Shown: piece by piece, positions 1 through 44,077 of the stretch
Position numbering within the stretch: position 1 is the stretch's first letter
How the letters are laid out: each line of letters opens with the position of its first letter
Assembly: GCA_964372865.1 (NCBI GenBank)
Contig: CAYJRW010000001.1
Span: forward strand, 1 to 44,077
Length of the DNA stretch: 44,077 nucleotides
Origin: an uncultured Candidatus Saccharibacteria bacterium
Lineage (GTDB): Bacteria > Patescibacteriota > Minisyncoccia > Minisyncoccales > 2-12-FULL-40-12
Direction of reading: 5' to 3'
The notes under the pieces: model-generated
Seen by the model: the letters and a program-made list of their open reading frames with translations, nothing else
What the model was told of the DNA's origin: nothing
Databases searched by the model: none
Program-made: the position numbers and the translations under genes

Positions 1-1142
1 GAAAACGGACGCCCCGCAATGCCATCAATCATCAACTTTAAATAAATGTGGTATTTTGCCAGGTTGACCAGGTCGCCGGCCGCAAATTCAGGAGTGAATT
101 CTTTTTCCAAATACTCTGCGTCTTCGGCGCCGACTCTGAAAGAAACAATAGTGCCTACGTTGCCAAAAACAGCGTCTCTGACTTCCTCTTCCATTTGGGC
201 AATATATTGATGCCCCAAAACCAAAGAAAGCCGGTATTTTCTTGCCTCACTCAAAATATTGACAAATGACTCTGTGGCAAAATTTTGGAATTCATCCACA
301 TACAAGAAAAAGTCCCTTCTCTTTTCTTCAGGTATATCCACTCTGGACATGGCGGCTAACTGCAGTTTGGTAATCAAAAGGGCGCCCATGAGCAAAGCGT
401 TGTCCTCGCCGATTCGGCCTTTCGAAAGATTAAGGATTAAAATTTTGCCCTCGTCCATAGCTTTTCTCATATCCACTGATGACTGGGTCTGCCCGATAAT
501 GTTGCGAATCAAGGGAGCTGAAATAAACTGGCCAACTTTGTTTTGTATGGCGGCTGTGGCTTCAACCTCGTATCTTTGAGTGTAGCGGGCAAATTCATTA
601 ACCCAAAATGACTTAACGACAGGGTCTTGTACGCGCTCAAGCACTTTTTTCCTGTAGTCGGGGTCAGCCAGCATTCTGTTTATTCCCAAAAGAGTGGAAC
701 CCTGATACTCCAAAAGCGCCAAAATGGAATTGTTCAAAATGTATTCCATTCTGGCTGACCAGACATCGGGCCAGATTTTTTTGAAAACCCCCATTAAACC
801 TGAGGCCACCAAATGCCTGTGCTCCAAATCAACTTTTTCCATAACGTTGAAGGCAATCGGAAAATCCAAATCAGCCGGATTAAAATAAATTACGTCGTTG
901 ACTCTGCTTGAAGGCACGAAATCCAAAATACGCTCTGCTGCTTCTCCATGAGGGTCAACAAAGCCAACGCCCTTTCCGTTTCTTATATCCTGAATGGCCA
1001 TATTCTCCATCATCACGGTCTTGCCCATGCCGGTTTTCCCGACAACGTAAACGTGCCTCCTCCTGTCGTCGGTTTTTATGCCGAACTTTTTTCTGGTGTT
1101 GCGGAAAGTGGTCTCTGCAAAAAAATTTATCTCATTATTCAT
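1..1142 (-). CDS. TraD/VirD4-like (type IV coupling-protein-type) P-loop ATPase with no N-terminal TM segment; C-terminal part runs off the window
   Basis: Not in the ORF track because no stop lies inside the window. Manual minus-strand translation from ATG 1142-1140 gives MNNEINFFAETTFRNTRKKFGIKTDDRRRHVYVVGKTGMGKT (Walker A), then RRDFFLYVDEFQNF (Walker B-like), then KYHIYLKLMIDGIAGRPF, open to base 3. The start lies 4 nt after the stop of ORF 1147-2424. Confidence 0.75.
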   Translation of the reverse strand, partial: MNNEINFFAETTFRNTRKKFGIKTDDRRRHVYVVGKTGMGKTVMMENMAIQDIRNGKGVGFVDPHGEAAERILDFVPSSRVNDVIYFNPADLDFPIAFNVMEKVDLEHRHLVASGLMGVFKKIWPDVWSARMEYILNNSILALLEYQGSTLLGINRMLADPDYRKKVLERVQDPVVKSFWVNEFARYTQRYEVEATAAIQNKVGQFISAPLIRNIIGQTQSSVDMRKAMDEGKILILNLSKGRIGEDNALLMGALLITKLQLAAMSRVDIPEEKRRDFFLYVDEFQNFATESFVNILSEARKYRLSLVLGHQYIAQMEEEVRDAVFGNVGTIVSFRVGAEDAEYLEKEFTPEFAAGDLVNLAKYHIYLKLMIDGIAGRPF

Positions 1143-1146
1143 AAAT

Positions 1147-2424
1147 TTATTCTATAGGCAAACCGGGGGTTGCCTCGCCCTTTTTTGCCTCAATTCTGGG
1201 CACTCCGGGAGCCGGAGCAACTATTCTTCCTGGGAAATGAAACAAAGTGGCTAATTCCTCGGTGTTCAAAACAAAGGTTCCCCCGTGCCTCGGGAAATAA
1301 GGAGTCCATCTTCTCTTGTAATATCTAAAAATTCTTCGCTTTCTTATGTAAAGACGCCTTTTATCCAAAAACCAAAAGAAAACCGACTTTACTTTAGTCA
1401 TTGTTCTTTTTTCCGGTTTAAAACCGCCTAAGTTCTCAACCGAGACCTCTTTAAAAAAGCCGTAAGGCGTTCTGGCTCTCGGGCCGAAAAAAACGTCTCT
1501 TTTGGCAAGATAAATGTACCTGATGTTGCAGTCAAAACCAAATTTTGTGATTTTTTCTTCAATGCCGGCAATAATCTCCCTTTCTCCAGGAGTAAGTTTC
1601 ATTTCAGGTGGTATCAATTCCTGTTCTTTTTTTCCTGGTTCCTCGAGGCCAAAGAGCAGGACTTCTGCTGCCTCTTGAACCATTGGCTTTGGCTTTGGTT
1701 TTTCGGGTCTTCTGGCTAATTTGTCTCTTATCTTATGGCCTTCGGCTATCCAGTTCTTGTCTTGTTCTCTAATCGGTTTTACGACAATCTGAACCCACAA
1801 CTGTTCTCCAGGCTTCAGAACGCTCATTCCCTCAAGAAGACCTGCCATTGGGTCAATTCTTTTTTCTTCCATGGGCTGGACTTCCGTTTCAAAGTTGGCA
1901 TAGGTCTTTATGGGGTAGGGATCAGGCTTAGTGTTGATTATATCCGTACCCCAAAGTTCCCAGTCCTTGTTTGGAATATCTGGGGGGGTATTCTGGGTGT
2001 AGTCAGGCGCTTCAGAAATCTCGGCTTCTGGATACTGAGAATAAATATTTGACTCAATAATGTCGCGGAATCTTGCAGGCACGCGGATATAAAAATGGAC
2101 TTCGCCTCCAATGCTGACAATCTCAAGAGAGAATCTGAGCTGAAACTGGCCTTCTATCCATATTTCTCTCCAGGTCATAACATCGTGAATTGAGTGAAAT
2201 CCGGCAAAAACATGCTCCATGGCCTTGATGGGCTTTATCACTTCTTTTGGCACTTTAATTTCCAGCAAAACCTTTGGTATGGTGGAGTCCCATAGCTCCA
2301 TTCTCCAAAAGCGATAAAGAAAAAGCAGCGGCTTCCAAAGAAAAAAAGGAAGTATCACCCACCACCAGCCCTTGAAAATCTGCCAAAAAACTATGAAGGT
2401 GGGAGATAAAAATTCGTGAAACAT
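1147..2424 (-). CDS. Hypothetical membrane-anchored protein (Trp-rich hydrophobic N-terminus, large soluble remainder), tightly coupled to the downstream ATPase
   Basis: 425 aa ORF. The N-terminus FIVFWQIFKGWWWVILPFFLWKPLLFLY looks like a TM hairpin. I recognise no catalytic motif. There are 5 nt to the upstream gene and 4 nt to the downstream ATPase. Confidence 0.7.
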   Translation of the reverse strand: MFHEFLSPTFIVFWQIFKGWWWVILPFFLWKPLLFLYRFWRMELWDSTIPKVLLEIKVPKEVIKPIKAMEHVFAGFHSIHDVMTWREIWIEGQFQLRFSLEIVSIGGEVHFYIRVPARFRDIIESNIYSQYPEAEISEAPDYTQNTPPDIPNKDWELWGTDIINTKPDPYPIKTYANFETEVQPMEEKRIDPMAGLLEGMSVLKPGEQLWVQIVVKPIREQDKNWIAEGHKIRDKLARRPEKPKPKPMVQEAAEVLLFGLEEPGKKEQELIPPEMKLTPGEREIIAGIEEKITKFGFDCNIRYIYLAKRDVFFGPRARTPYGFFKEVSVENLGGFKPEKRTMTKVKSVFFWFLDKRRLYIRKRRIFRYYKRRWTPYFPRHGGTFVLNTEELATLFHFPGRIVAPAPGVPRIEAKKGEATPGLPIE

Positions 2425-2429
2425 TAGAG

Positions 2430-3428
2430 TTATGACTTCTTGACTTGATACTTACCCTCCAGGGTCTTTGAAAAATAGTCCTTATTGCTCAAGTTGAGCA
2501 AAATGGTATCTCTTTTCACCAGCCGCTGTTTGAAAACATTGTCTATGAGATCTTCTTTGGACAAAGGCCTCTTAGCTTCCCTTAAAATATCTGAGATTAC
2601 GTCTTTAACATCGCCATCTTTGTATCCCCAGTCTCGCAGGGCGTAAAGGCCCCTGCCCACCAAAACAAACCTTGGGTCGCGAATCAGTTCATTGTGAACT
2701 GTCTGAACTAAGGCATCTGGACCTATTGCCCTGGCCACTTCTCTAAAATGTAATGGTTTTCCTGCTTTCTTTAAAGCCAAGAAGGCCTTGTCTTTAATGC
2801 TTTTGGGATTTATCTCTGGCCAATCTTTCAAGCCAAAAAGGCCTTCAGAGTTTTTCTGAATTATTTTTGAAATTTCTAAAAAGTGTTCCAATACCCCTGA
2901 AGACACGTTAACAGGCGGCTTGAAATCTGCAAGAGTTAAGGCCTGATTGCCTTCCGCCAATTTTTCATAAAAAGAGTTAATAACTTTTTTGGCCCTGTCA
3001 AAAGAATTTGGATTAACGGTCCAGACAGAGTGGAACTCTTCTGTTTCGGAAAATCGCCTAAAGGGCTCTGCCAGTGTCAACAAAAAGAAAACCTGGCGCT
3101 GATATTTTTCTTTGCCCAAATGAGAAAGTAAAATTTCCTCTTTTCTCAGATCGCCGGTATTTTTAAGATGGTCTGTAAAATACTTTACGATTTTCTGATA
3201 TTTTTTCATCTTGGGCTCAATTTTTGAAAGCCCGTCTCTTTCAATCTGCCTGACCCTCTCTCTTGTTATGCCAAAGTCATGGCCAATTAACTCTAAAGTT
3301 TCCCTCTTTTGGGTGTCAAAACCAAAACGTCTCCAAAGGACTTCTCTTTGTCTTTCCGGCAAATCGCTTAAAATTTCCGAACAAACTTTTGTATAATCAA
3401 ACATTTTAATAAATTGAAAACTTATCAA
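2430..3428 (-). CDS. Sigma-70 region-4-like HTH protein with two C-terminal HARE-HTH-like winged-helix modules
   Basis: 332 aa. LPERQREVLWRRFGFDTQKRETLELIGHDFGITRERVRQIERDGLSKI is a classic sigma region 4.2 HTH. KPLHFREVARAIG...RFVLVGRGLYALRDWGY and RPLSKEDLIDNV...FSKTLEGKYQVK resemble HARE-HTH. No sigma region 2 is visible. The start may be the Met 8 codons downstream. Confidence 0.7.
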   Translation of the reverse strand: MISFQFIKMFDYTKVCSEILSDLPERQREVLWRRFGFDTQKRETLELIGHDFGITRERVRQIERDGLSKIEPKMKKYQKIVKYFTDHLKNTGDLRKEEILLSHLGKEKYQRQVFFLLTLAEPFRRFSETEEFHSVWTVNPNSFDRAKKVINSFYEKLAEGNQALTLADFKPPVNVSSGVLEHFLEISKIIQKNSEGLFGLKDWPEINPKSIKDKAFLALKKAGKPLHFREVARAIGPDALVQTVHNELIRDPRFVLVGRGLYALRDWGYKDGDVKDVISDILREAKRPLSKEDLIDNVFKQRLVKRDTILLNLSNKDYFSKTLEGKYQVKKS

Positions 3429-3468
3429 AAGGTGAAACGAATCCTTGATTCGTTGAACATATTATATT

Positions 3469-3497
3469 GTTATATCATAATCCAATAAATATGTCAA
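3469..3497 (-). promoter_or_regulatory. Putative sigma-70-type promoter (TTGACA-N17-TATAAC) for the sigma4/HARE-HTH gene
   Basis: On the minus strand, TTGACA (3497-3492), a 17 nt spacer, then TATAAC (3474-3469), directly after the secF stop. Downstream, an 8 bp hairpin AACGAATC/GATTCGTT (3436-3454) sits in the would-be 5' UTR. Confidence 0.4.
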
Positions 3498-3499
3498 AC

Positions 3500-4378
3500 T
3501 TATTTTCTTAATCTTTGCCAGACGATCAAAATAGGGCCTGCTAAAAATATTGAAGAATAGGTGCCAAAAGAAATTCCCAGAATTAAAGCTAGAGCAAAAT
3601 ATTTTAAAACATCTCCGCCAATAAAGAAAATAAATATCAAAGGAAACAAAGTGGTCAAAGAAGTGTTTAACTGACGCCCGAGAGTTTGGTTTATGGAAAA
3701 ATTTACAGTATCTTCAAAAGAAATTACTGCTCTTCTTAAAAGGTTCTCTCTTACTCTGTCAAAAACCACCACCACATTATTGATTGCGTAACCAACAACG
3801 GTCAAGAGCGCAATTATAACCGGTGTAGTTATCTGAACATTATAAATGTTCCCCAAAACTGAAAAAATGCCCAGAGGCATTAAAACATCGTGAGAAAGTA
3901 TAATTAAAGAAACTATTCCCCATTGCCAAGATTTAACCGGTCTTGAAACTTGGCGGAAAGCCAAAGCAATGTAAAGGGTTATAGCAATCAGGGACAAAAC
4001 TATAACAATTCTGGTTTTTTGCTTTAATTCCCGACCAATTGTGGGACCTACTGATTCAAAACGCACTTCCTGAATCCCTCCCAGTTTCTCTAAAATAGTT
4101 TGGTGGGTCTCCTCTGAAACCTCTCTCATTCTTAGAATTACTCCATTTTCTCTTGTTGGTTGAACAGAAATTTCGCCCAATCCCAGGCCGGAGAGCTCTT
4201 GTTTGATTTCTTGAACCTGGGGCCTGTCTTTTGCGTATTCCAATTCCAAAATACTTCCACCTGTAAAATCAATTCCAGGCCTCAGGCCAAAGAAAAACAG
4301 AGAAATTATGCTTGCCAACAGCAAAATCCCCGAAAAAGCAAGGTATATTTTGTAATATTTTACTATTTCCACAGCCAT
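3500..4378 (-). CDS. secF: Protein translocase subunit SecF
   Basis: 292 aa with the GIDFTGG motif and multiple TM segments. It overlaps the secD 3' end by 16 nt. Confidence 0.9.
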   Translation of the reverse strand: MAVEIVKYYKIYLAFSGILLLASIISLFFFGLRPGIDFTGGSILELEYAKDRPQVQEIKQELSGLGLGEISVQPTRENGVILRMREVSEETHQTILEKLGGIQEVRFESVGPTIGRELKQKTRIVIVLSLIAITLYIALAFRQVSRPVKSWQWGIVSLIILSHDVLMPLGIFSVLGNIYNVQITTPVIIALLTVVGYAINNVVVVFDRVRENLLRRAVISFEDTVNFSINQTLGRQLNTSLTTLFPLIFIFFIGGDVLKYFALALILGISFGTYSSIFLAGPILIVWQRLRK

Positions 4379-5601
4379 TGAATATTTTCCAACTTTGTTC
4401 CTTCAAAAATTTTCAAAAAGTTCTTCGTAATAAAAATAGCAGAAAACATGCTGACCAAAATTCCAAAAATAAGGGCCAAGGCAAAGCCTTTAACAAAACT
4501 CGTGCCAATGCCAAACAAAATGAAAGCAACCAGCAGAGTAGTTAGATTTCCGTCGCGAATTGAAGGCCAAGCCCTTCGGAAACCTTCCTTCAAAGAAACA
4601 GAAAAAGTGTTTCCGCTTTTCTGTTCTTCTTTTATTCTTGAAAAGATTAAAATATTCGCGTCAACCGACATGCCAATGGAGAGTAAAAAGCCCGCAATGC
4701 CAGCCAGGGTAAGGGTAACAGGAATTATTTTAAAAATAGAAAGGACTAAAGCAATATAGATGCCTAGAGCCAGTGCCGCCAAAAACCCGGGCAGACGGTA
4801 AAAAATAATCATAAAAATTATTATGGCCAAAAATCCGGCAATGCCTGCTTTCAAAGATTCCTCCAGGGATACGGCACCCAAGGTAGGTCCTACCGACTGC
4901 TGAGAGATTAAGGTAATTGGCAAAGGCAGGGCGCCTGCGTTCAAATTTCTTGCCAGTTCTCTTGCTTGTTCAACTGTGAATTGACCAGTAATTTGCGCCC
5001 TGCCGCCTGAAATTGTCTCTTGAACAACCGGAGCTGAAATCAAAACAGTGTCAATATAAATTGCCAAAGGCCTGTCAACATTTCTTGCAGTCAATTCTTC
5101 AAAAATCCTTCCTCCTTCTGAGTCAAATTGCAAAGAAATTGTCGGCTTGCTGAATTGGTCAAAAACCACTTCTGCTTTTTGCAAATACCTTCCGGTCAGA
5201 GGAGTTGATTTAAATTCTTCTCCTGCCAACTCTCTAAACTCCAAAAAAGGGGTCTGGCCAATTAAACGAATGGCTTCTGAGGGCTCAATTATTCCTGCTA
5301 ACTCCACCGTTAATCTATCCTGCTGAACTTGAACCAAGGGCTCCCTGACTCCAAAAAGATTAATCCTTCTTTCAATAACGTCCCTTAAACCTTCCATGGC
5401 GATTTTTCTGTCTCCTTCTTTAATTCCCGACAAGTCCGCATCATAAATTAAATGAATTCCGCCTTGCAAATCCAAACCCAACCTGAAAGGAACATTGGGT
5501 ATAAATTGCAAATTCAGGGCCTGAGGATAAGCGAAATTCCCTGCAAAAAAAGCTAAAACGGAAATACCGGCAACAATAATGTAGACTCTTGTTTTTGGCA
5601 T
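4363..5601 (-). CDS. secD: Protein translocase subunit SecD
   Basis: 412 aa with LGLDLQGG, a periplasmic domain, then six C-terminal TM segments. It lies directly upstream of secF. Confidence 0.9.
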   Translation of the reverse strand: MPKTRVYIIVAGISVLAFFAGNFAYPQALNLQFIPNVPFRLGLDLQGGIHLIYDADLSGIKEGDRKIAMEGLRDVIERRINLFGVREPLVQVQQDRLTVELAGIIEPSEAIRLIGQTPFLEFRELAGEEFKSTPLTGRYLQKAEVVFDQFSKPTISLQFDSEGGRIFEELTARNVDRPLAIYIDTVLISAPVVQETISGGRAQITGQFTVEQARELARNLNAGALPLPITLISQQSVGPTLGAVSLEESLKAGIAGFLAIIIFMIIFYRLPGFLAALALGIYIALVLSIFKIIPVTLTLAGIAGFLLSIGMSVDANILIFSRIKEEQKSGNTFSVSLKEGFRRAWPSIRDGNLTTLLVAFILFGIGTSFVKGFALALIFGILVSMFSAIFITKNFLKIFEGTKLENIQWLWK

Positions 5602-5624
5602 ACTGTCAAATTATTTTACCACAA

Positions 5625-6287
5625 TCAAAATCCAGCCAAAAGGGCAGAAGCAATTCCCACTAAGAATATTCCGTCAAAAACGCCTGCTCCTCCGATTGAC
5701 AAATATCCGCCGTATTTTTTAATTCTTCTCAGGTTCAAAATATCTGCTCCAATTAAAGTTCCAAAGACCCCTGAAATAAAGGCGGTAGGAGCTGCAAATC
5801 CGGGGGCCAAAATAAGCGCAAAAACCGCAGAAGACAATGGCGGAATAAAAAAAGGCAGGACAATGCCTCTCCCCGGCACCATTCTTGCCAAAAATTTGGA
5901 AAGAATAATCATCAAGAGAGTGGCGATTAAAACCGGTTTTAATTCAAAACCCTCCTGCCATAACAGAAATAAAAAATAAAAGGAAAGTAAAATCGGCAAA
6001 ACAGCGCCGCCTAAATTCAGGACCACTCTCTGAACTTCGGTTTGGGTAGTTTTGAACAGCCCGAAAAATCTCGGCCGCTCAACATAAACCAATTTCTTTT
6101 TTGTTAAAGGAATGTTCACGGCTGAACCAATTAAAATCAGAAAAAGCAAAAATATTGTTGTTTCTGGAGATACGCCCAATTTCTCAAAGCCAATAGTAAC
6201 TATCTTAAAGTAGCCCAGAATCAGCAAAAACGGCAGAAACAAAAGAAAAAGCAAAAAGAACAAAAAGGCAACCGGCAGAAAAAGCAT
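5625..6287 (-). CDS. Polytopic membrane protein, DUF1614-like (assigned from memory of the family, needs an HMM check)
   Basis: 220 aa, highly hydrophobic, with an LNLGGAVLPILLSFYFL motif. Confidence 0.5.
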   Translation of the reverse strand: MLFLPVAFLFFLLFLLFLPFLLILGYFKIVTIGFEKLGVSPETTIFLLFLILIGSAVNIPLTKKKLVYVERPRFFGLFKTTQTEVQRVVLNLGGAVLPILLSFYFLFLLWQEGFELKPVLIATLLMIILSKFLARMVPGRGIVLPFFIPPLSSAVFALILAPGFAAPTAFISGVFGTLIGADILNLRRIKKYGGYLSIGGAGVFDGIFLVGIASALLAGF

Positions 6288-6288
6288 A

Positions 6289-6666
6289 TTATATTTCTTC
6301 TAATGAATAAACGTCAATAACTGGTTCTTCGTAGGGATGAACTTTTTTAATCGCTTCCACCACCGCCCCCACTTTATCCATCTCACACTCAACTTCAATT
6401 CGTTCCTCGGCCACTGCCTCAAATTCCCCAACCTTTCCAATATAAGGATGAGCTCCTTTCTCTGTCTTCCATCTACCAATCCCTTTTGAAGAAAAACTAA
6501 CGAATGTGTAATTGCCTATTTTCCCGACACCAGCTTTTCCCATGGCTTCTCTGATTTTATCAGCATCTGTCTCCGGCGCAAAAACAACTATTTTTACTTT
6601 GGTCGAAGAAAGCAAGCTTTTTTCTCCCCCCTTCGCTAAAGCTCGATGTTTTGATTTATTTGCCAT
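6289..6666 (-). CDS. Stand-alone NIF3/YqfO insert-domain-like (PII-like fold, COG3323-type) protein
   Basis: 125 aa. KIVVFAPETDADKIREAMGKAGVGKIGNYTFVSFSSKGIGRW...HPYEEPVIDVYSL matches the conserved pattern of the NIF3 insert domain. Confidence 0.6.
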   Translation of the reverse strand: MANKSKHRALAKGGEKSLLSSTKVKIVVFAPETDADKIREAMGKAGVGKIGNYTFVSFSSKGIGRWKTEKGAHPYIGKVGEFEAVAEERIEVECEMDKVGAVVEAIKKVHPYEEPVIDVYSLEEI

Positions 6667-6708
6667 GGCATTTCTGTTACTTCTTGAAATTTACGAATTA
6701 TCATGCGG

Positions 6709-7200
6709 CTATTTCTGCTGTATTTGCTCAATATCTACCTTATCAACATCTCTGCCCAAGACGGACTTGTAGCGAATTAGTATGTCCTTTGGTATTACAC
6801 TTACTTTGATGCCAAATACCTCTTTTTGTGTTGACTTAGAAAAATCAATCCCATTCACCACAGTTTTTTCCGTTTTGTGGTCAGTTATTTTCAAACTATT
6901 ACCGTCGCAAATGTCCATTTTTTGTCCCTCGTATTCAAGTTTTACATACACACCTATTAGACCCCAATTATCATCTTGAAAACGCTCTGGGCCCAAAAGT
7001 ATATATGGCCTGACCTCTTCAATAATCTCCTGAAACTTGTCATGCGGTATTTCCAAATCAATATCCTCCAGCCCTCTGGTTGCTCCGTATAACTTTGCCG
7101 CAAAACCCCCCGTAATCAGGTAGGGACTTTTATGTTTCTTCAGTATCCCCAGTATCCAGCGTAATGCTTTTTCAGTTTTCTTTTCGTAGTTATTTTCCAT
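6709..7200 (-). CDS. Nucleotidyltransferase-fold protein (ANT/Lnu-like minimal NTase)
   Basis: The ORF 6709-7269 is trimmed to Met MENNYEKK at 7200, so the overlap with the secA 3' end is 11 nt. The motif is ITGGFAAKLYGATRGLEDIDLEI (G-G...D-x-D). Confidence 0.5.
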   Translation of the reverse strand: MENNYEKKTEKALRWILGILKKHKSPYLITGGFAAKLYGATRGLEDIDLEIPHDKFQEIIEEVRPYILLGPERFQDDNWGLIGVYVKLEYEGQKMDICDGNSLKITDHKTEKTVVNGIDFSKSTQKEVFGIKVSVIPKDILIRYKSVLGRDVDKVDIEQIQQK

Positions 7201-9613
7201 GACACTTCTTATATTTTTTGCCGGACCCGCACGGGCAGGGGTCGTTTCTGCCAACCTTGCCTTTGGCACGCTGATTACCGCTTATAGTGGCTGATTCGCG
7301 CTGGTAAATTGGCTGGGCACCAGTTGGCTGCAAGGAAGCCCTGAAAAGCATCTGGACGATGTTGCTTTCAATCATCTTTAAAAGATTTTGAAACATTTTG
7401 TGGCCCTCGTTCTTGTATTCTACCAGAGGGTCTTGCTGGCCGTAAGCTCGCAGGCGGACAGAATCCCGCAATGCCTCCATTTCTTCCAAGTGATTCATCC
7501 AAAGCATATCTAAAGTCCTTAGGGCGACAAATTTAGAAACTTGATTAAAACTATCTCCTAATTCTTTCGCTTTCGGCTCAAGCAGTTTTTTCTCCTCGTC
7601 GCTTTTCAACCAATTTCCAACTTCCAATTTCCAATTTTCAATTTCCAAAAAGCGGCTTCTCTTTTTGTAAATCACTTCTCTGTGTTTGTTCAAAACATCG
7701 TCGTAATCAAGCAAATGTTTTCTCAAATCAAAGTTAAACCCCTCTATTTTTGACTGGGCTTCTTCAATGGCTTTAGAAACAAGGCCCGCCTCAATTGGTT
7801 CGTCTTCAGGAATCTTAAACATTGACATCAAAGAGCTTATCTTCTCTCCGCCAAAAATTCTCATTAAATCATCTTCCAAAGAAAGAAAAAATTGAGAGGA
7901 GCCGGGGTCTCCCTGCCTACCTGACCTTCCCCGTAATTGGTTATCAATTCTTCTAGCCTCATGCCTCTCTGTGCCAATAACATGCAGACCTCCCTTGGCA
8001 ATAACTTTTTCGGCTTCTTCTGGAAGCTGGGGATTGCCACCCAGAATTATGTCTACTCCCCTGCCTGCCATGTTGGTGGCAATAGTTACGGCTCCGGGTT
8101 TTCCTGCTTGCGCTATTATTGCTCCTTCTCTTTCATGGTGCTTGGCGTTCAAAATTTGATGAGGAACTCCCTCTTTTTCCAACAGCTTCCCCAAATACTC
8201 ATTTTTTGCAATTGAGGTGGTGCCAACGAGAACCGGCTGTCCCTTTTCGTGTCTTTCTCTAATTTCTCTGACTATTGCCCTAAACTTTCCTTCAGAATTT
8301 TTATGCACTCTATCGGGCAAATCTTGCCGAATCATCGACCTGTTTGTGGGCACAATGGCAACATCCAACTTATAAACTTTATCAAACTCTTCGGCAGAAG
8401 TAGCTGCTGTTCCCGTCATGCCGCCCAGCTTTTTGTACATTCTGAAATAATTTTGAAAAGTGATTGAAGCAAGAGTAAGCGATTCTGGCTGAACCTTCAC
8501 TCCTTCTTTTGCTTCAACCGCCTGGTGAAGACCGCCAGACCATCTTCTTCCTGGCATAAGCCGGCCGGTAAATTCATCAACAATAATGACTTGCCCATCT
8601 TTGACCACATAGTGTCTGTCTTTTTTAAAAAGAACTTCTGCTCTCAGGGCCTGCTCCAAATGATGAAGATATTTTATGCCCTTTTCTTCGTAAATATTGC
8701 CCGCTCCTAAAATTTTCTCAATCTTGTTAATGCCAGCTTCCGTCAATGTTACGGCCCTCATTTTCTCGTCAATCTCATAGTCGGTTTTGGGGTCTAATCC
8801 TGGAATGATTCTCGCAAAATCAAGGTACCATTTGGAACTCTCCGTATCAGGGGCTGAAATAATCAAAGGAGTTCTGGCTTCGTCTATCAAAATTGAGTCA
8901 ACCTCATCAACTATTGCAAAATTGAAACCTCGTTGAACCTGCTGCGATAAATCGTAAACCATATTGTCCCTTAAGTAGTCAAAGCCAAATTCATTGTTTG
9001 TACCATATGTGATATCAGCATCATATGCCTCTTTCCTAGACACCGGCCTCAAAAAATCTTCAACAACCTTAAATCCTCCAAGCGTATCTCTTTCTATGTC
9101 TTTTTTGGCAGAGGGGTCATACAAGTATGCCGCCTCATGTGTAATACAACCAACCGACATTCCAAGCGCGTGATAAATTTGCCCCATCCACACAGCGTCT
9201 CTTTTTGCCAAATAATCATTGACCGTTACTAAATGGCAACCTTTCCCTTCCAGGGCGTTTAAATATAAAGGCAGAGTGGCTGTCAAAGTTTTACCTTCTC
9301 CGGTTTTCATTTCAGCGATTTTACCCTGGTGCAAAACAATGCCGCCAATTAATTGAACGTCAAAGTGGCGCTGATTTAAGGTTCTTTTTGCCGCCTCCCG
9401 AACTTGAGCAAAAGCTTCTGGCAGCACCTCACCTAATGTGACGTAGCCTTGCTGCGTTACATTGTTTTTTAGGACTTGGGTTTTTTCTTTTAATTGTTCT
9501 TCAGAAAAACGCTCGTACTCTTTTTCAAGCGCGTTAATTTTTTCCACGACCGGCTGCAGTTTTCGCAAATACGTTTCGTTGGCATCCCCAAAAATTTTAG
9601 TCAAAATTGACAT
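7190..9613 (-). CDS. secA: Preprotein translocase ATPase SecA
   Basis: 807 aa with MKTGEGKT Walker A, DEVDSILIDEARTPLII and a C-terminal zinc motif CPCGSGKKYKKCHGK. Confidence 0.97.
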   Translation of the reverse strand: MSILTKIFGDANETYLRKLQPVVEKINALEKEYERFSEEQLKEKTQVLKNNVTQQGYVTLGEVLPEAFAQVREAAKRTLNQRHFDVQLIGGIVLHQGKIAEMKTGEGKTLTATLPLYLNALEGKGCHLVTVNDYLAKRDAVWMGQIYHALGMSVGCITHEAAYLYDPSAKKDIERDTLGGFKVVEDFLRPVSRKEAYDADITYGTNNEFGFDYLRDNMVYDLSQQVQRGFNFAIVDEVDSILIDEARTPLIISAPDTESSKWYLDFARIIPGLDPKTDYEIDEKMRAVTLTEAGINKIEKILGAGNIYEEKGIKYLHHLEQALRAEVLFKKDRHYVVKDGQVIIVDEFTGRLMPGRRWSGGLHQAVEAKEGVKVQPESLTLASITFQNYFRMYKKLGGMTGTAATSAEEFDKVYKLDVAIVPTNRSMIRQDLPDRVHKNSEGKFRAIVREIRERHEKGQPVLVGTTSIAKNEYLGKLLEKEGVPHQILNAKHHEREGAIIAQAGKPGAVTIATNMAGRGVDIILGGNPQLPEEAEKVIAKGGLHVIGTERHEARRIDNQLRGRSGRQGDPGSSQFFLSLEDDLMRIFGGEKISSLMSMFKIPEDEPIEAGLVSKAIEEAQSKIEGFNFDLRKHLLDYDDVLNKHREVIYKKRSRFLEIENWKLEVGNWLKSDEEKKLLEPKAKELGDSFNQVSKFVALRTLDMLWMNHLEEMEALRDSVRLRAYGQQDPLVEYKNEGHKMFQNLLKMIESNIVQMLFRASLQPTGAQPIYQRESATISGNQRAKGKVGRNDPCPCGSGKKYKKCHGK
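7611..7645. repeat. Heptanucleotide tandem tract (CAATTTC-like, 5 units) inside secA
   Basis: The plus strand reads caatttc caacttc caatttc caatttt caatttc. It encodes LEIENWKLEVGNW on the minus strand. Confidence 0.8.
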
Positions 9614-9624
9614 ATTACCAGTTG

Positions 9625-9653
9625 ATTATATAAAAAAAACCGCCTTTGGTAAA
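9625..9653 (-). promoter_or_regulatory. Weak putative promoter for secA (TTTACC-N17-TATAAT), giving a near-leaderless transcript
   Basis: On the minus strand, TATAAT at 9630-9625 ends 11 nt before the secA ATG. The -35-like TTTACC (9653-9648) lies inside the upstream terminator hairpin. Confidence 0.25.
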
Positions 9654-9658
9654 GGCCG
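9632..9658 (-). terminator. Rho-independent terminator after the polyamine operon
   Basis: On the minus strand, hairpin GCCTTT-ACC-AAAGGC (9656-9642) is followed by GG and T8 (the plus-strand A-run 9632-9639). It lies 22 nt after the speB-like stop. Confidence 0.7.
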
Positions 9659-9680
9659 TTTTAGCAGAGATAGCTCTTTA

Positions 9681-10538
9681 TTAAAAATTATAACTAATGA
9701 TTTTATAAATGATTTTGGCGGCTAAAAAGTCTGGCGCGTGAAAACCCGGAATGGGGTCTAGTTCCACAACATCAGCGCCGACAATTTTTCTTTTTTTGGA
9801 AATCTCTTTTATCAAATGTAGGGTTTCATACCAGCCAAGGCCACCAGGCTCAGGTGTTCCAGTTGAAGGCATAATTGAGGGGTCAAAAGCATCCAAATCA
9901 AAACTTATGTAAACGTTTTGTTTCAGCGCAGCAACTATTTTATTTACGGGCAATTCGGGTGCATAAAAAATTGTTTTTATTTTTTCTTTTTTAATATAAT
10001 CTTCTTCTTCTTCAGACATGCTCCTTATGCCAACTTGAACTACCGGTATTCCCTGCTCTCTTATTCTTCTAACAACGCAGCCGTGAGAATATTTTGTCCC
10101 TTCAAGTTCATTCCTTGAATCCAAATGCGCGTCAAAATAAAGAACTGAAAGGTTTTTAATCCTTTTTACAAAAGCTCTAACGGTTCCAATGGTTATTGAG
10201 TGTTCTCCGCCAATGGTTATAACAAATTTTTTGTCATGCAAAAGAGAGCTAACCGCTTTTTCTACTCTTTCCGTTGTTTCCTGAGGAGAGTTCTTTGAGG
10301 GCTCCAAGGGTTCCAAAGTAAAAATTCCTGTTTTAGCAACGTCTTTTTTCGTCTCAATGTCATAATCTTCCAAATAGCGGGAAGCCTCAATAAGGGCTTG
10401 AGGCCCTTCTTTCGTTCCTGATTTCCAAAAAGTAGTTGAACTGTAGGGCACTGGTAAAATAACTACTTTTGAGCTTTGGTAATTTTGATTTGGCAGTCCC
10501 AAAAAATTAAACGGCTCCGTTGTGGGATACTTGAACAT
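9681..10538 (-). CDS. speB: Agmatinase / ureohydrolase (arginase fold)
   Basis: 285 aa with the GGEHSIT, DAHLD and SFDLDAFDP metal-binding motifs. Its ATG overlaps the stop of the SET gene (TAATG). Confidence 0.88.
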   Translation of the reverse strand: MFKYPTTEPFNFLGLPNQNYQSSKVVILPVPYSSTTFWKSGTKEGPQALIEASRYLEDYDIETKKDVAKTGIFTLEPLEPSKNSPQETTERVEKAVSSLLHDKKFVITIGGEHSITIGTVRAFVKRIKNLSVLYFDAHLDSRNELEGTKYSHGCVVRRIREQGIPVVQVGIRSMSEEEEDYIKKEKIKTIFYAPELPVNKIVAALKQNVYISFDLDAFDPSIMPSTGTPEPGGLGWYETLHLIKEISKKRKIVGADVVELDPIPGFHAPDFLAAKIIYKIISYNF

Positions 10539-11071
10539 TATAATTTATTAATTTCTTCCTGAATATGCCAGGCAAAATAACCTTTGTATTTCTTTTGCAA
10601 CTCAAGATTCTTCCAGTCCTCTCCCGTAATAAACTTTCTGCAATTTTTTTCTTGACAGCGACATTTAAAGTAAATGCCGGGGTCATTGTCTGTCATGGCA
10701 TAGTCAAAAGTTAGTTCCTCATCCTTAAGAATATTGCGCATTGCCACAAACAAATTGCCTTTTACGCCAACATTGGGGCGACAACTGTGGTTCAAGTAAT
10801 CATCATCTTTGAGTGTTTTTTTGCTAAAGTGGGCTAAATAAAAACTTGGAGCTATTTTAAATAAATACTCTTTTAAGACCTTATATCGTTTTTTGGGAAG
10901 ATTTTTTGGGTTGCTTAAAATTTCTTTTTCTCCAACTATGTATCCTCCGGGAATGGCAATTATTTCACTTTTTTTAATGAGTTCTTTGGCAAACAATCCT
11001 TTTCTATGGATGGCAGAAGTCCCTGCTTTTACCTTTGGGTTAATATAGGGATTAATGTAAGAATGACCCAT
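10538..11071 (-). CDS. SET-domain methyltransferase with a post-SET Cys cluster
   Basis: 177 aa with RKGLFA, NHSCRPN, EELTFDY and CRCQEKNCR. Confidence 0.88.
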   Translation of the reverse strand: MGHSYINPYINPKVKAGTSAIHRKGLFAKELIKKSEIIAIPGGYIVGEKEILSNPKNLPKKRYKVLKEYLFKIAPSFYLAHFSKKTLKDDDYLNHSCRPNVGVKGNLFVAMRNILKDEELTFDYAMTDNDPGIYFKCRCQEKNCRKFITGEDWKNLELQKKYKGYFAWHIQEEINKL

Positions 11072-11080
11072 AAATCAAGT

Positions 11081-11947
11081 TTATTGCTTTTTGGTAATCT
11101 CTTTTAGAAAAGGCGGCAGGGTAAAAATTGCTTTAAACATTTCCGGGCTGAGGTATTTCAGCTTTCGCTCCAAATCTTTGTTCTTGAACTCCGTTTTCAG
11201 CGGGTTGAAGTTTTTGTTTGCGGAAGCTATCAGAAAACCCCAATAACCGCCAAAAAAACTAATGCAGGCGCGGTAAGAAAAAACTTTTGGGAAAACTTTT
11301 TTCAATATTTTTTTCAGGCGAAGGTGGCCCTGGTAACTGACTTCGCTGAAATTGTTGCTGTGCATTGCTAAAATGCCGTCTTTTTTAAGATTCTGGCGGA
11401 TAAGTTTGTAAAAATAGGTTTCCGGTTTCTTTATTTTAGAGCTGAGGTTGTAGTAGCCGGGGTCAGAGATGTCTGAGTAAATGACATCATACTTTTTTTG
11501 GCTTCTTAATAAAAAGTTTTCAGCGCTGTCTATAATTAAGTCAACTTTCGGGTGGTCAAAAAATCCTTGGTGCATCTCGGGAAAAAATTGCTTGAAAATT
11601 TTTACTGCTTCTCTGTCAATATCAATGGTCGTGATTCGCTTTACGTTTTTGTGCTTTAAAATTTCGCGAAGAGTCGCTCCCTCTCCCGCTCCCAAAACCA
11701 GGATTTGTAAATTTTTCTTCTTAGTCAGCAAAATCAAAGCGGGGTGAATCAGCGCCTCGTGGTAAATCCATTCTTCTTTAACGCAGCTCTGGGGAATTCC
11801 GTCAATAACCAAACTTTTACCAACCTCAAACAAATCGAAAATCTGGATATCCTGGAACTTTGTTTTTTTGTGAAATAAGAGTTTTTTTACCCGCCAATGC
11901 ACTTGAGAGTTGGGAACGTATGTATCAACATACCACTGCCGTTTCAT
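11081..11947 (-). CDS. Spermidine synthase-like aminopropyltransferase, divergent paralogue 2
   Basis: 288 aa with LGAGEGATLREILKH, TTIDID and DVIYSDISDP. It has a 4 nt overlap with the AdoMetDC gene. Confidence 0.8.
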   Translation of the reverse strand: MKRQWYVDTYVPNSQVHWRVKKLLFHKKTKFQDIQIFDLFEVGKSLVIDGIPQSCVKEEWIYHEALIHPALILLTKKKNLQILVLGAGEGATLREILKHKNVKRITTIDIDREAVKIFKQFFPEMHQGFFDHPKVDLIIDSAENFLLRSQKKYDVIYSDISDPGYYNLSSKIKKPETYFYKLIRQNLKKDGILAMHSNNFSEVSYQGHLRLKKILKKVFPKVFSYRACISFFGGYWGFLIASANKNFNPLKTEFKNKDLERKLKYLSPEMFKAIFTLPPFLKEITKKQ

Positions 11948-12324
11948 TTTCTTAAAATCCCTCTCTTTATCACTTTCATTTCAACTCTTTTAGGCTCAAA
12001 TTTCTTTTTTAAATATTTAAGAGCCTTGTCGGGCATAGCTCTCCTGCCGCAGCTGAAAATGTCAATGGCCAAATAATTTATTTCAGGCCAGCTGTGGATG
12101 GCGATATGTGATTCAGCCAAAAGAATGAAACCGGTTATTCCGTGAGGATTAAACTTGTAAGTTTTTATTCCCAAAGTGGTGTTGTGCGATCTTCTGGCGG
12201 CTTCAAGCAAAATATTTCTAATTCTCTTGGAATCTTCAATAATTTTCCCGCCCCAGAATTCAGCAATCAAATGAACTCCAGTATATCTTCTTTTTTGTTT
12301 GGGCCTCATTTCTATTTTTTTCAT
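11944..12324 (-). CDS. speH: S-adenosylmethionine decarboxylase proenzyme (small SpeH type, pyruvoyl)
   Basis: 126 aa. LLAESHIAIHSWPE contains the Glu-Ser self-cleavage site. Confidence 0.9.
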   Translation of the reverse strand: MKKIEMRPKQKRRYTGVHLIAEFWGGKIIEDSKRIRNILLEAARRSHNTTLGIKTYKFNPHGITGFILLAESHIAIHSWPEINYLAIDIFSCGRRAMPDKALKYLKKKFEPKRVEMKVIKRGILRK

Positions 12325-12419
12325 CGCAATAATTTTATATTTCTTCTATTGCATTACACTATTATACAGAAAATAAAAAAGAAAAAACATACGTCAAGCT
12401 GTGGATAACTCAAAAAGGG

Positions 12420-13808
12420 TCATTTAACAACTTTTATGGTCTTGGATAAACCGAAGATTGAAGAATAATGCCTAACAATTTCAAAATAGTTATGAATTTG
12501 CGGCGTGATTACCTCGCCGGGCACCAGCAAAGGAATGCCTGGGGGGTATGGGGTTATAACTTCAGCGGCAATACGACCAATTGCTTCTTCTATTTTAATT
12601 TCTTCTGTCTCTTTCAAAAAAGTTTTCCGGGGGGAAAGGGAGATTTGAGGAACGATAAACGGATATTCAATCGCCCATAAACCTTTTCTGGCAGAAAGTT
12701 TTTTCAAAACGTTAAAAAAAGCGTTAAGATCTCTAGCGTCATTGCCGATTCCAAAAATAAAAATCAAATGATTGGGTGTACTGAACTCAGGCTCAATTTT
12801 ATTTTTGTTTAGAATCTCCCAAGATTCAAATCCGTTTTCAACCTCAACCGTCAAATTGGTCAAATCCAGGTCAAATCCTTTTTTGTTTAAGTAATTTCTT
12901 TCTATGCATCTAAACTGTGAGTTTTTTAGAAACTCCCTGGCTTTTTGGGCTAAATCTATCGGCCCCTGCCAGAGTTTTTTTCCCTGAAGAACCATTTGCC
13001 TTCTAACCAAATCCAAAGAGGCAAGAAAAATATATGAAGGAGAGGTGGTTTGAAGCAATCTAACTGTCTCTTTAACTTTTTGGCGGTCAATCCTTTTACC
13101 CGTAAAATGCAGCATTGAGCTTTGAGAAAGAGCCGGCAATCTTTTATGAGTGCTCTGGACGACCGCGTCAGCTCCGGCTGCCAAGGCCGTCTGGGGAAAC
13201 TGGGAATTAAATTTCAAGTGCGCGCCCCAAGCCTCGTCAACCAAAAGAATTTTCCCTGCCTTGTGGACAATCGCAGCAATTTTTTCAAGGTCAGCGGTAA
13301 CGCCAAATTGAGTCGGATTGACTATCAACACCGCTTTGGCATCAGGATGCTCTTTTAATGATTTTGCAACAGTTTCCGGCTTAACATTTAGCGGCAGATT
13401 AAACTCTTGGTCAAATTCTGGTTGGAGGTAAATTGGCTGTGCTCCAGAGATAATCAAACCACTCACAGCTGATTTGTGCATGTTACGGCTGATGAGGATT
13501 TTATCATTCGGAGAACAGGTAGAAAGAATCATTGAGATGACTCCCAAGGTAGAACCGCCAACCAGAAACAAGGTTTCCTCAGCCCCAAAAGCTTCAGCCG
13601 TCAGCTCTTGGGCTTGTTTAATCGCTGATTGAGGATGAGACAAAGAATCAATGTCTTCCAGCAGGGTTAAATCAAATTTGGCGTCAAGCGAAGCCGTTTC
13701 TCTGGGCAGCCCCCGACCATAACGGTGGCCGGGAACGTGAAGCTTTGTTACAGCTTTTTTTAGGTAGCGACGTAGCGCTTGATAAAGCGGAGCTTGGTTT
13801 TGCTTCAT
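12420..13808 (-). CDS. speA: PLP-dependent Orn/Lys/Arg decarboxylase family enzyme (likely arginine decarboxylase)
   Basis: 462 aa with HVPGHRYG at the N-terminus and STHKRLPALSQSS carrying the PLP lysine. Confidence 0.8.
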   Translation of the reverse strand: MKQNQAPLYQALRRYLKKAVTKLHVPGHRYGRGLPRETASLDAKFDLTLLEDIDSLSHPQSAIKQAQELTAEAFGAEETLFLVGGSTLGVISMILSTCSPNDKILISRNMHKSAVSGLIISGAQPIYLQPEFDQEFNLPLNVKPETVAKSLKEHPDAKAVLIVNPTQFGVTADLEKIAAIVHKAGKILLVDEAWGAHLKFNSQFPQTALAAGADAVVQSTHKRLPALSQSSMLHFTGKRIDRQKVKETVRLLQTTSPSYIFLASLDLVRRQMVLQGKKLWQGPIDLAQKAREFLKNSQFRCIERNYLNKKGFDLDLTNLTVEVENGFESWEILNKNKIEPEFSTPNHLIFIFGIGNDARDLNAFFNVLKKLSARKGLWAIEYPFIVPQISLSPRKTFLKETEEIKIEEAIGRIAAEVITPYPPGIPLLVPGEVITPQIHNYFEIVRHYSSIFGLSKTIKVVK

Positions 13809-13815
13809 TTTTCCA

Positions 13816-14757
13816 TCAAAAAGAAATAAGGGGCTTTTTGTCTTGAATCACTCTTTTTTGCGCCTTTATCGCGTCCCTTAAAATTTTCGGCAGCAAAAAT
13901 AAGGACTGGTGGATTTTTTCATCGTAAAACTTTAATCCTTTCAAGCCCCTCTTTTTTATCTTGTCTTTTACTTGGGATGGTTTGATTGAAATTGGGTCGT
14001 ATTTTTTTGATGCGGCAATAAATCCCCAACTATCGTCGTAACTTGGAATAAAGACCCTCATTCCCCTAGCAATAGGAAAAACCTTATTTACGGTTTTGTG
14101 AATCGCAGCGAAAGTTTCGTTATTCAGCTCGTTGACTCCGTCTGCTTGCAGAGAAAATATGCCATTCTCGCTCAACTTCGCGTATATGAGCCGATAAAAT
14201 TCTTCTGTAAAAAGAAGCCAAGAAGGCGGTTCCAGCAAAGGGGCTATCAAGTCGCTGATGATAACGTCAAACTTTTCTTTGGTTTCACTTAAAAACTTCC
14301 TGCCGTCCCCGGGAATCACTTTCATTTTCTTGTTCTTAAAAACATTCCGGTTTATTTTTTTCAGGAATTTCCGGCAGAATTCTATCAGTTGCTCATCAAT
14401 ATCAACTAAAAATAACTGCTTGACGGATTTATGTTTTAAAACTTGGTAGGCGGTTCCACCATCAGCGCCGCCAATTATTAAGACTTTATGAGGCATGGGG
14501 TGAGTTACCAAAGCAGGATGGGCAATCGTTTCGTGATAAATGAACTCGTCCGCCTCGCTCGTTTGCAGTCTTTCATCTAAAAAAAGGGTTCTGCCGTACT
14601 GGAATAGTTCTACGATATCAACCGTCTGGAACTTTGTCCTTTGATGCATAATTCTCTTTTTAACCTGAAATAAATGAGCAGAATGCGGGCCTTGAGTGAA
14701 TTCCAGTATCCATTCTGAATTTTTTGGAAGTTTGCTAGTAAAAGAGAACGGTTTCAT
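13816..14757 (-). CDS. speE: Spermidine synthase-like aminopropyltransferase, paralogue 1
   Basis: 313 aa with IIGGADGGTAYQVLKH, LVDIDEQLIEFCRKF and DVIISDLIAP. Confidence 0.85.
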   Translation of the reverse strand: MKPFSFTSKLPKNSEWILEFTQGPHSAHLFQVKKRIMHQRTKFQTVDIVELFQYGRTLFLDERLQTSEADEFIYHETIAHPALVTHPMPHKVLIIGGADGGTAYQVLKHKSVKQLFLVDIDEQLIEFCRKFLKKINRNVFKNKKMKVIPGDGRKFLSETKEKFDVIISDLIAPLLEPPSWLLFTEEFYRLIYAKLSENGIFSLQADGVNELNNETFAAIHKTVNKVFPIARGMRVFIPSYDDSWGFIAASKKYDPISIKPSQVKDKIKKRGLKGLKFYDEKIHQSLFLLPKILRDAIKAQKRVIQDKKPLISF

Positions 14758-14861
14758 TTAGAAATTTAATTGTCTATTGTTCCTCTTTTTGAAAATTTTT
14801 TTTGAGTTATTTCATTATTTCATTTCAAGAAGGTATGTCAAGAGTTAAAAACGTTTTTTCA

Positions 14862-14890
14862 ACAAAAAATCCCATAGAATTTTATGGGAA
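14862..14890 (-). terminator. Rho-independent terminator after rplM
   Basis: On the minus strand, CCCATA-AAATTC-TATGGG (14888-14871) is followed by ATTTTTTG. It lies about 20 nt after the rplM stop. Confidence 0.75.
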
Positions 14891-14909
14891 AAGATATTTA
14901 AATGTTATT

Positions 14910-15257
14910 TTACTCGAACTTCAGCCGTCTTATTTGTTTAGCTCGCAGTTTATTTTTAGGCAGCATGCCAAAGACGGCTTTTCTCAGAACTTTAGCAGGA
15001 TTTTCCTTAAAAATTTTTTTCACCGGAATCTCTTTCAACGAGCCCAAAAAACCTGAGTGGCGAAAATATTTTTTCTTTTCCAATTTTTTACCAGTAAACA
15101 GAATTTTGTCAATATTTTTTACCAAGACAAAATCACCCATATCTTTGTATGGGGCAAAACCTGATTTTTGTTTGCCGCGCAGTAAAATAGCTATTTCAGA
15201 CGCCACTCTGCCCAAAGCCCTGTTTGCTGCGATGATGATATGGGTTGTGCGTTCCAT
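14910..15257 (-). CDS. rplM: 50S ribosomal protein L13 (short, 115 aa)
   Basis: LGRVASEIAILLRGK...GDFVLVKN...FGMLPKN is typical L13. Confidence 0.92.
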   Translation of the reverse strand: MERTTHIIIAANRALGRVASEIAILLRGKQKSGFAPYKDMGDFVLVKNIDKILFTGKKLEKKKYFRHSGFLGSLKEIPVKKIFKENPAKVLRKAVFGMLPKNKLRAKQIRRLKFE

Positions 15258-15258
15258 T

Positions 15259-15609
15259 TTATTTTACTAATTCTATTATGGCCATTCTTGCGCCATCTAA
15301 CTTTCTCTGGCCCAACTTTATGATTCTGGTATATCCTCCTTTTCTATCTTTGTATCTTGGAGATATTTCCGCGGCCAATTTTTTAACAACTGGCGCGGAA
15401 AAAAAAGAGTGCAACGCTCTTTGAGCCGATAAGTTACCGAGTTTAGCTCTGGTAATTTGTTTTTCGGCAAATCCTGAGAGTTCTTTTGCTCTGGCCCAAG
15501 TTGTTCTAATTTTTTCTTTCAAAAAAAGAGACGTCGCCAAAGTTCGCAAAAGCGCCTTCCTCTGGTTTCTCTTTCTACTTAGCCTTCTTCCTTTTTTTAG
15601 TTTTCGCAT
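15259..15609 (-). CDS. rplQ: 50S ribosomal protein L17
   Basis: 116 aa: MRKLKKGRRLSRKRNQRKALLRTLA...GGYTRIIKLGQR. Confidence 0.95.
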   Translation of the reverse strand: MRKLKKGRRLSRKRNQRKALLRTLATSLFLKEKIRTTWARAKELSGFAEKQITRAKLGNLSAQRALHSFFSAPVVKKLAAEISPRYKDRKGGYTRIIKLGQRKLDGARMAIIELVK

Positions 15610-16369
15610 GTTTTTTAGGGTTTTTGGGGGCTGTCTTCTTTTTCTTTAAAGAGGGTTCCGGCTCAGGAATTTTTTCTGCCATTTTGAAGTTTTCAGCCAG
15701 AAGCGAAAAATGAGAAACCAAGATTTCGCTTGCTTTGAAAAAAGCAGCTTCCGGAGTTATTGTGCCGTCTGTCTCTACTTCCAAAAAGAGCCGGTCATAG
15801 TCGGTTCTTTCTCCAACCCTCATATTTTCTACTCTAAAGCCGACTTTTCTTGTGGGTGTGAAAATTGCATCCAAAGGTATTGCGCCTATTTCCAATTTTT
15901 CTCGCGCTTTTCTTGTCTCTCTTGACCTGTAGCCCAACCCTCTTTCAATTGTTATTTCCATATCAAGCTCAGCTGATTTTGAAGTCAAAGTGGCAATGTG
16001 CGCTGATTTATTCAAAAGTTCGACCTGGGGAGGCAGTTTAAAATCAGAGCCCTTGACTTCTTTTTCTCCTTTAATTTTGAGGGTTGCATTTTGGGGATCT
16101 TTAACATAAGCTTTAAACCTCAGCTGCTTAAGATTTAACATTATTGAAACAACGTCCTCTAAGATGCCCGGAATCGTTGAAAATTCGTGCGCTACACCTT
16201 TTATTTTCATCTGGGTGACAGCTGCTCCTTCCAAAGAAGAAAGCAAGACCCTTCTTAGAGAATTTCCAATGGTCACACCGTAACCTGGGTAAAGGGCTTC
16301 TATCTCGAAAACGGCTTTATTTTTATCTTTTTCTATAACTTTTGGTTTTGCTGGTAGTGTTACCATCAT
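15575..16369 (-). CDS. rpoA: DNA-directed RNA polymerase alpha subunit, N-terminal domain only, with a Lys-rich tail
   Basis: 264 aa. The NTD motifs GNSLRRVLLSS and VENMRVGERTDYDRLFLEVETDG are present. It ends in SLKKKKTAPKNPKKHAKTKKRKKAK and overlaps rplQ by 35 nt. Confidence 0.92.
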   Translation of the reverse strand: MMVTLPAKPKVIEKDKNKAVFEIEALYPGYGVTIGNSLRRVLLSSLEGAAVTQMKIKGVAHEFSTIPGILEDVVSIMLNLKQLRFKAYVKDPQNATLKIKGEKEVKGSDFKLPPQVELLNKSAHIATLTSKSAELDMEITIERGLGYRSRETRKAREKLEIGAIPLDAIFTPTRKVGFRVENMRVGERTDYDRLFLEVETDGTITPEAAFFKASEILVSHFSLLAENFKMAEKIPEPEPSLKKKKTAPKNPKKHAKTKKRKKAK

Positions 16370-16884
16370 CTTGAATAATACTCAAATATTACTGGAATTT
16401 CAACGGGGGGAGAGGCCTCCTCGAGATTAGGCCTGCCCAAAACTTTTCCTTCCAATTTTTCAATATCAAGCTCAAGCCAGGATGGGGGTTTTTGTTTTTT
16501 GAGCTGCGGTATAATATTCTGGAAAATGCTTTTTTTTGTGCTTTTTTCCTTCGGCCTGACAACATCGCCTTTTTTGGTCTCATACCCCGGGATATTGATT
16601 GGTTTTCCGTTGACCAAAAAATGGCCGTGCGACACCAATTGTCTGGCTTGCTCTCTGGTTTGAGCCAGACCCAAGCGGAAAACAACATTATCCAAACGGC
16701 TCTCCAGGGCATTGATTAGAGAAGTCAAATCTTGCGCATTTTTTATATATCTGCGAAGTTGTGCTTCTCTTAAATTATACAAATTTTTTAATTTTTGCTT
16801 TTCCTGTAATTGTTTTCCGTATTCAGAAAGAGCCCTCGGTCTCCTTCTGCCTTTTTGTCCCGGGAAGGTAGTTGTTGTAACCAT
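16366..16884 (-). CDS. rpsD: 30S ribosomal protein S4 (short, 172 aa)
   Basis: LESRLDNVVFRLGLAQTREQARQLVSHGHFLVNGK is the S4 domain. Confidence 0.93.
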   Translation of the reverse strand: MVTTTTFPGQKGRRRPRALSEYGKQLQEKQKLKNLYNLREAQLRRYIKNAQDLTSLINALESRLDNVVFRLGLAQTREQARQLVSHGHFLVNGKPINIPGYETKKGDVVRPKEKSTKKSIFQNIIPQLKKQKPPSWLELDIEKLEGKVLGRPNLEEASPPVEIPVIFEYYSR

Positions 16885-16898
16885 AGAAAATTAGCCTG

Positions 16899-17324
16899 TT
16901 AAACTCTCCTGACTTTTGGCGGGCGGCAGCCATTATGAGGTATGGGCGTTATGTCTTTGATGGCTCCAATTTCCAGGCCCCTTGCTACCAGAGACCTGAT
17001 GGCTGACTCTCTGCCTGAACCAATGCCTTTGACCAATACATTAACTTTTTCAATGCCCAACTTTCTGCAAAAATCAGCAAGCTGCTCTGCGACCTTGGAG
17101 GCAGCAAAAGGAGTGGCCTTTTTCGTGCCTTTAAAACCTATACTGCCTGCTGAAACCCAGGTTAAAACATTGCCTTCAGGGTCGGTCAGAGTAATGATTG
17201 TGTTGTTGTAAGAAGAAAAAATATAAACCTTCCCCTCTTTAATTTTTGTAGGGGCAAAGACCTTAACTTCTCTTTCTTTTAATGGTCCTTCTTCAGTTTT
17301 GGTTATAATTCTTTTTTTTCCCAT
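16899..17324 (-). CDS. rpsK: 30S ribosomal protein S11
   Basis: 141 aa: [36 protein letters not shown]...[16 protein letters not shown]. Confidence 0.96.
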
Positions 17325-17329
17325 TGGTA

Positions 17330-17719
17330 TTAGGTTGGTTCAGCCGGCGGTTTTCTACCGCTTCCCACAGTTTTTCTGACGTTTCCGCGAACAGTCCTGG
17401 TATTTGTTCTTGTCCGCTGTCCCCTGACTGGCAAACCTTTGAGGTGGCGAAGTCCTCTCCAGCTGCCTATGTCTTTTATTCGCTTGATATTCATTATTAT
17501 TTCCCTGCGCAGTTCGCCTTCTATTTTATATTTTTTTTCTATAATTTCTTTCAAGTTGTTGGTCTCATTTGATGTTAAGTCCTTGGCAAGTTTTTGTGGG
17601 TTGATTTCCGCCTCAACCAAAATTCTCCTACTCAAAGGCAGGCCTATTCCATATATAAAAGTCAAAGCAATCACTATTGGTTTTTGGTCGGGGATGTTGA
17701 CCCCAGCTATCCTTGGCAT
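17330..17719 (-). CDS. rpsM: 30S ribosomal protein S13
   Basis: 129 aa: [10 protein letters not shown]...[23 protein letters not shown]. Confidence 0.96.
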
Positions 17720-17723
17720 AGAT

Positions 17724-17837
17724 TTAACCTTGGCGCTGTTTATGCTTTGGATTTTTGCAAATCACATAAACTCGTCCTTTTCTTCGGACGATTTTGCAAT
17801 TTTTGCATAATTTTTTTACAGAAGGCCTTACTTTCAT
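17724..17837 (-). CDS. rpmJ: 50S ribosomal protein L36 (zinc type)
   Basis: Too short for the ORF track. Manual translation gives [37 protein letters not shown], then a stop. Confidence 0.93.
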
Positions 17838-17870
17838 ACTATCTGAATTCCCAGTGGTGGAAAAATAGGA

Positions 17871-17935
17871 GCGGTCGCTGAGGCTTTGGCTCATCTCCCG
17901 CCTCGTTTCGCTTTGCGAAACTCGCTGAGCGACGC
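17871..17935. repeat. GC-rich structured core element, copy 1 (infA-rpmJ spacer); sequence homologue of 34509-34574
   Basis: Plus strand: GCGGTCGC-TGAGGCTTTGGCTCA-TCTCCCGCC-TCGT-TTCGCTTTGCGAA-ACTCGCTGAGCGACGC. It has two internal hairpins and a closing helix GCG(G)TCGC/GCGACGC. It is conspicuously GC-rich against an AT-rich background. Confidence 0.7.
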
Positions 17936-17973
17936 AAGAAACCGAAGGTATCTTGAGCTGGGGTCGGGGGATT

Positions 17974-18195
17974 TCATTTTCCCCTATACACTATTCTGCC
18001 TCTATTTTCATCATATGGCGTCATCTCAACAGTCACTCTGTCCCCCGGCAAAATCTTAATCCTGTAAATTCTTAATTTCCCTGCCAGATGGCACAGAACT
18101 TCTTTTCCGTCATCTAATTTCACCCGAAAATTGGCATTGGGCAGTGTCTCCAAAACCAGGCCTTGTTTTCTAAGAAATTTTTTTTCCACAAGCAA
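17974..18195 (-). CDS. infA: Translation initiation factor IF-1
   Basis: 73 aa: [51 protein letters not shown]. Confidence 0.96.
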
Positions 18196-18225
18196 TAATT
18201 AATTAGTTTAGCAAAGTATTTTATA

Positions 18226-19494
18226 TTAGTCAACCGCCGAGGCTATGGGCTCGGGGTGAGAAGAGCGAAGCTCTGCGAACATCAAGTCTATCTTTATTCT
18301 ATCAAATGTATTGGGCAGACTTTTCAACCAGAAGGGGAACACTTTGATTTCAGCTCTTGAGAACTCTTCTTTATCAGCCAGGAGTATTTTTGCTTCAAAC
18401 AAGGGCTTTGCCACCAGACCCCGTTTTAATGAGTCTAAATCAAGTGTAGGATAAATTTTGGTAAAAACAGATAGGGAAAGCAAAAACTCGCCCGACTCCT
18501 GGTTAAAGGACTCAACCTGGTATTCTGTTCTGGTGCCTTGAGGGTGGAAATTTTTGCCCTCAGGGATCCGGGAAGCGACTGATAGACGAGAGAATTCTTC
18601 AAGGTCTTTCAGCTCAAAAGATACGACAGGCAATTTCGTTTTCACCAGAAATTCAAATTTCTCCGCCTCATCTCCTTCTTTGGCAGAAGAGCTTTTTTCA
18701 AGAATATTCTGTTTGTCTGGCTGAGCCAAAATGACAAACCCGTCGGGAGTTTTTCTTCTTAATTCTTCCTCTGCCTCTTTTTTAGCTTTTTCAACTAACA
18801 TATTCTCTGCCTTTTCCAAATCCTCTTTTAAGACCTTGGCAACCTGGCCTCCGCCTGTCATGGGTTCAGAGGACTCCCCGTAATATTTGGTGTATCTGGC
18901 AGTTCCCAAAAAAGCTGCTATTGAAAAATTAGAAGGCCCTATGTTATACTCTGGACCTGCTTCAGCGGCTACAACCTGAACATCAACAAAAGAGGGAGCA
19001 ATTCTGCCATTCTTTAGGGTGGTTCCTGGAACAGTTATTCTGTTTTTTGAAAAAAACAATTTTCCTTCAGAGGAAACAAATCTGGTTCCCTGAAGCCAGG
19101 TCTCGGTCCCAGTCGTAAATGAGTTGTAAAGGCGGATTGTGCCTTCTGCTTTTTTTAGGGAAATGCCCGTTGCTTGAAATTCTTCTGACAAAATCTTTTC
19201 TATCTCAAAAATTTTTCCCGGAATCACTTTTGAAGATAAATCATGCCTGCCAGCTTTCGTGTCAACAGCCACTCTTTCAGTAAGCAAGAAGGGTTCAGTT
19301 TGAGGCCATATTTTAATTTCTGCTTTAGAAAAGAAAAAATGTAAAGAGAAAAATGTGAGAATTGAAATCAATAAAACCGCTGTCAGAAGGTGTTTCCAAA
19401 TACTCCGCCTTGTTTCCTGTTTTTGTCGCTTAAGTTTTTGCGCAGGCCTGATTTTAGATTTTGGCGGGAAAATATCAATAATCTTTTTTGCCAT
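18226..19494 (-). CDS. Hypothetical bitopic membrane protein (one N-terminal TM, large beta-rich ectodomain), partner of the upstream actin-like ATPase
   Basis: 422 aa with a basic N-terminus MAKKIIDIFPPKSKIRP and the TM segment LLTAVLLISILTFFSLHFFF. It overlaps the upstream gene by 20 nt. Confidence 0.7.
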   Translation of the reverse strand: MAKKIIDIFPPKSKIRPAQKLKRQKQETRRSIWKHLLTAVLLISILTFFSLHFFFSKAEIKIWPQTEPFLLTERVAVDTKAGRHDLSSKVIPGKIFEIEKILSEEFQATGISLKKAEGTIRLYNSFTTGTETWLQGTRFVSSEGKLFFSKNRITVPGTTLKNGRIAPSFVDVQVVAAEAGPEYNIGPSNFSIAAFLGTARYTKYYGESSEPMTGGGQVAKVLKEDLEKAENMLVEKAKKEAEEELRRKTPDGFVILAQPDKQNILEKSSSAKEGDEAEKFEFLVKTKLPVVSFELKDLEEFSRLSVASRIPEGKNFHPQGTRTEYQVESFNQESGEFLLSLSVFTKIYPTLDLDSLKRGLVAKPLFEAKILLADKEEFSRAEIKVFPFWLKSLPNTFDRIKIDLMFAELRSSHPEPIASAVD

Positions 19495-20512
19495 AGTATG
19501 TTGATATTAACAAAGCGGGGGCAAATTGCGGGCTTTTTAAAATTTTTACTTGGGGCCTCTTTTCAGAAAAAGCGATATTACCCCACTGCCCCTCTTTTAA
19601 AATTTCTTTGATTTCCGGAAGTAAGCTTGCCCCGCCAAAAAGAATAATGTTCGACGGGAAGAGACCTGACTCTTTTATCTCTTTTAATTTTGCCTTCAGG
19701 TTTTCAAACCACGCTCTTTGCGGAAAATAAAGCATTTCTTTAAGTCGGCGGGAGGACTCCGGCGTCAACTCGTTTTTGGCATATTTTTCCTTGAAAATTC
19801 TAGCATCTTTTTCCCTTAAACCCAGTTTTTCTGAGATCGTCTGTGAGAAAATTTTTCCACCCATGCCAAACTCGCCAATTCCTTGCAATTTCCCATTTTT
19901 TGTTAAAAAAATCTGAGTTGTCTCGCCCCCGACATCAAGAAAAATACCGTCGGCCTCGCCCGAAAGTTGCGAAAGCTGACCCTCTGCTGCATGCACTATC
20001 TTTTTGTTTTTAATGCCAGCTTTCTGGCAGAGCCAGTCAATTTCCTTCAGGTGATATTCTGACAAAAAATAGGCAAATAATCTAAAGATCAGATTTTCCC
20101 CTTCGTACTTTTGGAGAGTCGGAACTTCGTAGCCGTCAATCAGCATTTCTGTAGTCCTTATGTTAACAATCCTGAGGTCTTTTCGCAAAATTCCCAAATC
20201 GTGGCTGAAAATGCGGGAAATCTCTTCTTTTGCCCTCTGCAAAACAATCTGATATATCTTTTCCTCTTCTTTTTTGTCAATTATCCTTTTGGGGTTTTCT
20301 CTTTCAAATGTTTCAGAGACAATTCTGCCTTTCAAAATATCTGCAGGCAACACTAAAATGACATTGTCAGCTGTTATATTAAGCTCTTTTAAAGCCCCAC
20401 TAAGCGCAGCAAAGCGGTTCTCGGGCGTATCGTAATCATCAAAATACTGCAAAGAGCGCTTTTCCCCTGCCAGAATTTTTACCGCCTCGTTGCCAATATC
20501 TAAAACAATCAT
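19475..20512 (-). CDS. Actin-like ASKHA ATPase, FtsA/PilM family (short form)
   Basis: 345 aa with MIVLDIGNEAVK (phosphate 1), IFLDVGGETTQIF (phosphate 2) and IILFGGASLLPEI (adenosine). Confidence 0.75.
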   Translation of the reverse strand: MIVLDIGNEAVKILAGEKRSLQYFDDYDTPENRFAALSGALKELNITADNVILVLPADILKGRIVSETFERENPKRIIDKKEEEKIYQIVLQRAKEEISRIFSHDLGILRKDLRIVNIRTTEMLIDGYEVPTLQKYEGENLIFRLFAYFLSEYHLKEIDWLCQKAGIKNKKIVHAAEGQLSQLSGEADGIFLDVGGETTQIFLTKNGKLQGIGEFGMGGKIFSQTISEKLGLREKDARIFKEKYAKNELTPESSRRLKEMLYFPQRAWFENLKAKLKEIKESGLFPSNIILFGGASLLPEIKEILKEGQWGNIAFSEKRPQVKILKSPQFAPALLISTYYGKKDY

Positions 20513-20521
20513 CGATTTCTA

Positions 20522-22252
20522 TTATAACACAACTGCCCGGATTCTCCTTACTCCTGCTCCTACCGCCTCTTCTTTAGTAATTTTAAAAATGCCCGCTTCA
20601 GAAGTCCTTTTAACGTGAGGCCCGCCACAGAACTCCTTGGAAAAATCACCCATGGAATACACCTTAACTTTTGGGGGATATTTTTCTTTGAAGAACCAAA
20701 GCGCTCCGGTCTTTTTTGCTTCCTCAATCGGCAGTTCCACAAATGACACCACTAGATCCTCCTTAATTTTTTTGTTCACCAAATCCTCAACTTTTTTAAC
20801 CTCCTCGGGAGTAAGTTTGCGAGAAAAAGTAAAATCAAAACGCGTTCGCTCAACCGTAATGTCAGAACCGTCCTGCTGAACTTCCGGGCCGAGAACAGCC
20901 CTCAAGGCCGCATGGAGAAGATGAGTGGCGGTATGAAGGCGTGTTACCTTTTCAAGTTCGGACTTATCTTTAACAGTAACTTCTCCTGTTTTCAGATAAA
21001 TGCCGTGTCCGCCGAATTTAGCAACCGCCCCCGCACGGGAAATTTCCTGGTGTTTTTTAAATTCTTCATCAAAGACGGCGCGAGTTAAGTTATCTGTTTT
21101 TTCTCCGCCAAATTCTTTTATTAGTTCAAAGGGCAGACCATAACTTTCATAAATCCTAAATGCCGTCTGACCGTCAATTTTATCCAGTTTTTTTATTTCG
21201 CGCAATCCATTCTTAAACGCTGAACCAAATCTCCGCCGTTCTTCATCAAAGACATTAAAAATTGTATCTTTATCCAGTTCTGGATATACGGGTTTATATA
21301 CTTTTAAGACGGCGTCCAAAACATTTTTCAAATCTGTTTCTATACCCATTGGAAGCGTATCCAAGCCGGCCAAAGAAGTTCCCTGTTTAAGATGTATGTG
21401 GACAATAACGCGTCGCAAAATACGTCGCAGTATATAACCAGCGTCTTTGTTAGATGGACGCACTCCATCAGAAATAAGAAAGGCGATTGCCCGAGCATGG
21501 TCGGCAATAATACGATTTATCTTTTCATCTTCCCAAGCAGTCGGCAGAGCTTGTATCAATGGTGCAAATAAATCTGTTTCAAAAATATTTTTCTTTCCCT
21601 GCGCTACCATCGCAAGTCGTTCCAGTCCCATTCCCGTATCTACTCCATTTTGCTTAAGCTTTTCCATAGTTTTGTCGGGCTTGCAATAATATTCGTTAAA
21701 CACAATGTTCCAAATTTCAACTCCTCTTACATAAATCTCTGTAGTTGGACCGCAGGGGCCTTCGTTTCCAGTTGGACCCCAGAAATTGTCTTCTCTCCCC
21801 CGCTTCTCAATCTTAGTGATTCCTAAATCTTTCCATATTTTTTCTGATTCGTTGTCAGAGGAGACCTCGCTATCACCTCCGAAAACAGTTACATATTCTA
21901 TCGGTAAATTTATCTCTTTGAAAAAATCGTAGGCATACTCAATCGCTTCTTTTTTGAAATAACCGCCGAAAGAAAAATTCCCCAGCATTTCAAAAAACGT
22001 ATCATGGGATTCATCGCCAACTTCGTCAATATCGGAAGTTCTGAAGGACTTTTGCACAGACGCCGTATTTTTTGTGCCGAAATCTTTTTGCGCGTCCGCT
22101 TCGCCCATGTAATACTTTTTGAATTGCTGCATGCCAGCCGTAGTTAAAAGAACCGAGGGGTCATCGGGTAAAAGCGAAGAAGAAGGCACAATTTTGTGCC
22201 CGTTTTTCTCAAAAAAATTCAGAAACGCTTGCCGCAATTCTTTTGAAGTCAT
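20522..22252 (-). CDS. alaS: Alanine--tRNA ligase, truncated architecture (catalytic plus editing domains, no C-Ala domain)
   Basis: The start is trimmed to MTSKELRQAFLNFFEKNGH (576 aa). The editing motifs HTATHLLHAALR and CGGPHV are present. The protein ends at GVRRIRAVVL. Confidence 0.92.
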   Translation of the reverse strand: MTSKELRQAFLNFFEKNGHKIVPSSSLLPDDPSVLLTTAGMQQFKKYYMGEADAQKDFGTKNTASVQKSFRTSDIDEVGDESHDTFFEMLGNFSFGGYFKKEAIEYAYDFFKEINLPIEYVTVFGGDSEVSSDNESEKIWKDLGITKIEKRGREDNFWGPTGNEGPCGPTTEIYVRGVEIWNIVFNEYYCKPDKTMEKLKQNGVDTGMGLERLAMVAQGKKNIFETDLFAPLIQALPTAWEDEKINRIIADHARAIAFLISDGVRPSNKDAGYILRRILRRVIVHIHLKQGTSLAGLDTLPMGIETDLKNVLDAVLKVYKPVYPELDKDTIFNVFDEERRRFGSAFKNGLREIKKLDKIDGQTAFRIYESYGLPFELIKEFGGEKTDNLTRAVFDEEFKKHQEISRAGAVAKFGGHGIYLKTGEVTVKDKSELEKVTRLHTATHLLHAALRAVLGPEVQQDGSDITVERTRFDFTFSRKLTPEEVKKVEDLVNKKIKEDLVVSFVELPIEEAKKTGALWFFKEKYPPKVKVYSMGDFSKEFCGGPHVKRTSEAGIFKITKEEAVGAGVRRIRAVVL

Positions 22253-22253
22253 A

Positions 22254-22754
22254 TCAACTATACCTATCTGCCACGCTTGAAGCGACAAAGGATTCTGGCT
22301 TTATTTTCGGCTCAAAGCCGTTGCCTCTAATCAAACCCGTAACCTCTCGTATCATATCTTTTGTAGCGCCTGACTCTCCAATGTCAGCGTGTATATAGCG
22401 GAACTGGTAGTTGGCGCCAGGATTCGCCTCTTTTTCAAAATTTTCTCTCAAAAACAGGGCCATCTCGCAAGAAAGCATAACTTCTTCCAAAATTCTGGTT
22501 TTCCAGCTGTAAAATTTCCTGTTTTTGTAGCTGATTCTTTTTAAGAAAAATCTGCCTCCCTCACCCTTTCTCAAAACAACTACGGCCACTGGAAAATAGG
22601 GCTCCTCACCGGAGGAAGAGTCGCAACCAACAATAATATCGTAAAACTTTTCTGGTTTTTCGTTGATGTAACCAAAAATTTCCTCAATCACTTGAGAAAA
22701 GTTTATGTTCCCGCGCGTCGGGTTGTAAAAATAACCTTCTAAAAAATTACTCAT
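22254..22754 (-). CDS. YkuK-like RNase H-fold protein (DUF458-like)
   Basis: 166 aa: YDIIVGCDSS...PVAVVVLRKGEGGRFF...IHADIGESGATKDMI...PESFVASSVADRYS. Confidence 0.6.
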   Translation of the reverse strand: MSNFLEGYFYNPTRGNINFSQVIEEIFGYINEKPEKFYDIIVGCDSSSGEEPYFPVAVVVLRKGEGGRFFLKRISYKNRKFYSWKTRILEEVMLSCEMALFLRENFEKEANPGANYQFRYIHADIGESGATKDMIREVTGLIRGNGFEPKIKPESFVASSVADRYS

Positions 22755-22879
22755 CTACCAAATTTTTACGAAGTAAAAATGAAGGTGTTGATAAAGCGAA
22801 CTCCTCAGGAGGCAAACTTCATCACACATTACATCATACATCCTTTCTCAAACAAAATCAATCTTTTACAAAAAAACGC

Positions 22880-23113
22880 TTACTCTTTCCTATTTTTGAA
22901 TAATTTCCCCAAAATCTCAACAAAGTTGACCCTGTCCACCACCACCTCGCCCAAAAAAGCAAAGGGTACGGCAATCAAGACAATAATACCAAAAACGTAC
23001 CAGGTTATTGCAGCTCCTGTGGTCACTTTCACAGCAATGATGTCTTCAATAACGCCTATAATTATGCCAAAACACAAAAACTCCAAAAAAACTTCCAATC
23101 TTTTTAAATCCAT
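22880..23113 (-). CDS. Small hypothetical membrane protein (two hydrophobic segments)
   Basis: 77 aa. It sits co-directionally in the gap after msrB, 6 nt from the msrB stop. Confidence 0.5.
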   Translation of the reverse strand: MDLKRLEVFLEFLCFGIIIGVIEDIIAVKVTTGAAITWYVFGIIVLIAVPFAFLGEVVVDRVNFVEILGKLFKNRKE

Positions 23114-23119
23114 ATCTTT

Positions 23120-23527
23120 TTAATTTTTAGCATCTTTGCTTTCAAACTGCAAACAAACAGAATTAATGCAATATCTCTTGCCTCCTTTTTCTTTAGGGCC
23201 GTCGTCAAACACATGCCCCAAGTGAGAACCACATTTTTTGCAAAGCACCTCTGTGCGATTCATACCCTCACTTGTATCTGGCTTCAATTCAATATTATCC
23301 AGATTTACAGGGATAGTAAAACTCGGCCAACCAGTACCAGAATCAAACTTGGCATCTGAAGAAAAAAGCTCCTCGCCACAGGCTGCGCATTTGTACCTTC
23401 CCTTATCTTTGGTGTGAACGTATTTGCCTGAAAAAGGGAGCTCCGTGCCCGCCTCACGCATTACTTGATACTGCTCGGAGGTGAGTTTATCTCTCCACTC
23501 CTCTTTGGTATTTGGAATATTGTTCAT
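23120..23527 (-). CDS. msrB: Peptide-methionine (R)-S-oxide reductase MsrB
   Basis: 135 aa with CAACGEELF and CKKCGSHLGHVFDDGP...RYCINS. Confidence 0.95.
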   Translation of the reverse strand: MNNIPNTKEEWRDKLTSEQYQVMREAGTELPFSGKYVHTKDKGRYKCAACGEELFSSDAKFDSGTGWPSFTIPVNLDNIELKPDTSEGMNRTEVLCKKCGSHLGHVFDDGPKEKGGKRYCINSVCLQFESKDAKN

Positions 23528-24063
23528 CTCAGTTTTGCACGGAACAATTTTTTAATTTTGTCAATTTTGGGATCAATGATAACTTTGCAGTATTTTTCCT
23601 CTGGATTTTTATTGTAATAGTTCTGGTAATGCTCTTTGGCTGGATAAAAATTGTTATAAGGCAGTATTTTTGTTGCAATCGGTTCATCGTAAACTTTCCC
23701 ATCTTCAAGCTCTTTTTTTGAATTAATCGCAAGCTCTTTTTGCCCCTCTGTGTGATAAAAAATCGCAGCTGTATATTGAGAACCCGTGTCAGCTCCTTGT
23801 CCCCCTTTTTGTGTGGGGTTGTGCGAAACCCAGAAAACTTCAAGCAAATCTCTGTAACTTATCTCTTTTGGGTCATACTCAATTTGCACTGCTTCCCTAT
23901 GCCCTGTTTTGCCGCTTGAAACTTGGTTATACGTGGGATTTTCAACGTCTCCGCCTGAGTAACCGGTCGTAACTGATTTAACACCCTTTAGCATGCGGAA
24001 AACAGCGTCCTGGCACCAAAAACATCCGCCTGCAAAAGTCGCTTTCTCAAGTTTAGTTGCCAC
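23524..24063 (-). CDS. msrA: Peptide-methionine (S)-S-oxide reductase MsrA
   Basis: 179 aa with the GGCFWC active site. It has a 4 nt overlap with msrB. Confidence 0.95.
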   Translation of the reverse strand: MATKLEKATFAGGCFWCQDAVFRMLKGVKSVTTGYSGGDVENPTYNQVSSGKTGHREAVQIEYDPKEISYRDLLEVFWVSHNPTQKGGQGADTGSQYTAAIFYHTEGQKELAINSKKELEDGKVYDEPIATKILPYNNFYPAKEHYQNYYNKNPEEKYCKVIIDPKIDKIKKLFRAKLR

Positions 24064-24074
24064 AAAAGTGTATT

Positions 24075-24686
24075 CTACCTTGTGCTGTAGAACTCTAAAG
24101 AATTAATAAAATCTCTAAATATTTCCTCGGTTAAGTCAGGGCTATAGGCAAAAGGATAAAACAAGCTAGGGCTGCTTTTGGCAAGACGAATATCAATCGC
24201 TTTGTGTTTTTTATTTCTCCAGCTCGGCTGCTGAGGAAAATCCGGAAATTCTGTTTTTTTGGCGATTTCATATAATACCGCTTCATGGCCATTTACTAAA
24301 ATTTCCTCTCTTTTTAAGACATCTACTGTGTTTAAAGTCAAAAATCTGTCTGATTCAAAATAAGTTATGTAAATTTGAGATTTTTCTCTGATATTATCTC
24401 CTGGGAGCGTAGCGTCGTATATGCTAATGGCTTTGAGTTGAGGAATGTATTCCATTTCAAATTTTACGGGAATGTTGCCGGAAAATCGAAAAGAAGAATT
24501 GAACTCTGAAAAATCTATTCTCTTAAAGTCCGCCGACTCTTCTTCTTGAACCTCGCTTCTTCCCTCTATTTTCTCTTCTGCGGGGCTTGAAACTTTATCT
24601 TTTTTCAAAAATAAAAAATAACCAAGAGCGCCTGAAACAATGATAATGGTTAAGATAACGACAACTTTAACTAATTTATTTAGCAT
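24075..24686 (-). CDS. Hypothetical protein with an N-terminal signal anchor
   Basis: 203 aa with KVVVILTIIIVSGALGYFLFL. I recognise no motif. Confidence 0.6.
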   Translation of the reverse strand: MLNKLVKVVVILTIIIVSGALGYFLFLKKDKVSSPAEEKIEGRSEVQEEESADFKRIDFSEFNSSFRFSGNIPVKFEMEYIPQLKAISIYDATLPGDNIREKSQIYITYFESDRFLTLNTVDVLKREEILVNGHEAVLYEIAKKTEFPDFPQQPSWRNKKHKAIDIRLAKSSPSLFYPFAYSPDLTEEIFRDFINSLEFYSTR

Positions 24687-25452
24687 TTCCTCCTCCGCAT
24701 GTTTTTACTGTTTTAATAAATTCTCTGGCCCTTAAGGAGGCTGCACCCACTAGTACTCCATCCATTTTAGCTTCCTTAATAAATCCACCTATGTTCTTAC
24801 TGTCCACACTTCCCCCATAAATAACTCTTATTCTTTGGCCAAAATTTTTCCCAAACAATTTAACTAAGACTTTTCTTATAAAATTCGCTCCTTCTCTCGC
24901 TTCTTTTGGAGTGGCTATCTTCCTTCCTTTAGTTGTGCTTATTGCCCAGATAGGTTCGTAAGCGATAATCAGATTTTCAGTGTTTGGTTTTTTAATTCCT
25001 AACAGAGCTTTTTCTAATTGGATTTGAATTTTTTTAAATTCTTTTTTTTGGTCTCTATCTTCACTTCCAACGCAAAGAATTGATTTCAAGCCTATATCTA
25101 AAACTGCCCCTAATTTTTTATTGACCATTTCATCGGTTTCATTTAGGTTTCTTCTTCTTTCTGAGTGTCCAATAATTATATACTCCACACCTAAATCTTT
25201 TAACATTGCTGTTGAAATTTCACCAGTAAAGGCGCCTTTTCCCTCCCAGAAACAATCTTGTGAGCCAAATTTAGGGTTTAGGGTATAGGGTTTAGGATTT
25301 AGTAAATAAGGTATATAGACAAATGGCGGGCAGATAACAACTACAACTTTTTTTATATTCCTTACTCCTCTTGCTACCAAATTAAAAAGCAGCTTAGCTT
25401 TAGCCAGGGCTTGAGGATTCATCTTCCAGTTTGCAACGATTAAAGGCTTCAT
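24676..25452 (-). CDS. tpiA: Triosephosphate isomerase
   Basis: 258 aa with ANWKMN, GAFTGEIS, IIGHSERR, YEPIWAI and YGGSV. Confidence 0.94.
   Translation of the reverse strand: MKPLIVANWKMNPQALAKAKLLFNLVARGVRNIKKVVVVICPPFVYIPYLLNPKPYTLNPKFGSQDCFWEGKGAFTGEISTAMLKDLGVEYIIIGHSERRRNLNETDEMVNKKLGAVLDIGLKSILCVGSEDRDQKKEFKKIQIQLEKALLGIKKPNTENLIIAYEPIWAISTTKGRKIATPKEAREGANFIRKVLVKLFGKNFGQRIRVIYGGSVDSKNIGGFIKEAKMDGVLVGAASLRAREFIKTVKTCGGGNAK
25270..25304. repeat. Heptanucleotide tandem tract TTTAGGG-like (5 units) inside tpiA
   Basis: The plus strand reads tttaggg tttaggg tataggg tttagga tttagta. On the minus strand it encodes LNPKPYTLNPK. Confidence 0.8.
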
Positions 25453-26435
25453 CTCTGTTTTCTCAAATATGCGGCGGCTCTCTCTGGCTCAATGGTGGAA
25501 ATTTCCATTCTGGTTCCTATTTCAAAACCGGCCCAGGCGGATGTCTTTGGCAAAATAGTCCAGTGCCAGTGGTAATAAGGGCATGTCCTGCCGTCGCAAG
25601 GCGCAGTATGAAGATAAAAATTGTAAGCAGGGTCTGCCAAAGCCCTGTAAAGCTTCTTTAAGGCTGTCTGAAGAGCTTCGGCCAGATGCCATTTTTCATT
25701 TTCAGTTATATCTTCAAAATAAACCAAGTGTTTTTTAGGAGAGATAATCATTTCAAAAGCGGCTTTTGAAGCAAAGGGGCAGATAACCAAAAAACCCTCG
25801 TTTTCAAAAACTACTCTTTTTTTGACTTTCCGCTCCCAGCTATTCATTTCGCAATAAATACACTTTCCAGTTTTTAAAAAATATCTCCCGGAATTTGTGA
25901 GGGCTTTTCTTAAATCGGTGTCAACCAGAGGAGTGGTGATGATTTGAGAGTGGGGGTGGGAAATTGAGGCGCCTGCTTCTTTTCCGTGATTGTGAAAAAT
26001 GGAGACATAATGCACGAACTTTTCTTTTATCAACTGCAAGTATCTTTGATGATATGCGTCCATCACTTCTTTTACTTTTGCTGTGGAAAATTGAGCCAGT
26101 GATTTTTTGTGGTCGCGGGTCACCACCACTTCGTGAAAACCTACGGCGTTTATCGTCTGGTAAAATCTGCCTTCAACTCTTTTGTGTAATTCGTCATGAG
26201 GGGTGAAAGCAGGGTATTTGTTTGGCATAACAATGGTATTTGGCAAGACAAGGGTCGGTTTTTCACCTGTACCGAGGTTGCAAAAAGGGCAATCTTTTTT
26301 GGGAATCTCCTCTCTTATCCTTTTTTCTTGTTTGAAGGTTTCGGGACGTCTTGCGCGACCCGTCGCAATAACAACCCAATCTTTGGAAATGAGGTCAAAA
26401 CGAAGCTCTGAAGGAAATTTTATTTTTTTAGTCAT
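25449..26435 (-). CDS. galT: Galactose-1-phosphate uridylyltransferase (HIT superfamily)
   Basis: 328 aa with the CPFC zinc site and HPHSQII. It has a 4 nt overlap with tpiA. Confidence 0.85.
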   Translation of the reverse strand: MTKKIKFPSELRFDLISKDWVVIATGRARRPETFKQEKRIREEIPKKDCPFCNLGTGEKPTLVLPNTIVMPNKYPAFTPHDELHKRVEGRFYQTINAVGFHEVVVTRDHKKSLAQFSTAKVKEVMDAYHQRYLQLIKEKFVHYVSIFHNHGKEAGASISHPHSQIITTPLVDTDLRKALTNSGRYFLKTGKCIYCEMNSWERKVKKRVVFENEGFLVICPFASKAAFEMIISPKKHLVYFEDITENEKWHLAEALQTALKKLYRALADPAYNFYLHTAPCDGRTCPYYHWHWTILPKTSAWAGFEIGTRMEISTIEPERAAAYLRKQR

Positions 26436-26453
26436 ACAGCAAGTTTTAATTTA

Positions 26454-27200
26454 TTAAAACGAAGCTCTTGATGAAACTTTAGCTTCGTCATACTTTTTTT
26501 TAATGAAATTCAGCTTAATCTTGATTAAATCAAGAGCCATTTTAGTCATTGAGTCAAATTGAACCTTGCTGTCTGGGTCATTTTTCCAGTGAACCGGAAT
26601 TTCTTTTATTTTACAGCCAAATTTTTTTCCCAGCAACAGGATTTCCGGGTCAAAAGCGAATTGATTGATTTTGGCTTTCGGAAAAATATCTTGAGCCGCT
26701 TTTGCTGAAAAAGCTTTGAAGCCGCATTGAGTGTCTTGAATTTCCCAAAGGCCAATAATTATTTTTCTATATATTTTGAAAAAAAATCCAACCAATCTTC
26801 TGAACCAGGATTGCCTCGGGTCCAGAACAGCTCCTTTTATGTCTCTTGAACCAATAACTATGTCGTATCCATTTTCAAACTCAGGCCACATTTTTTCAAC
26901 CTGCTCAACTGAAGTTGAATTATCGGCATCGGTAAAAATTCTGAAGTCGCCCTGAGCAGAAAGCATTCCTTCTTTTACAGCATGGCCTTTTCCAAGCCCA
27001 TCAATCTCAATTAATTTCAAATTCTTAATTTCTCTTTGCTTTTCTTTAACAATTTCTCTAGTTCTGTCTTTTGACCCCCCGTCAACAACAATAATTTCTG
27101 ATTCATAAGCCTGCTTTTTTAAATAATTATCAACATCTTCCAAAGTTCTTAGAATCCTCTTTTCCTCATTGTAAGCAGGAATAATGACTGAGAAATGCAT
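26454..27200 (-). CDS. Family 2 glycosyltransferase (polyprenol-phosphate hexosyltransferase-like)
   Basis: 248 aa with SVIIPAYNEE, VVDGGSKDRT, TDADNS and QCGFKAF. Confidence 0.85.
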   Translation of the reverse strand: MHFSVIIPAYNEEKRILRTLEDVDNYLKKQAYESEIIVVDGGSKDRTREIVKEKQREIKNLKLIEIDGLGKGHAVKEGMLSAQGDFRIFTDADNSTSVEQVEKMWPEFENGYDIVIGSRDIKGAVLDPRQSWFRRLVGFFFKIYRKIIIGLWEIQDTQCGFKAFSAKAAQDIFPKAKINQFAFDPEILLLGKKFGCKIKEIPVHWKNDPDSKVQFDSMTKMALDLIKIKLNFIKKKYDEAKVSSRASF

Positions 27201-27205
27201 AAAGA

Positions 27206-27964
27206 TTATCTTAACTCTGTTAAAAGTTTTGGCCCTTCTTTTGTGACGGCTACCATGTTTTCAAAGTGGGCAGAGAGTAAACCGTCAGCAGTAGCAAAAC
27301 AATGGTTGTCTGTTTTTTTTAGTTTCCAGTCCCCTGCCGTTACCATCGGTTCTATGCAAAAAACCATACCTTCTCTGATTTTTTCTCCTGTATGTCTTTT
27401 TCCGTAATTTAATACTTTGGGGTCTTCATGCAGTTCTCTGCCTATGCCATGGCCGCACAAGTCCCTGACCACATTAAATCCCTGACCCTCAACGTATCTT
27501 TGAATTGTGTTGCCAATGTCGCCAAAAGTATTGCCTGCTTTGGCTTTTTTAATGCCCCTTTTTAATGCCTTTTTGGTAATCCTGAGCAATCTTTGAGCTT
27601 CAGCAGAAATTTTACCAACGGGCAGGGTAATTGCCATATCTGTATGGAACCCCTTCCATAAAATTCCTAAATCAAGAGAAACAATGTTGCCTTCTTTTAA
27701 AATTTTGTTTGACGGAACGCAGTGGACAATTTCTTCATTGATAGAGACGCAAACGCAGGAAGGAAACCCCTGATAACCTTTGAAATTGCATTTTGCGCCA
27801 GAAACCGCAATTAGTTCTTCAGCAAAATTCTCCAAATCTTTGGTGGTAAGGCCAGGCCTGACTTTAGAGGCCAGCTCTTTCATAATTCCAGAGAGAATCT
27901 TTCCTCCTTCAGCCATTATCTTAATTTCCTCAGGGGTTTTAATGTTAATCACAACCTCACGCAT
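27206..27964 (-). CDS. map: Type I methionine aminopeptidase
   Basis: 252 aa with VHCVP, SLDLG, GHGIG, FCIEP and the acidic metal ligands. Confidence 0.94.
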   Translation of the reverse strand: MREVVINIKTPEEIKIMAEGGKILSGIMKELASKVRPGLTTKDLENFAEELIAVSGAKCNFKGYQGFPSCVCVSINEEIVHCVPSNKILKEGNIVSLDLGILWKGFHTDMAITLPVGKISAEAQRLLRITKKALKRGIKKAKAGNTFGDIGNTIQRYVEGQGFNVVRDLCGHGIGRELHEDPKVLNYGKRHTGEKIREGMVFCIEPMVTAGDWKLKKTDNHCFATADGLLSAHFENMVAVTKEGPKLLTELR

Positions 27965-27982
27965 AATTCTGCGATGGCTAAA

Positions 27983-28717
27983 TTATATGTAATGTTTGTT
28001 CGGAGGTTTTCGGGGTTTTAGAGTTTTGAGAATGTTTTTGAAAACAATGGCTGGAGGCGGAGAGCCTTTTATCTTCACAACTTTTAACCCTCGTTTTTGA
28101 AAATAATCAATCAAGGGTAATGTTCTTTCTTTGTATTCTCGCAGTCTGACTTTTATTGTCTCTGGGTTGTCAAGACCCTTTCTTTTTACCAATTTTGAGC
28201 CGTCCAAGGGGCACTTTGTCAATTTTGCGTTCTCTTGCGAATATAAAATTGGGTGGCGCATCAGCTCACAAATTCTACGGTGAGAATTTCTGAAAAGTGT
28301 CTCTTTTGGGGTAATTTCAAGCAAAACAACCCTGATGTTTTTTACCCCATACATTTTTTCCAAAAGAGGTATCTCCTTCTCCGCCTCATCGAGAGTTCTT
28401 GGCGAGCCAGCCAAGACAATGCCTTTACCCTCCTTATATAACACCTTGATTCTTTCTTTTAGCAGAAAAGCCACAAAAGGTGGCGACATTAAAAAACCAG
28501 TACTCCATAGCTTTCTTTCATCTTCCAAAAAATATTTTTTCCCTCCAACCTCAACAAATTCGCCTTTTTTGGCTTCTTGAAATGTTTCTTCCAAAAACTT
28601 ACTTGTTTCTAAATAGTGTAGGCCGAGTTTCTCAGCCAACAGGTTTGCTTGACTTCCCTTTCCTGATCCCGGCGGCCCAATAATAATTATCACTTTTTGT
28701 CCACTAGAATGTTTCAT
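27983..28717 (-). CDS. adk: Adenylate kinase (Cys-less lid, basic C-terminal extension)
   Basis: 244 aa with the GPPGSGKGSQ P-loop. The C-terminus is KTLKPRKPPNKHYI. Confidence 0.9.
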   Translation of the reverse strand: MKHSSGQKVIIIIGPPGSGKGSQANLLAEKLGLHYLETSKFLEETFQEAKKGEFVEVGGKKYFLEDERKLWSTGFLMSPPFVAFLLKERIKVLYKEGKGIVLAGSPRTLDEAEKEIPLLEKMYGVKNIRVVLLEITPKETLFRNSHRRICELMRHPILYSQENAKLTKCPLDGSKLVKRKGLDNPETIKVRLREYKERTLPLIDYFQKRGLKVVKIKGSPPPAIVFKNILKTLKPRKPPNKHYI

Positions 28718-29981
28718 ATTCTCTCATCTGCAATTGCGCTTTTACCTGGCGCATTGTTTCCAAAACCACTGAAACGACAATCAGTAAAGATGTCCCGCCT
28801 ATTAAAAACTGAAACACTTGCACTCCAGTAATTCCTCCGACAAGCGAAGGCATAACTGCAATAATTCCCAGGAATATTGCTCCGACCAGCAAAACCCTGT
28901 TCAAAATAAAATTCATAAAATTTGCCGTTGATTCGCCGGGTCTTATTCCCGGAATAAACCCGCCCATTTTTTGCAAATTGCTGGAGATGGCTTTGGGGTC
29001 AAATGTGACAGCTGTATAAAAATAGGTGAAAAGAACTACTAAAAGAAAAAAGAAAGAGCCGTAAAACCAAGGGTTTTCAAATGCCCTGACCACGTTTCGA
29101 GCGATTGAACCTAAAATCCCGTCGGCCTCCCCCAAAAAATTAGCAAGAAGGGAGGGTAAAAGTATGATTGACAGAGCAAAAATTATTGGAATGACTCCGG
29201 CCGGGTTAACGTTTAGGGGCAGATAAGTTGAAACGCCGCCGTACATTTTCATGCCTCTCACTCTCTTGGCGTAAGAAACGGGAATATTTCGTCTGCCCTC
29301 GTTTATAATCACAACTCCTGCAATAATCACCAGGGCCATGGCAAAAAACAGCAGATAAGTAGGGATCTGAGCCGGATCCCGAGCAACAATCAGCTGCCGG
29401 ATACCTGCTGGAACGCCGGCAACAATACCTGCAAAAATCAGCAAAGAAACGCCGTTGCCGATTCCTTTTTCTGAAATTAATTCCCCAAGCCACATCAAAA
29501 ACACACAGCCGGCTGTAATGGTGATAATTGATACTATGAGCAATTCCGGGGAAAGAGCTGAAATAGCCCCTTGTCTCTGAAGCAAGTTAAGCATCGCGTA
29601 TCCTTGGAGCATGGCAAAAGGAACAGTCAGTATTCTTCCGTATTGATTGAATTTCTGCCTGCCCTGCTCACCTTCTTCTTTGTAAAGCCGGTTTAAGGCG
29701 GGGAAAATCAGGGTCAAAAGCTGCATAATAATCACTCCCGTAATATAGGGACCCAGGCCCAACATAACAATGGAAAGGTTTTCAAGAGTACCGCCTGTAA
29801 AAACATTTAAAAGTCCAAAGAGCTGAAACTGGGCAAAGAAAGCTTGCAGGTCGCCAATATCTATTCCTGGTATGGGAATATTCGCCATTATTCTGAAAAC
29901 GACAAAAACGCCCAAGACAAACAGGATTTTGTTTCGCAGGTCTTTAATCTTGAATATTTGGATGAGTTTTTCTGGCCACAT
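28704..29981 (-). CDS. secY: Protein translocase subunit SecY
   Basis: 425 aa with KDLRNKILFVLGVFVVFRIMANIPIPG and ten hydrophobic segments. Confidence 0.96.
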   Translation of the reverse strand: MWPEKLIQIFKIKDLRNKILFVLGVFVVFRIMANIPIPGIDIGDLQAFFAQFQLFGLLNVFTGGTLENLSIVMLGLGPYITGVIIMQLLTLIFPALNRLYKEEGEQGRQKFNQYGRILTVPFAMLQGYAMLNLLQRQGAISALSPELLIVSIITITAGCVFLMWLGELISEKGIGNGVSLLIFAGIVAGVPAGIRQLIVARDPAQIPTYLLFFAMALVIIAGVVIINEGRRNIPVSYAKRVRGMKMYGGVSTYLPLNVNPAGVIPIIFALSIILLPSLLANFLGEADGILGSIARNVVRAFENPWFYGSFFFLLVVLFTYFYTAVTFDPKAISSNLQKMGGFIPGIRPGESTANFMNFILNRVLLVGAIFLGIIAVMPSLVGGITGVQVFQFLIGGTSLLIVVSVVLETMRQVKAQLQMREYETF

Positions 29982-30192
29982 ACTTTTGCTTCTTTTGCTT
30001 TGCTTTGAATCTGTACCCTCTTAATTTAGGATACCTTTTTATTAATTCCCTGACAATCGGTTTTAATTTTCTGCCTGCTCTGGAACGTTGCCCCTTTTGT
30101 CCCCGGCCAGAATAGGTGCCGCGCTTTCCTCCGCGGCCCACCCTTTTCCTTTTTTTGGATTTATGAATCGGTTTAAGTTCGTGTAATTGCAT
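29944..30192 (-). CDS. rplO: 50S ribosomal protein L15, N-terminal half only (82 aa)
   Basis: The ORF is trimmed to MQLHELKPIHKSKKRKRVGRGGKRGTYSGRGQKGQRSRAG. Its stop lies 38 nt inside secY. Confidence 0.85.
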   Translation of the reverse strand: MQLHELKPIHKSKKRKRVGRGGKRGTYSGRGQKGQRSRAGRKLKPIVRELIKRYPKLRGYRFKAKQKKQKYVARKTHPNIQD

Positions 30193-30200
30193 GTTATTAA

Positions 30201-30228
30201 AATTCGAAGTTTGAATATCGAAATTCGA
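30201..30228. repeat. Heptanucleotide tract AATTCGA-like (4 units) just upstream of the rplO start
   Basis: The plus strand reads aattcga agtttga atatcga aattcga. Confidence 0.7.
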
Positions 30229-30270
30229 AACACAATAAATTTCTATGAATTTCAATAAGTTTCTGAAAGT

Positions 30271-30300
30271 AATAGAAACTATTAGAAACTTGTAGAAACT
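30271..30300. repeat. Three phased 10-nt direct repeats containing TAGAAACT
   Basis: The repeats are aatagaaact attagaaact tgtagaaact. The last unit overlaps the rpsE stop codon. Confidence 0.8.
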
Positions 30301-30796
30301 ATTTGTTTAGGATTTCGGATTTCGTGTTTCGGATTTTAAGGCTCTCTAGAGCCTTGATGGTGGCTCTGGCATTATTCAATTTATTACCTGTTCTGCCCAA
30401 AATTTTAGACGAAATATTTTTTATCCCTGCCAAAGCGCAGATAACTCTAACCGTGCCGCCAGCTTTCAAACCTCTGCCTTTTTTTCTTGGTTTTAACAAC
30501 ACGCGGGCTGAGGAAAATTTTGCCATAACTTCATGGAGAATTGTGCCTTCGACAATGGGAACTTCTGTTAAATTTTTCTTTGCCAAGCGAGTAGCTTTAT
30601 CAATTGCTTGAGCCACATCAAGCCCTTTTGCCACTCCCACGCCAACTTTCCCTGCCTTGTTGCCAACGACAAGTACTGCACGAAATCTAAAACGCCTGCC
30701 GCCAGCAGCAACCCTGGTAACCCGTGCCAAGTCAAGCAGTTTTGATTCAAACTCCTCTTTTGGTTTCTCAAATTTTATTGGTTTTTCTCTTACCAT
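30299..30796 (-). CDS. rpsE: 30S ribosomal protein S5
   Basis: 165 aa: RVTRVAAGGRRFRFRAVLVVGN...GTILHEV...LKPRKKGRGLKAGG. Confidence 0.96.
   Translation of the reverse strand: MVREKPIKFEKPKEEFESKLLDLARVTRVAAGGRRFRFRAVLVVGNKAGKVGVGVAKGLDVAQAIDKATRLAKKNLTEVPIVEGTILHEVMAKFSSARVLLKPRKKGRGLKAGGTVRVICALAGIKNISSKILGRTGNKLNNARATIKALESLKIRNTKSEILNK
30310..30337. repeat. Heptanucleotide tract GGATTTC-like (4 units) in the last codons of rpsE
   Basis: The plus strand reads ggatttc ggatttc gtgtttc ggatttt. It is the inverted counterpart of the tract at 30201-30228. Confidence 0.7.
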
Positions 30797-30800
30797 AAAA

Positions 30801-30879
30801 ATCGATGCTAATATACGAATTGATACTAATGATACTAATATTCGTATAATTCGTATGCATTAGTATATTGGTATCGCGG
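30801..30879 (+). repeat. Miniature TIR-bounded AT-rich repeat element, copy A (79 nt), filling the rplR-rpsE spacer
   Basis: Left end atcgatgctaatatacgaattgat and right end agtatattggtatcgcgg. The 14-nt TIRs cgatgctaatatac and gtatattggtatcg match 12/14. The interior has a 9-nt periodicity (tgatactaa tgatactaa tattcgtat aattcgtat). It is homologous to 34478-34598 in the opposite orientation. Confidence 0.8.
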
Positions 30880-31230
30880 CTAAAATTTAAGTCCTCCTTC
30901 TCTCGCTCCTTCAGCTAAAGCTCTAACCCTTCCGTGGTATTGATAGCCACCTCTGTCAAACACAACTTTTTCAATCTTTTTCTCAAGAGCCTTTTTGGCA
31001 ATTAATTTGCCGACCTCCTTAGCTCTATCTATTTTTTTTTGCCCTTTTTTTCTTTTCAATTCTCTGTCGCTTGCTGAAAGCAAAGTTTTACCCTTCTCAT
31101 CGTCAATCACTTGGGCATAAATGTGGAGGCCTGAGCGAAAAACACCTAGCCGCGGAACTTTGGCGTTGCCGAAAATCTTTGCTCTTACTCTTTTGTGGCG
31201 TCTATATCGTTTTGTTTGGGTTTCTTTCAT
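30880..31230 (-). CDS. rplR: 50S ribosomal protein L18
   Basis: 116 aa: [10 protein letters not shown]...[19 protein letters not shown]...[27 protein letters not shown]. Confidence 0.96.
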
Positions 31231-31247
31231 GCCTGTGTTTTGTGTTT

Positions 31248-31793
31248 TTACTTAGTTGTTGCCACTACTTTTTTCCCGACTTTTCTTCTAATCTGCTCGC
31301 CTAAATACTTGATTCCTTTGCCTTTATAGGGTTCGGGTTTCTTTACTTTTCTTATATTGGCTGCTGTCTGGCCGACCAGTTCTTTGTCTGCTCCAAAAAC
31401 AGTTATAATGTTTTTTTCAACTGAAAATCTGATGCCTTCTGGCGCCTGAAGTTTCACGGGGTGGGAAAAACCAACGTTCAGCAAGATAGAATCACCTTCT
31501 AATAGTGCCTTAAAACCCAAACCCTCTATCTCCAGCTTTTTCTCAAAACCCTCGGTTACTCCCTTTATCATATTCGCCACCAGGACGCGGGTTAAACCCC
31601 AAAGAGAGTTGGTTTTTTTTGTTTCCAACTGAGGCAAAACAAAAATCTCATTATCTTTCACTTCAACTTTAAGCTCTGGCCGAACTTCCCTTGATAATTC
31701 GCCTCTTGGACCATTAATAATTACTTTCTGGCCGTCAATTTTCACTTCAACTCCTTGCGGTATTTCAATTGGTTTTTTACCGACTCTTGACAT
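31248..31793 (-). CDS. rplF: 50S ribosomal protein L6
   Basis: The ORF is trimmed to [15 protein letters not shown] (181 aa). Confidence 0.95.
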
Positions 31794-31797
31794 AAAT

Positions 31798-32187
31798 TTA
31801 CCAAACTTCACATATTATCTCGCCGCCAAGTTTTTGTTTTCTCGCCTCTTTGTCTGTCATTAATCCTTTTGATGTGGAAATTATCGCTACGCCAAACCCA
31901 GATTTCACCGGTTTTATTTCTTTAAATCTTTTGTAAATTCTCTGGCCGGGCTTTGATATTCTTTTTAATCCGGAAATAGCTGGACTTTTATCCTCAGCGT
32001 ACTTTAAGTTAATCCTTATTGCTCTCTTTATCTTTCTTCCCTCTTTCTCAACTTTACCAATAAAACCCTTCTTTTCCATAATTTTGGAAATATCATACTT
32101 TAAACTGGAAAAAGGAATATCAACGGTTTCTTTTCGAACCTGCTGGGCGTTTCTTATTGAAGTTAGCATATCTGCTATTGGGTCCAT
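31798..32187 (-). CDS. rpsH: 30S ribosomal protein S8
   Basis: 129 aa: DPIADMLTSIRNAQ...GGEIICEVW. Confidence 0.96.
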   Translation of the reverse strand: MDPIADMLTSIRNAQQVRKETVDIPFSSLKYDISKIMEKKGFIGKVEKEGRKIKRAIRINLKYAEDKSPAISGLKRISKPGQRIYKRFKEIKPVKSGFGVAIISTSKGLMTDKEARKQKLGGEIICEVW

Positions 32188-32191
32188 AAAT

Positions 32192-32377
32192 TTACCAACT
32201 TGATTTTTTAATTCCGGGTATCAAGCCCTGATTTGCCATTTCCCTGAAGCAAATGCGGCACAACCCGAATTTTCTCATAAAACCGCGTTTTCTGCCGCAG
32301 CGAAAACAACGTCTGACTATGCGACTTTTATATTTTGGTTTCTTTTTTGATTTGGCAATTTGCGCTTTCGTGGCCAT
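32192..32377 (-). CDS. rpsN: 30S ribosomal protein S14 type Z (zinc)
   Basis: The ORF is trimmed to [17 protein letters not shown] (61 aa). The motif is CFRCGR...CRIC. Confidence 0.94.
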
Positions 32378-32378
32378 A

Positions 32379-32933
32379 TTATTTAATAGGGAATCCAATT
32401 AACTTTAGCAACTCTATTCCTTCTTCTCTTTTTTTGGCTGTTGTTACAACTGTCACTTCCAGACCCAAAATATTGCGCATATTTTCAGGCAGAATTTCTG
32501 GGAAAACAATTTGTTCTCTTATGCCAACATTTAAATTTCCTTTTTGGTCAAAGGAGGTCCTTTCAATTCCCTGAAAGTCGCGAGACCTGGGCAAAGCAAT
32601 ATATATTAACCGTTCTAAAAAATCGTACATTCTTTTGCCTCTCATGCTGACACGAGCCCCCAAGGACATACCTTTTCTTGTCTTGAATCCTGCAATGGCT
32701 TTTTTAGCAACCATGATTTGTGGTTTTTGTCCGCAAATTAAAGAAACAGCTTCCAAAATCTCTTGATATATTTTTTTCTGCTCTTCTCCGGATTTTCCTG
32801 AAACCAATCTCCCAAAGCTTGTATTCATAACAACTTTTTCAATTTTAGGCACAGCCATCTGATTTTTATAGCCAAATCTCTTCACCATTTCAGGTACAAC
32901 CTCTTTTTCATATTTATCTCGTAATCTTAACAT
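32379..32933 (-). CDS. rplE: 50S ribosomal protein L5
   Basis: 184 aa with [15 protein letters not shown] and [29 protein letters not shown]. Confidence 0.96.
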
Positions 32934-32944
32934 AGAAATTCAAA

Positions 32945-32979
32945 CATTTTGCATTTTGAGATTTGAATTTTTCATTTGT
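32945..32979. repeat. Heptanucleotide tract CATTTTG-like (5 units) in the rplX-rplE spacer
   Basis: The plus strand reads cattttg cattttg agatttg aattttt catttgt. An inverted pair aaattcaaa/tttgaattt overlaps it. Confidence 0.7.
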
Positions 32980-32980
32980 A

Positions 32981-33286
32981 TCATATTTCTCCTCCGCATT
33001 CCTTACATATTCTATATTTTTTCTCTTCAGTAATTTTATACCCTACCCTTGTTGCTTTGCCGCATTTTGGACAAACGAGTTTCACGTTAGAAACAGACAG
33101 CGGAACAGGAAGTGTAATGGTCTGGCCTTTTTCGCCTGCTTTTTTAGGCCTTCTGTGTTTTTTTCTTAAATTGACGTTCTCAACCAAAACTTCTCTTTCT
33201 TTTGGAAAAGCCCTTAGCACCTTGCCAGTCCTGCCCCTGTCTTTCCCGGAAATTATTAACACCGTGTCGTCTTTCCGTATTTTCAT
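32981..33286 (-). CDS. rplX: 50S ribosomal protein L24 with a C-terminal CxxC...CxxC motif
   Basis: 101 aa with the KOW motif [23 protein letters not shown]. The C-terminus is [30 protein letters not shown]. Confidence 0.94.
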
Positions 33287-33654
33287 AGTATTTCTTCCGC
33301 CAAGGCAGCGACTTTGTCAAAGCCCTTTTCTTTTACTTCTCTTGCCATAGGCCCCAAAATTCTGCCGCCTTTTGGGTCTTTGGTTTTACCTTCTAAAATT
33401 ACGCAGGCATTATCGTCAAACCTGAGATAAGAGCCGTCTCCCCTCCTCAATTCTTTTTTCTGCCTTATCACTACTGCCCTGACCACATCATGTTTTTTAA
33501 CCAATTTTCTGGGATCTGCCGCTTTTACCGTACCCACAATAACATCGCCAAGCCGGGCATATCTTCGCTTTGAACCGCCCAAAACCCTAAAACACTGCAG
33601 GATTTTAGCGCCTGTATTATCCGCTACCTTTAACATTGTCCTTGGTTGAATCAT
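33283..33654 (-). CDS. rplN: 50S ribosomal protein L14
   Basis: 123 aa: [17 protein letters not shown]. Confidence 0.97.
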
Positions 33655-33884
33655 GTTTTTTTAATGACTATCCATCGCTTGTCTTTACTTATCGGTCTGC
33701 TTTCCTCAATTATCACTTTATCACCAGTTTTATATTCTCCCTTTTCATCGTGGGCTTTGTATTTTTTGTGGATTTTGTATCTCCTTTTATACTTTGGATG
33801 TTCTTTCAATCTTTCAACTTCAACCACGACTGTCTTTGCCATTTTGTTTGATACAACTTGGCCCGTTAATCGTCTTTTAGGCAT
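33651..33884 (-). CDS. rpsQ: 30S ribosomal protein S17
   Basis: 77 aa: [29 protein letters not shown]. Confidence 0.95.
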
Positions 33885-34065
33885 GTTTTTTTGTTAGTAA
33901 GGTTAATATTTGGGCGATTTCTCTTTTCGTTTTCCTGATTTCTCTGACATTTTTTATTTTACCAGAAGACAAATCAAACCTTAGTTGACGAAGCCTTTCA
34001 CGCCCTTCCGCTAAAATTTTTTGCAGCTCCGTTTTTGATTTTTGGCGTATTTCGGATAACCTCAT
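33877..34065 (-). CDS. rpmC: 50S ribosomal protein L29
   Basis: 62 aa: [42 protein letters not shown]. Confidence 0.93.
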
Positions 34066-34069
34066 AAAT

Positions 34070-34474
34070 CTATCTTCTGATAAATTTTGTTTGAACCGGC
34101 AATTTTGCTGCTGCCTTTTTAAAGGCCTCCCTTGCTTGTTCTTCAGGTATCCCCTCTAATTCAAAAATAATCCGCCCAGGTTTTATGGGGAAAACGTAAT
34201 GCGAAACAGAGCCTTTGCCCCCGCCCATTGGCACTTCTGTTCCTTTTTTCGTCACCGGTTTGTCGGGGAAAATTCTCACCCAGAGCTTTCCGCCCTTTTT
34301 TAAGTACCGGATAACTGCCCTTCTTGACGCTTCAATTTGTCTTGCAGTCAGCCATTTTGTTCCAAGGGCTTTTAACCCAAAAGCGCCAAAAGACAGCCCT
34401 GTTGAGCGCGTCTCAATGCCTCTTGACCTGCCTTTCCTCCATTTGCGATGTTTTACTTTTTTAGGAATTAACAT
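34070..34474 (-). CDS. rplP: 50S ribosomal protein L16
   Basis: 134 aa: [16 protein letters not shown]...[32 protein letters not shown]. Confidence 0.97.
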
Positions 34475-34477
34475 AAA

Positions 34478-34598
34478 CCGCGATACTAATATACTAATTA
34501 TACAAATACTCGCAGTATTAGCGAGCCCGCCAACTGGCGGACGAGCGGGAGAAGAGATTTATCTCTGCGACCGCATCAATTCATATATTGGCATCGAT
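34478..34598 (-). repeat. Composite repeat element, copy B (121 nt): the same TIR shell as 30801-30879 in inverted orientation, carrying GC-rich core copy 2 (34509-34574)
   Basis: The minus strand reads atcgatgccaatatatgaattgat (22/24 to the copy A left end) and ends agtatattagtatcgcgg (17/18 to the copy A right end). The interior is GCGGTCGC-AGAGATAAATCTCT-TCTCCCGC-TCGT-CCGCCAGTTGGCGG-GCTCGCTAATACTGCGAG. It fills the rpsC-rplP spacer. Confidence 0.8.
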
Positions 34599-35281
34599 TA
34601 GTCTAACCGTTCGCCTTTGTAAATCCACACCTTTACTCCAACTACTCCGTAAGTACAGTAGGCCTCTACCTGAGCATAATCAATATCTGAGCGAAGGGTT
34701 TGCCGAGGCAGCCGCCCTTTTTTTAACCACTCACGCCTGGCAATTTCATTTCCACCCAAACGGCCTGCCACTTCAACCCTGCAGCCCTGGACTCCTTTTT
34801 GTGCCATAATCTTATCTATAATTTGTTTCAAGACCCTTCTGTAATGAATTCTTTTTTCTATTTGTTGGGCAACCCATTGGGCAGAGAGCGTAGCCGACAC
34901 CCAGGGATTTTTAACTTCCCTGATTTCAATCCGGATTTCTTTTGCCACGGCACGAGAAGAGACGCGAGATGAGGCAGGGGCTTTAACTGACTTGTCAGCT
35001 GTCAAAGTATTTTCCAGTGCCTTTTTTAGCTCTTCCACTCCCTGCCCTCCTCGGCCAATGATTAAACCCGGCCTTGCACTTGAAATTATGATATTGATTT
35101 TACCCGGGAATCTTTCTATTTCAATTTTCTCTATGCCAATTTTACCCAATTTCTTTTTTAAAAACTCTCTGATTCTAAAATCCTCCTCCAGATTTTGGGC
35201 AAACTTTTTGTCAACCCAGCGCGAATTCCAATCAGACAACTCTTTTGTTCTAAAAATTTTTGGGTGAACTCTGTGTGACAT
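34598..35281 (-). CDS. rpsC: 30S ribosomal protein S3
   Basis: 227 aa with the KH and S3-C motifs GLIIGRGGQGVEELKK and VAGRLGGNEIARREW. Confidence 0.96.
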   Translation of the reverse strand: MSHRVHPKIFRTKELSDWNSRWVDKKFAQNLEEDFRIREFLKKKLGKIGIEKIEIERFPGKINIIISSARPGLIIGRGGQGVEELKKALENTLTADKSVKAPASSRVSSRAVAKEIRIEIREVKNPWVSATLSAQWVAQQIEKRIHYRRVLKQIIDKIMAQKGVQGCRVEVAGRLGGNEIARREWLKKGRLPRQTLRSDIDYAQVEAYCTYGVVGVKVWIYKGERLD

Positions 35282-35305
35282 AATCGCTTTGCTTAAATTA
35301 AAAAT

Positions 35306-35800
35306 TTAGAATGCTTTTCTTCTGAAAACTCTCTTTATTCCCTTTCCAAACTTCGGCCTGGTGACTTCTTTTTCTTCTGGTTTTACTCTCTGTTTTTTTA
35401 TTTTAGTTGATTCTTTTATTTCCATGGTTTTCTTTTCAATTCTTTTTCTTTTTTCAACTTTTGTCGGTTTAATAGCGTCGAGGACCAAATTGATATGGGA
35501 AGTTTTTTTCTGAATTTCGGAAGCAGAGCCGCGAGCTCTTGGCATCCAACGTTTTAATTTTGGCCCCTCGTCAACCGTAATTCTGGAAATATAGAGATTT
35601 GAATCCTCCAGATGAAACTGGTTTTCGGCATTGGATAATGCTGACTTCAATAATTTTTGCAAAGCAGGGGCTGCTTTTTTGGTTGTAAAAGCCAAAATAT
35701 TCTGGGCCTCTTTGACCTTTTTACCCCTTATCAGGTCAGCGACTAGCCTGACTTTTCTTGGCGCTATTCTTAAATAATTTAATTTAGCTGTTACTGGCAT
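35306..35800 (-). CDS. rplV: 50S ribosomal protein L22 with a Lys-rich C-terminal extension
   Basis: The ORF is trimmed to MPVTAKLNYLRIAPRKVRLVADLIRGK (164 aa). The start lies 1 nt after the rpsS stop. Confidence 0.93.
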   Translation of the reverse strand: MPVTAKLNYLRIAPRKVRLVADLIRGKKVKEAQNILAFTTKKAAPALQKLLKSALSNAENQFHLEDSNLYISRITVDEGPKLKRWMPRARGSASEIQKKTSHINLVLDAIKPTKVEKRKRIEKKTMEIKESTKIKKQRVKPEEKEVTRPKFGKGIKRVFRRKAF

Positions 35801-35801
35801 A

Positions 35802-36119
35802 CTATTGAGCTTGTTCTTCTGTTTTCTCTGCTTCTTTTTCTGCTCCCTTTTGTTCCAGTTCTCTTTGCATTTTTCCTCCGTGTCTGAAAAACTTTGTGGT
35901 CGGGGAAAACTCTCCCAAGCGGTGGCCCACCATTTCTTCTGTTGCTTTAACCTGGATGAATTCTTTGCCGTTGTGAACTCCAAAAACAAACCCGACCATT
36001 TCTGGAGTTATGGTGGCTGCTCTTGACCAGGTTTTAATAATTTCACCAGGTTTTGCTCTCTTTATCTTCTCTAATAATCTTTCGTCTATATATGGGCCTT
36101 TTTTTAAACTTCTTGCCAT
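35802..36119 (-). CDS. rpsS: 30S ribosomal protein S19 (with a C-terminal acidic/basic tail)
   Basis: 105 aa: [12 protein letters not shown]...[29 protein letters not shown]. Confidence 0.96.
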
Positions 36120-36893
36120 TTATTTTCTTCTTTTTATTATGTATTTATCCGTCCATTTTCTGCTTCTTGTTTTCACGCCTAAGGCATGTTTGCCCCAGGG
36201 CGTTTTAGGATATTTCAAGCCAATGGGAGCCTTACCTTCACCCCCGCCGTGAGGATGTGCCGCCGGAATCATTGCTTTGCCGCGCACCTCTGGCCTGCGG
36301 CCTTTCAGCCGCTGCAAGCCGGCTTTCCCAACTTTTTCAAATCTCCTTTCAGGGTGTGATACCTGACCTATTGAAGCAAAGCACTCCTGAGAAACCTTTC
36401 TGCTTTCTCTGGAAGGCATTTCCAAAGAAATCAGTTTACCCTCCTTAGCCAAGACCTTGGCTGCAGTTCCTGCCCCCCTTGTCATTTGTCCGCCTTTGCC
36501 CGGCATAATTTCAATATTATAAACCATTGTCCCGACAGGGATATTTTTTAACTTCATTCTGTTGCCGAGCTTAATATCCGTTTTTTCCTGACAAACAATT
36601 TCGTCGCCAACTTTTATTCCATGAGGGGCTATTTGATAACACTTTTGGCCGTCTGAATACTCCAAAAGCATCAGGAAAGCCGTTCTGTTGGGGTCATATT
36701 CCAAGGCAATGACTTTTGCTATTTTACCCAATTTCTCCTGCCCGAAATCAACCAGGCGGTAAAGCCGCTTTGCCCCTCCTCCCCTATGACGAACGGTAAT
36801 TCTTCCGCCCGACCCTCTGCCAGCTCTTTTTGGCAAATACATGAGTAATCTTTTTTCCGGTTCTTTTTTTGCAAGTAAAGGATATTTTGCCAT
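36120..36893 (-). CDS. rplB: 50S ribosomal protein L2 (shortened N-terminus)
   Basis: 257 aa with GRITVRHRGGGAKRLYRLVDF and HPHGGGEGK. Confidence 0.96.
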   Translation of the reverse strand: MAKYPLLAKKEPEKRLLMYLPKRAGRGSGGRITVRHRGGGAKRLYRLVDFGQEKLGKIAKVIALEYDPNRTAFLMLLEYSDGQKCYQIAPHGIKVGDEIVCQEKTDIKLGNRMKLKNIPVGTMVYNIEIMPGKGGQMTRGAGTAAKVLAKEGKLISLEMPSRESRKVSQECFASIGQVSHPERRFEKVGKAGLQRLKGRRPEVRGKAMIPAAHPHGGGEGKAPIGLKYPKTPWGKHALGVKTRSRKWTDKYIIKRRK

Positions 36894-36895
36894 AA

Positions 36896-37294
36896 TTATC
36901 TGGGTAATAACTCGATTTTCTGCCCTTCTTTTATTTTCACAATTGCTTTTTTATATCCCTTTCTCCAACCTAAAATTCGGCCTTGCCGCCTCTTCTTTTT
37001 ATGGGCTTTGATGATTTTAACACCCAAAACGTCAACGCCGTACAAATCCTCAACAGCTTTCTTTACCTTAGTTTTATTTGCTTTTGGCATAATCTTAAAA
37101 GCGTATTGATTTTGTTTTGCAAGGTCCGTTGCTTTTTCCGTAATCTGGGGCGACTTTAACACTTCCCACGCCTGTCCCGCTCTTTTCTTTTTGGTCATAT
37201 CAGGTTTAACTTCTGTTTTAAGCTCCCTTTCTTTTTGTGAGCTTTCGGCTTTTTCCTTTTTTGGTTTTCTTTTGAAAATATTTAAAATTGCCAT
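36896..37294 (-). CDS. rplW: 50S ribosomal protein L23 with a Lys-rich N-terminal extension of about 45 aa
   Basis: 132 aa. LKSPQITEKATDLAKQNQYAFKI...VKKAVEDLYGVDV is the L23 core. Confidence 0.92.
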   Translation of the reverse strand: MAILNIFKRKPKKEKAESSQKERELKTEVKPDMTKKKRAGQAWEVLKSPQITEKATDLAKQNQYAFKIMPKANKTKVKKAVEDLYGVDVLGVKIIKAHKKKRRQGRILGWRKGYKKAIVKIKEGQKIELLPR

Positions 37295-37295
37295 A

Positions 37296-37940
37296 TTACT
37301 TCAGAAATGTTTCCTTGATAATTTTTATTGAATCTTTTGGCATTATCAGATACTTAAAAGAAAGCAAATCAAGCGCATTCAGGTCTTTTGCTTGAATGGT
37401 TTTAGCTAAAGCTAAATTTCTGGCTGCCAGAATTATATTTTTGTCGTATTCTGGCAAAGCGATTAAGAAGCTTTCCCCTTTAAAATTTTTGACTTTCAAT
37501 TTCCAATTTTCAATTAATTCAGCGAATGGTTTTGTTTTTGGCTTTTCCAACTTTACTTTATCAAACACTATCAGCAAATTATTTTTGGCTTTGGCAGATA
37601 AAACCATAAAAATTGCCTTTCTTCTCATTTTCTTTACAATAACTTTTTTAAAGACCTTTTCTTTTGTCGGCCCGAAAGTGACTCCCCCTCCCCGCCATAA
37701 AGGCGAACGAATGCTACCTACCCTGGCGCGGCCGGTTCCTTTTTGACGCCATGGCTTTTTACCCCCGCCTCTGACCTCTCCCCTTCCTTTCGTATGCGCA
37801 ATTACCTTTCTGCGATTGGCCGTTTGCGACACAACAACCTGATGAAGCAGATCAGGGTTCATCTTAACTTCAAAAATTTCCTTTGGCAAAATGGCTGTCC
37901 CTACTTCTTTGCCTTCTTGGTTGTAAACGATAGCTTTCAT
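37296..37940 (-). CDS. rplD: 50S ribosomal protein L4
   Basis: 214 aa: RGEVRGGGKKPWRQKGTGRARVGSIRSPLWRGGGVTFGP. Confidence 0.96.
   Translation of the reverse strand: MKAIVYNQEGKEVGTAILPKEIFEVKMNPDLLHQVVVSQTANRRKVIAHTKGRGEVRGGGKKPWRQKGTGRARVGSIRSPLWRGGGVTFGPTKEKVFKKVIVKKMRRKAIFMVLSAKAKNNLLIVFDKVKLEKPKTKPFAELIENWKLKVKNFKGESFLIALPEYDKNIILAARNLALAKTIQAKDLNALDLLSFKYLIMPKDSIKIIKETFLK
37497..37517. repeat. Heptanucleotide tract CAATTTC-like (3 units) inside rplD, sharing a 19-nt identical string with the secA tract
   Basis: The units are caatttc caatttt caattaa. The string caatttccaattttcaatt (37497-37515) is identical to 7625-7643. Confidence 0.8.
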
Positions 37941-37946
37941 AATTTT

Positions 37947-38375
37947 TTATCCTCGTATTTCCAATAACGTTCCTTTCCTCCCAGGAACAGCTCCCTTCAA
38001 GGCAATTAAATTGTTCTCTGTATCTACTTTTACGACTTTTAAATTTCTAACGGTTACTCTGCGGTTTCCCATGCGGCCTGGCATCTTTCTGCCTTTAATA
38101 ACTCTCTCGGGAAAAGACGTGCCCACAGAACCAGGAGTTCTTAATTCGTGTTTGGTTCCGTGGGTTGCGCTTCTGCCTGCAAATCCCCATCTTTTGACCA
38201 CCCCTTGAAAACCCTTGCCCTTGGAAAGCCCCGAAACCTTGACTTTGTCGCCTTCTTTGAATAACGAAGTGTCGTTTTTTTCTCCGGCCGTTCCAATCAA
38301 AGTTACCGGAACAGCATTTCCTTTTTCGTCAAAAATCTGCGTCATACCAAGTTTTGCTCCTGAAACGCTTTTCAT
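37947..38375 (-). CDS. rplC: 50S ribosomal protein L3, internally shortened (142 aa)
   Basis: The start is taken at MKSVSGAKLGMTQIF (alternative ATG at 38414). Motifs are SKGKGFQGVVKRWGF and GRMGNRRVTVRNLKVVKVD. Confidence 0.9.
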   Translation of the reverse strand: MKSVSGAKLGMTQIFDEKGNAVPVTLIGTAGEKNDTSLFKEGDKVKVSGLSKGKGFQGVVKRWGFAGRSATHGTKHELRTPGSVGTSFPERVIKGRKMPGRMGNRRVTVRNLKVVKVDTENNLIALKGAVPGRKGTLLEIRG

Positions 38376-38434
38376 GGTCTGTAAATTAAAAACTGGGCCA
38401 AGCCCAGCCTTCAAAGATTTAACACGTTATTCTA

Positions 38435-38776
38435 CTACATCTTTATTTCAATATCTACTCCGGCTGGCAAGGTTAAACTCATTAAGGCGTCAATTACTTT
38501 TGGGTTGGGGTCTATAACGTCAATTAGTCGCTTGTGAGTTCTCATTTCAAACTGCTCTCTGGCGTCTTTGTGTATGAAAGAAGAGCGGTTCACGGTGTAT
38601 TTGCTAATTTCCGTGGGCAAAGGCACAGGGCCGAGAACTTCTGCCCCGTGGCGCAAGACAACATCAATAATCTGTTTTGCAGAATTGTCAATAACCTTGT
38701 GGTCAAAAGCCAGCAACTTAATGCGAATTTTGGGCTTAACCGCCTCTTTGACTTCAACAACTTTCTTTTTGGCCAT
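38435..38776 (-). CDS. rpsJ: 30S ribosomal protein S10
   Basis: 113 aa: [22 protein letters not shown]...RTHKRLIDV. The ATG overlaps the tuf stop (TAATG). Confidence 0.96.
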
Positions 38777-39975
38777 TATTTAGCTATTTTTGTCACAACG
38801 CCTGCCCCAACGGTTTTTCCTCCCTCTCTAATGGCAAATCTCTGTTGTTCTTCCATGGCAATTGGCGCAATCAGTTTAATGTTCAAATTAACCGTGTCTC
38901 CAGGCATAACCATTTCTGTTCCTTCTGGTAAAGTTACATCTCCTGTCACATCGGTTGTTCTGACATAAAATTGTGGCTTGTATCCGGTAAAGAAAGGAGT
39001 ATGCCTGCCGCCTTCTTCTTTGGTCAAAATGTAAACCTCGGCTTCAAACTCGGTGTGAGGGGTAATCGATGCTGGCCTTGCCAGAACCTGACCTCTTTCC
39101 ACGTCTTCTTTTTTCAGGCCCCTCAACAAAATGCCAACGTTGTCTCCGGCTCTCCCTTCATCAAGAATTTTCTGGAACATTTCAATGCTGACTGCCACGG
39201 TCTTTTGGGTTGGCTTAACGCCTATAAGCTCCACTTCCTCGTTCGCCTTGACAACGCCTCTTTCAACCCTGCCAGTAACCACGGTTCCGCGGCCAGCTAT
39301 TGAGAAAACGTCTTCAATAGCCATCAAAAATGGTTTGTCAATTTCTCTGACGGGCTCAGGGATGTAATCGTCGGCGGCCTTAATTAAGTCCAAAATTGGT
39401 TTAGCTGCTTCCTCCTCTGCCGATTTTGCCTGCAGGGCTTTTAAAGCTGAACCACGAATTATTGGAATTTGGTCTCCAGGGAAATCATATTTTTTCAAAA
39501 GCTCTCTGATTTCTGACTCAACTAAATTAACCATTTCTTGGTCTTCCACCATGTCAACTTTGTTCAAAAATACAACAATTGCTGGCAACCCAACTTGCCT
39601 TGCCAAAAGAATATGCTCTCTTGTCTGGGGCATGGGGCCGTCAGCAGCAGACACAACCAAAATAGCTCCGTCCATTTGGGCGGCTCCCGTAATCATGTTC
39701 TTAATGTAGTCAGCGTGCCCCGGACAGTCAATGTGGGCGTAGTGCCTTTTTTCCGATTCATACTCCAAATGGGAAATGGAGATGGTAAGCCCCCTGGCTT
39801 TTTCTTCGGGAGCTGAGTCAATTTCATCAACCGACTTTTCTGAGGCCTTGAAGCCCTTTAAGTTCAGCACATGCAAAATAGCGGCCACCAAAGTGGTCTT
39901 TCCGTGGTCAACGTGGCCTATAGTGCCTATGTTGACGTGGGGTTTTGCTCTTTCAAATTTTTCTTTTTCCGCCAT
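38776..39975 (-). CDS. tuf: Elongation factor Tu
   Basis: 399 aa with [17 protein letters not shown] and NKVD. Confidence 0.98.
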
Positions 39976-40029
39976 AACTTTGATTATTATTTTATTATGC
40001 TGTTAATTTATCAAACCTTTTTTATTTTG

Positions 40030-42117
40030 TCAACGTCTTTTGCCTTCTATTATTTCTTGCGCTATATTCTGAGGCACTTGGTCATAATGGCTAAACTCCA
40101 TAGTAAATGTTCCTCTGCCTTCTGTCAAGCTCCTCAAGGCCGTGGCGTAGCCGAACATTTCAGCCAAAGGAACTGTGGCGTCTATAACTTTCAGATTTAT
40201 TCTGTCTTTGGTTTCTTCAATTCTTCCTCTTCTCGAGGACAGGTCTCCAATCGCATCTCCAAAAAAATCAGAAGGTACAACAACTTCCAAGCGCATTATT
40301 GGCTCAAGGAGTACTGGTTTTGCTTTTTTGCAGGCTTCCTGTAAAGCTATTGACCCTGCAATTTTGAAGGCAATTTCAGAAGAGTCAACTTCGTGAAAAG
40401 AGCCGTCATAAAGCGTGACAGCCATATCCACCATAGGGTAGCCGGCCACAATTCCTTTATCTATTGCTTCTTTCACTCCCTTTTCCACTGCCGGAATAAA
40501 CTCTTTTGGAATAACGCCTCCTTTAATCTCGTCTATGAATTCAAATCCCTGCCCTCTTTCTTTTGGTTCAAGTTTTAACCAAACATGGCCGTACTGGCCT
40601 CTGCCGCCTGACTGCCTGATATATTTGCCTTCAGCTTCTGCCGTTTCTTTGATTGTCTCTTTGTAAGCAACCTGAGGCCTGCCAACATTCCCTTCAACCT
40701 TAAATTCTCTTTTCATTCTATCAACAATTATTTCCAAATGCAACTCCCCCATACCGGAAATTATGGTCTCGCCTGTTTCCAGGTCTCCTCTGATTCTGAA
40801 AGTCGGGTCTTCTTCTGCCAGACGCTTTAGGGCTACTCCCATCTTTTCCTGGTCTGCTTTGGTTTTGGGCTCAATCCTGATTGAAATGACGGGCTCTGGA
40901 AAAGCAATTTTTTCCAATACTATTGGTTTTTGTTCATCGCACAAGGTGTGGCCTGTTTTGGTGTTTTTCAGGCCGACTGTAGCGGCAATATCTCCTGCAA
41001 AAACTTCGGAGACCTCTTCCCTTTCCTGGGCGTACATTCTCAAAATTCTGCCAATTCTCTCTTTTTCGCCTGTTGTCGTGTTTAGCAAATAAGAGCCTTT
41101 TTGCAAAGCTCCAGAATAAACTCTGAAATATGTTAGAGTTCCCACATAAGGATCTGAAGCAATCTTAAAAGCAAGGGCTGAAAAGGGTTCTTTGTCAGAA
41201 GGCTTCCTCTCAATTTCTTCTCCGGATTTGGGGTCAACACCTCCGACTGGCGGTAAATCAATAGGACTCGGAAGATAATGGCAAACCGCGTCCAAAACCG
41301 GCTGAATTCCTTTATTCCTTAAAGCTGCTCCGCAAAACACGGGAATAAGTTTATATTCCAAAGTCGCTTTTCTCAAAACCTCTCTCAATGCATCAGCCGA
41401 AATTTCTTTTTTAGCCAAATATTTTTCCAAAAGTTTTTCGTCTTCAGCAGCTATCTTTTCAACCATTTTCTCGCGCCACTCCTTTGCTTTCTCTTTTAAA
41501 CTTTCAGGAATATCCTCTTCTTTAACTATCTGCCCGAAGTCGCCCTCAAATTTTATTGCCCTCATCTTTAACAAATCAATAACGCCTTCAAAGCTTTCTT
41601 CTGCTCCGATTGGTATCTGAAGAGCTACGGCCGAGGGAGTTAACTTTTGCAAAATTGATTCCAGCCCTTTTTCAAAAGAAGCCCCCATTCGGTCAAGCTT
41701 GTTGATAAAACAAATTCTTGGAACCTGAAATTTATCTGCCTGACGCCAGACAGTTTCTGACTGGGGTTCAACTCCAGCTACTCCGTCAAAAACAACAACT
41801 GCTCCGTCCAAAACTCTGAGAGAACGCTGAACTTCTGCCGTAAAATCAATGTGCCCTGGAGTGTCAATGATATTTATTCTGTACTCTTGGCCTTCAACCT
41901 TCCAAAAACAAGTGGTGGCTGCAGCAGTAATTGTGATTCCCCTTTCTCTTTCCTGTTCCATCCAGTCCATAACTGCCTGCCCCTCGTGAACCTCACCTAA
42001 CTTATGCGAAATTCCAGTATAAAAAAGTATCCGTTCTGAAACGGTCGTCTTGCCAGCATCAATATGCGCAATAATTCCTATATCTCTGTATTTTTCAATT
42101 GGATATTGTCTCGCCAT
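40030..42117 (-). CDS. fusA: Elongation factor G
   Basis: The ORF is trimmed to [25 protein letters not shown] (695 aa). The start lies 4 nt after the rpsG stop. Confidence 0.97.
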
Positions 42118-42121
42118 AAAT

Positions 42122-42589
42122 TTACCAAGCAAAATGGGCAAAGGCTCTGTTGGCCTCTGCCATTCTCTGGGTGTCTTGTTTTTTCTTGACTGCCCAGCCC
42201 TGATTGCTTGCCGCATCCATCAGCTCTTGAGCCAACCTTTCTCTCATTGGTTTGCCCTTTCTTCCCCTTGCTCCCTGCAGTATCCAGCGCATAGCCAGAG
42301 TAATTTTTCTGTCTCCCCTCACCTCTCTTGGCACCTGATAAGTGGCTCCGCCGATTCTTTTTGATTTTACTTCAACAAAGGGGCCTGCGTTTTGCAACGC
42401 CTGTTCAAAAACCTCCAACGGCTCTTTTTTGGTTTTTTCCTTGATAATGTCAAAGGCCTTGTAGACAATCTTTCTGGCAATTGTTTTTTTACCTTTTCTC
42501 ATCACCTGATTGATAAATTTGGCAACAATAGTTTTGTCGTAAACCGGATCTGGCTGAATTATTCGTTTTTCTACCTTTCTTCGTGCCAT
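42122..42589 (-). CDS. rpsG: 30S ribosomal protein S7
   Basis: 155 aa: [22 protein letters not shown]...GGATYQVP. Confidence 0.96.
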
Positions 42590-42591
42590 AA

Positions 42592-43011
42592 TTATTTCTC
42601 GCGTTTAGTTCCGTATTTACTCCGTTCCTGTTTCCTTCCTTCAACGCCTCCTGTATCCAGCACGCCTCTAACCACATGGTATCTGACTCCGGGCAAATCC
42701 TTCACCCTTCCGCCCCTGATTAAAACAACAGAGTGTTCCTGCAAAGTGTGGCCTTCGCCAGGAATATAAGCTGTTACCTCCATGCCGTTGGTTAAACGAA
42801 CCCTGGCAACTTTTCTTAAAGCGGAATTGGGCTTTTTTGGAGTAACAGTAAAAACTTTAATACACACTCCTCTCTTGAAAGGCGAATAATATTCCTTGGG
42901 TCTGTTTTTCAAAACATTAAAACCAAAAGTCAAAGCCGGCGTCTTGTGGCGCTTTTTAATTCTCTTCCTTCCTTTTTTGATTAGTTGATGTATTGTCGGA
43001 CACATGCTCAA
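42592..43011 (-). CDS. rpsL: 30S ribosomal protein S12
   Basis: 139 aa with [11 protein letters not shown] and [20 protein letters not shown]. The start may be the second Met (43005). Confidence 0.95.
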
Positions 43012-43064
43012 AAATAATTAAGCGCTGAGCGCTCAATGTAATTTAGCAAATAATTCATATAAAG

Positions 43065-44045
43065 TCAAACGTTCAGCATAATTCTTATTAATTTTAACGA
43101 GTTTCCGTGTTTCAGCAAGCCGAAATAAGAACTAAAAGTTTCTTGTCTTGGCGATTTACGTAATCTCTTTAACATCCTTCTCTTTGTGGTTGTCCTTAAA
43201 ACCCTGTGGTCAGGGAAATTAACCCAGCCCAGAAAATCAATGCCTGAAGCCAAGGTTTTAATGAAGATTTTGTCTGGATGAAGCTCCAATTTTAAATTCT
43301 CGGCTAAAAAACTCCTTATGGGAACAATCAGGTTTTTCAGCCAGCTTTTATTACCAGATAAAATAACAAAGCCGTCAGCATACCTAATATAGTATTTCGC
43401 TTTAAGTTTGTGTTTAACAAACTGGTCAAGCTCATTCATATAGATATTGACAAATAATTGTGAGGTGAGATTGACGAGGGACAAACCGGTGTTGGGTTTT
43501 GACGAAAAGCTTCTTATAACATTTTCAAGAAGCGAGATAATGTTTTTGTCTGGAATATACTTTTTCAAGATTCCAATTAAAATATCGTGGTTAATGTTCT
43601 CAAAGAATTTTTTGATGTCGCATTTTAAAACCCACCCTGTTTTTGTGTTATTTTTACTGACTTGGTAAGTAAACTGGCGAAGGCGGTTTATGGATTTGTG
43701 CGTTCCTTTATTAAGACGGCAGGAAAAAGAATCAGAAATAAAAACCCTGTCAAAGAAAGGGTATAGAATTCTATAAATGGCGTGGTGGAGCAGCCTGTCT
43801 CTGACCTCTGCCTTGTGAATTCTTCTCGGCTTTGGGTCGTTTATTTTAAACGCCTTGTATCCTCCGTGCTGGTAAGTATGGTTGGCAAGCCCTTGGTTCA
43901 GAGATATAATATTATCCATAAGGCGCAAAGAGAATTCCTGCACGTCTTTTTTGCCTCTTTTGCCTCTGACAAATTCTTTCCACGCCTCCAAAAGGTTTTC
44001 AACCGATATAATATCTTCAAAAGTATGACTCAACTGAATTTTCAT
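43065..44045 (-). CDS. Reverse transcriptase, DGR-clade-like, with non-canonical YADG and VNLTSQ motifs
   Basis: 326 aa with RIHKAEVRDRLLHHAIY (motifs 1/2), VLKCDIKKFFENINHD (motif A Asp), GLSLVNLTSQLFVNIYMNELD (DGR-type xxxSQ motif, 43458-43487) and IRYADGFVIL (motif C, 43371-43382). Confidence 0.8.
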   Translation of the reverse strand: MKIQLSHTFEDIISVENLLEAWKEFVRGKRGKKDVQEFSLRLMDNIISLNQGLANHTYQHGGYKAFKINDPKPRRIHKAEVRDRLLHHAIYRILYPFFDRVFISDSFSCRLNKGTHKSINRLRQFTYQVSKNNTKTGWVLKCDIKKFFENINHDILIGILKKYIPDKNIISLLENVIRSFSSKPNTGLSLVNLTSQLFVNIYMNELDQFVKHKLKAKYYIRYADGFVILSGNKSWLKNLIVPIRSFLAENLKLELHPDKIFIKTLASGIDFLGWVNFPDHRVLRTTTKRRMLKRLRKSPRQETFSSYFGLLKHGNSLKLIRIMLNV

Positions 44046-44064
44046 AACAATTTTTCAGCTAATA

Positions 44065-44075
44065 ACCCCCCCCCC
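44065..44075. repeat. C11 homopolymer (G11 on the coding strand) 20-30 nt upstream of the RT start, at the window edge
   Basis: Read directly from the sequence: ataaccccccccccc ga at the last bases of the window. Confidence 0.6.
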
Positions 44076-44077
44076 GA

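Follow-up and report, generated by a model that had tools for sequence, protein, structure and literature searches.

A clade of SET-domain proteins encoded in bacterial polyamine operons, with polyamine N-methylation as a candidate function

The SET domain is known from textbooks as a chromatin enzyme. In bacteria and archaea, small SET proteins methylate chromatin (nucleoid) proteins, and the secreted SET effectors of intracellular pathogens act on host histones. To our knowledge, SET activity on metabolites is almost unexplored outside BurB, and plant putrescine N-methyltransferase (PMT) is the only well-known enzyme for the SAM-dependent N-methylation of a polyamine-pathway diamine. BurB from Burkholderia thailandensis (PDB 9l4t/9l4v) is a SET-domain methionine S-methyltransferase that acts on free methionine, and it shows that a free metabolite can be enclosed by a SET pocket (PMC12542666). 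The statement of the first-pass annotation that bacterial SET proteins are mostly known as protein methylases is thus out of date. Our literature search returned no paper linking SET domains with polyamines or polyamine enzymes, and none on N-methylated polyamines made in bacteria. In the papers checked from the A. J. Michael laboratory, which treat gene clusters for polyamines in bacteria, no mention of SET was found. Polyamine N-methylation would be a reaction not yet described for the SET family.

Here we analysed a SET gene in a stretch of 44,077 nt (contig CAYJRW010000001.1, hereafter the window) from an uncultured Candidatus Saccharibacteria bacterium, whose genome assembly comprises 587 kb and is 92% complete. 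The gene belongs to an operon of six tightly packed minus-strand genes in the order speE1, decarboxylase, AdoMetDC, speE2, SET and agmatinase (Table 1). Matches to TIGR01230, TIGR03330, the Orn/Lys/Arg decarboxylase families and, for two genes, Spermine_synth bear out the polyamine neighbours named at first pass. The best PDB match of SpeE1 was Thermus SpeE (3anx/1uir). SpeE2 scored under every NCBIfam aminopropyltransferase equivalog cut-off, and its best PDB match was the Thermus triamine/agmatine aminopropyltransferase (1uir/3anx, 2.9e-47). Since an agmatinase is present in the operon, the 462-aa decarboxylase is probably an arginine decarboxylase that supplies agmatine. The SET open reading frame has an ATG start and encodes intact SET and post-SET domains. 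As first described, it begins 9 nt after speE2 (gap 11072-11080), while positions 10536-10540 read CATTA on the forward strand, which is TAATG in coding direction, so that the SET stop and the agmatinase start share 1 nt. The SET gene is translationally coupled between speE2 and agmatinase. The promoter-like and terminator-like bounds, which are pattern matches only, would fit a single transcription unit.

Table 1. Features of the polyamine operon and its putative bounds, with positions in the window.
Feature	Position	Strand	Evidence and remarks
Promoter-like site (TTGACA, 16-nt spacer, TG, AATAAT; 11/12 matches)	14814..14841	-	5' of first operon gene speE1; consensus match only
speE1, polyamine aminopropyltransferase, 313 aa	13816..14757	-	Pfam Spermine_synth 2.6e-52; NCBIfam NF002010 270.9 bits (cut-off 260)
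PLP-dependent Orn/Lys/Arg decarboxylase, 462 aa	12420..13808	-	Pfam OKR_DC_1 1.2e-71 and OKR_DC_1_C
S-adenosylmethionine decarboxylase (AdoMetDC), SpeD/SpeH class, 126 aa	11944..12324	-	TIGR03330 126.6 bits (cut-off 75.65)
speE2, divergent second aminopropyltransferase, 288 aa, with GAGEGATLREILKH; immediately 5' of SET	11081..11947	-	Pfam Spermine_synth 9e-35
SET and post-SET SAM-dependent methyltransferase, 177 aa; family-specific C-terminal extension, residues 149-177	10538..11071	-	
Agmatinase-family ureohydrolase, 285 aa; start codon overlaps SET stop	9681..10538	-	TIGR01230 234.8 bits (cut-off 174.3)
Terminator-like hairpin followed by T-run, 3' of agmatinase gene	9642..9656	-	Consensus match only

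The complete SET signature claimed by the first-pass annotation was recovered from the translation, with NHSCRPN at residues 94-100, ELTFDY at 119-124 and CRCQEKNCR at 137-145, and the protein matched Pfam SET PF00856 (E 7.9e-14, 52.4 bits versus a cut-off of 22.4). All catalytic elements are present. Across 43 homologues, N94 and H95 of the NHSC motif (N94 H95 S96 C97) and D123 and Tyr124 of ELTFDY (E119-Y124) are invariant. Among the cysteines, C139 and C144 never vary and C97 and C137 hardly do; the three post-SET residues (C137, C139 and C144, CxCxxxxC) together with the Cys of NHSC make up a predicted post-SET zinc site. In the GxG SAM-binding loop the window protein reads H-R-K-G, with the first glycine replaced. 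This position is R or K in most members of the clade described below, versus G in 90% of the remaining family. A conserved 29-residue extension (ITGxDWKxxxLQxKYKGYFxxYIQxKI) follows the post-SET motif in the homologues. An AlphaFold2 model computed from the 43-sequence alignment adopts a SET fold (mean pLDDT 88.4, pTM 0.83), and its confidence drops only at residues 51-70, the SET-I insert. The top Foldseek match to this model was the MLL1 SET domain (2w5z, E 1.9e-9), and the matches to MLL1, ASH1L, NSD and SETD2 all had a probability of 1.00. HMMER and Foldseek both ranked MLL1-type SET and post-SET domains closest, with MLL1 reaching 2e-26 by the family profile.

With MLL1/KMT2A-type enzymes (PDB 2w5z, 7u5v) the window protein shares NHSC, ELxF/YDY with the catalytic Tyr and the CxCxxxxC post-SET zinc motif. 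Unlike MLL1, it is a stand-alone bacterial protein without WRAD partners or chromatin, its GxG loop is altered and its gene lies in a metabolic operon. In addition, the MLL1 chain ends where the conserved C-terminal extension begins. BurB is likewise a small stand-alone bacterial SET protein with an equivalent active-site Tyr and a gene in a biosynthetic cluster. However, the alignment with BurB covers the C-terminal half only and not the full length, the BurB gene has a bur/DMSP context where the window gene has polyamine neighbours, and BurB methylates sulfur rather than the nitrogen proposed here. Plant PMT (mentioned in PMC10407285), which catalyses the SAM-dependent N-methylation of a polyamine-pathway diamine, resembles the proposed enzyme in function but not by homology: this eukaryotic enzyme is a class I Rossmann methyltransferase that evolved from spermidine synthase and supplies alkaloid synthesis. 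Chromatin-protein SETs and secreted SET effectors are of similar size and have the same domain, whereas the window gene belongs to a polyamine operon in a free-living or episymbiotic groundwater lineage. Reading its residues directly, we saw no long hydrophobic stretch at the N-terminus of the window protein.

Whether the SET/polyamine neighbourhood is kept in related genomes was then analysed by tracing close homologues from a protein search to their contigs; an alignment-based metagenome scan gave 80 further loci. Six-frame ORFs of the loci were screened against the polyamine enzymes of the window and those recovered from the loci themselves, and neighbours were compared with Pfam. Clade membership was defined by tree placement together with one of two contexts, namely a polyamine gene no more than 2.5 kb away or a lysine-dehydrogenase-like gene immediately 5' of SET. 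In a maximum-likelihood tree of 88 SET-domain homologues, the window protein fell into a clade of 15 rows (14 distinct sequences; UFBoot 94 and SH-aLRT 95.7 in the careful run, SH-aLRT 93 for the same clade in a quick run), within which it groups with the proteins of loci L007 and L004 (SH-aLRT 100). All 15 rows have a polyamine operon context, and the SET/polyamine adjacency thus exceeds chance; an adjacency unique to this contig is ruled out. The polyamine label requires 5 changes on the tree compared to a mean of 17.5 after shuffling, a value equalled in none of the 500 shuffles. Two sub-clusters bear NCBI names from Candidatus Omnitrophota MAGs, and the clade therefore spans at least two phyla, Patescibacteria and Omnitrophota.

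Within this clade, identity to the window protein is only 45-72% and the gene order varies. L007 (P0002, 72% identity) has the order AdoMetDC, speE2, SET, agmatinase, and L004 (P0003, 65%) has speE2-like, SET, speE1, decarboxylase, secA. In L004 the order is thus changed compared to the window, and SET still lies immediately 3' of a speE2-type gene. In G049 (51%, from the same order as the window genome), SET overlaps by 4 nt the end of a gene for a 385-aa protein with a BpsA_C (branched-chain polyamine synthase) domain, a BpsA-like aminopropyltransferase. The loci at 45-52% identity read AdoMetDC, speE, X, SET or AdoMetDC, speE, SET. In two of them (L026 and L029) speE is directly upstream of SET, and in seven others (L021-L025, L027 and L037) SET follows X, itself located after AdoMetDC and speE. 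X is a protein of 335-382 aa with weak Sacchrp_dh_C matches, and the PDB entry closest to it is the lysine dehydrogenase PH1688 of Pyrococcus (3abi, E 3.3e-20). The gene directly upstream of SET is therefore of four types in the clade (speE2, speE, BpsA-like and the lysine-dehydrogenase-like X), and SET usually comes directly after a chain-extending enzyme and often as the last gene of the cassette. Every member is linked to an aminopropyltransferase, and AdoMetDC was seen wherever the contig was long enough. Since the neighbourhood is kept across a two-phylum clade through several operon rearrangements, these data support a functional link of SET to polyamine metabolism. The same conservation makes a host-histone effector unlikely.

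The clade also differs from the rest of the family in its residues. Its members share a 4-residue insertion in SET-I (window residues 62-65), the acidic residues E50, D90 and D91, of which D90 and D91 immediately precede NHSC, the aromatic residues Y69, F77, Y122 and F135, and T127. At position 122 the window protein has F, versus Y in 93% of the clade. Position 69 aligns with a Tyr of MLL1, Y3858 of the lysine channel, and position 122 with MLL1 Y3942, the Phe/Tyr switch that sets the number of methyl groups, as assigned by residue counting. By alignment, the clade-specific residues and the insertion would fall in segments that build the substrate groove and lysine channel of MLL1-type enzymes. 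A site for binding polyamines would call for such gains of acidic and aromatic residues along the groove. We considered that the changes at D91 and in the GxG loop might mean that decarboxylated SAM is the cofactor, but advance no such claim.

Independent polyamine links are seen in four lineages beyond the clade (L014, L100, L010 and L068). In L014 and L100, SET lies beside a deoxyhypusine-synthase homologue that passes NF002699, the equivalog model for 1,9-bis(guanidino)-5-aza-nonane synthase of the SpeY type, with 530 and 575 bits (cut-off 500). Enzymes of this type couple agmatine in homospermidine synthesis (PMC10981699, PMC13625781), in a reaction that requires NAD+ and is SAM-independent (PMC10407285). 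A hypusine-like protein modification, as the deoxyhypusine-synthase-like neighbours might suggest, was rejected, since these proteins pass the SpeY-type equivalog cut-off. In L010, a gene for a saccharopine-dehydrogenase-family protein starts 4 nt 3' of SET, and a second gene of this family is convergent; the first protein matches carboxynorspermidine synthase weakly, with a score far under the threshold. In L068, speE overlaps SET and AdoMetDC is located downstream. The SET neighbours thus come from several enzyme families (speE-type and BpsA-like aminopropyltransferases, SpeY, saccharopine-dehydrogenase-family and lysine-dehydrogenase-like enzymes), all of which produce polyamines or act on them. 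Since the SpeY-type enzyme is SAM-independent and AdoMetDC was not detected in the L010 or L014 loci, the element common to the neighbouring enzyme families is the polyamine and not the cofactor SAM or dcSAM.

The approximately 70 remaining loci have heterogeneous neighbours, among them amidase and thymidylate synthase. An orthologous histidine kinase is encoded downstream of SET in L014, L052, L053 and L100, SET is located between rpsG and fusA in the Saccharibacteria loci L003 and L058, and one family member is flanked by a resolvase and an IS240 transposase. Most members at 35-44% identity do not adjoin polyamine genes, and given their heterogeneous neighbours we rejected a polyamine link of the whole small-SET family. 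A single-protein search of the genome contigs gave 3 distant loci only, none of them polyamine-linked. Among Patescibacteria, 17 of 401 genomes encode a family member, the window genome included. None of the other 16 has a member in the polyamine clade and only one has a Spermine_synth match; the ancestral family substrate was therefore probably not a product of aminopropyl transfer. These genome counts also led us to reject the idea that presence of the family tracks Spermine_synth in Patescibacteria. In the order of the window genome, 3 of 61 genomes have the SET gene. AdoMetDC occurs in 23 of the 61, only 2 of which encode the clade SET, which is thus an accessory addition that is not needed for polyamine synthesis. 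Wider-family contexts and genome counts thus confine the polyamine link to the clade and a small number of other lineages, and do not extend it to the family as a whole.

The amine that SET enzymes methylate terminates a four-carbon chain, and exactly such a group is found in agmatine, in putrescine and on the aminobutyl side of spermidine. Because the neighbouring enzymes have polyamines in common, because polyamine ends resemble lysine and because BurB provides a precedent, the function that we prefer is N-methylation, with SAM as methyl donor, of a primary amine on a polyamine or on an agmatine-derived precursor; we give it slightly less than an even chance. Of the corresponding proposal in the first-pass annotation, the link to polyamines has held up by synteny, while the N-methylation itself is consistent with our findings and is an inference. 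The case for this function is built on the gene neighbourhood. Against it count the nearest relatives in sequence and structure, which are true protein-lysine methyltransferases (MLL1), the match to BurB over the C-terminal half only, the wider family, which is mostly not polyamine-linked and in Patescibacteria rarely co-occurs with Spermine_synth, the presence of SET in only 2 of the 23 relatives with AdoMetDC, and the lack of papers on bacterially made N-methylated polyamines among our search results.

A less likely alternative, though still a substantial one, is that the protein is an ordinary protein-lysine methyltransferase that is co-expressed with polyamine genes. Its target could be a nucleoid or ribosomal protein, a translation factor or a polyamine-pathway enzyme, and co-expression would arise since both serve the same process, for example the charge balance of nucleic acids and ribosomes. 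MLL1-type enzymes match best over the whole domain in both sequence and fold, the rpsG/fusA and conserved histidine kinase contexts outside the clade suggest protein substrates for the wider family, and the family is present in genomes that lack aminopropyltransferases. However, such an enzyme leaves unexplained why the clade adjoins four polyamine enzyme families through rearrangements and across phyla. One protein target common to these non-homologous neighbours seems implausible, and the clade-specific changes are located in the putative substrate-groove segments.

A BurB-like S-methyltransferase would instead convert methionine or another thioether to a sulfonium compound, such as S-methylmethionine, that feeds AdoMetDC and the aminopropyltransferase, for example as an alternative aminopropyl donor. 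BurB is of similar size (172 aa), has the equivalent Tyr124 and matches the family profile at 2.8e-13, and the constant presence of an aminopropyltransferase, with AdoMetDC wherever the contig suffices, would suit such a role. Nevertheless we hold it to be very unlikely: BurB aligns at profile positions 81-141 only, compared to 11-138 for MLL1, the window AdoMetDC passes the equivalog cut-off for a true AdoMetDC, the neighbours are polyamine genes with no bur-cluster genes among them, and the SpeY-type and saccharopine-dehydrogenase-family neighbours without AdoMetDC do not fit. Similarly improbable in our view is that SET entered a mobile polyamine cassette once and has since been inherited or transferred along with it, with no functional link. 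The patchy occurrence (3/61 genomes of the order, 17/401 of the phylum), the family member between resolvase and transposase and the cross-phylum spread, which indicates horizontal transfer, all speak for such hitch-hiking. Yet at 45-72% identity the gene order and the upstream enzyme family have changed repeatedly while SET stayed in the operon, its coding region often overlaps or nearly touches its neighbours, and conservation extends to the reading frame and to every catalytic residue. A small remainder of the probability, about a tenth, is left to no named reading.

If the SET protein N-methylates a polyamine-pathway amine, the aminobutyl or aminopropyl arm of the substrate would enter the lysine side-chain channel, and its terminal primary amine would receive one or more methyl groups from SAM. 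With SET placed between speE2 and agmatinase, a route of aminopropylation, methylation and deguanidination suggests itself. In this speculative scheme for the window, agmatine would be aminopropylated to N1-aminopropylagmatine, SET would methylate the only free primary amine of this compound, and the ureohydrolase would strip the guanidino cap to leave a spermidine with methylation confined to one particular end. The Thermus triamine/agmatine enzyme is the best match of both SpeE1 and SpeE2, and agmatine is the compound that most spermidine synthases of bacteria aminopropylate (PMC11107197), with which the scheme is compatible. A tetraamine formed by both aminopropyltransferases is an equally possible substrate of SET.

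For the clade as a whole we propose, more tentatively still, that it may comprise the first SET-superfamily enzyme to N-methylate free polyamines, working with an aminopropyltransferase and, in Omnitrophota, also with the lysine-dehydrogenase-like partner. Ultra-small bacteria would then make N-methyl polyamines with capped ends and possibly a permanent charge. Diatoms also have N-methylated polyamines, to which these would be the bacterial equivalent, and for the diatom compounds we know of no methylating enzyme. Should the clade turn out to act on a protein instead, it would suggest a hitherto unrecognized switch by lysine methylation that is coupled to the supply of polyamines, in minimally regulated organisms. 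If it is indeed dedicated to polyamines, bacterial polyamine metabolism would gain N-methylation as a new reaction, new metabolites would be expected in Patescibacteria and Omnitrophota, and the clade would show how a lysine-directed active site can be retargeted to the lysine-like ends of polyamines.

Among the metagenome loci carrying homologues of the window SET methyltransferase, operons of the Omnitrophota type have the order AdoMetDC, speE, X, SET (L021-L025, L027 and L037), X being an uncharacterised protein of 335-382 aa encoded immediately 5' of SET. X had no NCBIfam match and matched Sacchrp_dh_C weakly; its closest PDB relative is Pyrococcus PH1688 (3abi, 3.3e-20). X is a second lysine-epsilon-amine-type enzyme fold taken into polyamine operons.

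In G049, a relative from the window's order, the gene of a BpsA_C (branched-chain polyamine synthase) domain protein shares its last 4 nt with the beginning of SET, and an MFS-like ORF directly follows SET with zero gap. Upstream of the window SET, the divergent aminopropyltransferase speE2 has GAGEGATLREILKH, resembling GGGEGATLREVLKH in 1uir, a triamine/agmatine aminopropyltransferase from Thermus. speE2 scored under every NCBIfam aminopropyltransferase cut-off. Many Spermine_synth matches in the Patescibacteria survey came from weakly scoring ORFs of ~500 aa, a size by which they may represent membrane-fused MFS/spermidine-synthase proteins and not SpeE in its soluble form.

Coordinates of SET-associated features
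Feature	Locus	Lineage
BpsA_C-domain protein, 385 aa	L019:1956-3113 (G049:C9)	window's order
speE2	window:11081-11947
X (examples)	L025:4847-5995; L023:4992-5999
Histidine kinase, ~550-570 aa, downstream of SET	L014:6540-8255; also L052, L053, L100
Stretch with SET family member P0012 between resolvase and IS240-type transposase genes	L012:5167-7206; also L013
Stretch with SET family member between rpsG (S7) and fusA (EF-G), str operon	L003:7455-10651; also L058	Saccharibacteria

Outside the polyamine-operon clade, the histidine kinases of one SET branch are orthologous (E <= 1e-142, locus versus locus); their gene overlaps SET in L014 and L052. The gene of a SpeY-type enzyme adjoins as well at two of these loci, L014 and L100. 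For P0012 (23 member sequences), the flanking genes constitute a mobile context. In Saccharibacteria, the placement within the str operon is a hint that this SET branch has a protein substrate connected with translation.

What the first reader, a model, noticed from the sequence alone, without database searches (positions are those of the whole stretch)
15575..16369. RNA polymerase alpha subunit lacks the C-terminal domain and ends in a lysine-rich tail overlapping rplQ
The ORF is 264 aa. After the NTD, which ends around SEILVSHFSLLAENF, only about 35 residues remain (KMAEKIPEPEPSLKKKKTAPKNPKKHAKTKKRKKAK). The L17 gene starts 35 nt before the rpoA stop, so there is no room for the roughly 80-aa alpha-CTD. 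The alpha-CTD mediates UP-element recognition and class I activator contacts. Its replacement by a histone-tail-like basic segment suggests non-specific binding to AT-rich DNA and a very different regulatory logic.
Basis: partly seen in the sequence, partly recalled or inferred. Interest (0 to 1): 0.6.

Follow-up and report, generated by a model that had tools for sequence, protein, structure and literature searches.

The report
RNA polymerase alpha without its C-terminal domain
This tiny uncultured bacterium (Parcubacteria/Nealsonbacteria group) has an RNA polymerase alpha subunit that lacks the regulatory C-terminal domain and ends in a lysine-rich tail; the domain is essential in model bacteria, yet it has been lost repeatedly in this lineage.

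Summary
rpoA (15575-16369, minus strand) encodes 264 aa: a complete alpha N-terminal domain (residues about 1-228) and a 36-aa tail with net charge +13. Its last 35 nt overlap rplQ. No alpha-CTD is detectable anywhere in the 587-kb, 92%-complete genome, with either Pfam or an order-specific profile.

It is not an artefact. Of the 120 nearest homologues, 118 come from independent assemblies and show the same NTD-only form. One closed Nealsonbacteria genome has the same form.

In a 151-genome sample of the order, 90 genomes (about 60%) lack the alpha-CTD, and all of their rpoA frames are short. A tree of alpha-NTD plus L17 needs at least 10 well-supported state changes (27 by parsimony). About 10% of genomes across Patescibacteria also lack the domain.

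Within the order, truncated alphas repeatedly carry K-rich tails (median 38 aa, +13), whereas the linkers of CTD-bearing relatives are near neutral (18 aa, +1). However, some truncated alphas have no tail, and tails in other orders are not basic. The tail is therefore not an obligatory substitute for the CTD.

[quoted passage not shown] I found no report of its extent, its recurrence, the polybasic tail or the overprinting on rplQ. The proposed DNA-binding role of the tail is inference only.

The parts
15575..16369 (-). rpoA, 264 aa, encoding an alpha subunit that consists of the N-terminal domain plus a basic tail
   Evidence: ORF. PF01000 E 1.2e-30 and PF01193 E 4e-23, with no PF03118. TIGR02027 scores 253 bits against a cut-off of 227.8, matching model positions 2-228 of 298. 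It is the only PF01000 hit in the genome.
15686..16369 (-). Alpha N-terminal domain (residues 1-228): the dimerisation and beta/beta' assembly platform
   Evidence: Aligns to solved alpha subunits over query residues 8-226, equal to E. coli alpha 10-233. The RR pair at residues 39-40 is invariant in the alignment. In the AF2 model the last NTD helix spans 206-227.
15647..15685 (-). Residues 229-241 (KMAEKIPEPEPSL): remnant of the inter-domain linker
   Evidence: Collinear with the linker start of CTD-bearing homologues P0099 (FKKPEKAPEEK...) and P0116.
15611..15646 (-). Residues 242-253 (KKKKTAPKNPKK): polybasic core of the tail, coded by rpoA alone
   Evidence: The sequence varies among more than 100 homologues, but K+R stays at 0.35-0.55. 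The tail DNA is 51% A. pLDDT is below 50 from residue 241.
15575..15610 (-). Residues 254-264 (HAKTKKRKKAK) plus the stop codon: the segment dual-coded with the first 12 codons of rplQ
   Evidence: Sequence. The conserved ending ...KKHAKxKKRKKxK in homologues corresponds to the L17 N-terminus MRKLKKGRRLSR read in the other frame. The same -35/-32 overlap occurs in 38 truncated relatives.
15259..15609 (-). rplQ (L17), 116 aa, starting 35 nt before the rpoA stop
   Evidence: PF01196 E 8e-33, matching from residue 20 to profile position 1. ORF.
16366..16884 (-). rpsD (S4), upstream neighbour, overlapping the rpoA start by 4 nt; the conserved rpsM-rpsK-rpsD-rpoA-rplQ context
   Evidence: ORFs. PF01479 and PF00163.

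Best explanation
This is the organism's single, intact rpoA. It encodes an alpha subunit reduced to the N-terminal domain, which dimerises and scaffolds beta and beta' into core RNA polymerase. The C-terminal domain was deleted in an ancestor of a large Nealsonbacteria/Minisyncoccales clade. That deletion left the reading frame to run 35 nt into rplQ.

This polymerase therefore cannot use alpha-CTD/UP-element contacts or class I (alpha-CTD-dependent) activators, so promoter use must rest on sigma and the core enzyme. That much is shown, or follows from established knowledge of alpha.

The rest is inferred. The domain became dispensable because these about 0.6-Mb symbiont-type genomes have very few activators, which is why it has been lost many times in the order. 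The disordered lysine-rich tail (+13) most likely gives a weak, sequence-independent electrostatic contact with upstream DNA, or another polyanion. This would partly replace the non-specific DNA tether that the alpha-CTD normally supplies. The tail is helpful rather than essential.
For: Domain content is established. No alpha-CTD is found in six frames of the whole genome with Pfam (E<=10) or with an order-specific HMM (best E 0.6). rpoA is single-copy.

The truncation is real and shared. 118 of 120 nearest homologues are NTD-only, 249-287 aa. 90 of 151 genomes in the order lack PF03118, and every such genome has a short rpoA frame of 232-301 aa, against 303-370 aa in CTD-bearing genomes. The closed genome CP179887.1 has a 263-aa rpoA with the -35 overlap.

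The loss is recurrent. The tree needs 27 changes, of which at least 10 are forced by well-supported branches, against a shuffled mean of 45.8. 8 of 79 families are mixed. 18 alpha-CTD-negative genomes from other classes also have short rpoA frames.

On the tail: it is the most basic C-terminus in the proteome. Tails have a median of 38 aa and +13, against linkers of 18 aa and +1. The independent-pairs sign test gives p about 0.008. The tail is disordered in the AF2 model.

On activator poverty: OmpR-type regulators occur in 10 of 151 genomes. The own genome has one full sigma70 and one fragment.

From the literature: alpha-NTD suffices for assembly and basal transcription (cited in PMC8321222). 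The alpha-CTD is essential in E. coli and B. subtilis (PMC4495994).
Against: The genome is 92% complete, so a stand-alone alpha-CTD gene on missing DNA is not strictly excluded for this organism.

Against a tail function: tail-less truncated alphas exist (G343 1 aa, G375/G419 2 aa, G418/G372/G362/G410/G354 5-6 aa). Tails in other Patescibacteria orders are neutral or acidic. About half of this tail's charge lies in the rplQ-overprinted segment. Simulated frameshifts in the purine-rich linkers of relatives already give a net charge of +6 or more in 33-57% of cases.

Activator poverty is shared by CTD-bearing relatives, so by itself it does not explain which lineages lost the domain.
Confidence: 0.85

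Rival explanations
1. The tail has no function of its own. It is what remains of the K/E-rich inter-domain linker plus read-through into the A-rich 5' end of rplQ after the CTD was deleted. Its basicity reflects purine-rich DNA and the constraint from L17 coding, not selection on alpha.
For: The terminal 11 residues are fixed by the rplQ frame. Tail sequences are not conserved apart from that segment. Tail-less alphas exist. Tails in other orders are not basic. Simulated +1 frameshifts in relatives' linkers give a net charge of +6 or more in 57% of cases. The tail DNA is 51% A.
Against: Truncated lineages without any rplQ overlap also have basic tails (38 tails, median +12). Tails are twice as long as the linkers and have lost the acidic residues (E 0.11 against 0.27), while keeping the linker-like K-over-R bias of 0.92. 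Simulated frameshift products have a K/(K+R) of only 0.39-0.69. Composition is held across more than 100 homologues whose tail sequences are scrambled. Of 10 independent pairs, about 7.6 go in the same direction and 0 in the opposite direction. The tail is the most basic C-terminus of 532 ORFs.
Confidence: 0.35
2. The alpha-CTD function is retained but encoded separately, as a split alpha, on DNA missing from this 92%-complete assembly or in a form too divergent to detect.
For: Small stand-alone alpha-CTD-like ORFs exist in relatives. G421 has an NTD-only rpoA plus a 131-aa ORF (L256 2596..2991), and G301 has one at L257 2058..2441. One alpha-CTD-negative genome of another family (L253) has a 64-aa tail that looks like a divergent CTD.
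Against: There is no hit in the own genome at E<=10 with Pfam, and the best E is 0.6 with an order-specific HMM run with filters off. Closed or single-contig genomes with truncated rpoA (G422 = CP179887.1, G328) also have no PF03118 match. 90 of 151 genomes cannot all be missing the same gene by chance.
Confidence: 0.04
3. Sequencing or assembly artefact: a frameshift or misassembly has truncated a normal rpoA.
For: The tail contains A-runs (A7), which are error-prone. Read support could not be examined.
Against: rplQ follows immediately, so no CTD-coding DNA exists in any frame. The same architecture appears in 118 of 120 nearest homologues from JGI, ENA, NCBI and Logan assemblies, in 89 of 147 genomes of the order, and in a complete genome.
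Confidence: 0.01

Closest known systems
Alpha-CTD-less alpha subunits of extremely reduced insect endosymbionts (Hodgkinia, Tremblaya), with a one-sentence mention for Parcubacteria (Rangel-Chavez et al. 2021, PMC8321222)
   Same: A bacterial RpoA that retains the NTD (dimerisation and beta/beta' binding) and lacks the CTD, in organisms with tiny genomes and few regulators. The inferred consequence is the same: no UP-element or class I activator use.
   Different: Here the loss is documented in a free-standing episymbiont-type lineage at large scale: 60% of one order, at least 10 independent events, and about 10% of the phylum. The CTD is replaced in this order by a 30-45-aa polybasic tail that is partly overprinted on rplQ. 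None of this is in the paper. The reference it cites for Parcubacteria (Nelson & Stegen 2015) does not mention RNA polymerase in its main text.
Canonical bacterial RpoA (E. coli, B. subtilis, Thermus; TIGR02027 / PRK05182)
   Same: The NTD is collinear with E. coli alpha 10-233. The RR motif is invariant. The gene is single-copy and sits in the rpsM-rpsK-rpsD-rpoA-rplQ operon.
   Different: It lacks the roughly 85-aa linker plus helix-hairpin-helix CTD that is essential for viability in E. coli and B. subtilis (PMC4495994). Laboratory alpha(1-235) truncations assemble and support basal transcription only (cited).
Archaeal Rpo3(D)/Rpo11(L) and eukaryotic Rpb3/Rpb11 assembly platform
   Same: Works like these: an alpha-NTD-type platform with no DNA- or activator-binding C-terminal domain.
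   Different: It is not a member. The archaeal subunit D model scores 21 bits against a cut-off of 153. This protein is a homodimer-type bacterial alpha.
Lysine-rich disordered tails on bacterial DNA-binding proteins (for example the mycobacterial HupB C-terminal tail and actinobacterial topoisomerase I lysine repeats; from my own knowledge, not tested here)
   Same: A disordered, K-dominated (K/(K+R) 0.92), proline- and alanine-spaced C-terminal extension on a DNA-transacting protein.
   Different: There is no repeat unit or sequence homology, and DNA binding by this tail is not demonstrated.

Membership tests
Bacterial RNA polymerase alpha subunit (RpoA) | N-terminal dimerisation domain (PF01193) with inserted domain (PF01000) | tested here: met
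   PF01193 E 4.1e-23 (residues 27-221) and PF01000 E 1.2e-30 (55-171). Aligns to solved alpha chains at E 2e-59.
Bacterial RNA polymerase alpha subunit (RpoA) | C-terminal helix-hairpin-helix domain (PF03118, alpha-CTD) | tested here: not met
   No PF03118 hit in the protein at E<=1. None in six frames of the genome at E<=10. An order-specific CTD HMM gives a best E of 0.6. Only 36 residues follow the NTD.
Bacterial RNA polymerase alpha subunit (RpoA) | Equivalog-level score to curated rpoA models | tested here: met
   TIGR02027 scores 253.2 bits (cut-off 227.8) and NF003519 scores 277.7 (cut-off 277). Other PRK05182 sub-models fall below their cut-offs because the CTD part is missing.
Bacterial RNA polymerase alpha subunit (RpoA) | Single essential copy in the rpsM-rpsK-rpsD-rpoA-rplQ operon | tested here: met
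   Gene order. It is the only PF01000 hit in the genome.
Naturally alpha-CTD-less alpha subunits (Hodgkinia / Tremblaya / Parcubacteria type) | Intact NTD, no CTD in the gene, and none elsewhere in the genome | tested here: met
   The literature definition is in PMC8321222.
Naturally alpha-CTD-less alpha subunits (Hodgkinia / Tremblaya / Parcubacteria type) | The truncated protein is assembled into a working RNAP | not testable with these tools
   This is inferred from three facts: the gene is the only rpoA, its NTD is strongly conserved (61% mean column identity, invariant RR), and the form persists across hundreds of genomes.
Archaeal Rpo3 (subunit D) | Score above the family cut-off | tested here: not met
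   NF001988 scores 21.3 bits against a cut-off of 153.
Polybasic DNA-binding tails (histone-tail-like) | Disordered, strongly net-positive segment | tested here: met
   Net charge +13 over 36 aa. pLDDT below 50 for residues 241-264. Rank 1 of 532 C-termini.
Polybasic DNA-binding tails (histone-tail-like) | Demonstrated binding to DNA | not testable with these tools
The comparative evidence is mixed.

The most novel reading that the evidence does not exclude
In Nealsonbacteria/Minisyncoccales the alpha-CTD has been replaced repeatedly and convergently by a disordered polylysine tail. This tail would act as a sequence-independent upstream-DNA tether for RNA polymerase. That would be a minimal, activator-free solution, and it would explain how these bacteria survive without a domain that is essential in model organisms.
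Probability: 0.3. Interest if true: 0.7.

Novelty: new variant of a known kind. Interest (0 to 1): 0.5.

Why it matters
The alpha-CTD is described as conserved throughout bacteria and is essential in E. coli and B. subtilis (PMC4495994). It is the contact point for UP elements and for many activators.

A large natural set of bacteria has discarded it at least ten separate times within one order. Close relatives that still have it sit in the same families. This gives a ready-made comparative system for three questions:
- What makes the domain dispensable.
- What promoters look like without it.
- Whether a simple polybasic tail can stand in for its non-specific DNA contact.

It also matters for annotation, because short rpoA genes in Patescibacteria MAGs are real and not fragments. 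And it matters for anyone building expression tools for Patescibacteria.

Tried and rejected
I replaced it with population and closed-genome evidence.

2. 'Split' rpoA in G390 and G331: the apparent separate CTD frames are caused by masked N runs in the linker (X runs), so they are not real splits.

3. Horizontal spread of the truncated allele: own-family members G380 and G423 (CTD-bearing) do not group with G000 and G305 in the alpha-NTD+L17 tree. An AU test does not reject family monophyly (p 0.36), so there is no evidence for transfer. The full-size AU test did not finish in 575 s; a 48-row subset was used instead.

4. Neutral frameshift origin of basic tails: simulation shows that shifted linkers are often basic. 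However, they are arginine-rich and shorter than real tails, so this explains the tails only in part.

5. Correlation with OmpR-type activators: the family is nearly absent from the whole order, whatever the CTD state, so the test is uninformative.

6. General proteome habit of K-rich C-termini: rejected. Only 2% of ORFs reach 40% K+R in the last 30 aa, and RpoA ranks first.

7. Literature: four searches combining alpha-CTD with CPR, Patescibacteria or Parcubacteria terms found nothing or only PMC8321222 and its preprint. Nelson & Stegen 2015, cited there, holds no statement on RNAP in its main text. Its supplements were not checked.

Full report
**What is in the sequence**

The minus strand of the window carries rpsM, rpsK, rpsD (16366-16884), rpoA (15575-16369), rplQ (15259-15609) and rplM. 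The rpoA ORF is 264 aa.

Pfam finds the alpha dimerisation domain (PF01193) and the insert domain (PF01000) with strong scores, but no alpha-CTD (PF03118) even at E<=1. NCBIfam rpoA equivalogs match only their first ~230 positions. Solved alpha subunits align to residues 8-226, which correspond to E. coli alpha 10-233.

After ...SHFSLLAENF, 36 residues remain (KMAEKIPEPEPSLKKKKTAPKNPKKHAKTKKRKKAK). The rplQ ATG lies inside the codons CAT-GCG of this tail, so the two genes overlap by exactly 35 nt. The L17 protein aligns to its family from the first residues, so the rplQ start is correctly placed.

**Is it an artefact, or is the CTD encoded elsewhere?**

The window belongs to a 586,583-bp, 57-contig genome estimated to be 92% complete. 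rpoA is the only PF01000 hit.

A six-frame search with PF03118 finds nothing at E<=10, while the same search detects all ten bacterial control genomes. I then built a CTD profile from 13 CTD-bearing relatives of the same order and searched all six frames with filters off. The best hit was E 0.6, which is noise. No frame downstream of the NTD can hold a CTD, because rplQ follows directly.

- Of the 120 best homologues (68-85% identity; JGI, ENA, NCBI and Logan sources), 118 are 249-287 aa and carry only the two NTD domains. Two (P0099, 311 aa; P0116, 306 aa) carry a CTD.
- The relatives are named Candidatus Nealsonbacteria, Parcubacteria, Minisyncoccales or Paceibacterota.
- One relative is a complete 689,429-bp genome (CP179887.1 = G422). 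It has a 263-aa rpoA and the same 35-nt overlap, and it is not among the PF03118-positive genomes.

The truncation is therefore real.

**How widespread is it, and how often did it happen?**

Across 301 genomes of the phylum, 271 have an alpha-CTD and 30 do not. Within the window's order, only 61 of 151 genomes have one, while 149 of 151 have a single alpha-NTD.

Open-frame lengths are bimodal: 303-370 aa where a CTD is detected and 232-301 aa where it is not. I fetched 147 rpoA loci and classified them: 89 truncated, 58 CTD-bearing.

A maximum-likelihood tree of alpha-NTD plus L17 (343 columns) needs 27 changes of state. Well-supported branches alone force at least 10. Shuffled labels need 45.8 on average and never fewer than 39. 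Eight of 79 taxonomic families contain both states. These include the window's own family: G000 and G305 are truncated, G380 and G423 are full-length. An AU test does not reject monophyly of that family (p 0.36).

The CTD is present in about 90% of the phylum and in all other bacteria checked, so these changes are best read as repeated losses. Eighteen alpha-CTD-negative genomes from other classes of the phylum also have short rpoA frames of 261-301 aa.

**The tail**

In this genome the tail is the most K/R-rich C-terminus of 532 long ORFs. AlphaFold2 predicts it to be disordered: pLDDT is below 50 for residues 241-264, and the last NTD helix spans 206-227. The tail has three parts:
- A short Pro/Glu-containing stretch that is collinear with the linker of CTD-bearing homologues.
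- A polylysine core.
- An 11-residue end (HAKTKKRKKAK) that is the alternative-frame reading of the basic L17 N-terminus (MRKLKKGRRLSR).

That end is conserved as ...KKHAKxKKRKKxK in close homologues because of the rplQ constraint.

Long overlaps (-23 to -41 nt, all in the same relative frame) occur in 44 of 89 truncated genomes and in none of the 58 CTD-bearing ones. They rarely differ between members of the independent CTD/truncated pairs (about 1 of 10), so they are not a repeated accompaniment of truncation. This points to one old deletion in the window's lineage.

Across the order:
- Linkers of CTD-bearing alphas are near-neutral polyampholytes: median 18 aa, K+R 0.31, D+E 0.29, net +1.
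- Tails of truncated alphas have a median of 38 aa, K+R 0.46, D+E 0.13, net +13.
- Truncated genes without any overlap are basic too: median +12 for tails of 9 aa or more.
- In 10 phylogenetically independent CTD/truncated pairs, the truncated partner has the more basic segment in about 7.6, the reverse in 0 (sign test p about 0.008).

**Caveats on tail function**

- Some truncated alphas end 1-7 residues after the NTD (G343, G375, G419, G418, G372, G362, G410, G354, G404).
- Alpha-CTD-less alphas of other Patescibacteria orders have neutral or acidic tails.
- I tested a neutral origin. Shifting the frame inside the purine-rich linkers of CTD-bearing relatives gives tails with net charge +6 or more in 57% (+1 frame) or 33% (+2 frame) of trials. 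Those products are arginine-rich (K/(K+R) 0.39-0.69) and shorter. Real tails are lysine-dominated (0.92), like real linkers (0.95), but with glutamate reduced from 0.27 to 0.11.

The tails therefore look like in-frame linkers that were lengthened and stripped of acidic residues. This favours some selection for positive charge within this order, but it does not prove it.

**Mechanism**

Shown or firmly grounded:
- This is the only alpha.
- Its NTD is well conserved, including the invariant RR pair that corresponds to E. coli R44/R45 (the residue correspondence is from my own knowledge of the E. coli sequence).
- Alpha-NTD alone suffices for core assembly and basal transcription in E. coli (literature cited in PMC8321222).

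It follows that UP-element recognition and alpha-CTD-dependent activation cannot operate here.

Inferred:
- The domain is dispensable because regulation is minimal. OmpR-type regulators occur in only 10 of 151 genomes of the order, in both CTD states. The own genome has one full sigma-70-family gene and one fragment.
- The tail supplies non-specific electrostatic contact with upstream DNA. I give this about one chance in three. The main rival, a non-functional by-product, gets about the same.

**Comparison with what is known**

The alpha-CTD is reported as essential in E. coli and B. subtilis, and alpha is described as well conserved throughout bacteria (PMC4495994). Natural loss has been described for Hodgkinia and Tremblaya. 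One sentence in the same paper says the loss 'is also present in Parcubacteria' (PMC8321222). The reference it cites contains nothing on RNA polymerase in its main text.

Four searches combining alpha-CTD with CPR, Patescibacteria or Parcubacteria terms found no other paper. So the bare fact of CTD loss in this group is known. The following appear to be undescribed:
- Its scale: 60% of an order and 10% of the phylum.
- Its recurrence: at least 10 events.
- The convergent polybasic tail.
- The overprinting on rplQ.

I therefore file it as a new variant of a known kind, of moderate interest.

Noticed in passing
L256 2596..2991 (-) (G421:C2, between fusA and tuf); L257 2058..2441 (-) (G301:C4): These are small stand-alone proteins (131 and 127 aa) whose C-terminal half is an alpha-CTD-like helix-hairpin-helix (PF03118 E 5e-11 and 2e-15). 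The N-terminal parts are unrelated; the G301 one is Cys-rich and looks like a zinc ribbon. G421 combines such a protein with an NTD-only rpoA, so it may be a trans-acting alpha-CTD. G301 has it in addition to a full-length rpoA.
   Followed up: partly
window 15575-15609: The rpoA/rplQ overlap contains an A7 run (CTAAAAAAAGG). rplQ is in the +1 frame relative to rpoA, so slippage there would fuse alpha to L17. There is no evidence that this happens, and the run is explained by the L17 codons for KLKKG.
   Followed up: no
window 16366-16884 (-): rpsD encodes a short S4 (172 aa). The Pfam S4 N-terminal model matches only positions 37-82 of 95, so the usual N-terminal ~35 residues appear to be missing. 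rpsD overlaps the rpoA start by 4 nt (ATGA).
   Followed up: no
L253 (G184:C12, family f21, another order of the phylum): This rpoA has a 64-aa C-terminal segment (…LDLPEDLVAILEKNEVTTMDQLEDKRDELNDFAGITSKHIKQIEKLLDA). It looks like a strongly diverged alpha-CTD that PF03118 misses. Other f21 genomes give only weak PF03118 hits (E about 1e-3), so some 'CTD-negative' calls outside the order may be divergence rather than loss.
   Followed up: no
L056 (G390) and L086 (G331), linker region of rpoA: Runs of N (read as X) sit exactly in the low-complexity K/E linker of these relatives and make rpoA look split. They are masked or unresolved sequence, not gene fission.
   Followed up: partly
G317:C23:3158-3235 (relative, family f142): A weak PF03118 match (E 3.7e-4, model positions 7-32) lies in a 43-aa frame with an internal TGA, in a genome whose rpoA is truncated. 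It could be a decaying remnant of an alpha-CTD or of a stand-alone copy.
   Followed up: no
G000:C44:3235-3405: The second Sigma70_r2 hit in the own genome lies in a frame of only 70 aa. It is either a fragment at a contig edge or a degraded second sigma gene. Only one full-length sigma (403-aa frame, C11) was seen.
   Followed up: no

Follow-up and report, generated by a model that had tools for sequence, protein, structure and literature searches.

Short palindromic repeats, very probably mobile, in operon spacers and protein genes of a Patescibacteria clade

Two GC-rich segments in the spacers of ribosomal protein operons are very probably members of a mobile, DNA-level family of palindromic repeats. 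The family is apparently undescribed and belongs to the known class of short interspersed palindromic repeats; a literature search that combined CPR or Patescibacteria with palindromic element, REP or MITE returned no description of it. Watson-Crick covariation keeps its hairpins, and near-identical genomes differ by gain, loss, tandem duplication and nesting of copies. Both segments lie in the window, that is, the whole stretch of 44,077 nt analysed here. An earlier note on this DNA, made from the letters, had described one structured element present twice and proposed either a REP/MITE-like repeat or a small autonomous RNA. The former proposal agrees with what is found, namely a multi-copy, lineage-specific family with presence/absence polymorphism, in which hairpins are kept while their sequences vary.

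On re-reading the sequence, the segments begin at 17871 on the plus strand and at 34574 on the minus strand, as had been reported. Their parts and the neighbouring genes are the following.

17871-17928, plus strand: copy 1, 58 nt, antisense to the infA-rpmJ operon (covariance model R1, 32.9 bits, E 6.8e-09)
17871-17874 and 17875-17878, plus strand: 5' end of copy 1, tag GCGG and block TCGC
17877-17884 with 17888-17895, plus strand: stem of hairpin 1 of copy 1
17896-17905, plus strand: linker of copy 1, TCCCGCCTCG
17906-17920 and 17921-17926, plus strand: hairpin 2 and 3' block CTCGCT of copy 1
17900-17901 with 17924-17925, plus strand: pairing of GC in the middle block with GC in the 3' block of copy 1
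17929-17935, plus strand: 3' tail GCGACGC of copy 1, past the consensus end of the family but counted in by the earlier note
34518-34574, minus strand: copy 2, 57 nt, sense to the rpsC-rplP operon (28.6 bits)
34568-34551, 34541-34526 and 34525-34520, minus strand: hairpin 1, hairpin 2 and 3' block CTCGCT of copy 2, following the tag GCGG and the block TCGC
34509-34517, minus strand: 3' tail TACTGCGAG of copy 2, a small hairpin with CTCGC, outside the family consensus
17974-18195, minus strand: infA, upstream neighbour of copy 1 (by translation)
17724-17837, minus strand: rpmJ, downstream neighbour of copy 1 (by translation)
17330-17719, minus strand: rpsM
34598-35281, minus strand: rpsC, upstream of copy 2 (Pfam KH_2 and Ribosomal_S3_C)
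34070-34474, minus strand: rplP, downstream of copy 2

With the hairpins in parentheses, copy 1 reads GCGG TCGC (TGAGGC TTT GGCTCA) TCTC CCGC C TCG (T TTCGC TTT GCGAA A) CTCGCT GAGCGACGC on the plus strand, and copy 2 reads GCGG TCGC (AGAGA TAAA TCTCT) TCTC CCGC TCG (T CCGCC AGTT GGCGG G) CTCGCT AATACTGCGAG on the minus strand. The shared blocks are real, TCGT and CTCGCT included, and in each copy CTCGCT follows TCTCCCGC at a distance of 19 nt. Four compensatory pair changes distinguish the two versions of hairpin 2 (UUCGC/GCGAA versus CCGCC/GGCGG), and in hairpin 1 one pair is changed, U-A versus A-U. By single-sequence folding, copy 1 is unremarkable (z = -0.9 as given, and -1.5 for the opposite strand), and copy 2 is strong on both strands (z = -4.2 and -4.9). 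The tail GCGACGC of copy 1 is able to pair with TCGC of the 5' or the 3' block; by comparison with the junction CTCGGTAGGCGATGAG in locus L165, it appears to resemble the first bases (GGCGA) of a next tandem unit.

The ORF coordinates and translations place the copies in the infA-rpmJ and rpsC-rplP spacers in opposite orientations, in agreement with the earlier note. Since infA, rpmJ, rpsC and rplP are all on the minus strand, copy 2 runs in the sense direction and copy 1 in the antisense. The spacer between infA and rpmJ measures 136 nt. The rpsC-rplP spacer is 123 nt in the window, compared with 5-26 nt in most of the approximately 70 relatives with both genes, and therefore the window copy is an insertion rather than an ancestral leader. 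The location in ribosomal operon spacers is incidental to the window and is not a defining property of the family. Annotations of the rpsC homologues name Patescibacteria or Candidatus Nealsonbacteria, the closest homologue being 78% identical, and the homologue names behind the taxonomy are Patescibacteria, Nealsonbacteria, Wolfebacteria and Paceibacterota; exact-protein matching of the window rpsC and infA found nothing beyond the source contig.

The related sample comprises 80 metagenome loci with rpsC relatives (L122-L201), amounting to 700 kb with a mean GC content of 37%. A descriptor of the form TCGC-hairpin-TCTC retrieved a third copy in the window and five copies in relatives, and the relaxed descriptor CG[CA]-[WGA..TCW]-TCT gave 71 matches against 9 in reversed-sequence controls. 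The covariance model R1, which describes the core of hairpin 1 with 35 positions and 8 pairs, gave 104 matches at E<0.01 in 744 kb (the window and the 80 loci), with scores up to 45.7 bits. Such a search for more copies had been proposed in the earlier note, and its outcome is a family that is multi-copy and lineage-specific, the matches being limited to about 19 of the 81 sources. Densities reach 1.0-1.2 copies per kb in L129, L168, L128 and L155, which are rpsC-centred loci and may not represent whole genomes; the density of the window is 0.09 copies per kb. Over the family as a whole, orientation relative to the operon is split 58:38. Both hairpin 1 (GAGATAAATCTC) and hairpin 2 (CCGCC..GGCGG) of copy 2 are found again in relatives, for example at position 5491 of L168. 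An exact 23-mer of the commonest hairpin 1 had 0 matches in viral contigs.

Could the two segments be alike by chance, as two GC-rich spacer hairpins? The shared blocks by themselves are not rare in GC-rich DNA, since their pattern matches at more than 120 places in high-GC genomes; as a search pattern in reference genomes they gave only chance matches there (L002-L121). However, the composite pattern GCGGTCGC-N(6-30)-TCTCCCGC has just two matches in the whole window, 17871 (+) and 34574 (-), and none in 100 dinucleotide-preserving shuffles, 0 being expected in a window of 40% GC. The window copies score 28-33 bits, and dozens of relatives are collinear over the full length. In the negative control, 766 kb of unrelated GC-rich DNA consisting of those high-GC loci first retrieved by the block pattern, R1 gave one match of 18.9 bits. 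Chance similarity deserves practically no credence, being refuted by the shuffles, the model scores, the matches in related loci and the negative control.

The unit is 45-70 nt long and occurs in a long type of 56-70 nt and a short type of 45-48 nt. Long-type units align collinearly with window copies 1 and 2 (58 and 57 nt), and in the alignment copy 1 is collinear over its full length with the type II units of the family, 56-61 nt. The long-type consensus is (G)TAG [T/G]CGA [WGAnn..nnTCW] TCT YCAYC TTCG [variable hairpin] CTCG[G/A]T A. It opens with a short tag at the 5' end, frequently GTAG or nnAG, and [T/G]CG[A/C]. Next comes hairpin 1, with the conserved base GAWGA/TCWTC and a top taken from a limited set of subfamily sequences. 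The third part is the linker TCT-YCAYC-TTCG, and the fourth is a hairpin of free sequence and length enclosed by a 3-bp helix, in which AYC pairs with GRT of the 3' block CTCGRT. In the short type the variable hairpin is reduced to GC-TAAC-GC, and the unit ends in CTCGGGTA. Units start with [T/G]CGA right after ..TAG, ..TAA or ..AAG and end in ..CTCGG(G)TA. The tag is GTAG in 18 of the 96 distinct copies and mostly nnAG in the others, the window tags being GCGG, GCGG, ATGT and TTGG; at the rplF site discussed below, GTAG is already present in the empty allele.

In hairpin 1, 94% of cells are paired, compared with 72.7% in shuffles. Five of the eight pairs are changed on both sides (for example U-A/A-U 46:37 and A-U/G-C 50:35), the position next to the A-U/G-C pair has four pair types, and G-U occurs in 4 of 680 cells. 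The tops recur in a few forms, namely GAGATAAATCTC, GAAGCTAAAGCTTC, GAACTTCGTTC, GAGAACTTYGTTCTC and a long GAAGTTTGCC...GGCAAACTTC form; consequently, much of the apparent compensation is subfamily identity. In the 3' domain, 93% of cells are paired according to RNAalifold and pair counting. Its inner hairpin has nearly any sequence and was partly selected for by the search filter, whereas the outer 3-bp helix, which was not selected by the filter, covaries among C-G (8 sequences), U-A (6) and G-C (3). The window copies provide the G-C type, and their blocks CCCGC and CTCGCT are a compensated variant of the CCATC..CTCGAT and TCACC..CTCGGT of the family.

The three-helix drawing of the earlier note, in which the two ends of the element closed on each other, is accordingly wrong in one helix. 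The partner of CTCGNT is the middle block, through the GC of CCCGC, and the two covary; across the family only an invariant 3-bp CGA/TCG could pair end to end. The claim that structure-preserving divergence reflects selection on the fold survives in part: hairpins are indeed kept as structures while their sequences vary, but selection at the RNA level is unsupported. The 'compensatory' differences between copies 1 and 2 very probably reflect maintenance of hairpins at the level of the family, not an RNA evolving in place, and the copies themselves very probably arose by separate insertions of the same subfamily (the CGC variant), each into a ribosomal operon spacer.

The element had been undercounted: with the filters off, R1 finds four strong copies in the window, two in each orientation relative to transcription. 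The core matches, the newly recognised copies and one weak candidate are listed below.

17871-17905, plus strand: core match of copy 1, 32.9 bits
6599-6634, plus strand: core match of copy 4, 31.1 bits, absent from the training set
34541-34574, minus strand: core match of copy 2, 28.6 bits
18250-18282, minus strand: core match of copy 3, 28.4 bits
18229-18282, minus strand: copy 3, sense, newly recognised by the descriptor search
6599-6648, plus strand: copy 4, short type, antisense, newly recognised, overlapping the 5' end of yqfO
3426-3460, minus strand: weak candidate, possibly a decayed AT-rich copy (14.4 bits, E 0.019), not relied on

Copy 3 forms the last 19 codons of a 422-aa ORF at 18226-19494, with the translation ..MFAELRSSHPEPIASAVD before the stop codon. 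Copy 4 reads TTGG TCGA AGAAAGCAAGCTTTTTT CT CCCCCC TTCGCT AAA GCTCGA TG. The public 108-aa yqfO call starts at a TTG within hairpin 1 of this copy, and yqfO homologues of 106-108 aa are without the first 17 residues of the 125-aa ORF. The weak candidate is in the spacer between the ORFs 3500-4378 and 2430-3428. A further block match at 11670-11693 has no hairpin and was set aside as chance; it falls in a glycine-rich coding stretch (GSGRGS), interpreted here as a nucleotide-binding loop.

At the following sites, units are present in some contigs and absent from others with 92-100% identical flanks.

rplF: filled in L129 and L131 (inserts of 45 and 63 nt), empty in L136
TIM (triosephosphate isomerase): filled in L130 (insert of 54 nt), empty in L125
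rpsS 3' end: filled in L131 (two 48-nt units), empty in L136
rplV: filled in L126 (insert of 99 nt, a nested pair), empty in L123
intergenic sites: filled at L136 9118, L131 9763, L125 3749, L125 10725 and L136 16386 (inserts of 53-70 nt), empty in various loci

Tandem copy number also differs, with two 48-nt units in L129 versus one in L128, and tandem arrays have periods of 42, 48 and 54 nt. Nested copies are frequent, the inner unit being inverted (L131 3598/3646 and L126 6240), and other head-to-head or nested pairs occur at L131 15951/15991, L168 4793/4846, L155 10868/10909 and L129 7288/7338. The junctions are heterogeneous. Most sites have 0-2 nt of ambiguity, and direct repeats are a possible 9 nt at L136 9118 and 5-12 nt at L126; no target duplication of fixed length was seen at the filled/empty junctions examined. 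Such heterogeneity fits no single known transposition chemistry, which counts against reading the units as mobile palindromes. A fixed duplication of TA or GGTA was tried as a rule and proved inconsistent across five filled/empty pairs.

A special case is provided by L142 and L202, which belong to different lineages and in which the insert lies between identical copies of the first 42 nt of rplC (codons 1-14). In both, as well as at the rplV site of L126, the insert is directly 5' of a native T(T)GATGAA. Moreover, the native site of L202, ..GCTCAGGTA/TTTGATGAA.., resembles the tandem-unit junction ..GCTCGGGTA/GTCGATGAA... Taken together, these two features suggest that look-alikes of the element end are targeted; the exact 42-nt duplication is unaccounted for by targeting.

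Many units lie inside genes. The hosts recognised from translated frames are the genes of L22, S3, L23, L18, L6, L3, L4, a family-2 glycosyltransferase, TIM and GalT. A protein search with concatenated element peptides returned 4 matches at E<=10 and added phosphoglycerate kinase, a release-factor-like protein and the second rplC case; the kinase and the release-factor-like protein contain two in-frame units each. Inside genes, units are found in either orientation, and more than one reading frame is used. The typical encoded peptide is V/G-D/E-E-xxx-SS-x-PFA-x-AR-V; the L22 in-gene peptides are VDEAGASSSPFANARV, found twice, and VDELRSSSHFANARV, and other examples of encoded residues are ..SSSPFANAR.. 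and ..LPEPQRRVEMNEVHR... Coding inserts measure 45, 48, 54, 63, 96 or 99 nt. All those examined are multiples of 3 nt and open in the frame of the host, while the intergenic ones are not so restricted. Such a restriction speaks for translation of the in-gene copies and against their excision; from frame and length, they are probably part of the protein products.

The opposite possibility is that in-gene copies are intervening sequences, removed by RNA excision or skipped by translational bypass, with the hairpins serving the removal. GC-rich hairpins within essential genes of an AT-rich genome would be in keeping with this, and the rplC insert flanked by the duplicated gene start indicates that some insertions are not simply read through. 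However, the length and frame constraint is what translation would demand and is needless for excision, and in an unsystematic look no pairs of take-off and landing codons were noticed; we regard removal or bypass as very improbable. Somewhat less improbable, though still unlikely, is a cis-acting role for the element as a structured RNA of ribosomal protein operons, such as a leader, an attenuator or a processing or stability signal, kept by selection on the RNA. Both segments first noticed are in operon spacers, many family copies adjoin stop codons or shortly precede start codons, the hairpins are stable (copy 2 at z = -4.2), and in other bacteria REPs stabilise upstream mRNA (PMC3733652). 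Yet the position is unconserved, as the short rpsC-rplP spacers of most relatives illustrate, the orientation is mixed both in the window and in the family, more than 10 unrelated genes have copies within their coding sequence, there are practically no G-U pairs, and no Rfam family corresponds. By analogy with the REPs, a secondary, domesticated role of the hairpins in the stability or processing of operon mRNA is possible.

A small autonomous ncRNA gene, or a self-cleaving ribozyme with a three-way junction, would account for the conserved junction-like blocks between variable hairpins and for the covariation. It is nevertheless hardly credible, for the copies have no promoter or terminator logic in common, are embedded in operons on either strand, lie in frame within ORFs and form tandem arrays with periods of 42, 48 and 54 nt, and the covarying helix is not the end-to-end closing one. 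The mixed orientation, the in-frame copies in protein genes and the scarcity of G-U pairs leave the autonomous RNA of the earlier note unsupported. Its remark that no known RNA family could be recognised is borne out by Rfam 15, which gave 0 matches over the whole window at the gathering threshold; at E<=10, the two spacers gave only noise, with known small ribozymes and riboswitches included in the database. On eight element-dense loci, Rfam reported only a tRNA, and ARAGORN found no tRNA or tmRNA in the window. Both orientations, in-frame copies in unrelated essential genes, polymorphic alleles and near-pure Watson-Crick pairing, taken together, point to recognition of a DNA hairpin and not to selection on an RNA fold.

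Among known repeats, the mobile palindromes described here are most readily compared with REP/BIME/REPIN sequences, which carry a GTAG tag and are moved by RAYT Y1 transposases. In both cases the palindrome is short, imperfect and present in high copy number, and hairpin 1, at about 20-25 nt, falls within the 20-40 bp of REP/BIME palindromes. REPs have a conserved unpaired motif beside the hairpin foot, a place taken here by GTAG in a minority of copies, none of them from the window; both often form inverted pairs and clusters; both favour the 3' ends of ORFs in co-directional operons; and intragenic in-frame copies occur occasionally, with no fixed target duplication. Intragenic copies and the preference for ORF 3' ends are reported for GTAG-tagged REPs moved by RAYT (PMC3733652). 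On the other hand, the present unit is bipartite: a conserved linker connects its two hairpin domains, and the second hairpin is free in sequence and length. The GTAG tag is inconsistent, and the intragenic fraction is much higher. G-T pairs are frequent in reported REP stems and nearly absent here, and Patescibacteria are not among the reported REP host phyla. A Pfam scan of 20 ORFs of the 44-kb window found no transposase and no RAYT gene.

The Rickettsia palindromic elements (RPEs) offer another parallel, being palindromic repeats found in frame in many unrelated conserved genes of a reduced genome, where they add a conserved peptide. They have both in-gene and intergenic copies, as does the present family, and are a precedent for intragenic palindromes (PMC10969869, PMC3733652). 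RPEs either measure about 100-150 bp (RPE-1) or are short and CGTC-tagged, whereas the units here are 45-70 nt, lack the CGTC tag and belong to an unrelated phylum; in addition, the hosts here include at least seven ribosomal proteins, and tandem in-frame arrays are present. We know of no recognisable motif common to RPE sequences and the Patescibacteria units. The element works like an RPE without belonging to that group: in-frame insertion is shared, and size, tag and host differ. Membership in the REP/RAYT or RPE classes is not established.

Bacterial MITEs, like the present units, are mostly intergenic, are co-transcribed with their neighbours and can yield in-frame fusions (PMC10969869). 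MITEs such as Correia/NEMIS, ERIC, RUP, QMITE and Nezha resemble the present family in being non-autonomous, multi-copy and hairpin-forming. However, the 15-30 bp terminal inverted repeats of MITEs are missing here, the two ends having at most TCGA/TCGA in common; there is no target duplication of fixed length, the size is under the usual 70-300 bp, and relative to the genome the elements are GC-rich rather than AT-rich. A more distant parallel is found in the GC clusters or 'byp' elements of yeast mitochondria, GC-rich mobile palindromes that populate both the spacers and the coding sequences of an AT-rich compact genome; ribosomes skip those that lie within coding regions. For the present units, the constraints on frame and length speak for translation, and hosts and sequences are unrelated.

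Then, how might such units spread? We envisage short (45-70 nt), non-autonomous mobile DNA palindromes of high copy number, confined to one clade of the Patescibacteria (candidate phyla radiation). A trans-acting enzyme would recognise the hairpins in single-stranded or cruciform DNA, and by analogy the best precedent for it would be an HUH/Y1 transposase of the RAYT or IS200/IS605 type. HUH/Y1 transposases of IS200/IS605 type and RAYT transposases use hairpins with a flanking tetranucleotide and leave no fixed target duplication. As a specific claim, mobilisation of the HUH/RAYT type is nonetheless rather unlikely in our estimate. A strict lagging-strand orientation rule of the IS200/IS605 type was considered and rejected on the orientation split of the family; the bias here is weak, unlike that of typical IS200/IS605 elements. 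New copies would be placed beside TA-containing sites or mimics of the element end (..GGTA/TYGATGAA). In genes, only copies that are stop-free and whose length is a multiple of 3 would survive, and the survivors would be translated. The elements would add stable hairpins to transcripts, with a possible incidental effect on mRNA stability or processing.

A fuller reading, to which we give somewhat less than an even chance, is that undescribed mobile palindromes colonised a supposedly streamlined Patescibacteria clade up to about 1 copy per kb, are translated in at least 12 essential proteins, seven of them ribosomal, and spread in a manner that fits neither classical MITEs nor clearly REP/RAYT. 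As part of the same tentative reading, insertion would take place beside mimics of element junctions, and the free second hairpin and the 42-nt rplC duplication may be by-products of the mechanism. By the usual description, bacteria of the candidate phyla radiation have small, streamlined genomes that contain little repetitive or mobile DNA. The notable property would be that ribosomal protein genes of a candidate-phylum lineage are colonised in the manner of RPEs, and, if true, this would be a second, independent case of the Rickettsia-type 'selfish DNA inside protein-coding genes' (here L3, L4, L6, L18, L22, L23 and S3). The element can disrupt both assembly and gene prediction: in the window, the yqfO start lies within one copy and the C-terminal end of the 422-aa ORF within another. 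It inflates the apparent 'insertions' in ribosomal marker proteins used in phylogeny. It also supplies polymorphic markers for strain tracking and a tractable system for finding the enzyme that moves palindromes.

In addition, a stretch of rpsC below the threshold of the covariance model may be a relic.

34937-35002, minus strand: possible relic in rpsC, codons 94-115 (TADKSVKAPASSRVSSRAVAKE)

In the codon alignment, it occupies the same position as a clear in-gene copy in the closest relative, L122 (32.1 bits with R1), and the two have GCCTCATCTC.CG.CTC in common; on this likeness, codons 94-115 are possibly a decayed homologue of the L122 copy. In a few relatives, the rpsC-rplP spacer contains palindromic or tandem inserts of other, unrelated kinds.

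The spacer between rpsC and rplP appears to be a repeated landing site for repeats of several kinds. Among the metagenome loci of relatives that were fetched by related rpsC genes, unrelated long palindromes or tandem repeats occupy this spacer as follows:

L138:3564-3691
L147:978-1061
L152:3300-3379
L182:10442-10635, an array of CCCTCCCCTGTC type, then CCATAATTAGTAT five times
L183:4111-4419
L196:767-916, the same entry as L199:10726-10875

In the window, the part of the spacer located 3' of the element copy (34483-34504) reads TGTATAATTAGTATATTAGTAT; within it, ATAATTAGTAT also occurs in the tandem repeat of 13 nt found in this spacer of L182. The shared sequence could belong to a second family of small repeats, or else be a motif conserved ahead of rplP.

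In two other loci, spacers are filled by clusters of the mobile hairpin element itself:

L155:924-1155
L155:10827-11123
L136:1248-1387
L136:11176-11312

Each of these spacers contains three to five elements of differing subfamilies and mixed orientations, a third subtype, GTTCGA..TCTCTCGCC..ATTCGGGCAG, being present among them. In both loci, the stop codon of rplP is supplied by the CGATGA of an element.

At rplC, the first 42 nt of the gene (codons 1-14) occur in two identical direct copies flanking an element insert in L142 (3487-3650) and in the further locus L202 (1502-1720), which represent two different lineages. The upstream copy begins a short dead-end ORF, and the intact gene begins at the downstream copy. 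The native site in L202, ..GGTA|TTTGATGAA, looks like a tandem element-element junction; the L142 site has only the TTTGATGAA half in common with it.

Two marginal matches to the element were also found in the window. The AT-rich ATGTTCAACGAATCAAGGATTCGTTTCACCTTTTG in an intergenic spacer (3426-3460), scored at 14.4 bits by the covariance model of the element and similar to the copy at 18229-18282 (-), may be a decayed copy. At 11670-11693, AGAGTCGC-TCCC-TCTCCCGCTCCC agrees with the flanking blocks of the element, but the hairpin is absent and the site falls within ORF 11081-11947, in a part of the coding sequence rich in glycine codons; it was consequently rejected as a copy, and the agreement is most likely due to chance.

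In addition, about 9 kb of non-ribosomal genes (18226-27200) separate map from infA, and the usual spc/alpha operon order is split by this block, which includes the genes for:

GT2 glycosyltransferase
GalT/HIT
TIM
MsrA
MsrB
RNase H-like protein
AlaRS
FtsA-like protein
422-aa protein, with a weak match to the GlxA barrel

L125, L130 and L131 share synteny with the window across the GT2-GalT-TIM block.

What the first reader, a model, noticed from the sequence alone, without database searches (positions are those of the whole stretch)
30801..30879. Miniature TIR-bounded repeat occupies two ribosomal-operon spacers in opposite orientations (copy A here, copy B at 34478-34598)
The ends of copy A match the reverse complement of the copy B ends: 22/24 for atcgatgcYaatataYgaattgat and 17/18 for agtatattRgtatcgcgg. 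Each copy has 14-nt terminal inverted repeats with consensus CGATRCYAATATAY. Each fills essentially the whole gap between a stop codon and the next start (rplR-rpsE and rpsC-rplP), in an operon that is otherwise packed to 0-20 nt spacers. Opposite orientation plus TIRs is the signature of a MITE- or Correia/ERIC-like non-autonomous element, co-transcribed as a hairpin within r-protein mRNA.
Basis: seen in the sequence. Interest (0 to 1): 0.65.

Follow-up and report, generated by a model that had tools for sequence, protein, structure and literature searches.

The report
Pan-Patescibacteria palindromic hairpin repeat between genes
The two odd spacers in this ribosomal-protein operon are copies of a small, apparently undescribed palindromic repeat that has spread between genes, and even into ribosomal RNA genes, in many lineages of the ultra-small Patescibacteria (CPR).

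Summary
Copy A (30797-30879) and copy B (34475-34597) share 14-nt terminal inverted repeats found nowhere else in the window.

They are not private to this genome. A strict two-arm pattern found more than 118 DNA stretches in about 65 Patescibacteria MAGs, and none in 2.9 million viral contigs.

**Anatomy.** The element is a quasi-palindrome of 8-nt units: ATRCNAAT about four times, then ATTNGYAT about four times. The commonest form is 74 nt, which is copy A. Copy B is a degenerate member with GC-rich hairpins nested in its apex.

**Context.** Elements sit mostly between co-directional genes, a median of 3 nt after the stop and about 10 nt before the next start. Some lie in 23S rRNA genes.

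**Mobility.**
- Other lineages carry the element in different r-protein spacers.
- The orthologous spacers in relatives are often 1-4 nt.
- Two close relatives (90-98% identical flanks) differ by presence or absence at three junctions.

No target-site duplication, transposase or autonomous partner was found, and no Rfam family or paper describes it.

**Unusual features.** The sequence is nearly invariant across lineages. Seven mirror positions are almost never Watson-Crick.

**Best reading.** It is a trans-mobilised, MITE/REP/IVS-like hairpin repeat co-transcribed with its flanks. RNase processing is plausible but untested.

The parts
30797..30879 (.). Copy A: whole rplR-rpsE spacer (83 nt). 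It is 3 nt + 74-nt core + 6 nt.
   Evidence: Covariance model R1 scores it 94.9 bits on - and 92.8 on +.
30803..30876 (.). Copy A core: the canonical 74-nt quasi-palindrome, centred on AAT|ATT. It has four forward ATRCNAAT units followed by four inverted ATTNGYAT units.
   Evidence: It is one of 12 elements of exactly 74 nt. L065 differs from it by 1 nt.
30803..30816 (+). Copy A terminal arm CGATGCTAATATAC
30863..30876 (-). Copy A terminal arm (reverse complement CGATACCAATATAC)
34475..34597 (.). Copy B: whole rpsC-rplP spacer (123 nt)
   Evidence: The spacer is identical in Logan contigs from three runs.
34481..34596 (.). Copy B core (116 nt). It is a degenerate family member: three forward units, one inverted unit, and foreign GC-rich hairpins in the apex.
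   Evidence: The model finds no full-length match.
34481..34494 (+). Copy B terminal arm CGATACTAATATAC
34583..34596 (-). Copy B terminal arm (reverse complement CGATGCCAATATAT)
34509..34525 (.). Nested mini-hairpin CTCGCAGTATTAGCGAG inside copy B
34527..34540 (.). Nested palindrome CCGCCAACTGGCGG. It belongs to a second dispersed family (TCCGCCAGCTGGCGGA) seen in about 20 other CPR loci.
34545..34573 (.). Nested hairpin GCGGGAGAAGAGATTTATCTCTGCGACCGC. Its core AGAGAT(A/T)3ATCTCT recurs in L109, L125/L126 (there in the L18-S5 spacer), L130 and L140.
30880..31230 (-). rplR (L18), upstream gene of copy A. Its TAG stop lies 3 nt from the core.
30299..30796 (-). rpsE (S5), downstream gene of copy A. 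Its ATG lies 6 nt from the core.
34598..35281 (-). rpsC (S3), upstream gene of copy B. Its TAA stop lies 1 nt from the core.
34070..34474 (-). rplP (L16), downstream gene of copy B. Its ATG lies 6 nt from the core.

Best explanation
Copies A and B belong to a Patescibacteria-wide family of small, non-coding, quasi-palindromic interspersed repeats. Each has about four ATRCNAAT units followed by about four inverted units; the canonical length is 74 nt.

The family has repeatedly been gained at new sites, so it behaves as a non-autonomous mobile element moved in trans by a factor not yet identified.

Copies persist only where a hairpin in the transcript does no harm:
- the few nucleotides between a stop codon and the next start codon in operons;
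- rRNA spacers;
- the tip of an rRNA helix.

Inferred, not shown: the element is co-transcribed and folds into an imperfect hairpin of about 35 bp. That hairpin keeps the upstream stop and the downstream start close together at its base. The obligate mismatches limit hairpin or cruciform stability. The hairpin may be trimmed by a double-strand-specific RNase, as 23S intervening sequences are.
For: **Shown**
1. It is a dispersed family. The strict two-arm pattern hit more than 118 tiles in about 65 MAGs named Azam-, Jorgensen-, Wolfe-, Sungii-, Yanofsky-, Harrison-, Lipton-, Staskawicz-, Buchanan-, Magasanik-, Doudnabacteria, Paceibacteria and others. Up to 6 tiles came from one MAG. There were no hits in viral contigs.
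2. It has a modular anatomy. Forward units always precede inverted units, and FFFFRRRR is the commonest layout (50 of 143 clusters).
3. Its context is consistent. Of 117 elements with both neighbours called, 90 lie between co-directional ORFs. The median distance is 3 nt after the stop and 10.5 nt before the start.
4. Its positions are not orthologous. In other r-protein operons it sits in S8-L6, S17-L14, S5-L15, L16-L29, L14-L24, L5-S14, L24-L5, L2-S19, L29-S17 and L6-L18.
5. Empty sites exist. The S3-L16 junction reads 'TAA at ATG' or 'TAA t ATG' in five relatives, and L18-S5 is 4-31 nt in many.
6. Gain or loss is recent. L140 carries elements at three junctions where L142 has 4-nt, overlapping and 3-nt junctions. 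Their flanks are 90-98% identical.
7. Genomes have their own subfamilies with shared loops.
8. It occurs in rRNA operons: the 23S-5S spacer in L010, and the apical loop of 23S helix 44 in L079, L009 and L037.
9. Mirror positions are kept mismatched.

**Inferred**
- RNA-level selection. The sense-strand fold is weaker than the antisense fold in 46 of 68 elements (p = 3e-4).
Against: - No target-site duplication is visible. The codons next to the insertion also differ between L140 and L142. This fits recombinational import of a junction as well as it fits transposition.
- No transposase, HUH/RAYT-like gene or autonomous version turned up in the sampled flanks.
- Strict-pattern copy number per genome looks low: 3 hits on a 547-kb contig.
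- Near-invariance of a 74-nt sequence across deeply diverged lineages is unusual for selfish DNA. It may mean a host function.
- Stems show no compensatory covariation, so hairpin formation in vivo is not demonstrated.
- Ascertainment is biased.
Confidence: 0.72

Rival explanations
1. It is a host-selected RNA processing or regulatory module. The hairpin would be a sequence-specific substrate or binding site for a conserved ribonuclease (RNase III, or the NYN-domain nuclease). It would cut or stabilise polycistronic mRNAs and rRNA precursors, and its spread would reflect recruitment of a useful cassette. This does not exclude mobility.
For: - The same element occurs between cistrons, in the 23S-5S spacer and at the tip of a 23S helix.
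- It abuts rnc in three lineages: nusB-[E]-rnc in L018 and L076, and rnc-[E]-rpsP in L096.
- It abuts a NYN-domain gene in the rpsO-NYN-pnp cluster in four loci. In E. coli, the rnc leader and the rpsO-pnp spacer are classic RNase III sites (own knowledge).
- Tsurumaki et al. 2024 (PMC11270868) propose that short ORF-less insertions in CPR 23S genes are RNase III-type IVSs.
- Sequence conservation is extreme, and polarity relative to transcription is about 2:1.
Against: - The rnc/NYN adjacency is not special. Among 150 immediate neighbours, about ten families recur three times, including GroES, HIT, S11, S13 and NusG.
- The element is absent from most relatives' operons: 73 of 80 loci lack it.
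- It sits at a different junction in each lineage, which is odd for a required signal.
- There is no compensatory covariation.
- Frequent mismatches might reduce RNase III cleavage.
- No transcript data were available.
Confidence: 0.3
2. It works at the DNA level as an array of eight binding sites (4 + 4 inverted ATRCNAAT boxes) for a sequence-specific DNA-binding protein. This could be a transposase with subterminal repeats, a nucleoid protein or a repressor. On this view hairpin formation is irrelevant.
For: - The 8-nt units are invariant and spaced 8-10 nt, about one helical turn.
- Conservation is at the sequence level, with no covariation.
- The variable unit position is restricted to G/T on the unit strand.
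- The element scores equally on both strands.
Against: - Binding to duplex DNA gives no reason for mirror units to be kept different. Watson-Crick states are avoided at p7 (10 of 68) and K2 (10 of the 68 counted, 58 of them G/T-A/C combinations).
- Placement is tightly polar with respect to stop and start codons.
- The element occurs inside rRNA helices.
- The TATAAT boxes it creates show no bias towards the sense direction: 28 versus 22.
Confidence: 0.15
3. It is an ancient conserved regulatory leader specific to rpsE and rplP, in the way that S8 or L4 autoregulatory sites are gene-specific.
For: Only the position within a tightly packed r-protein operon.
Against: - Orthologous spacers in relatives lack it.
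- The same sequence flanks unrelated genes in other genomes.
- No Rfam r-protein leader matches.
Confidence: 0.02

Closest known systems
Correia elements (Neisseria) and ERIC/IRU (Enterobacteria): small TIR-bounded or imperfect-palindrome repeats in transcribed intergenic regions
   Same: They are about 70-150 nt, non-coding and bounded by inverted repeats. They lie between genes, are co-transcribed and fold as hairpins. Copies occur in both orientations, and insertions are polymorphic between relatives. Correia hairpins are cut by RNase III (own knowledge).
   Different: - No TA or other target duplication is seen.
- There is no similarity to the Correia or ERIC sequences.
- The body is built of 8-nt units.
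- The sequence is conserved across many candidate phyla rather than one genus or family.
- Mismatches are obligate at fixed mirror positions.
REP/BIME elements with RAYT (TnpA-REP)
   Same: They are extragenic imperfect palindromes in operon spacers, with mismatches that could mark one strand. They are moved in trans by a single-copy enzyme, and no transposase lies next to the copies.
   Different: - REPs are 20-40 nt, carry a 5' GTAG, are species-specific and number in the hundreds.
- Here the element is 74 nt or more, begins with CGAT, is pan-lineage and has few copies per genome.
- No RAYT was looked for genome-wide.
23S rRNA intervening sequences (IVS) excised by RNase III
   Same: A palindromic insert sits at the apex of a 23S rRNA hairpin and is sporadically distributed among lineages. 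Tsurumaki et al. 2024 (PMC11270868) suggest such IVSs exist in the CPR.
   Different: - The ATRCNAAT element sits in the helix 44 loop (E. coli about 1093-1098), not in helix 25 or 45.
- Most copies are in mRNA spacers.
- Excision is untested.
Integron attC sites
   Same: They are imperfect palindromes of 57-141 nt lying between co-directional ORFs, with conserved unpaired positions that matter in the folded single strand.
   Different: - There are no R''/L''-L'/R' core sites (no GTTRRRY).
- The flanking genes are essential housekeeping genes, not cassettes.
- Sequence, not just structure, is conserved.
- No integrase context is present.

Membership tests
MITE | Terminal inverted repeats bounding a short non-coding body | tested here: met
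   14-nt arms. The whole body is a quasi-palindrome. No ORF is present.
MITE | Multiple dispersed copies, with presence/absence polymorphism between relatives | tested here: met
   L140 versus L142 differ at three junctions.
MITE | Target-site duplication flanking the insertion | tested here: not met
   The filled and empty sites of L140 and L142 show no direct duplication, and the adjacent codons are remodelled. Flank dinucleotides are CG/AT or extend the palindrome.
MITE | Cognate autonomous IS carrying the same TIRs | tested here: inconclusive
   No arm..ORF..arm structure and no recurrent transposase-like neighbour were found in about 0.84 Mb of flanks. Whole genomes were not searched.
REP/BIME | 20-40-nt imperfect palindrome preceded by a conserved GTAG | tested here: not met
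   Elements are 66-119 nt and begin with CGATRC.
REP/BIME | RAYT (Y1 HUH) gene in the same genome | not tested
   Only 8-kb tiles around the elements were available.
Correia element | 26-nt Correia TIR sequence, TA duplication and an IHF site | tested here: not met
   The TIR sequence is different and there is no TA duplication.
23S rRNA IVS | Insert replacing the apical loop of helix 25 or helix 45 | tested here: not met
   The ATRCNAAT element is in the helix 44 loop of L079. The helix 45 loop there holds a different palindrome.
23S rRNA IVS | Excision by RNase III without religation | not testable with these tools
   Needs transcript ends or biochemistry.
Any Rfam family (r-protein leaders included) | Covariance-model match | tested here: not met
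   No hit at gathering score over the window. Nothing relevant at E <= 10 over 30750-34650.
Integron attC | R''-L''...L'-R' core sites (RYYYAAC/GTTRRRY) | tested here: not met
   The ends are CGATRC...GYATCG.

The most novel reading that the evidence does not exclude
The element may be a mobile RNA-processing or recognition cassette shared by mRNAs and rRNA across the Patescibacteria. On this reading, its invariant 8-nt units and obligately non-Watson-Crick mirror positions form a recognition code for a conserved CPR protein, such as RNase III, the NYN nuclease, or an unknown hairpin-binding HUH or recombinase enzyme. That protein would both process the transcript and copy the element to new gene junctions. 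This would also explain why a 74-nt sequence is nearly identical in lineages whose ribosomal proteins are only about 50% identical.
Probability: 0.2. Interest if true: 0.8.

Novelty: new variant of a known kind. Interest (0 to 1): 0.62.

Why it matters
Patescibacteria have tiny, tightly packed genomes and are thought to carry little repetitive DNA. A repeat family shared by many of their candidate phyla shows that small mobile or recruited hairpins shape even their most essential operons. It sits exactly between stop and start codons of essential operons and inside 23S rRNA.

The family gives several practical handles:
- a sequence-defined way to study mRNA and rRNA processing in organisms that are mostly uncultured;
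- a marker for gene flow among CPR lineages;
- a concrete sequence family for at least some of the many short ORF-less rRNA insertions reported in the CPR;
- a likely cause of contig breaks in CPR assemblies.

The enforced mismatches at fixed mirror positions are an unusual evolutionary signature that calls for a mechanistic explanation.

Tried and rejected
- **Promoter idea.** The unit junction GTAT-A-ATT makes a TATAAT box. It points in the sense direction in 28 elements and antisense in 22, so there is no bias.
- **Known RNA or tRNA.** Rfam gave nothing at gathering score or at E <= 10, and there are no tRNA or tmRNA genes.
- **Phage vector.** There were no hits in 2.9 million viral contigs.
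- **Autonomous partner.** There are only a few solo arms. No arm-ORF-arm structure was found. No recurrent transposase-like neighbour was found.
- **Target-site duplication.** None was found.
- **Global polarity from the stem.** The mismatch directions at p5, p7 and K2-K4 are mutually independent. Only p7, s19, s20 and s29 co-vary weakly. A model of partial inversion within the palindrome fails, because p5 and p7, 2 nt apart, are uncorrelated.
- **RNase III/NYN adjacency.** It looked striking. It is no stronger than the recurrence of GroES, HIT, S11/S13 or NusG neighbours, so it is only a hint.
- **Helix assignment.** I first assigned the 23S insertion to helix 45, the classic IVS site. Alignment to E. 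coli 23S showed it is the helix 44 loop.
- **Strain-level polymorphism of this organism.** All Logan contigs with the identical L16 carry the 123-nt spacer, and S5 is not on record. The closest metagenome relative has only 75% L5 identity.
- **Literature.** Six searches, including literal sequence strings, found no description of the family. A seventh found only Tsurumaki et al. 2024.
- **Failed call.** One Rfam call on 11 loci failed internally.

Full report
**1. Observation**

The S10/spc-type ribosomal operon lies on the - strand and is tightly packed. Gaps from rpsJ to secY range from -38 to +47 nt (one further negative value comes from an over-long L22 ORF call). The two exceptions are 83 nt between rplR and rpsE (30797-30879) and 123 nt between rpsC and rplP (34475-34597).

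The 14-mer CGATRCYAATATAY occurs exactly four times in the 44-kb window, only as the two arms of each spacer. Chance expectation is 0.68 even with two mismatches allowed. A paired-arm pattern matches only these two sites and none of 100 shuffles.

Over wider ends, A(+) matches B(-) at 24/27 and 20/24, against 17/27 and 16/24 for B(+). Independent Logan assemblies carry the same sequences.

**2. Anatomy**

Copy A is a 74-nt quasi-palindrome centred on AAT|ATT. It is built of four 8-nt units ATRCNAAT, spaced 8-10 nt, followed by four inverted units ATTNGYAT.

Copy B keeps both arms, three forward units and one inverted unit. Its apex is replaced by three GC-rich mini-hairpins. Two of these belong to other small dispersed palindrome families seen in other CPR loci.

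A covariance model built from 41 family members scores copy A at 94.9 bits on one strand and 92.8 on the other. It finds no further copy in the window.

**3. A large family**

I scanned one genome per GTDB species for CGATRCYAATATA, then 38-98 nt, then TATATTRGYATCG.

- The tiles hold 125 non-nested elements and come from about 65 MAGs.
- Every reliably named MAG is Patescibacteria. Named groups include Azam-, Jorgensen-, Wolfe-, Sungii-, Yanofsky-, Harrison-, Lipton-, Staskawicz-, Buchanan-, Magasanik- and Doudnabacteria, and Paceibacteria.
- A few third-party MAGs are labelled Gammaproteobacteria, Bacteroidota or Rikenella. Where an r-protein operon is visible (L072), there is no room for L30 between S5 and SecY, as in the CPR. 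I regard those labels as doubtful.
- Viral contigs gave no hit.

Twelve elements are exactly 74 nt, and L065 differs from copy A at one position. Interior columns were not constrained by the search pattern, yet many are invariant in 41 of 41 sequences. The outer 13 nt of each arm were fixed by the pattern, so their invariance carries no information.

**4. Context**

- Of 117 elements with both neighbours called, 90 lie between co-directional ORFs, 18 between convergent ORFs and 9 between divergent ORFs.
- The stop codon is a median of 3 nt upstream of the element. The next start is a median of 10.5 nt downstream.
- 'Fills the whole gap' is therefore a family trait, not a peculiarity of this window.
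- Immediate neighbours span 166 Pfam families. None is transposase-like among those that recur.
- Recurrent junctions are housekeeping operons: S13-S11-S4-rpoA, fusA/tuf, nusG, groES, a type IV pilus cluster, nusB-rnc-rpsP and rpsO-NYN-pnp.

**5. Mobility**

In other lineages' r-protein operons the element occupies different spacers: S8-L6, S17-L14, S5-L15, L16-L29, L14-L24, L5-S14, L24-L5, L2-S19, L29-S17 and L6-L18.

Among 80 relatives retrieved with L5 (42-75% identity), only 7 loci carry it. None carries it in L18-S5 or S3-L16. Those orthologous spacers are often minimal, for example 'TAA at ATG'. Others hold different palindromes built from other short units.

The closest comparison is L140 versus L142, whose flanks are 90-98% identical. 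L140 has a canonical 74-nt element in L2-S19 and two copies of a genome-specific ATGCNAAT subfamily in L29-S17 and L14-L24. L142 has a 4-nt junction, an overlapping junction and a 3-nt junction at those sites.

- No target duplication is seen.
- The last and first two or three codons beside the insertion also differ.
- In L145 the L29 reading frame runs into the element, which supplies seven codons and the stop.
- Within genomes, copies share loop sequences, and the copies whose flanking gene direction could be called have the same orientation relative to transcription.

**6. The mismatch signature**

At mirror positions 5, 7, 15, 19, 20, 29 and 34 of the 74-nt form, the two arms are almost never complementary.

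| Position | Non-Watson-Crick states | Watson-Crick states |
|---|---|---|
| 7 | C·A 39, T·G 19 | C·G 4, T·A 6 |
| 15 | G·A 25, T·C 24 | G·C 9, T·A 1 |

On the 41-sequence alignment, 80.7% of cells are paired, against 87.0% in column shuffles. All 500 shuffles were higher. Seventeen pairs never vary, and compensatory changes are fewer than in shuffles (7 cells versus about 59).

The direction of each mismatch is largely independent of the others. Only positions 7, 19, 20 and 29 co-vary weakly. The stem therefore gives no strong global polarity.

Flank dinucleotides do show polarity relative to transcription: TAA-CG[...]AT-ATG in 15 elements against 3 reversed. Copy A has the majority flank arrangement and copy B the reversed, minority one. 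The sense-strand RNA fold is weaker than the antisense fold in 46 of 68 elements (p = 3e-4, not corrected for relatedness).

**7. rRNA copies**

In L010 the element lies in the 23S-5S spacer.

In L079 the element plus its conserved flanks (149 nt) replaces two nucleotides of the apical loop of the hairpin GCGUAA..GCUCAC; sequence comparison indicates the same arrangement in L009 and L037. Alignment to E. coli 23S places this at helix 44, about nt 1093-1098, in the L11/GTPase-associated region. I had first mis-assigned it to helix 45. In L079 the helix 45 loop, the classic IVS site, carries a different unit-built palindrome.

Tsurumaki et al. 2024 (PMC11270868) catalogued many short ORF-less insertions in CPR 23S genes. 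They suggested RNase III-type IVSs but did not describe this family or its link to mRNA spacers.

**8. Interpretation**

- **Shown:** this is a dispersed, non-coding, quasi-palindromic repeat family that has been gained at many non-orthologous sites, including recently.
- **Inferred:** it is co-transcribed and folds. Only insertions that place the stop and start at the base of the hairpin survive. The mismatches are maintained by selection on the folded single strand, either RNA or DNA.
- **Unknown:** the mobilising activity, and whether the element is cleaved.

The RNase-substrate idea draws on the rRNA locations and on copies next to rnc and in the rpsO-pnp cluster. That adjacency is no more frequent than for several other housekeeping neighbours.

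A pure duplex-DNA binding-site model does not explain the enforced arm differences or the stop/start geometry. A gene-specific leader is refuted.

**9. Comparison and novelty**

The element works like Correia/ERIC, REP/BIME or IVS elements. It fails the defining tests for each: no target duplication or cognate IS, no GTAG, and not helix 25 or 45. It matches no Rfam model.

Six literature searches, including literal sequence strings, found no description; a seventh found only Tsurumaki et al. 2024. I rate it a new variant of a known kind, small palindromic interspersed repeats, with three unusual traits:
- cross-lineage sequence invariance;
- a body built of short units;
- obligate mismatches.

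**10. Caveats**

- ORF calls are heuristic.
- Statistics are not corrected for shared ancestry.
- Taxon labels are as deposited.
- No expression data were available.

Noticed in passing
window 34527-34540; also L007, L014 (inside another ATRCNAAT element), L024, L034, L035, L076, L077, L084, L103, L117, L140, L142, L161, L167: A second dispersed palindrome, TCCGCCAGCTGGCGGA-like, recurs in about 20 CPR loci. Some copies appear to lie inside coding regions: L140 2805 and L142 3074 hold it at the same place in a conserved gene.
   Followed up: partly
window 34545-34573; L125 7935, L126 3067 (L18-S5 spacer), L109 4591, L130 3511, L140 4091 and 6316: The hairpin GAAGAGAT(A/T)3ATCTCTTC, with a CCGC..TCG tail, is another small module shared between copy B and other CPR genomes. 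This suggests that small repeats nest inside one another.
   Followed up: partly
window 30256-30298 and 32934-32975: The next-largest spacers of the operon (rpsE-rplO, 43 nt; rplX-rplE, 42-47 nt) also hold short hairpins: AAGTTTCT..AGAAACTT and AAATTCAAA..TTTGAATTT.
   Followed up: no
L164 S3-L16, L147, L158, L167, L168, L157, L142, L129 spacers; L144 2684-2874: Relatives' r-protein spacers carry other palindromes built from different short tandem units (TACGAAT, TTGTAGT, TCCGAAAT, ATTTCTAA, TTAAAGATTTAAG). L144 has three tandem 59-nt repeats. Unit-built intercistronic palindromes look like a general CPR phenomenon.
   Followed up: partly
L079 about 1770-1960 (23S, Rfam LSU model position 1218, helix 45 loop): A palindrome of about 150 nt, made of TCTAAAT/ATTTAGA-like units, sits in the classic IVS site of the same 23S gene that carries the ATRCNAAT element in its helix 44 loop.
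   Followed up: partly
L079 2020-2099, L009 145-233, L037 4855-4943 and 5542-5630: An insertion in the helix 44 loop of 23S rRNA is unexpected for a functional ribosome. This is the L11/thiostrepton region, next to A1095. In L037 the 147-nt composite (element plus flanks) is duplicated 687 nt apart.
   Followed up: partly
13 loci, e.g. L015 2927, L081 1811, L101 7124, L043 2377, L078 5041: The motif T(A/T)AGCGAAGCG(N0-3)ATG follows the element and runs straight into the start codon of the downstream gene. It contains the GCGAAGC mini-hairpin sequence.
   Followed up: partly
L001 end (4321) and L002 end (2983), both inside copy A: Two independent Logan contigs of this organism terminate within copy A. 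This would be expected if the repeat, or its palindromy, breaks de Bruijn assemblies.
   Followed up: no
window 26000-40000, upstream of each gene: No Shine-Dalgarno-like purine tracts precede the operon's start codons. The upstream 30 nt are A/T-rich.
   Followed up: no
window 17720-17973: A 254-nt stretch with no ORF of 60 aa or more, partly GC-rich and self-complementary, has no Rfam match.
   Followed up: no
window 7612-7657 and 37484-37515: Tandem 7-8-nt units (AATTTCCA/AATTTTCA) recur at two sites 30 kb apart (family D2). The second site lies inside the L4 gene.
   Followed up: no
L005, L011, L019, L029, L035, L055, L065, L071, L072, L075, L080, L089, L098, L114, L115; L007, L084, L107; L009: MAGs deposited as 'uncultured Gammaproteobacteria', 'Bacteroidota' or 'Rikenella microfusus' carry this CPR element. 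L072 has a CPR-style operon with no room for L30. Their labels or binning are probably wrong.
   Followed up: partly

What the first reader, a model, noticed from the sequence alone, without database searches (positions are those of the whole stretch)
43065..44045. DGR-type reverse transcriptase with substituted catalytic and signature residues, immediately upstream of rpsL
The protein aligns by eye to the diversity-generating-retroelement RT clade. The matching features are the N-terminal ...NLLEAWKEFVRGKRGK, HTYQHGGYKAF, motif A CDIKKFF and the clade-specific NLTSQ.F.N.Y...LD motif. Two near-invariant positions differ. The Gly of the [I/L]GxxxSQ motif is Val (LVNLTSQ). Motif C reads YADG instead of YxDD: codons GAC GGC at 43376-43371, one transition away from GAC GAC. 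No template repeat, variable repeat, Avd or target gene is visible. Only 53 nt separate the RT from rpsL, so any TR/VR must lie beyond base 44077. Three explanations are possible: the RT is part of a DGR cut by the window edge, it is decaying, or it has been repurposed with altered chemistry.
Basis: partly seen in the sequence, partly recalled or inferred. Interest (0 to 1): 0.7.

Follow-up and report, generated by a model that had tools for sequence, protein, structure and literature searches.

The report
DGR reverse transcriptase, mutated active site
This gene is the reverse transcriptase of a diversity-generating retroelement whose other parts lie just past the contig end, and in this strain three otherwise invariant active-site residues are changed, so the protein-diversifying machine is probably slowed or switched off.

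Summary
Window 43065-44045 (-) encodes a 326-aa RT with LVNLTSQ and YADG. Its best solved relative is the Bordetella phage DGR RT (E 3e-39).

A sibling contig (L001) is base-identical over the shared 1.1 kb and continues past the window end. It carries the rest of the element: an Avd gene on the opposite strand, a 118-nt TR, and a VR at the 3' end of a small target gene. The VR differs from the TR at 9 positions, all TR adenines. So this is a real DGR cut by the contig edge.

Among 199 relatives (68-81% identical, Patescibacteria), S189, V191 and G225 occur only in this protein. They align with bRT P180, G182 (contacts the template base) and catalytic D216. The rest of the protein is not decaying. 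I judge the RT impaired or dead (about 0.6) rather than altered but active (about 0.3).

The position next to rpsL is incidental.

A side finding may matter more. Across this DGR clade a poly-G or dinucleotide repeat sits between avd and RT, at window 44066-44075. The avd start codon appears to be the antisense of RT codon His7 (CAT in 65/65). The repeat therefore lies inside the avd reading frame and could act as an on/off switch.

The parts
43065..44045 (-). DGR reverse transcriptase gene, 326 aa, complete.
   Evidence: ORF. Pfam RVT_1 E 6e-20. bRT 8ub7 E 3e-39. 68-81% identity to hundreds of Patescibacteria DGR RTs.
43617..43619 (-). Motif A catalytic Asp (D143 in LKCDIKKFF). Intact.
   Evidence: Invariant column. 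Aligns with the 'sdfskff' stretch of bRT. The bRT paper names D138 there as catalytic.
43473..43481 (-). Codons S189-L190-V191 at the start of the DGR signature [I/V/L]GxxxSQ. S189 replaces an invariant Pro and V191 replaces an invariant Gly.
   Evidence: 198 of 198 relatives have P and G. These align with bRT P180-I181-G182. I181 and G182 contact the template base. I181 modulates adenine mutagenesis.
43371..43373 (-). Codon GGC = G225, replacing the second Asp of motif C (YADD becomes YADG).
   Evidence: 198 of 198 relatives have D. It aligns with bRT D216, which is named catalytic. The sequence is identical in three assemblies.
44066..44075 (-). Poly-G tract, 10 G here. It is a simple-sequence repeat conserved at this site across the clade. 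The contig ends 2 nt beyond it.
   Evidence: L001 has 9 G and L002 has 10. Relatives have G7-14, or (GA)n, (GT)n or (CT)n, at the same site.
44025..44077 (+). 5' end of the avd gene, cut by the contig end. The inferred ATG at 44025-44027 is the antisense of RT codon His7. The reading frame then crosses the repeat tract.
   Evidence: In L001 this ATG is in frame with a 134-aa Avd (Pfam bAvd 58.8 bits, NCBIfam DivGenRetAVD E 3e-21). The His7 codon is CAT in 65/65 relatives, against 59% CAT at other His codons. The start site itself is inferred.
43882..43910 (+). Promoter-like site TTGGCA-17-TATAAT inside the RT gene, antisense, pointing towards avd.
   Evidence: 11 of 12 consensus matches. Similar sites cluster at the same two RT positions in relatives: 64 hits in 79 loci. 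They overlap conserved codons, so function is inferred, not shown.
43017..43037 (-). Terminator-like hairpin followed by a T-run, between the RT and rpsL.
43040..43068 (-). Promoter-like site TTGACT-17-TAAATT with an upstream TG. It overlaps the RT stop codon and is a candidate rpsL operon promoter.
   Evidence: This is a consensus match only.
42592..43011 (-). rpsL (ribosomal protein S12). It is a neighbour and not part of the element.
   Evidence: PF00164. Relatives do not share this adjacency.

Best explanation
The ORF is the reverse transcriptase of a complete chromosomal diversity-generating retroelement of the Patescibacteria (CPR) clade. The contig breaks at a poly-G tract 20 nt upstream of the RT start.

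**Layout, read from sibling contig L001**
- Target gene with a C-terminal VR.
- A hairpin, then about 360 nt of non-coding DNA.
- The TR.
- avd on the opposite strand.
- The poly-G tract.
- The RT.

**Normal mechanism.** This is inferred from the Bordetella phage model. RT plus Avd copy TR RNA into cDNA, with misincorporation opposite adenines. The cDNA then replaces the VR.

**What is different in this strain.** Three single-base changes have altered otherwise invariant active-site residues: P189S, G191V and D225G. These correspond to bRT P180, the template-contacting G182 and the catalytic D216. Most likely they cripple polymerisation. Diversification would then have stopped, or nearly stopped, only recently, and the VR would be frozen in its present form.

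**Shown and inferred.** Shown: clade membership, the missing parts, the uniqueness of the substitutions and the adenine-specific TR/VR pattern. Inferred: loss of activity.
For: **It is a DGR RT**
- bRT is the best solved relative.
- L001 is 100% identical to the window over 1133 nt plus the 5' leader, apart from tract length.
- L001 carries a 118-nt TR (769-886) and VR (285-402) with 9 mismatches, all at TR adenines, and no other mismatch.
- TR codons at the variable sites are mostly AAC (read).
- An Avd ORF is present.
- A hairpin with a 4-nt loop lies 17 nt after the VR.
- The same layout, with adenine-specific TR/VR pairs, occurs in 53 relatives.

**The active site is hit**
- S189, V191 and G225 are each unique among 199 relatives. 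This is the only sequence with 3 or more deviations in the 51 columns that are at least 99% conserved.
- The equivalent bRT residues are G182, which contacts the template base, and D216, one of the three catalytic aspartates.
- A scan of 241 million metagenome contigs found no relative carrying YYIRYADGF. YADG is therefore not a conserved alternative motif.

**Possible redundancy.** Some relatives carry two such DGRs per genome: L009 with L020, L034 with L041, and L015 with L019. A second copy could relax selection on this one.
Against: - The ORF is intact, and its lineage shows no general acceleration: 22 derived residues against 26 in its sister. A crude calculation says neutral decay long enough to hit 3 of 51 invariant columns should have added about 16 further changes. 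Plain decay therefore fits poorly.
- In the bRT structure the modelled Mg2+ is held by D138 and D215, not D216. From my own knowledge, some polymerases tolerate loss of the second motif C Asp. Residual activity is therefore possible.
- The VR has no non-adenine mismatch to the TR, so homing was recent.
- No biochemical or read-level data were available.
Confidence: 0.6

Rival explanations
1. The RT is still active but its properties have changed. It would be a slower polymerase, or one less mutagenic at adenines, because the loop around the I181-equivalent residue has been reshaped (S189-L190-V191) and the metal site altered. The DGR would then run in a low-mutagenesis mode.
For: - The changes are concentrated in the active site while the rest of the protein stays conserved. 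That pattern suggests selection rather than drift.
- In bRT, I181N lowers adenine misincorporation from 52% to 24%. G182 contacts the template base.
- In L001 only 9 of 26 TR adenines (35%) differ in the VR. This is the lowest of 50 relatives, whose median is 59%.
- There are no non-adenine TR/VR mismatches.
- The Mg2+ seen in bRT is bound by D138 and D215.
Against: - D216 is counted as a catalytic residue in bRT. From my own knowledge, the second Asp of YxDD is required in HIV-1 RT and telomerase.
- The variant is seen in one lineage only.
- A 35% figure from a single VR could be chance or selection on the protein.
Confidence: 0.3
2. The substitutions are sequencing or assembly errors, and the real gene encodes canonical LGNLTSQ and YADD.
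For: The contig end next to a homopolymer shows that assembly was difficult nearby.
Against: - Three separate single-base substitutions, not indels, lie more than 550 nt from the homopolymer.
- The 981-nt sequence is identical in the NCBI contig and in two Logan assemblies from different runs.
Confidence: 0.03
3. The RT has been repurposed for a job outside the DGR, for example a defence-type RT or a non-catalytic nucleic-acid-binding role.
For: Weak. Active-site loss with an otherwise conserved protein is the pattern expected of a catalytically dead but still useful protein. PADLOC RT models match at low E-values, as they do for any RT.
Against: - avd, TR, VR and the hairpin are all intact and adjacent.
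- The variant is not a family.
- All defence-RT NCBIfam scores are far below their cut-offs.
Confidence: 0.04
4. It is not a DGR RT but a group II intron, retron or UG-type RT.
For: The NCBIfam group II RT/maturase model scores 130.7 bits. Some sources name relatives 'group II intron RT' or 'retron-type RT'.
Against: - 130.7 bits is far below that model's 300-bit cut-off.
- bRT scores about twice the bits of any group II RT.
- The motif ends in SQ, not SP.
- There is no maturase or endonuclease domain in 326 aa.
- Rfam finds no intron RNA in L001.
- Avd plus an adenine-specific TR/VR pair are adjacent.
Confidence: 0.01

Closest known systems
Bordetella phage BPP-1 DGR (bRT, Avd, TR, mtd VR)
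   Same: - RT of the same clade (E 3e-39, aligned over residues 9-295).
- Avd accessory protein.
- TR/VR pair that differs only at TR adenines, with AAC codons.
- Hairpin with a 4-nt loop just downstream of the VR. That the phage has such an element is from my own knowledge.
   Different: - Gene order. In the phage, avd, TR and brt are co-directional. Here avd is on the opposite strand, head-to-head with the RT, and appears to overlap its first 7 codons.
- A repeat tract lies between the two genes.
- The element is chromosomal and sits in a Patescibacteria-like genome.
- The target is a protein of about 209 aa with no Pfam or NCBIfam match.
- The RT has S/V/G where bRT has P180/G182/D216.
Patescibacteria (CPR) DGR clade. 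Paul et al. 2017 is cited from memory because the paper is not held in the library. PMC11661182 reports that CPR DGR RTs cluster together.
   Same: - 68-81% identity to hundreds of RTs from Parcubacteria-group MAGs.
- Identical layout VR-TR-avd(-)-repeat-RT(+) in 53 of the loci with enough flank.
   Different: - It is the only member of 199 with S189, V191 and G225.
- It has the lowest share of changed TR adenines.
- It lies upstream of rpsL, which relatives do not.
Group II intron reverse transcriptase/maturase
   Same: Shared RT0-RT7 motif organisation. It is the second-best structural relative.
   Different: - Scores are half those of bRT.
- No X/maturase or endonuclease domain.
- No intron RNA.
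- The motif is LVxxxSQ, not QGxxxSP (the two motifs are compared).
Simple-sequence-repeat contingency loci, for example poly-G tracts in Neisseria, Campylobacter and Haemophilus genes (one search lists such papers). This comparison applies to the repeat tract only.
   Same: A G/C homopolymer of 7-14 units, or a dinucleotide repeat, lies near the 5' end of an ORF. Its length sets the reading frame. Length differs between the window (10) and L001 (9), and between L074 (10) and L076 (9), with identical flanks.
   Different: Switching has not been demonstrated. Consensus length was constant in three species sampled 6-7 times each. The gene controlled would be a DGR accessory gene. I found no report of this.

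Membership tests
Diversity-generating retroelement (DGR) | RT of the DGR clade, closer to known DGR RTs than to group II, retron or UG RTs. | tested here: met
   bRT (8ub7) scores E 3e-39 and 138 bits. The best group II RT scores 75 bits. All defence-RT and group II NCBIfam scores are far below their cut-offs. No formal tree was built.
Diversity-generating retroelement (DGR) | Signature motif [I/V/L]GxxxSQ in the palm. | tested here: not met
   The motif reads LVNLTSQ. L and SQ are kept but the Gly is Val. 198 of 198 relatives have LGNLTSQ-type motifs.
Diversity-generating retroelement (DGR) | Catalytic YxDD (motif C) together with the motif A Asp. | tested here: not met
   The motif A Asp (D143) is present. 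Motif C is YADG. 198 of 198 relatives have DD.
Diversity-generating retroelement (DGR) | A TR/VR pair whose mismatches fall at TR adenines. | tested here: met
   None is present in the window. It is present on L001, which overlaps the window exactly: 118 nt, 9 mismatches, all at adenines, 26 A in the TR.
Diversity-generating retroelement (DGR) | Accessory variability determinant (Avd). | tested here: met
   Pfam bAvd scores 58.8 bits (cut-off 40). NCBIfam DivGenRetAVD scores 75.5 bits, E 3e-21, just under its cut-off of 80. The gene is on L001. Only its first 17 codons fall in the window.
Diversity-generating retroelement (DGR) | VR at the C-terminus of a target protein with a C-type-lectin or other variation-tolerant fold. 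| tested here: inconclusive
   The VR covers the last 39 codons of the target gene. An AlphaFold model of a 76%-identical relative has pLDDT 86. Foldseek against the PDB gives no match at E <= 0.001. The only hits are weak C-type-lectin-like ones at TM about 0.4.
Diversity-generating retroelement (DGR) | Ongoing mutagenic homing, seen as VR heterogeneity within a population. | not testable with these tools
   No reads were available. Searches for other VR variants found nothing.
Group II intron RT/maturase | Score above the family cut-off, an X/maturase domain and a surrounding intron RNA. | tested here: not met
   TIGR04416 scores 130.7 bits against a cut-off of 300. The protein ends at 326 aa. 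Rfam finds no intron in L001.
SSR-mediated phase-variable gene (for avd) | A hypermutable repeat within the ORF or promoter, whose length varies between closely related cells and sets expression. | tested here: inconclusive
   **For:** the tract is conserved at one site in about 72 loci, and G/C runs of 8 or more are otherwise rare. The frame is open from the antisense ATG to the tract in 57/58 loci. The His7 codon is CAT in 65/65. 24 of 72 loci have no usable start as assembled. Two near-identical pairs differ by one G.

**Against:** no length variation among 6, 7 and 6 contigs of three species. 38 of 72 loci also have a canonical start after the tract.

The most novel reading that the evidence does not exclude
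In the whole Patescibacteria DGR clade, mutagenesis is gated by a hypermutable repeat. The avd gene starts at an ATG that is the antisense of RT codon 7 and reads through a poly-G/C or dinucleotide tract. Gain or loss of one repeat unit, or polymerase slippage on the tract, would then turn Avd on or off, and with it the whole diversity generator. The window strain shows both states: 10 G in the window puts avd out of frame, and 9 G in L001 puts it in frame. On top of this, the strain has hard-wired a slowdown or shut-off through three active-site changes in the RT.
Probability: 0.35. Interest if true: 0.7.

Novelty: new member of a known kind. Interest (0 to 1): 0.45.

Why it matters
**The RT itself.** It is an ordinary member of a known and very abundant DGR clade. 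Its one unusual trait is a natural triple substitution in the active site, including the second catalytic Asp and the Gly of the DGR signature motif. This gives a ready-made natural allele for asking which residues set activity and adenine infidelity. It is also an example of how a host may lock a diversified gene.

**The side finding.** How DGR activity is switched on and off in cells is an open question. A conserved repeat tract inside the avd leader lies head-to-head with the RT start and is seen in dozens of species. It offers a concrete, testable switch for a large group of uncultured bacteria.

Tried and rejected
- **TR/VR inside the window.** A repeat search over all 44 kb found nothing of TR/VR type.
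- **VR variants, to test for ongoing diversification.** A protein search with the target fragment found nothing above 77% identity. A scan of JGI metagenome contigs with a TR/VR pattern that left the adenines free found 0 matches.
- **Recurrence of YADG.** A degenerate DNA pattern for YYIRYADGF in metagenome contigs gave 3 matches, none of them an RT.
- **The window genome in GTDB representatives.** It is absent. The best locus is 75% identical.
- **Conserved link with rpsL.** Rejected. Only 1 of 80 relatives has rpsL within 6 kb. The closest relative is followed by a different gene, whose product I did not run against any family library.
- **General decay of the RT.** Rejected. The number of derived changes equals that of the sister lineage.
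- **Length variation of the repeat among contigs encoding the same RT.** None in three species. The P0045 set cannot be used, because its called ORF includes the tract.
- **Either/or model for avd starts.** There is no association between having a start after the tract and having an in-frame start before it (Fisher p 0.8).
- **Open-frame control limited to the RT leader.** It is much weaker than the full-stretch test: 33/34 against 25/34 and 9/34.
- **Fold of the target protein.** No significant PDB match.
- **Rfam on L001.** One sub-threshold snoRNA match, which I dismiss.
- **Paul et al. 2017.** The paper could not be read because it is not held.

Full report
**1. The observation**

The minus strand of window 43065-44045 holds an intact 326-aa ORF with an ATG start. 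The codons GAC GGC sit at 43376-43371, so motif C reads YADG. The DGR signature reads LVNLTSQ, with V191 encoded by GTC at 43475-43473.

The distance to the rpsL ORF is 53 nt to the listed TTG. It is 59 nt to the more plausible ATG at 43005. A repeat search over the whole window finds no TR/VR-like pair.

**2. What kind of RT it is**

- Pfam sees only the general RVT_1 domain.
- Against solved structures the best match by far is bRT, the RT of the Bordetella phage DGR: 8ub7, E 3e-39, 138 bits, aligned over residues 9-295. Group II intron RTs follow at about 75 bits.
- NCBIfam's group II model scores 130.7 bits against a cut-off of 300. All defence-RT models are far below their cut-offs.
- A protein search returns thousands of relatives. 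The best 120 are 68-81% identical and come from Parcubacteria-group (Patescibacteria/CPR) metagenome bins.
- A published survey notes that CPR DGR RTs form one cluster (PMC11661182).

**3. The missing parts**

A look-up of the exact protein found two further contigs. L001 (Logan assembly of ERR4904391, 2423 nt) matches the window without a mismatch over 1133 nt. It also matches the 32-nt leader, except that its poly-G run has 9 G and the window has 10. L001 continues 1290 nt beyond the window end and contains:

- **Target gene.** The 3' end of a gene (L001 1-408), whose last 39 codons form the VR (285-402).
- **TR.** A 118-nt TR at 769-886. TR and VR differ at 9 positions, all at TR adenines (26 A in the TR), and at no other position. 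Read in frame, the variable TR codons are mostly AAC.
- **Hairpin.** A hairpin with a 4-nt loop lies 17 nt after the VR (z = -3.0).
- **avd.** On the opposite strand, 20 nt after the TR, lies a 134-aa ORF. It matches Pfam bAvd (58.8 bits, cut-off 40) and NCBIfam DivGenRetAVD (E 3e-21, 75.5 bits, just under the cut-off of 80).

The window therefore holds one end of a complete DGR, cut by the contig edge.

The target belongs to a family of proteins of about 209 aa with no Pfam or NCBIfam match. Their C-terminal positions vary exactly where the VR lies. A confident model of a relative (pLDDT 86) has no significant PDB neighbour. There are only weak C-type-lectin-like hits.

**4. Relatives**

A scan of GTDB species representatives gave 80 loci.

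- In nearly all of them avd is divergent from the RT, with 20-60 nt between the Avd homology and the RT start.
- In 53 loci with enough flank the order is VR, 350-500 nt, TR, avd(-), RT(+), with adenine-specific mismatches.
- rpsL lies near the RT in only one of the 80, about 5.5 kb away.
- The closest relative, P0002 (79-81% identical across; Hainich groundwater, L096), has a different target and a different downstream gene.

The position next to rpsL is therefore incidental. Between the RT and rpsL there are a terminator-like hairpin and a promoter-like site. These would separate the two transcription units, but they are consensus matches only.

**5. The substitutions**

In an alignment of 199 non-identical relatives, position 189 is P, 191 is G and 225 is D in all 198 others. 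This protein is the only one with three or more deviations in the 51 columns that are at least 99% conserved.

By the alignment to bRT the three residues correspond to P180, G182 and D216. The bRT cryo-EM study names D138, D215 and D216 as the active-site residues and places a putative Mg2+ at D138 and D215. It reports that I181 and G182 contact the template base (bioRxiv 10.1101/2023.10.23.563531). I181, the first residue of the signature [I/V/L]GxxxSQ, promotes adenine misincorporation: I181N lowers it from 52% to 24% (PMC7826257).

The RT nucleotide sequence is identical in three assemblies, so the changes are not errors. A degenerate DNA pattern for YYIRYADGF found no relative among 241 million metagenome contigs. 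YADG is therefore a private allele and not a family trait.

**6. Dead, slowed or changed?**

The lineage is not decaying in general. Polarised against the other sequences, it has 22 derived residues against 26 in its sister, and the same mean identity to the rest. As a rough estimate, neutral drift long enough to hit 3 of 51 invariant columns should have added about 16 other changes. That estimate is crude. It works at the amino-acid level and assumes equal rates. The hits are concentrated in the active site (16 of the 51 columns lie in residues 186-226, p about 0.03).

This pattern fits either selection for shutting the enzyme down or a change in its properties. Two facts keep the second option open.

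- The metal seen in bRT is bound by the other two aspartates.
- The VR of L001 differs from its TR at only 35% of the adenines. This is the lowest of 50 relatives, whose median is 59%, and it could reflect a less mutagenic enzyme. It could equally be chance.

From general knowledge of RTs (HIV-1 RT, telomerase; not tested here), loss of the second motif C aspartate is usually severe. I therefore rate 'impaired or dead, recently' at about 0.6 and 'active but altered' at about 0.3.

Some relatives have two such DGRs in one genome, so a second copy acting in trans is possible. This could not be checked.

**7. A conserved repeat and an antisense start (side finding, partly inside the window)**

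The window ends 2 nt beyond a run of 10 G at 44066-44075. At the same place, between avd and the RT, about 72 relatives have G7-14 (mode 10). A few have (GA)n, (GT)n or (CT)n instead, and three have no repeat. Runs of 8 or more G or C are otherwise rare: 67 in 749 kb, by my estimate mostly at this one site.

Evidence that the avd reading frame crosses the tract:

- Half of the loci have no ATG, GTG or TTG between the tract and Avd residue 6. The window strain has TTA there.
- On the avd strand there is an ATG that is the antisense of RT codon His7 (window + strand 44025-44027).
- That His codon is CAT in 65 of 65 relatives, while other His codons in the same genes are CAT in 59% (Fisher p = 5e-15).
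- The stretch from this ATG to the tract is open in its frame in 57 of 58 loci, against 9 and 7 for the other frames. A control restricted to the RT leader is weaker: 33, 25 and 9 of 34.
- The three loci without a repeat are all in frame.
- Promoter-like hexamers lie antisense inside the RT gene at two fixed positions. In the window this is TTGGCA-17-TATAAT at 43882-43910, 11 of 12 matches. They overlap conserved codons.

With a repeat present, only 11 of 58 loci are in frame as assembled (p = 0.012 against one third). 24 of 72 have no usable start at all. In L001 (9 G) Avd is in frame. With the window's 10 G it would stop after about 31 codons (inferred by joining the window to L001).

Against a fast switch, consensus tract length was the same in 6, 7 and 6 contigs of three species. 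Only two near-identical pairs differ by one G: window against L001, and L074 against L076. Several contigs, including the window, break at the tract.

I found no paper linking DGRs with such tracts, but the library is incomplete. The most economical reading is that the tract lies in the avd leader and limits or switches Avd production, through DNA slippage or transcriptional slippage. This is an inference and needs read-level and reporter data.

**8. Verdict**

The finding is real and the DGR interpretation is right. The RT is a new member of a known and abundant clade. It carries a private and probably disabling, or at least attenuating, active-site allele. Interest in the RT alone is modest. 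The conserved repeat and the head-to-head avd/RT overlap raise it somewhat.

Noticed in passing
window 44066-44075 (- strand); L003-L082 at the avd/RT junction: A poly-G tract (G7-14, mode 10) is conserved between avd and the RT in about 72 relatives. In a few it is replaced by (GA)n, (GT)n or (CT)n. The window has 10 G and the identical contig L001 has 9. Several contigs, including the window, break there.
   Followed up: partly
window 44025-44045 (both strands): avd and the RT appear to overlap head-to-head by 21 nt. The avd ATG is the antisense of RT codon His7, and the RT ATG is the antisense of avd codon His7. The RT His7 codon is CAT in 65/65 relatives, against 59% CAT at other His codons.
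   Followed up: partly
window 43882-43910 (+ strand): A near-consensus promoter-like site (TTGGCA-17-TATAAT) lies inside the RT gene in antisense, pointing at avd. Similar sites cluster at RT positions +135 and +163 in relatives, but they overlap conserved amino-acid motifs.
   Followed up: partly
L002, compared with window 42319-42353 and 42760-42874: A second assembly has the identical 981-nt RT gene. It carries two clusters of differences in rpsG and rpsL (21 synonymous differences within 115 nt of rpsL) and a different avd 5' end, with TTG where L001 has TTA. This points to recombination between co-existing strains, or to a mosaic contig.
   Followed up: partly
L001 285-402 and 769-886: The VR differs from the TR at only 9 of 26 adenines (35%). 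This is the lowest share among 50 relatives, whose median is 59%.
   Followed up: partly
window 43017-43068 (- strand): A promoter-like site overlaps the RT stop codon. A terminator-like hairpin with a T-run follows it, directly before rpsL. This may be the boundary between the DGR and the ribosomal-protein operon.
   Followed up: no
window 42592-43011 (- strand): The rpsL product has about 13 extra residues ([18 protein letters not shown]) between the conserved PAL and KRGVC segments, compared with E. coli S12 as I remember it. The likely start is the ATG at 43005, not the listed TTG.
   Followed up: no
L009/L020, L034/L041 (same contigs); L015/L019 (same genome): Some relatives carry two DGRs of this type in one genome, so RT copies may be redundant.
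   Followed up: no
L101-L110: In one species a serine recombinase (resolvase-type) gene lies directly downstream of the RT. This hints that the cassette is mobile in some lineages.
   Followed up: no
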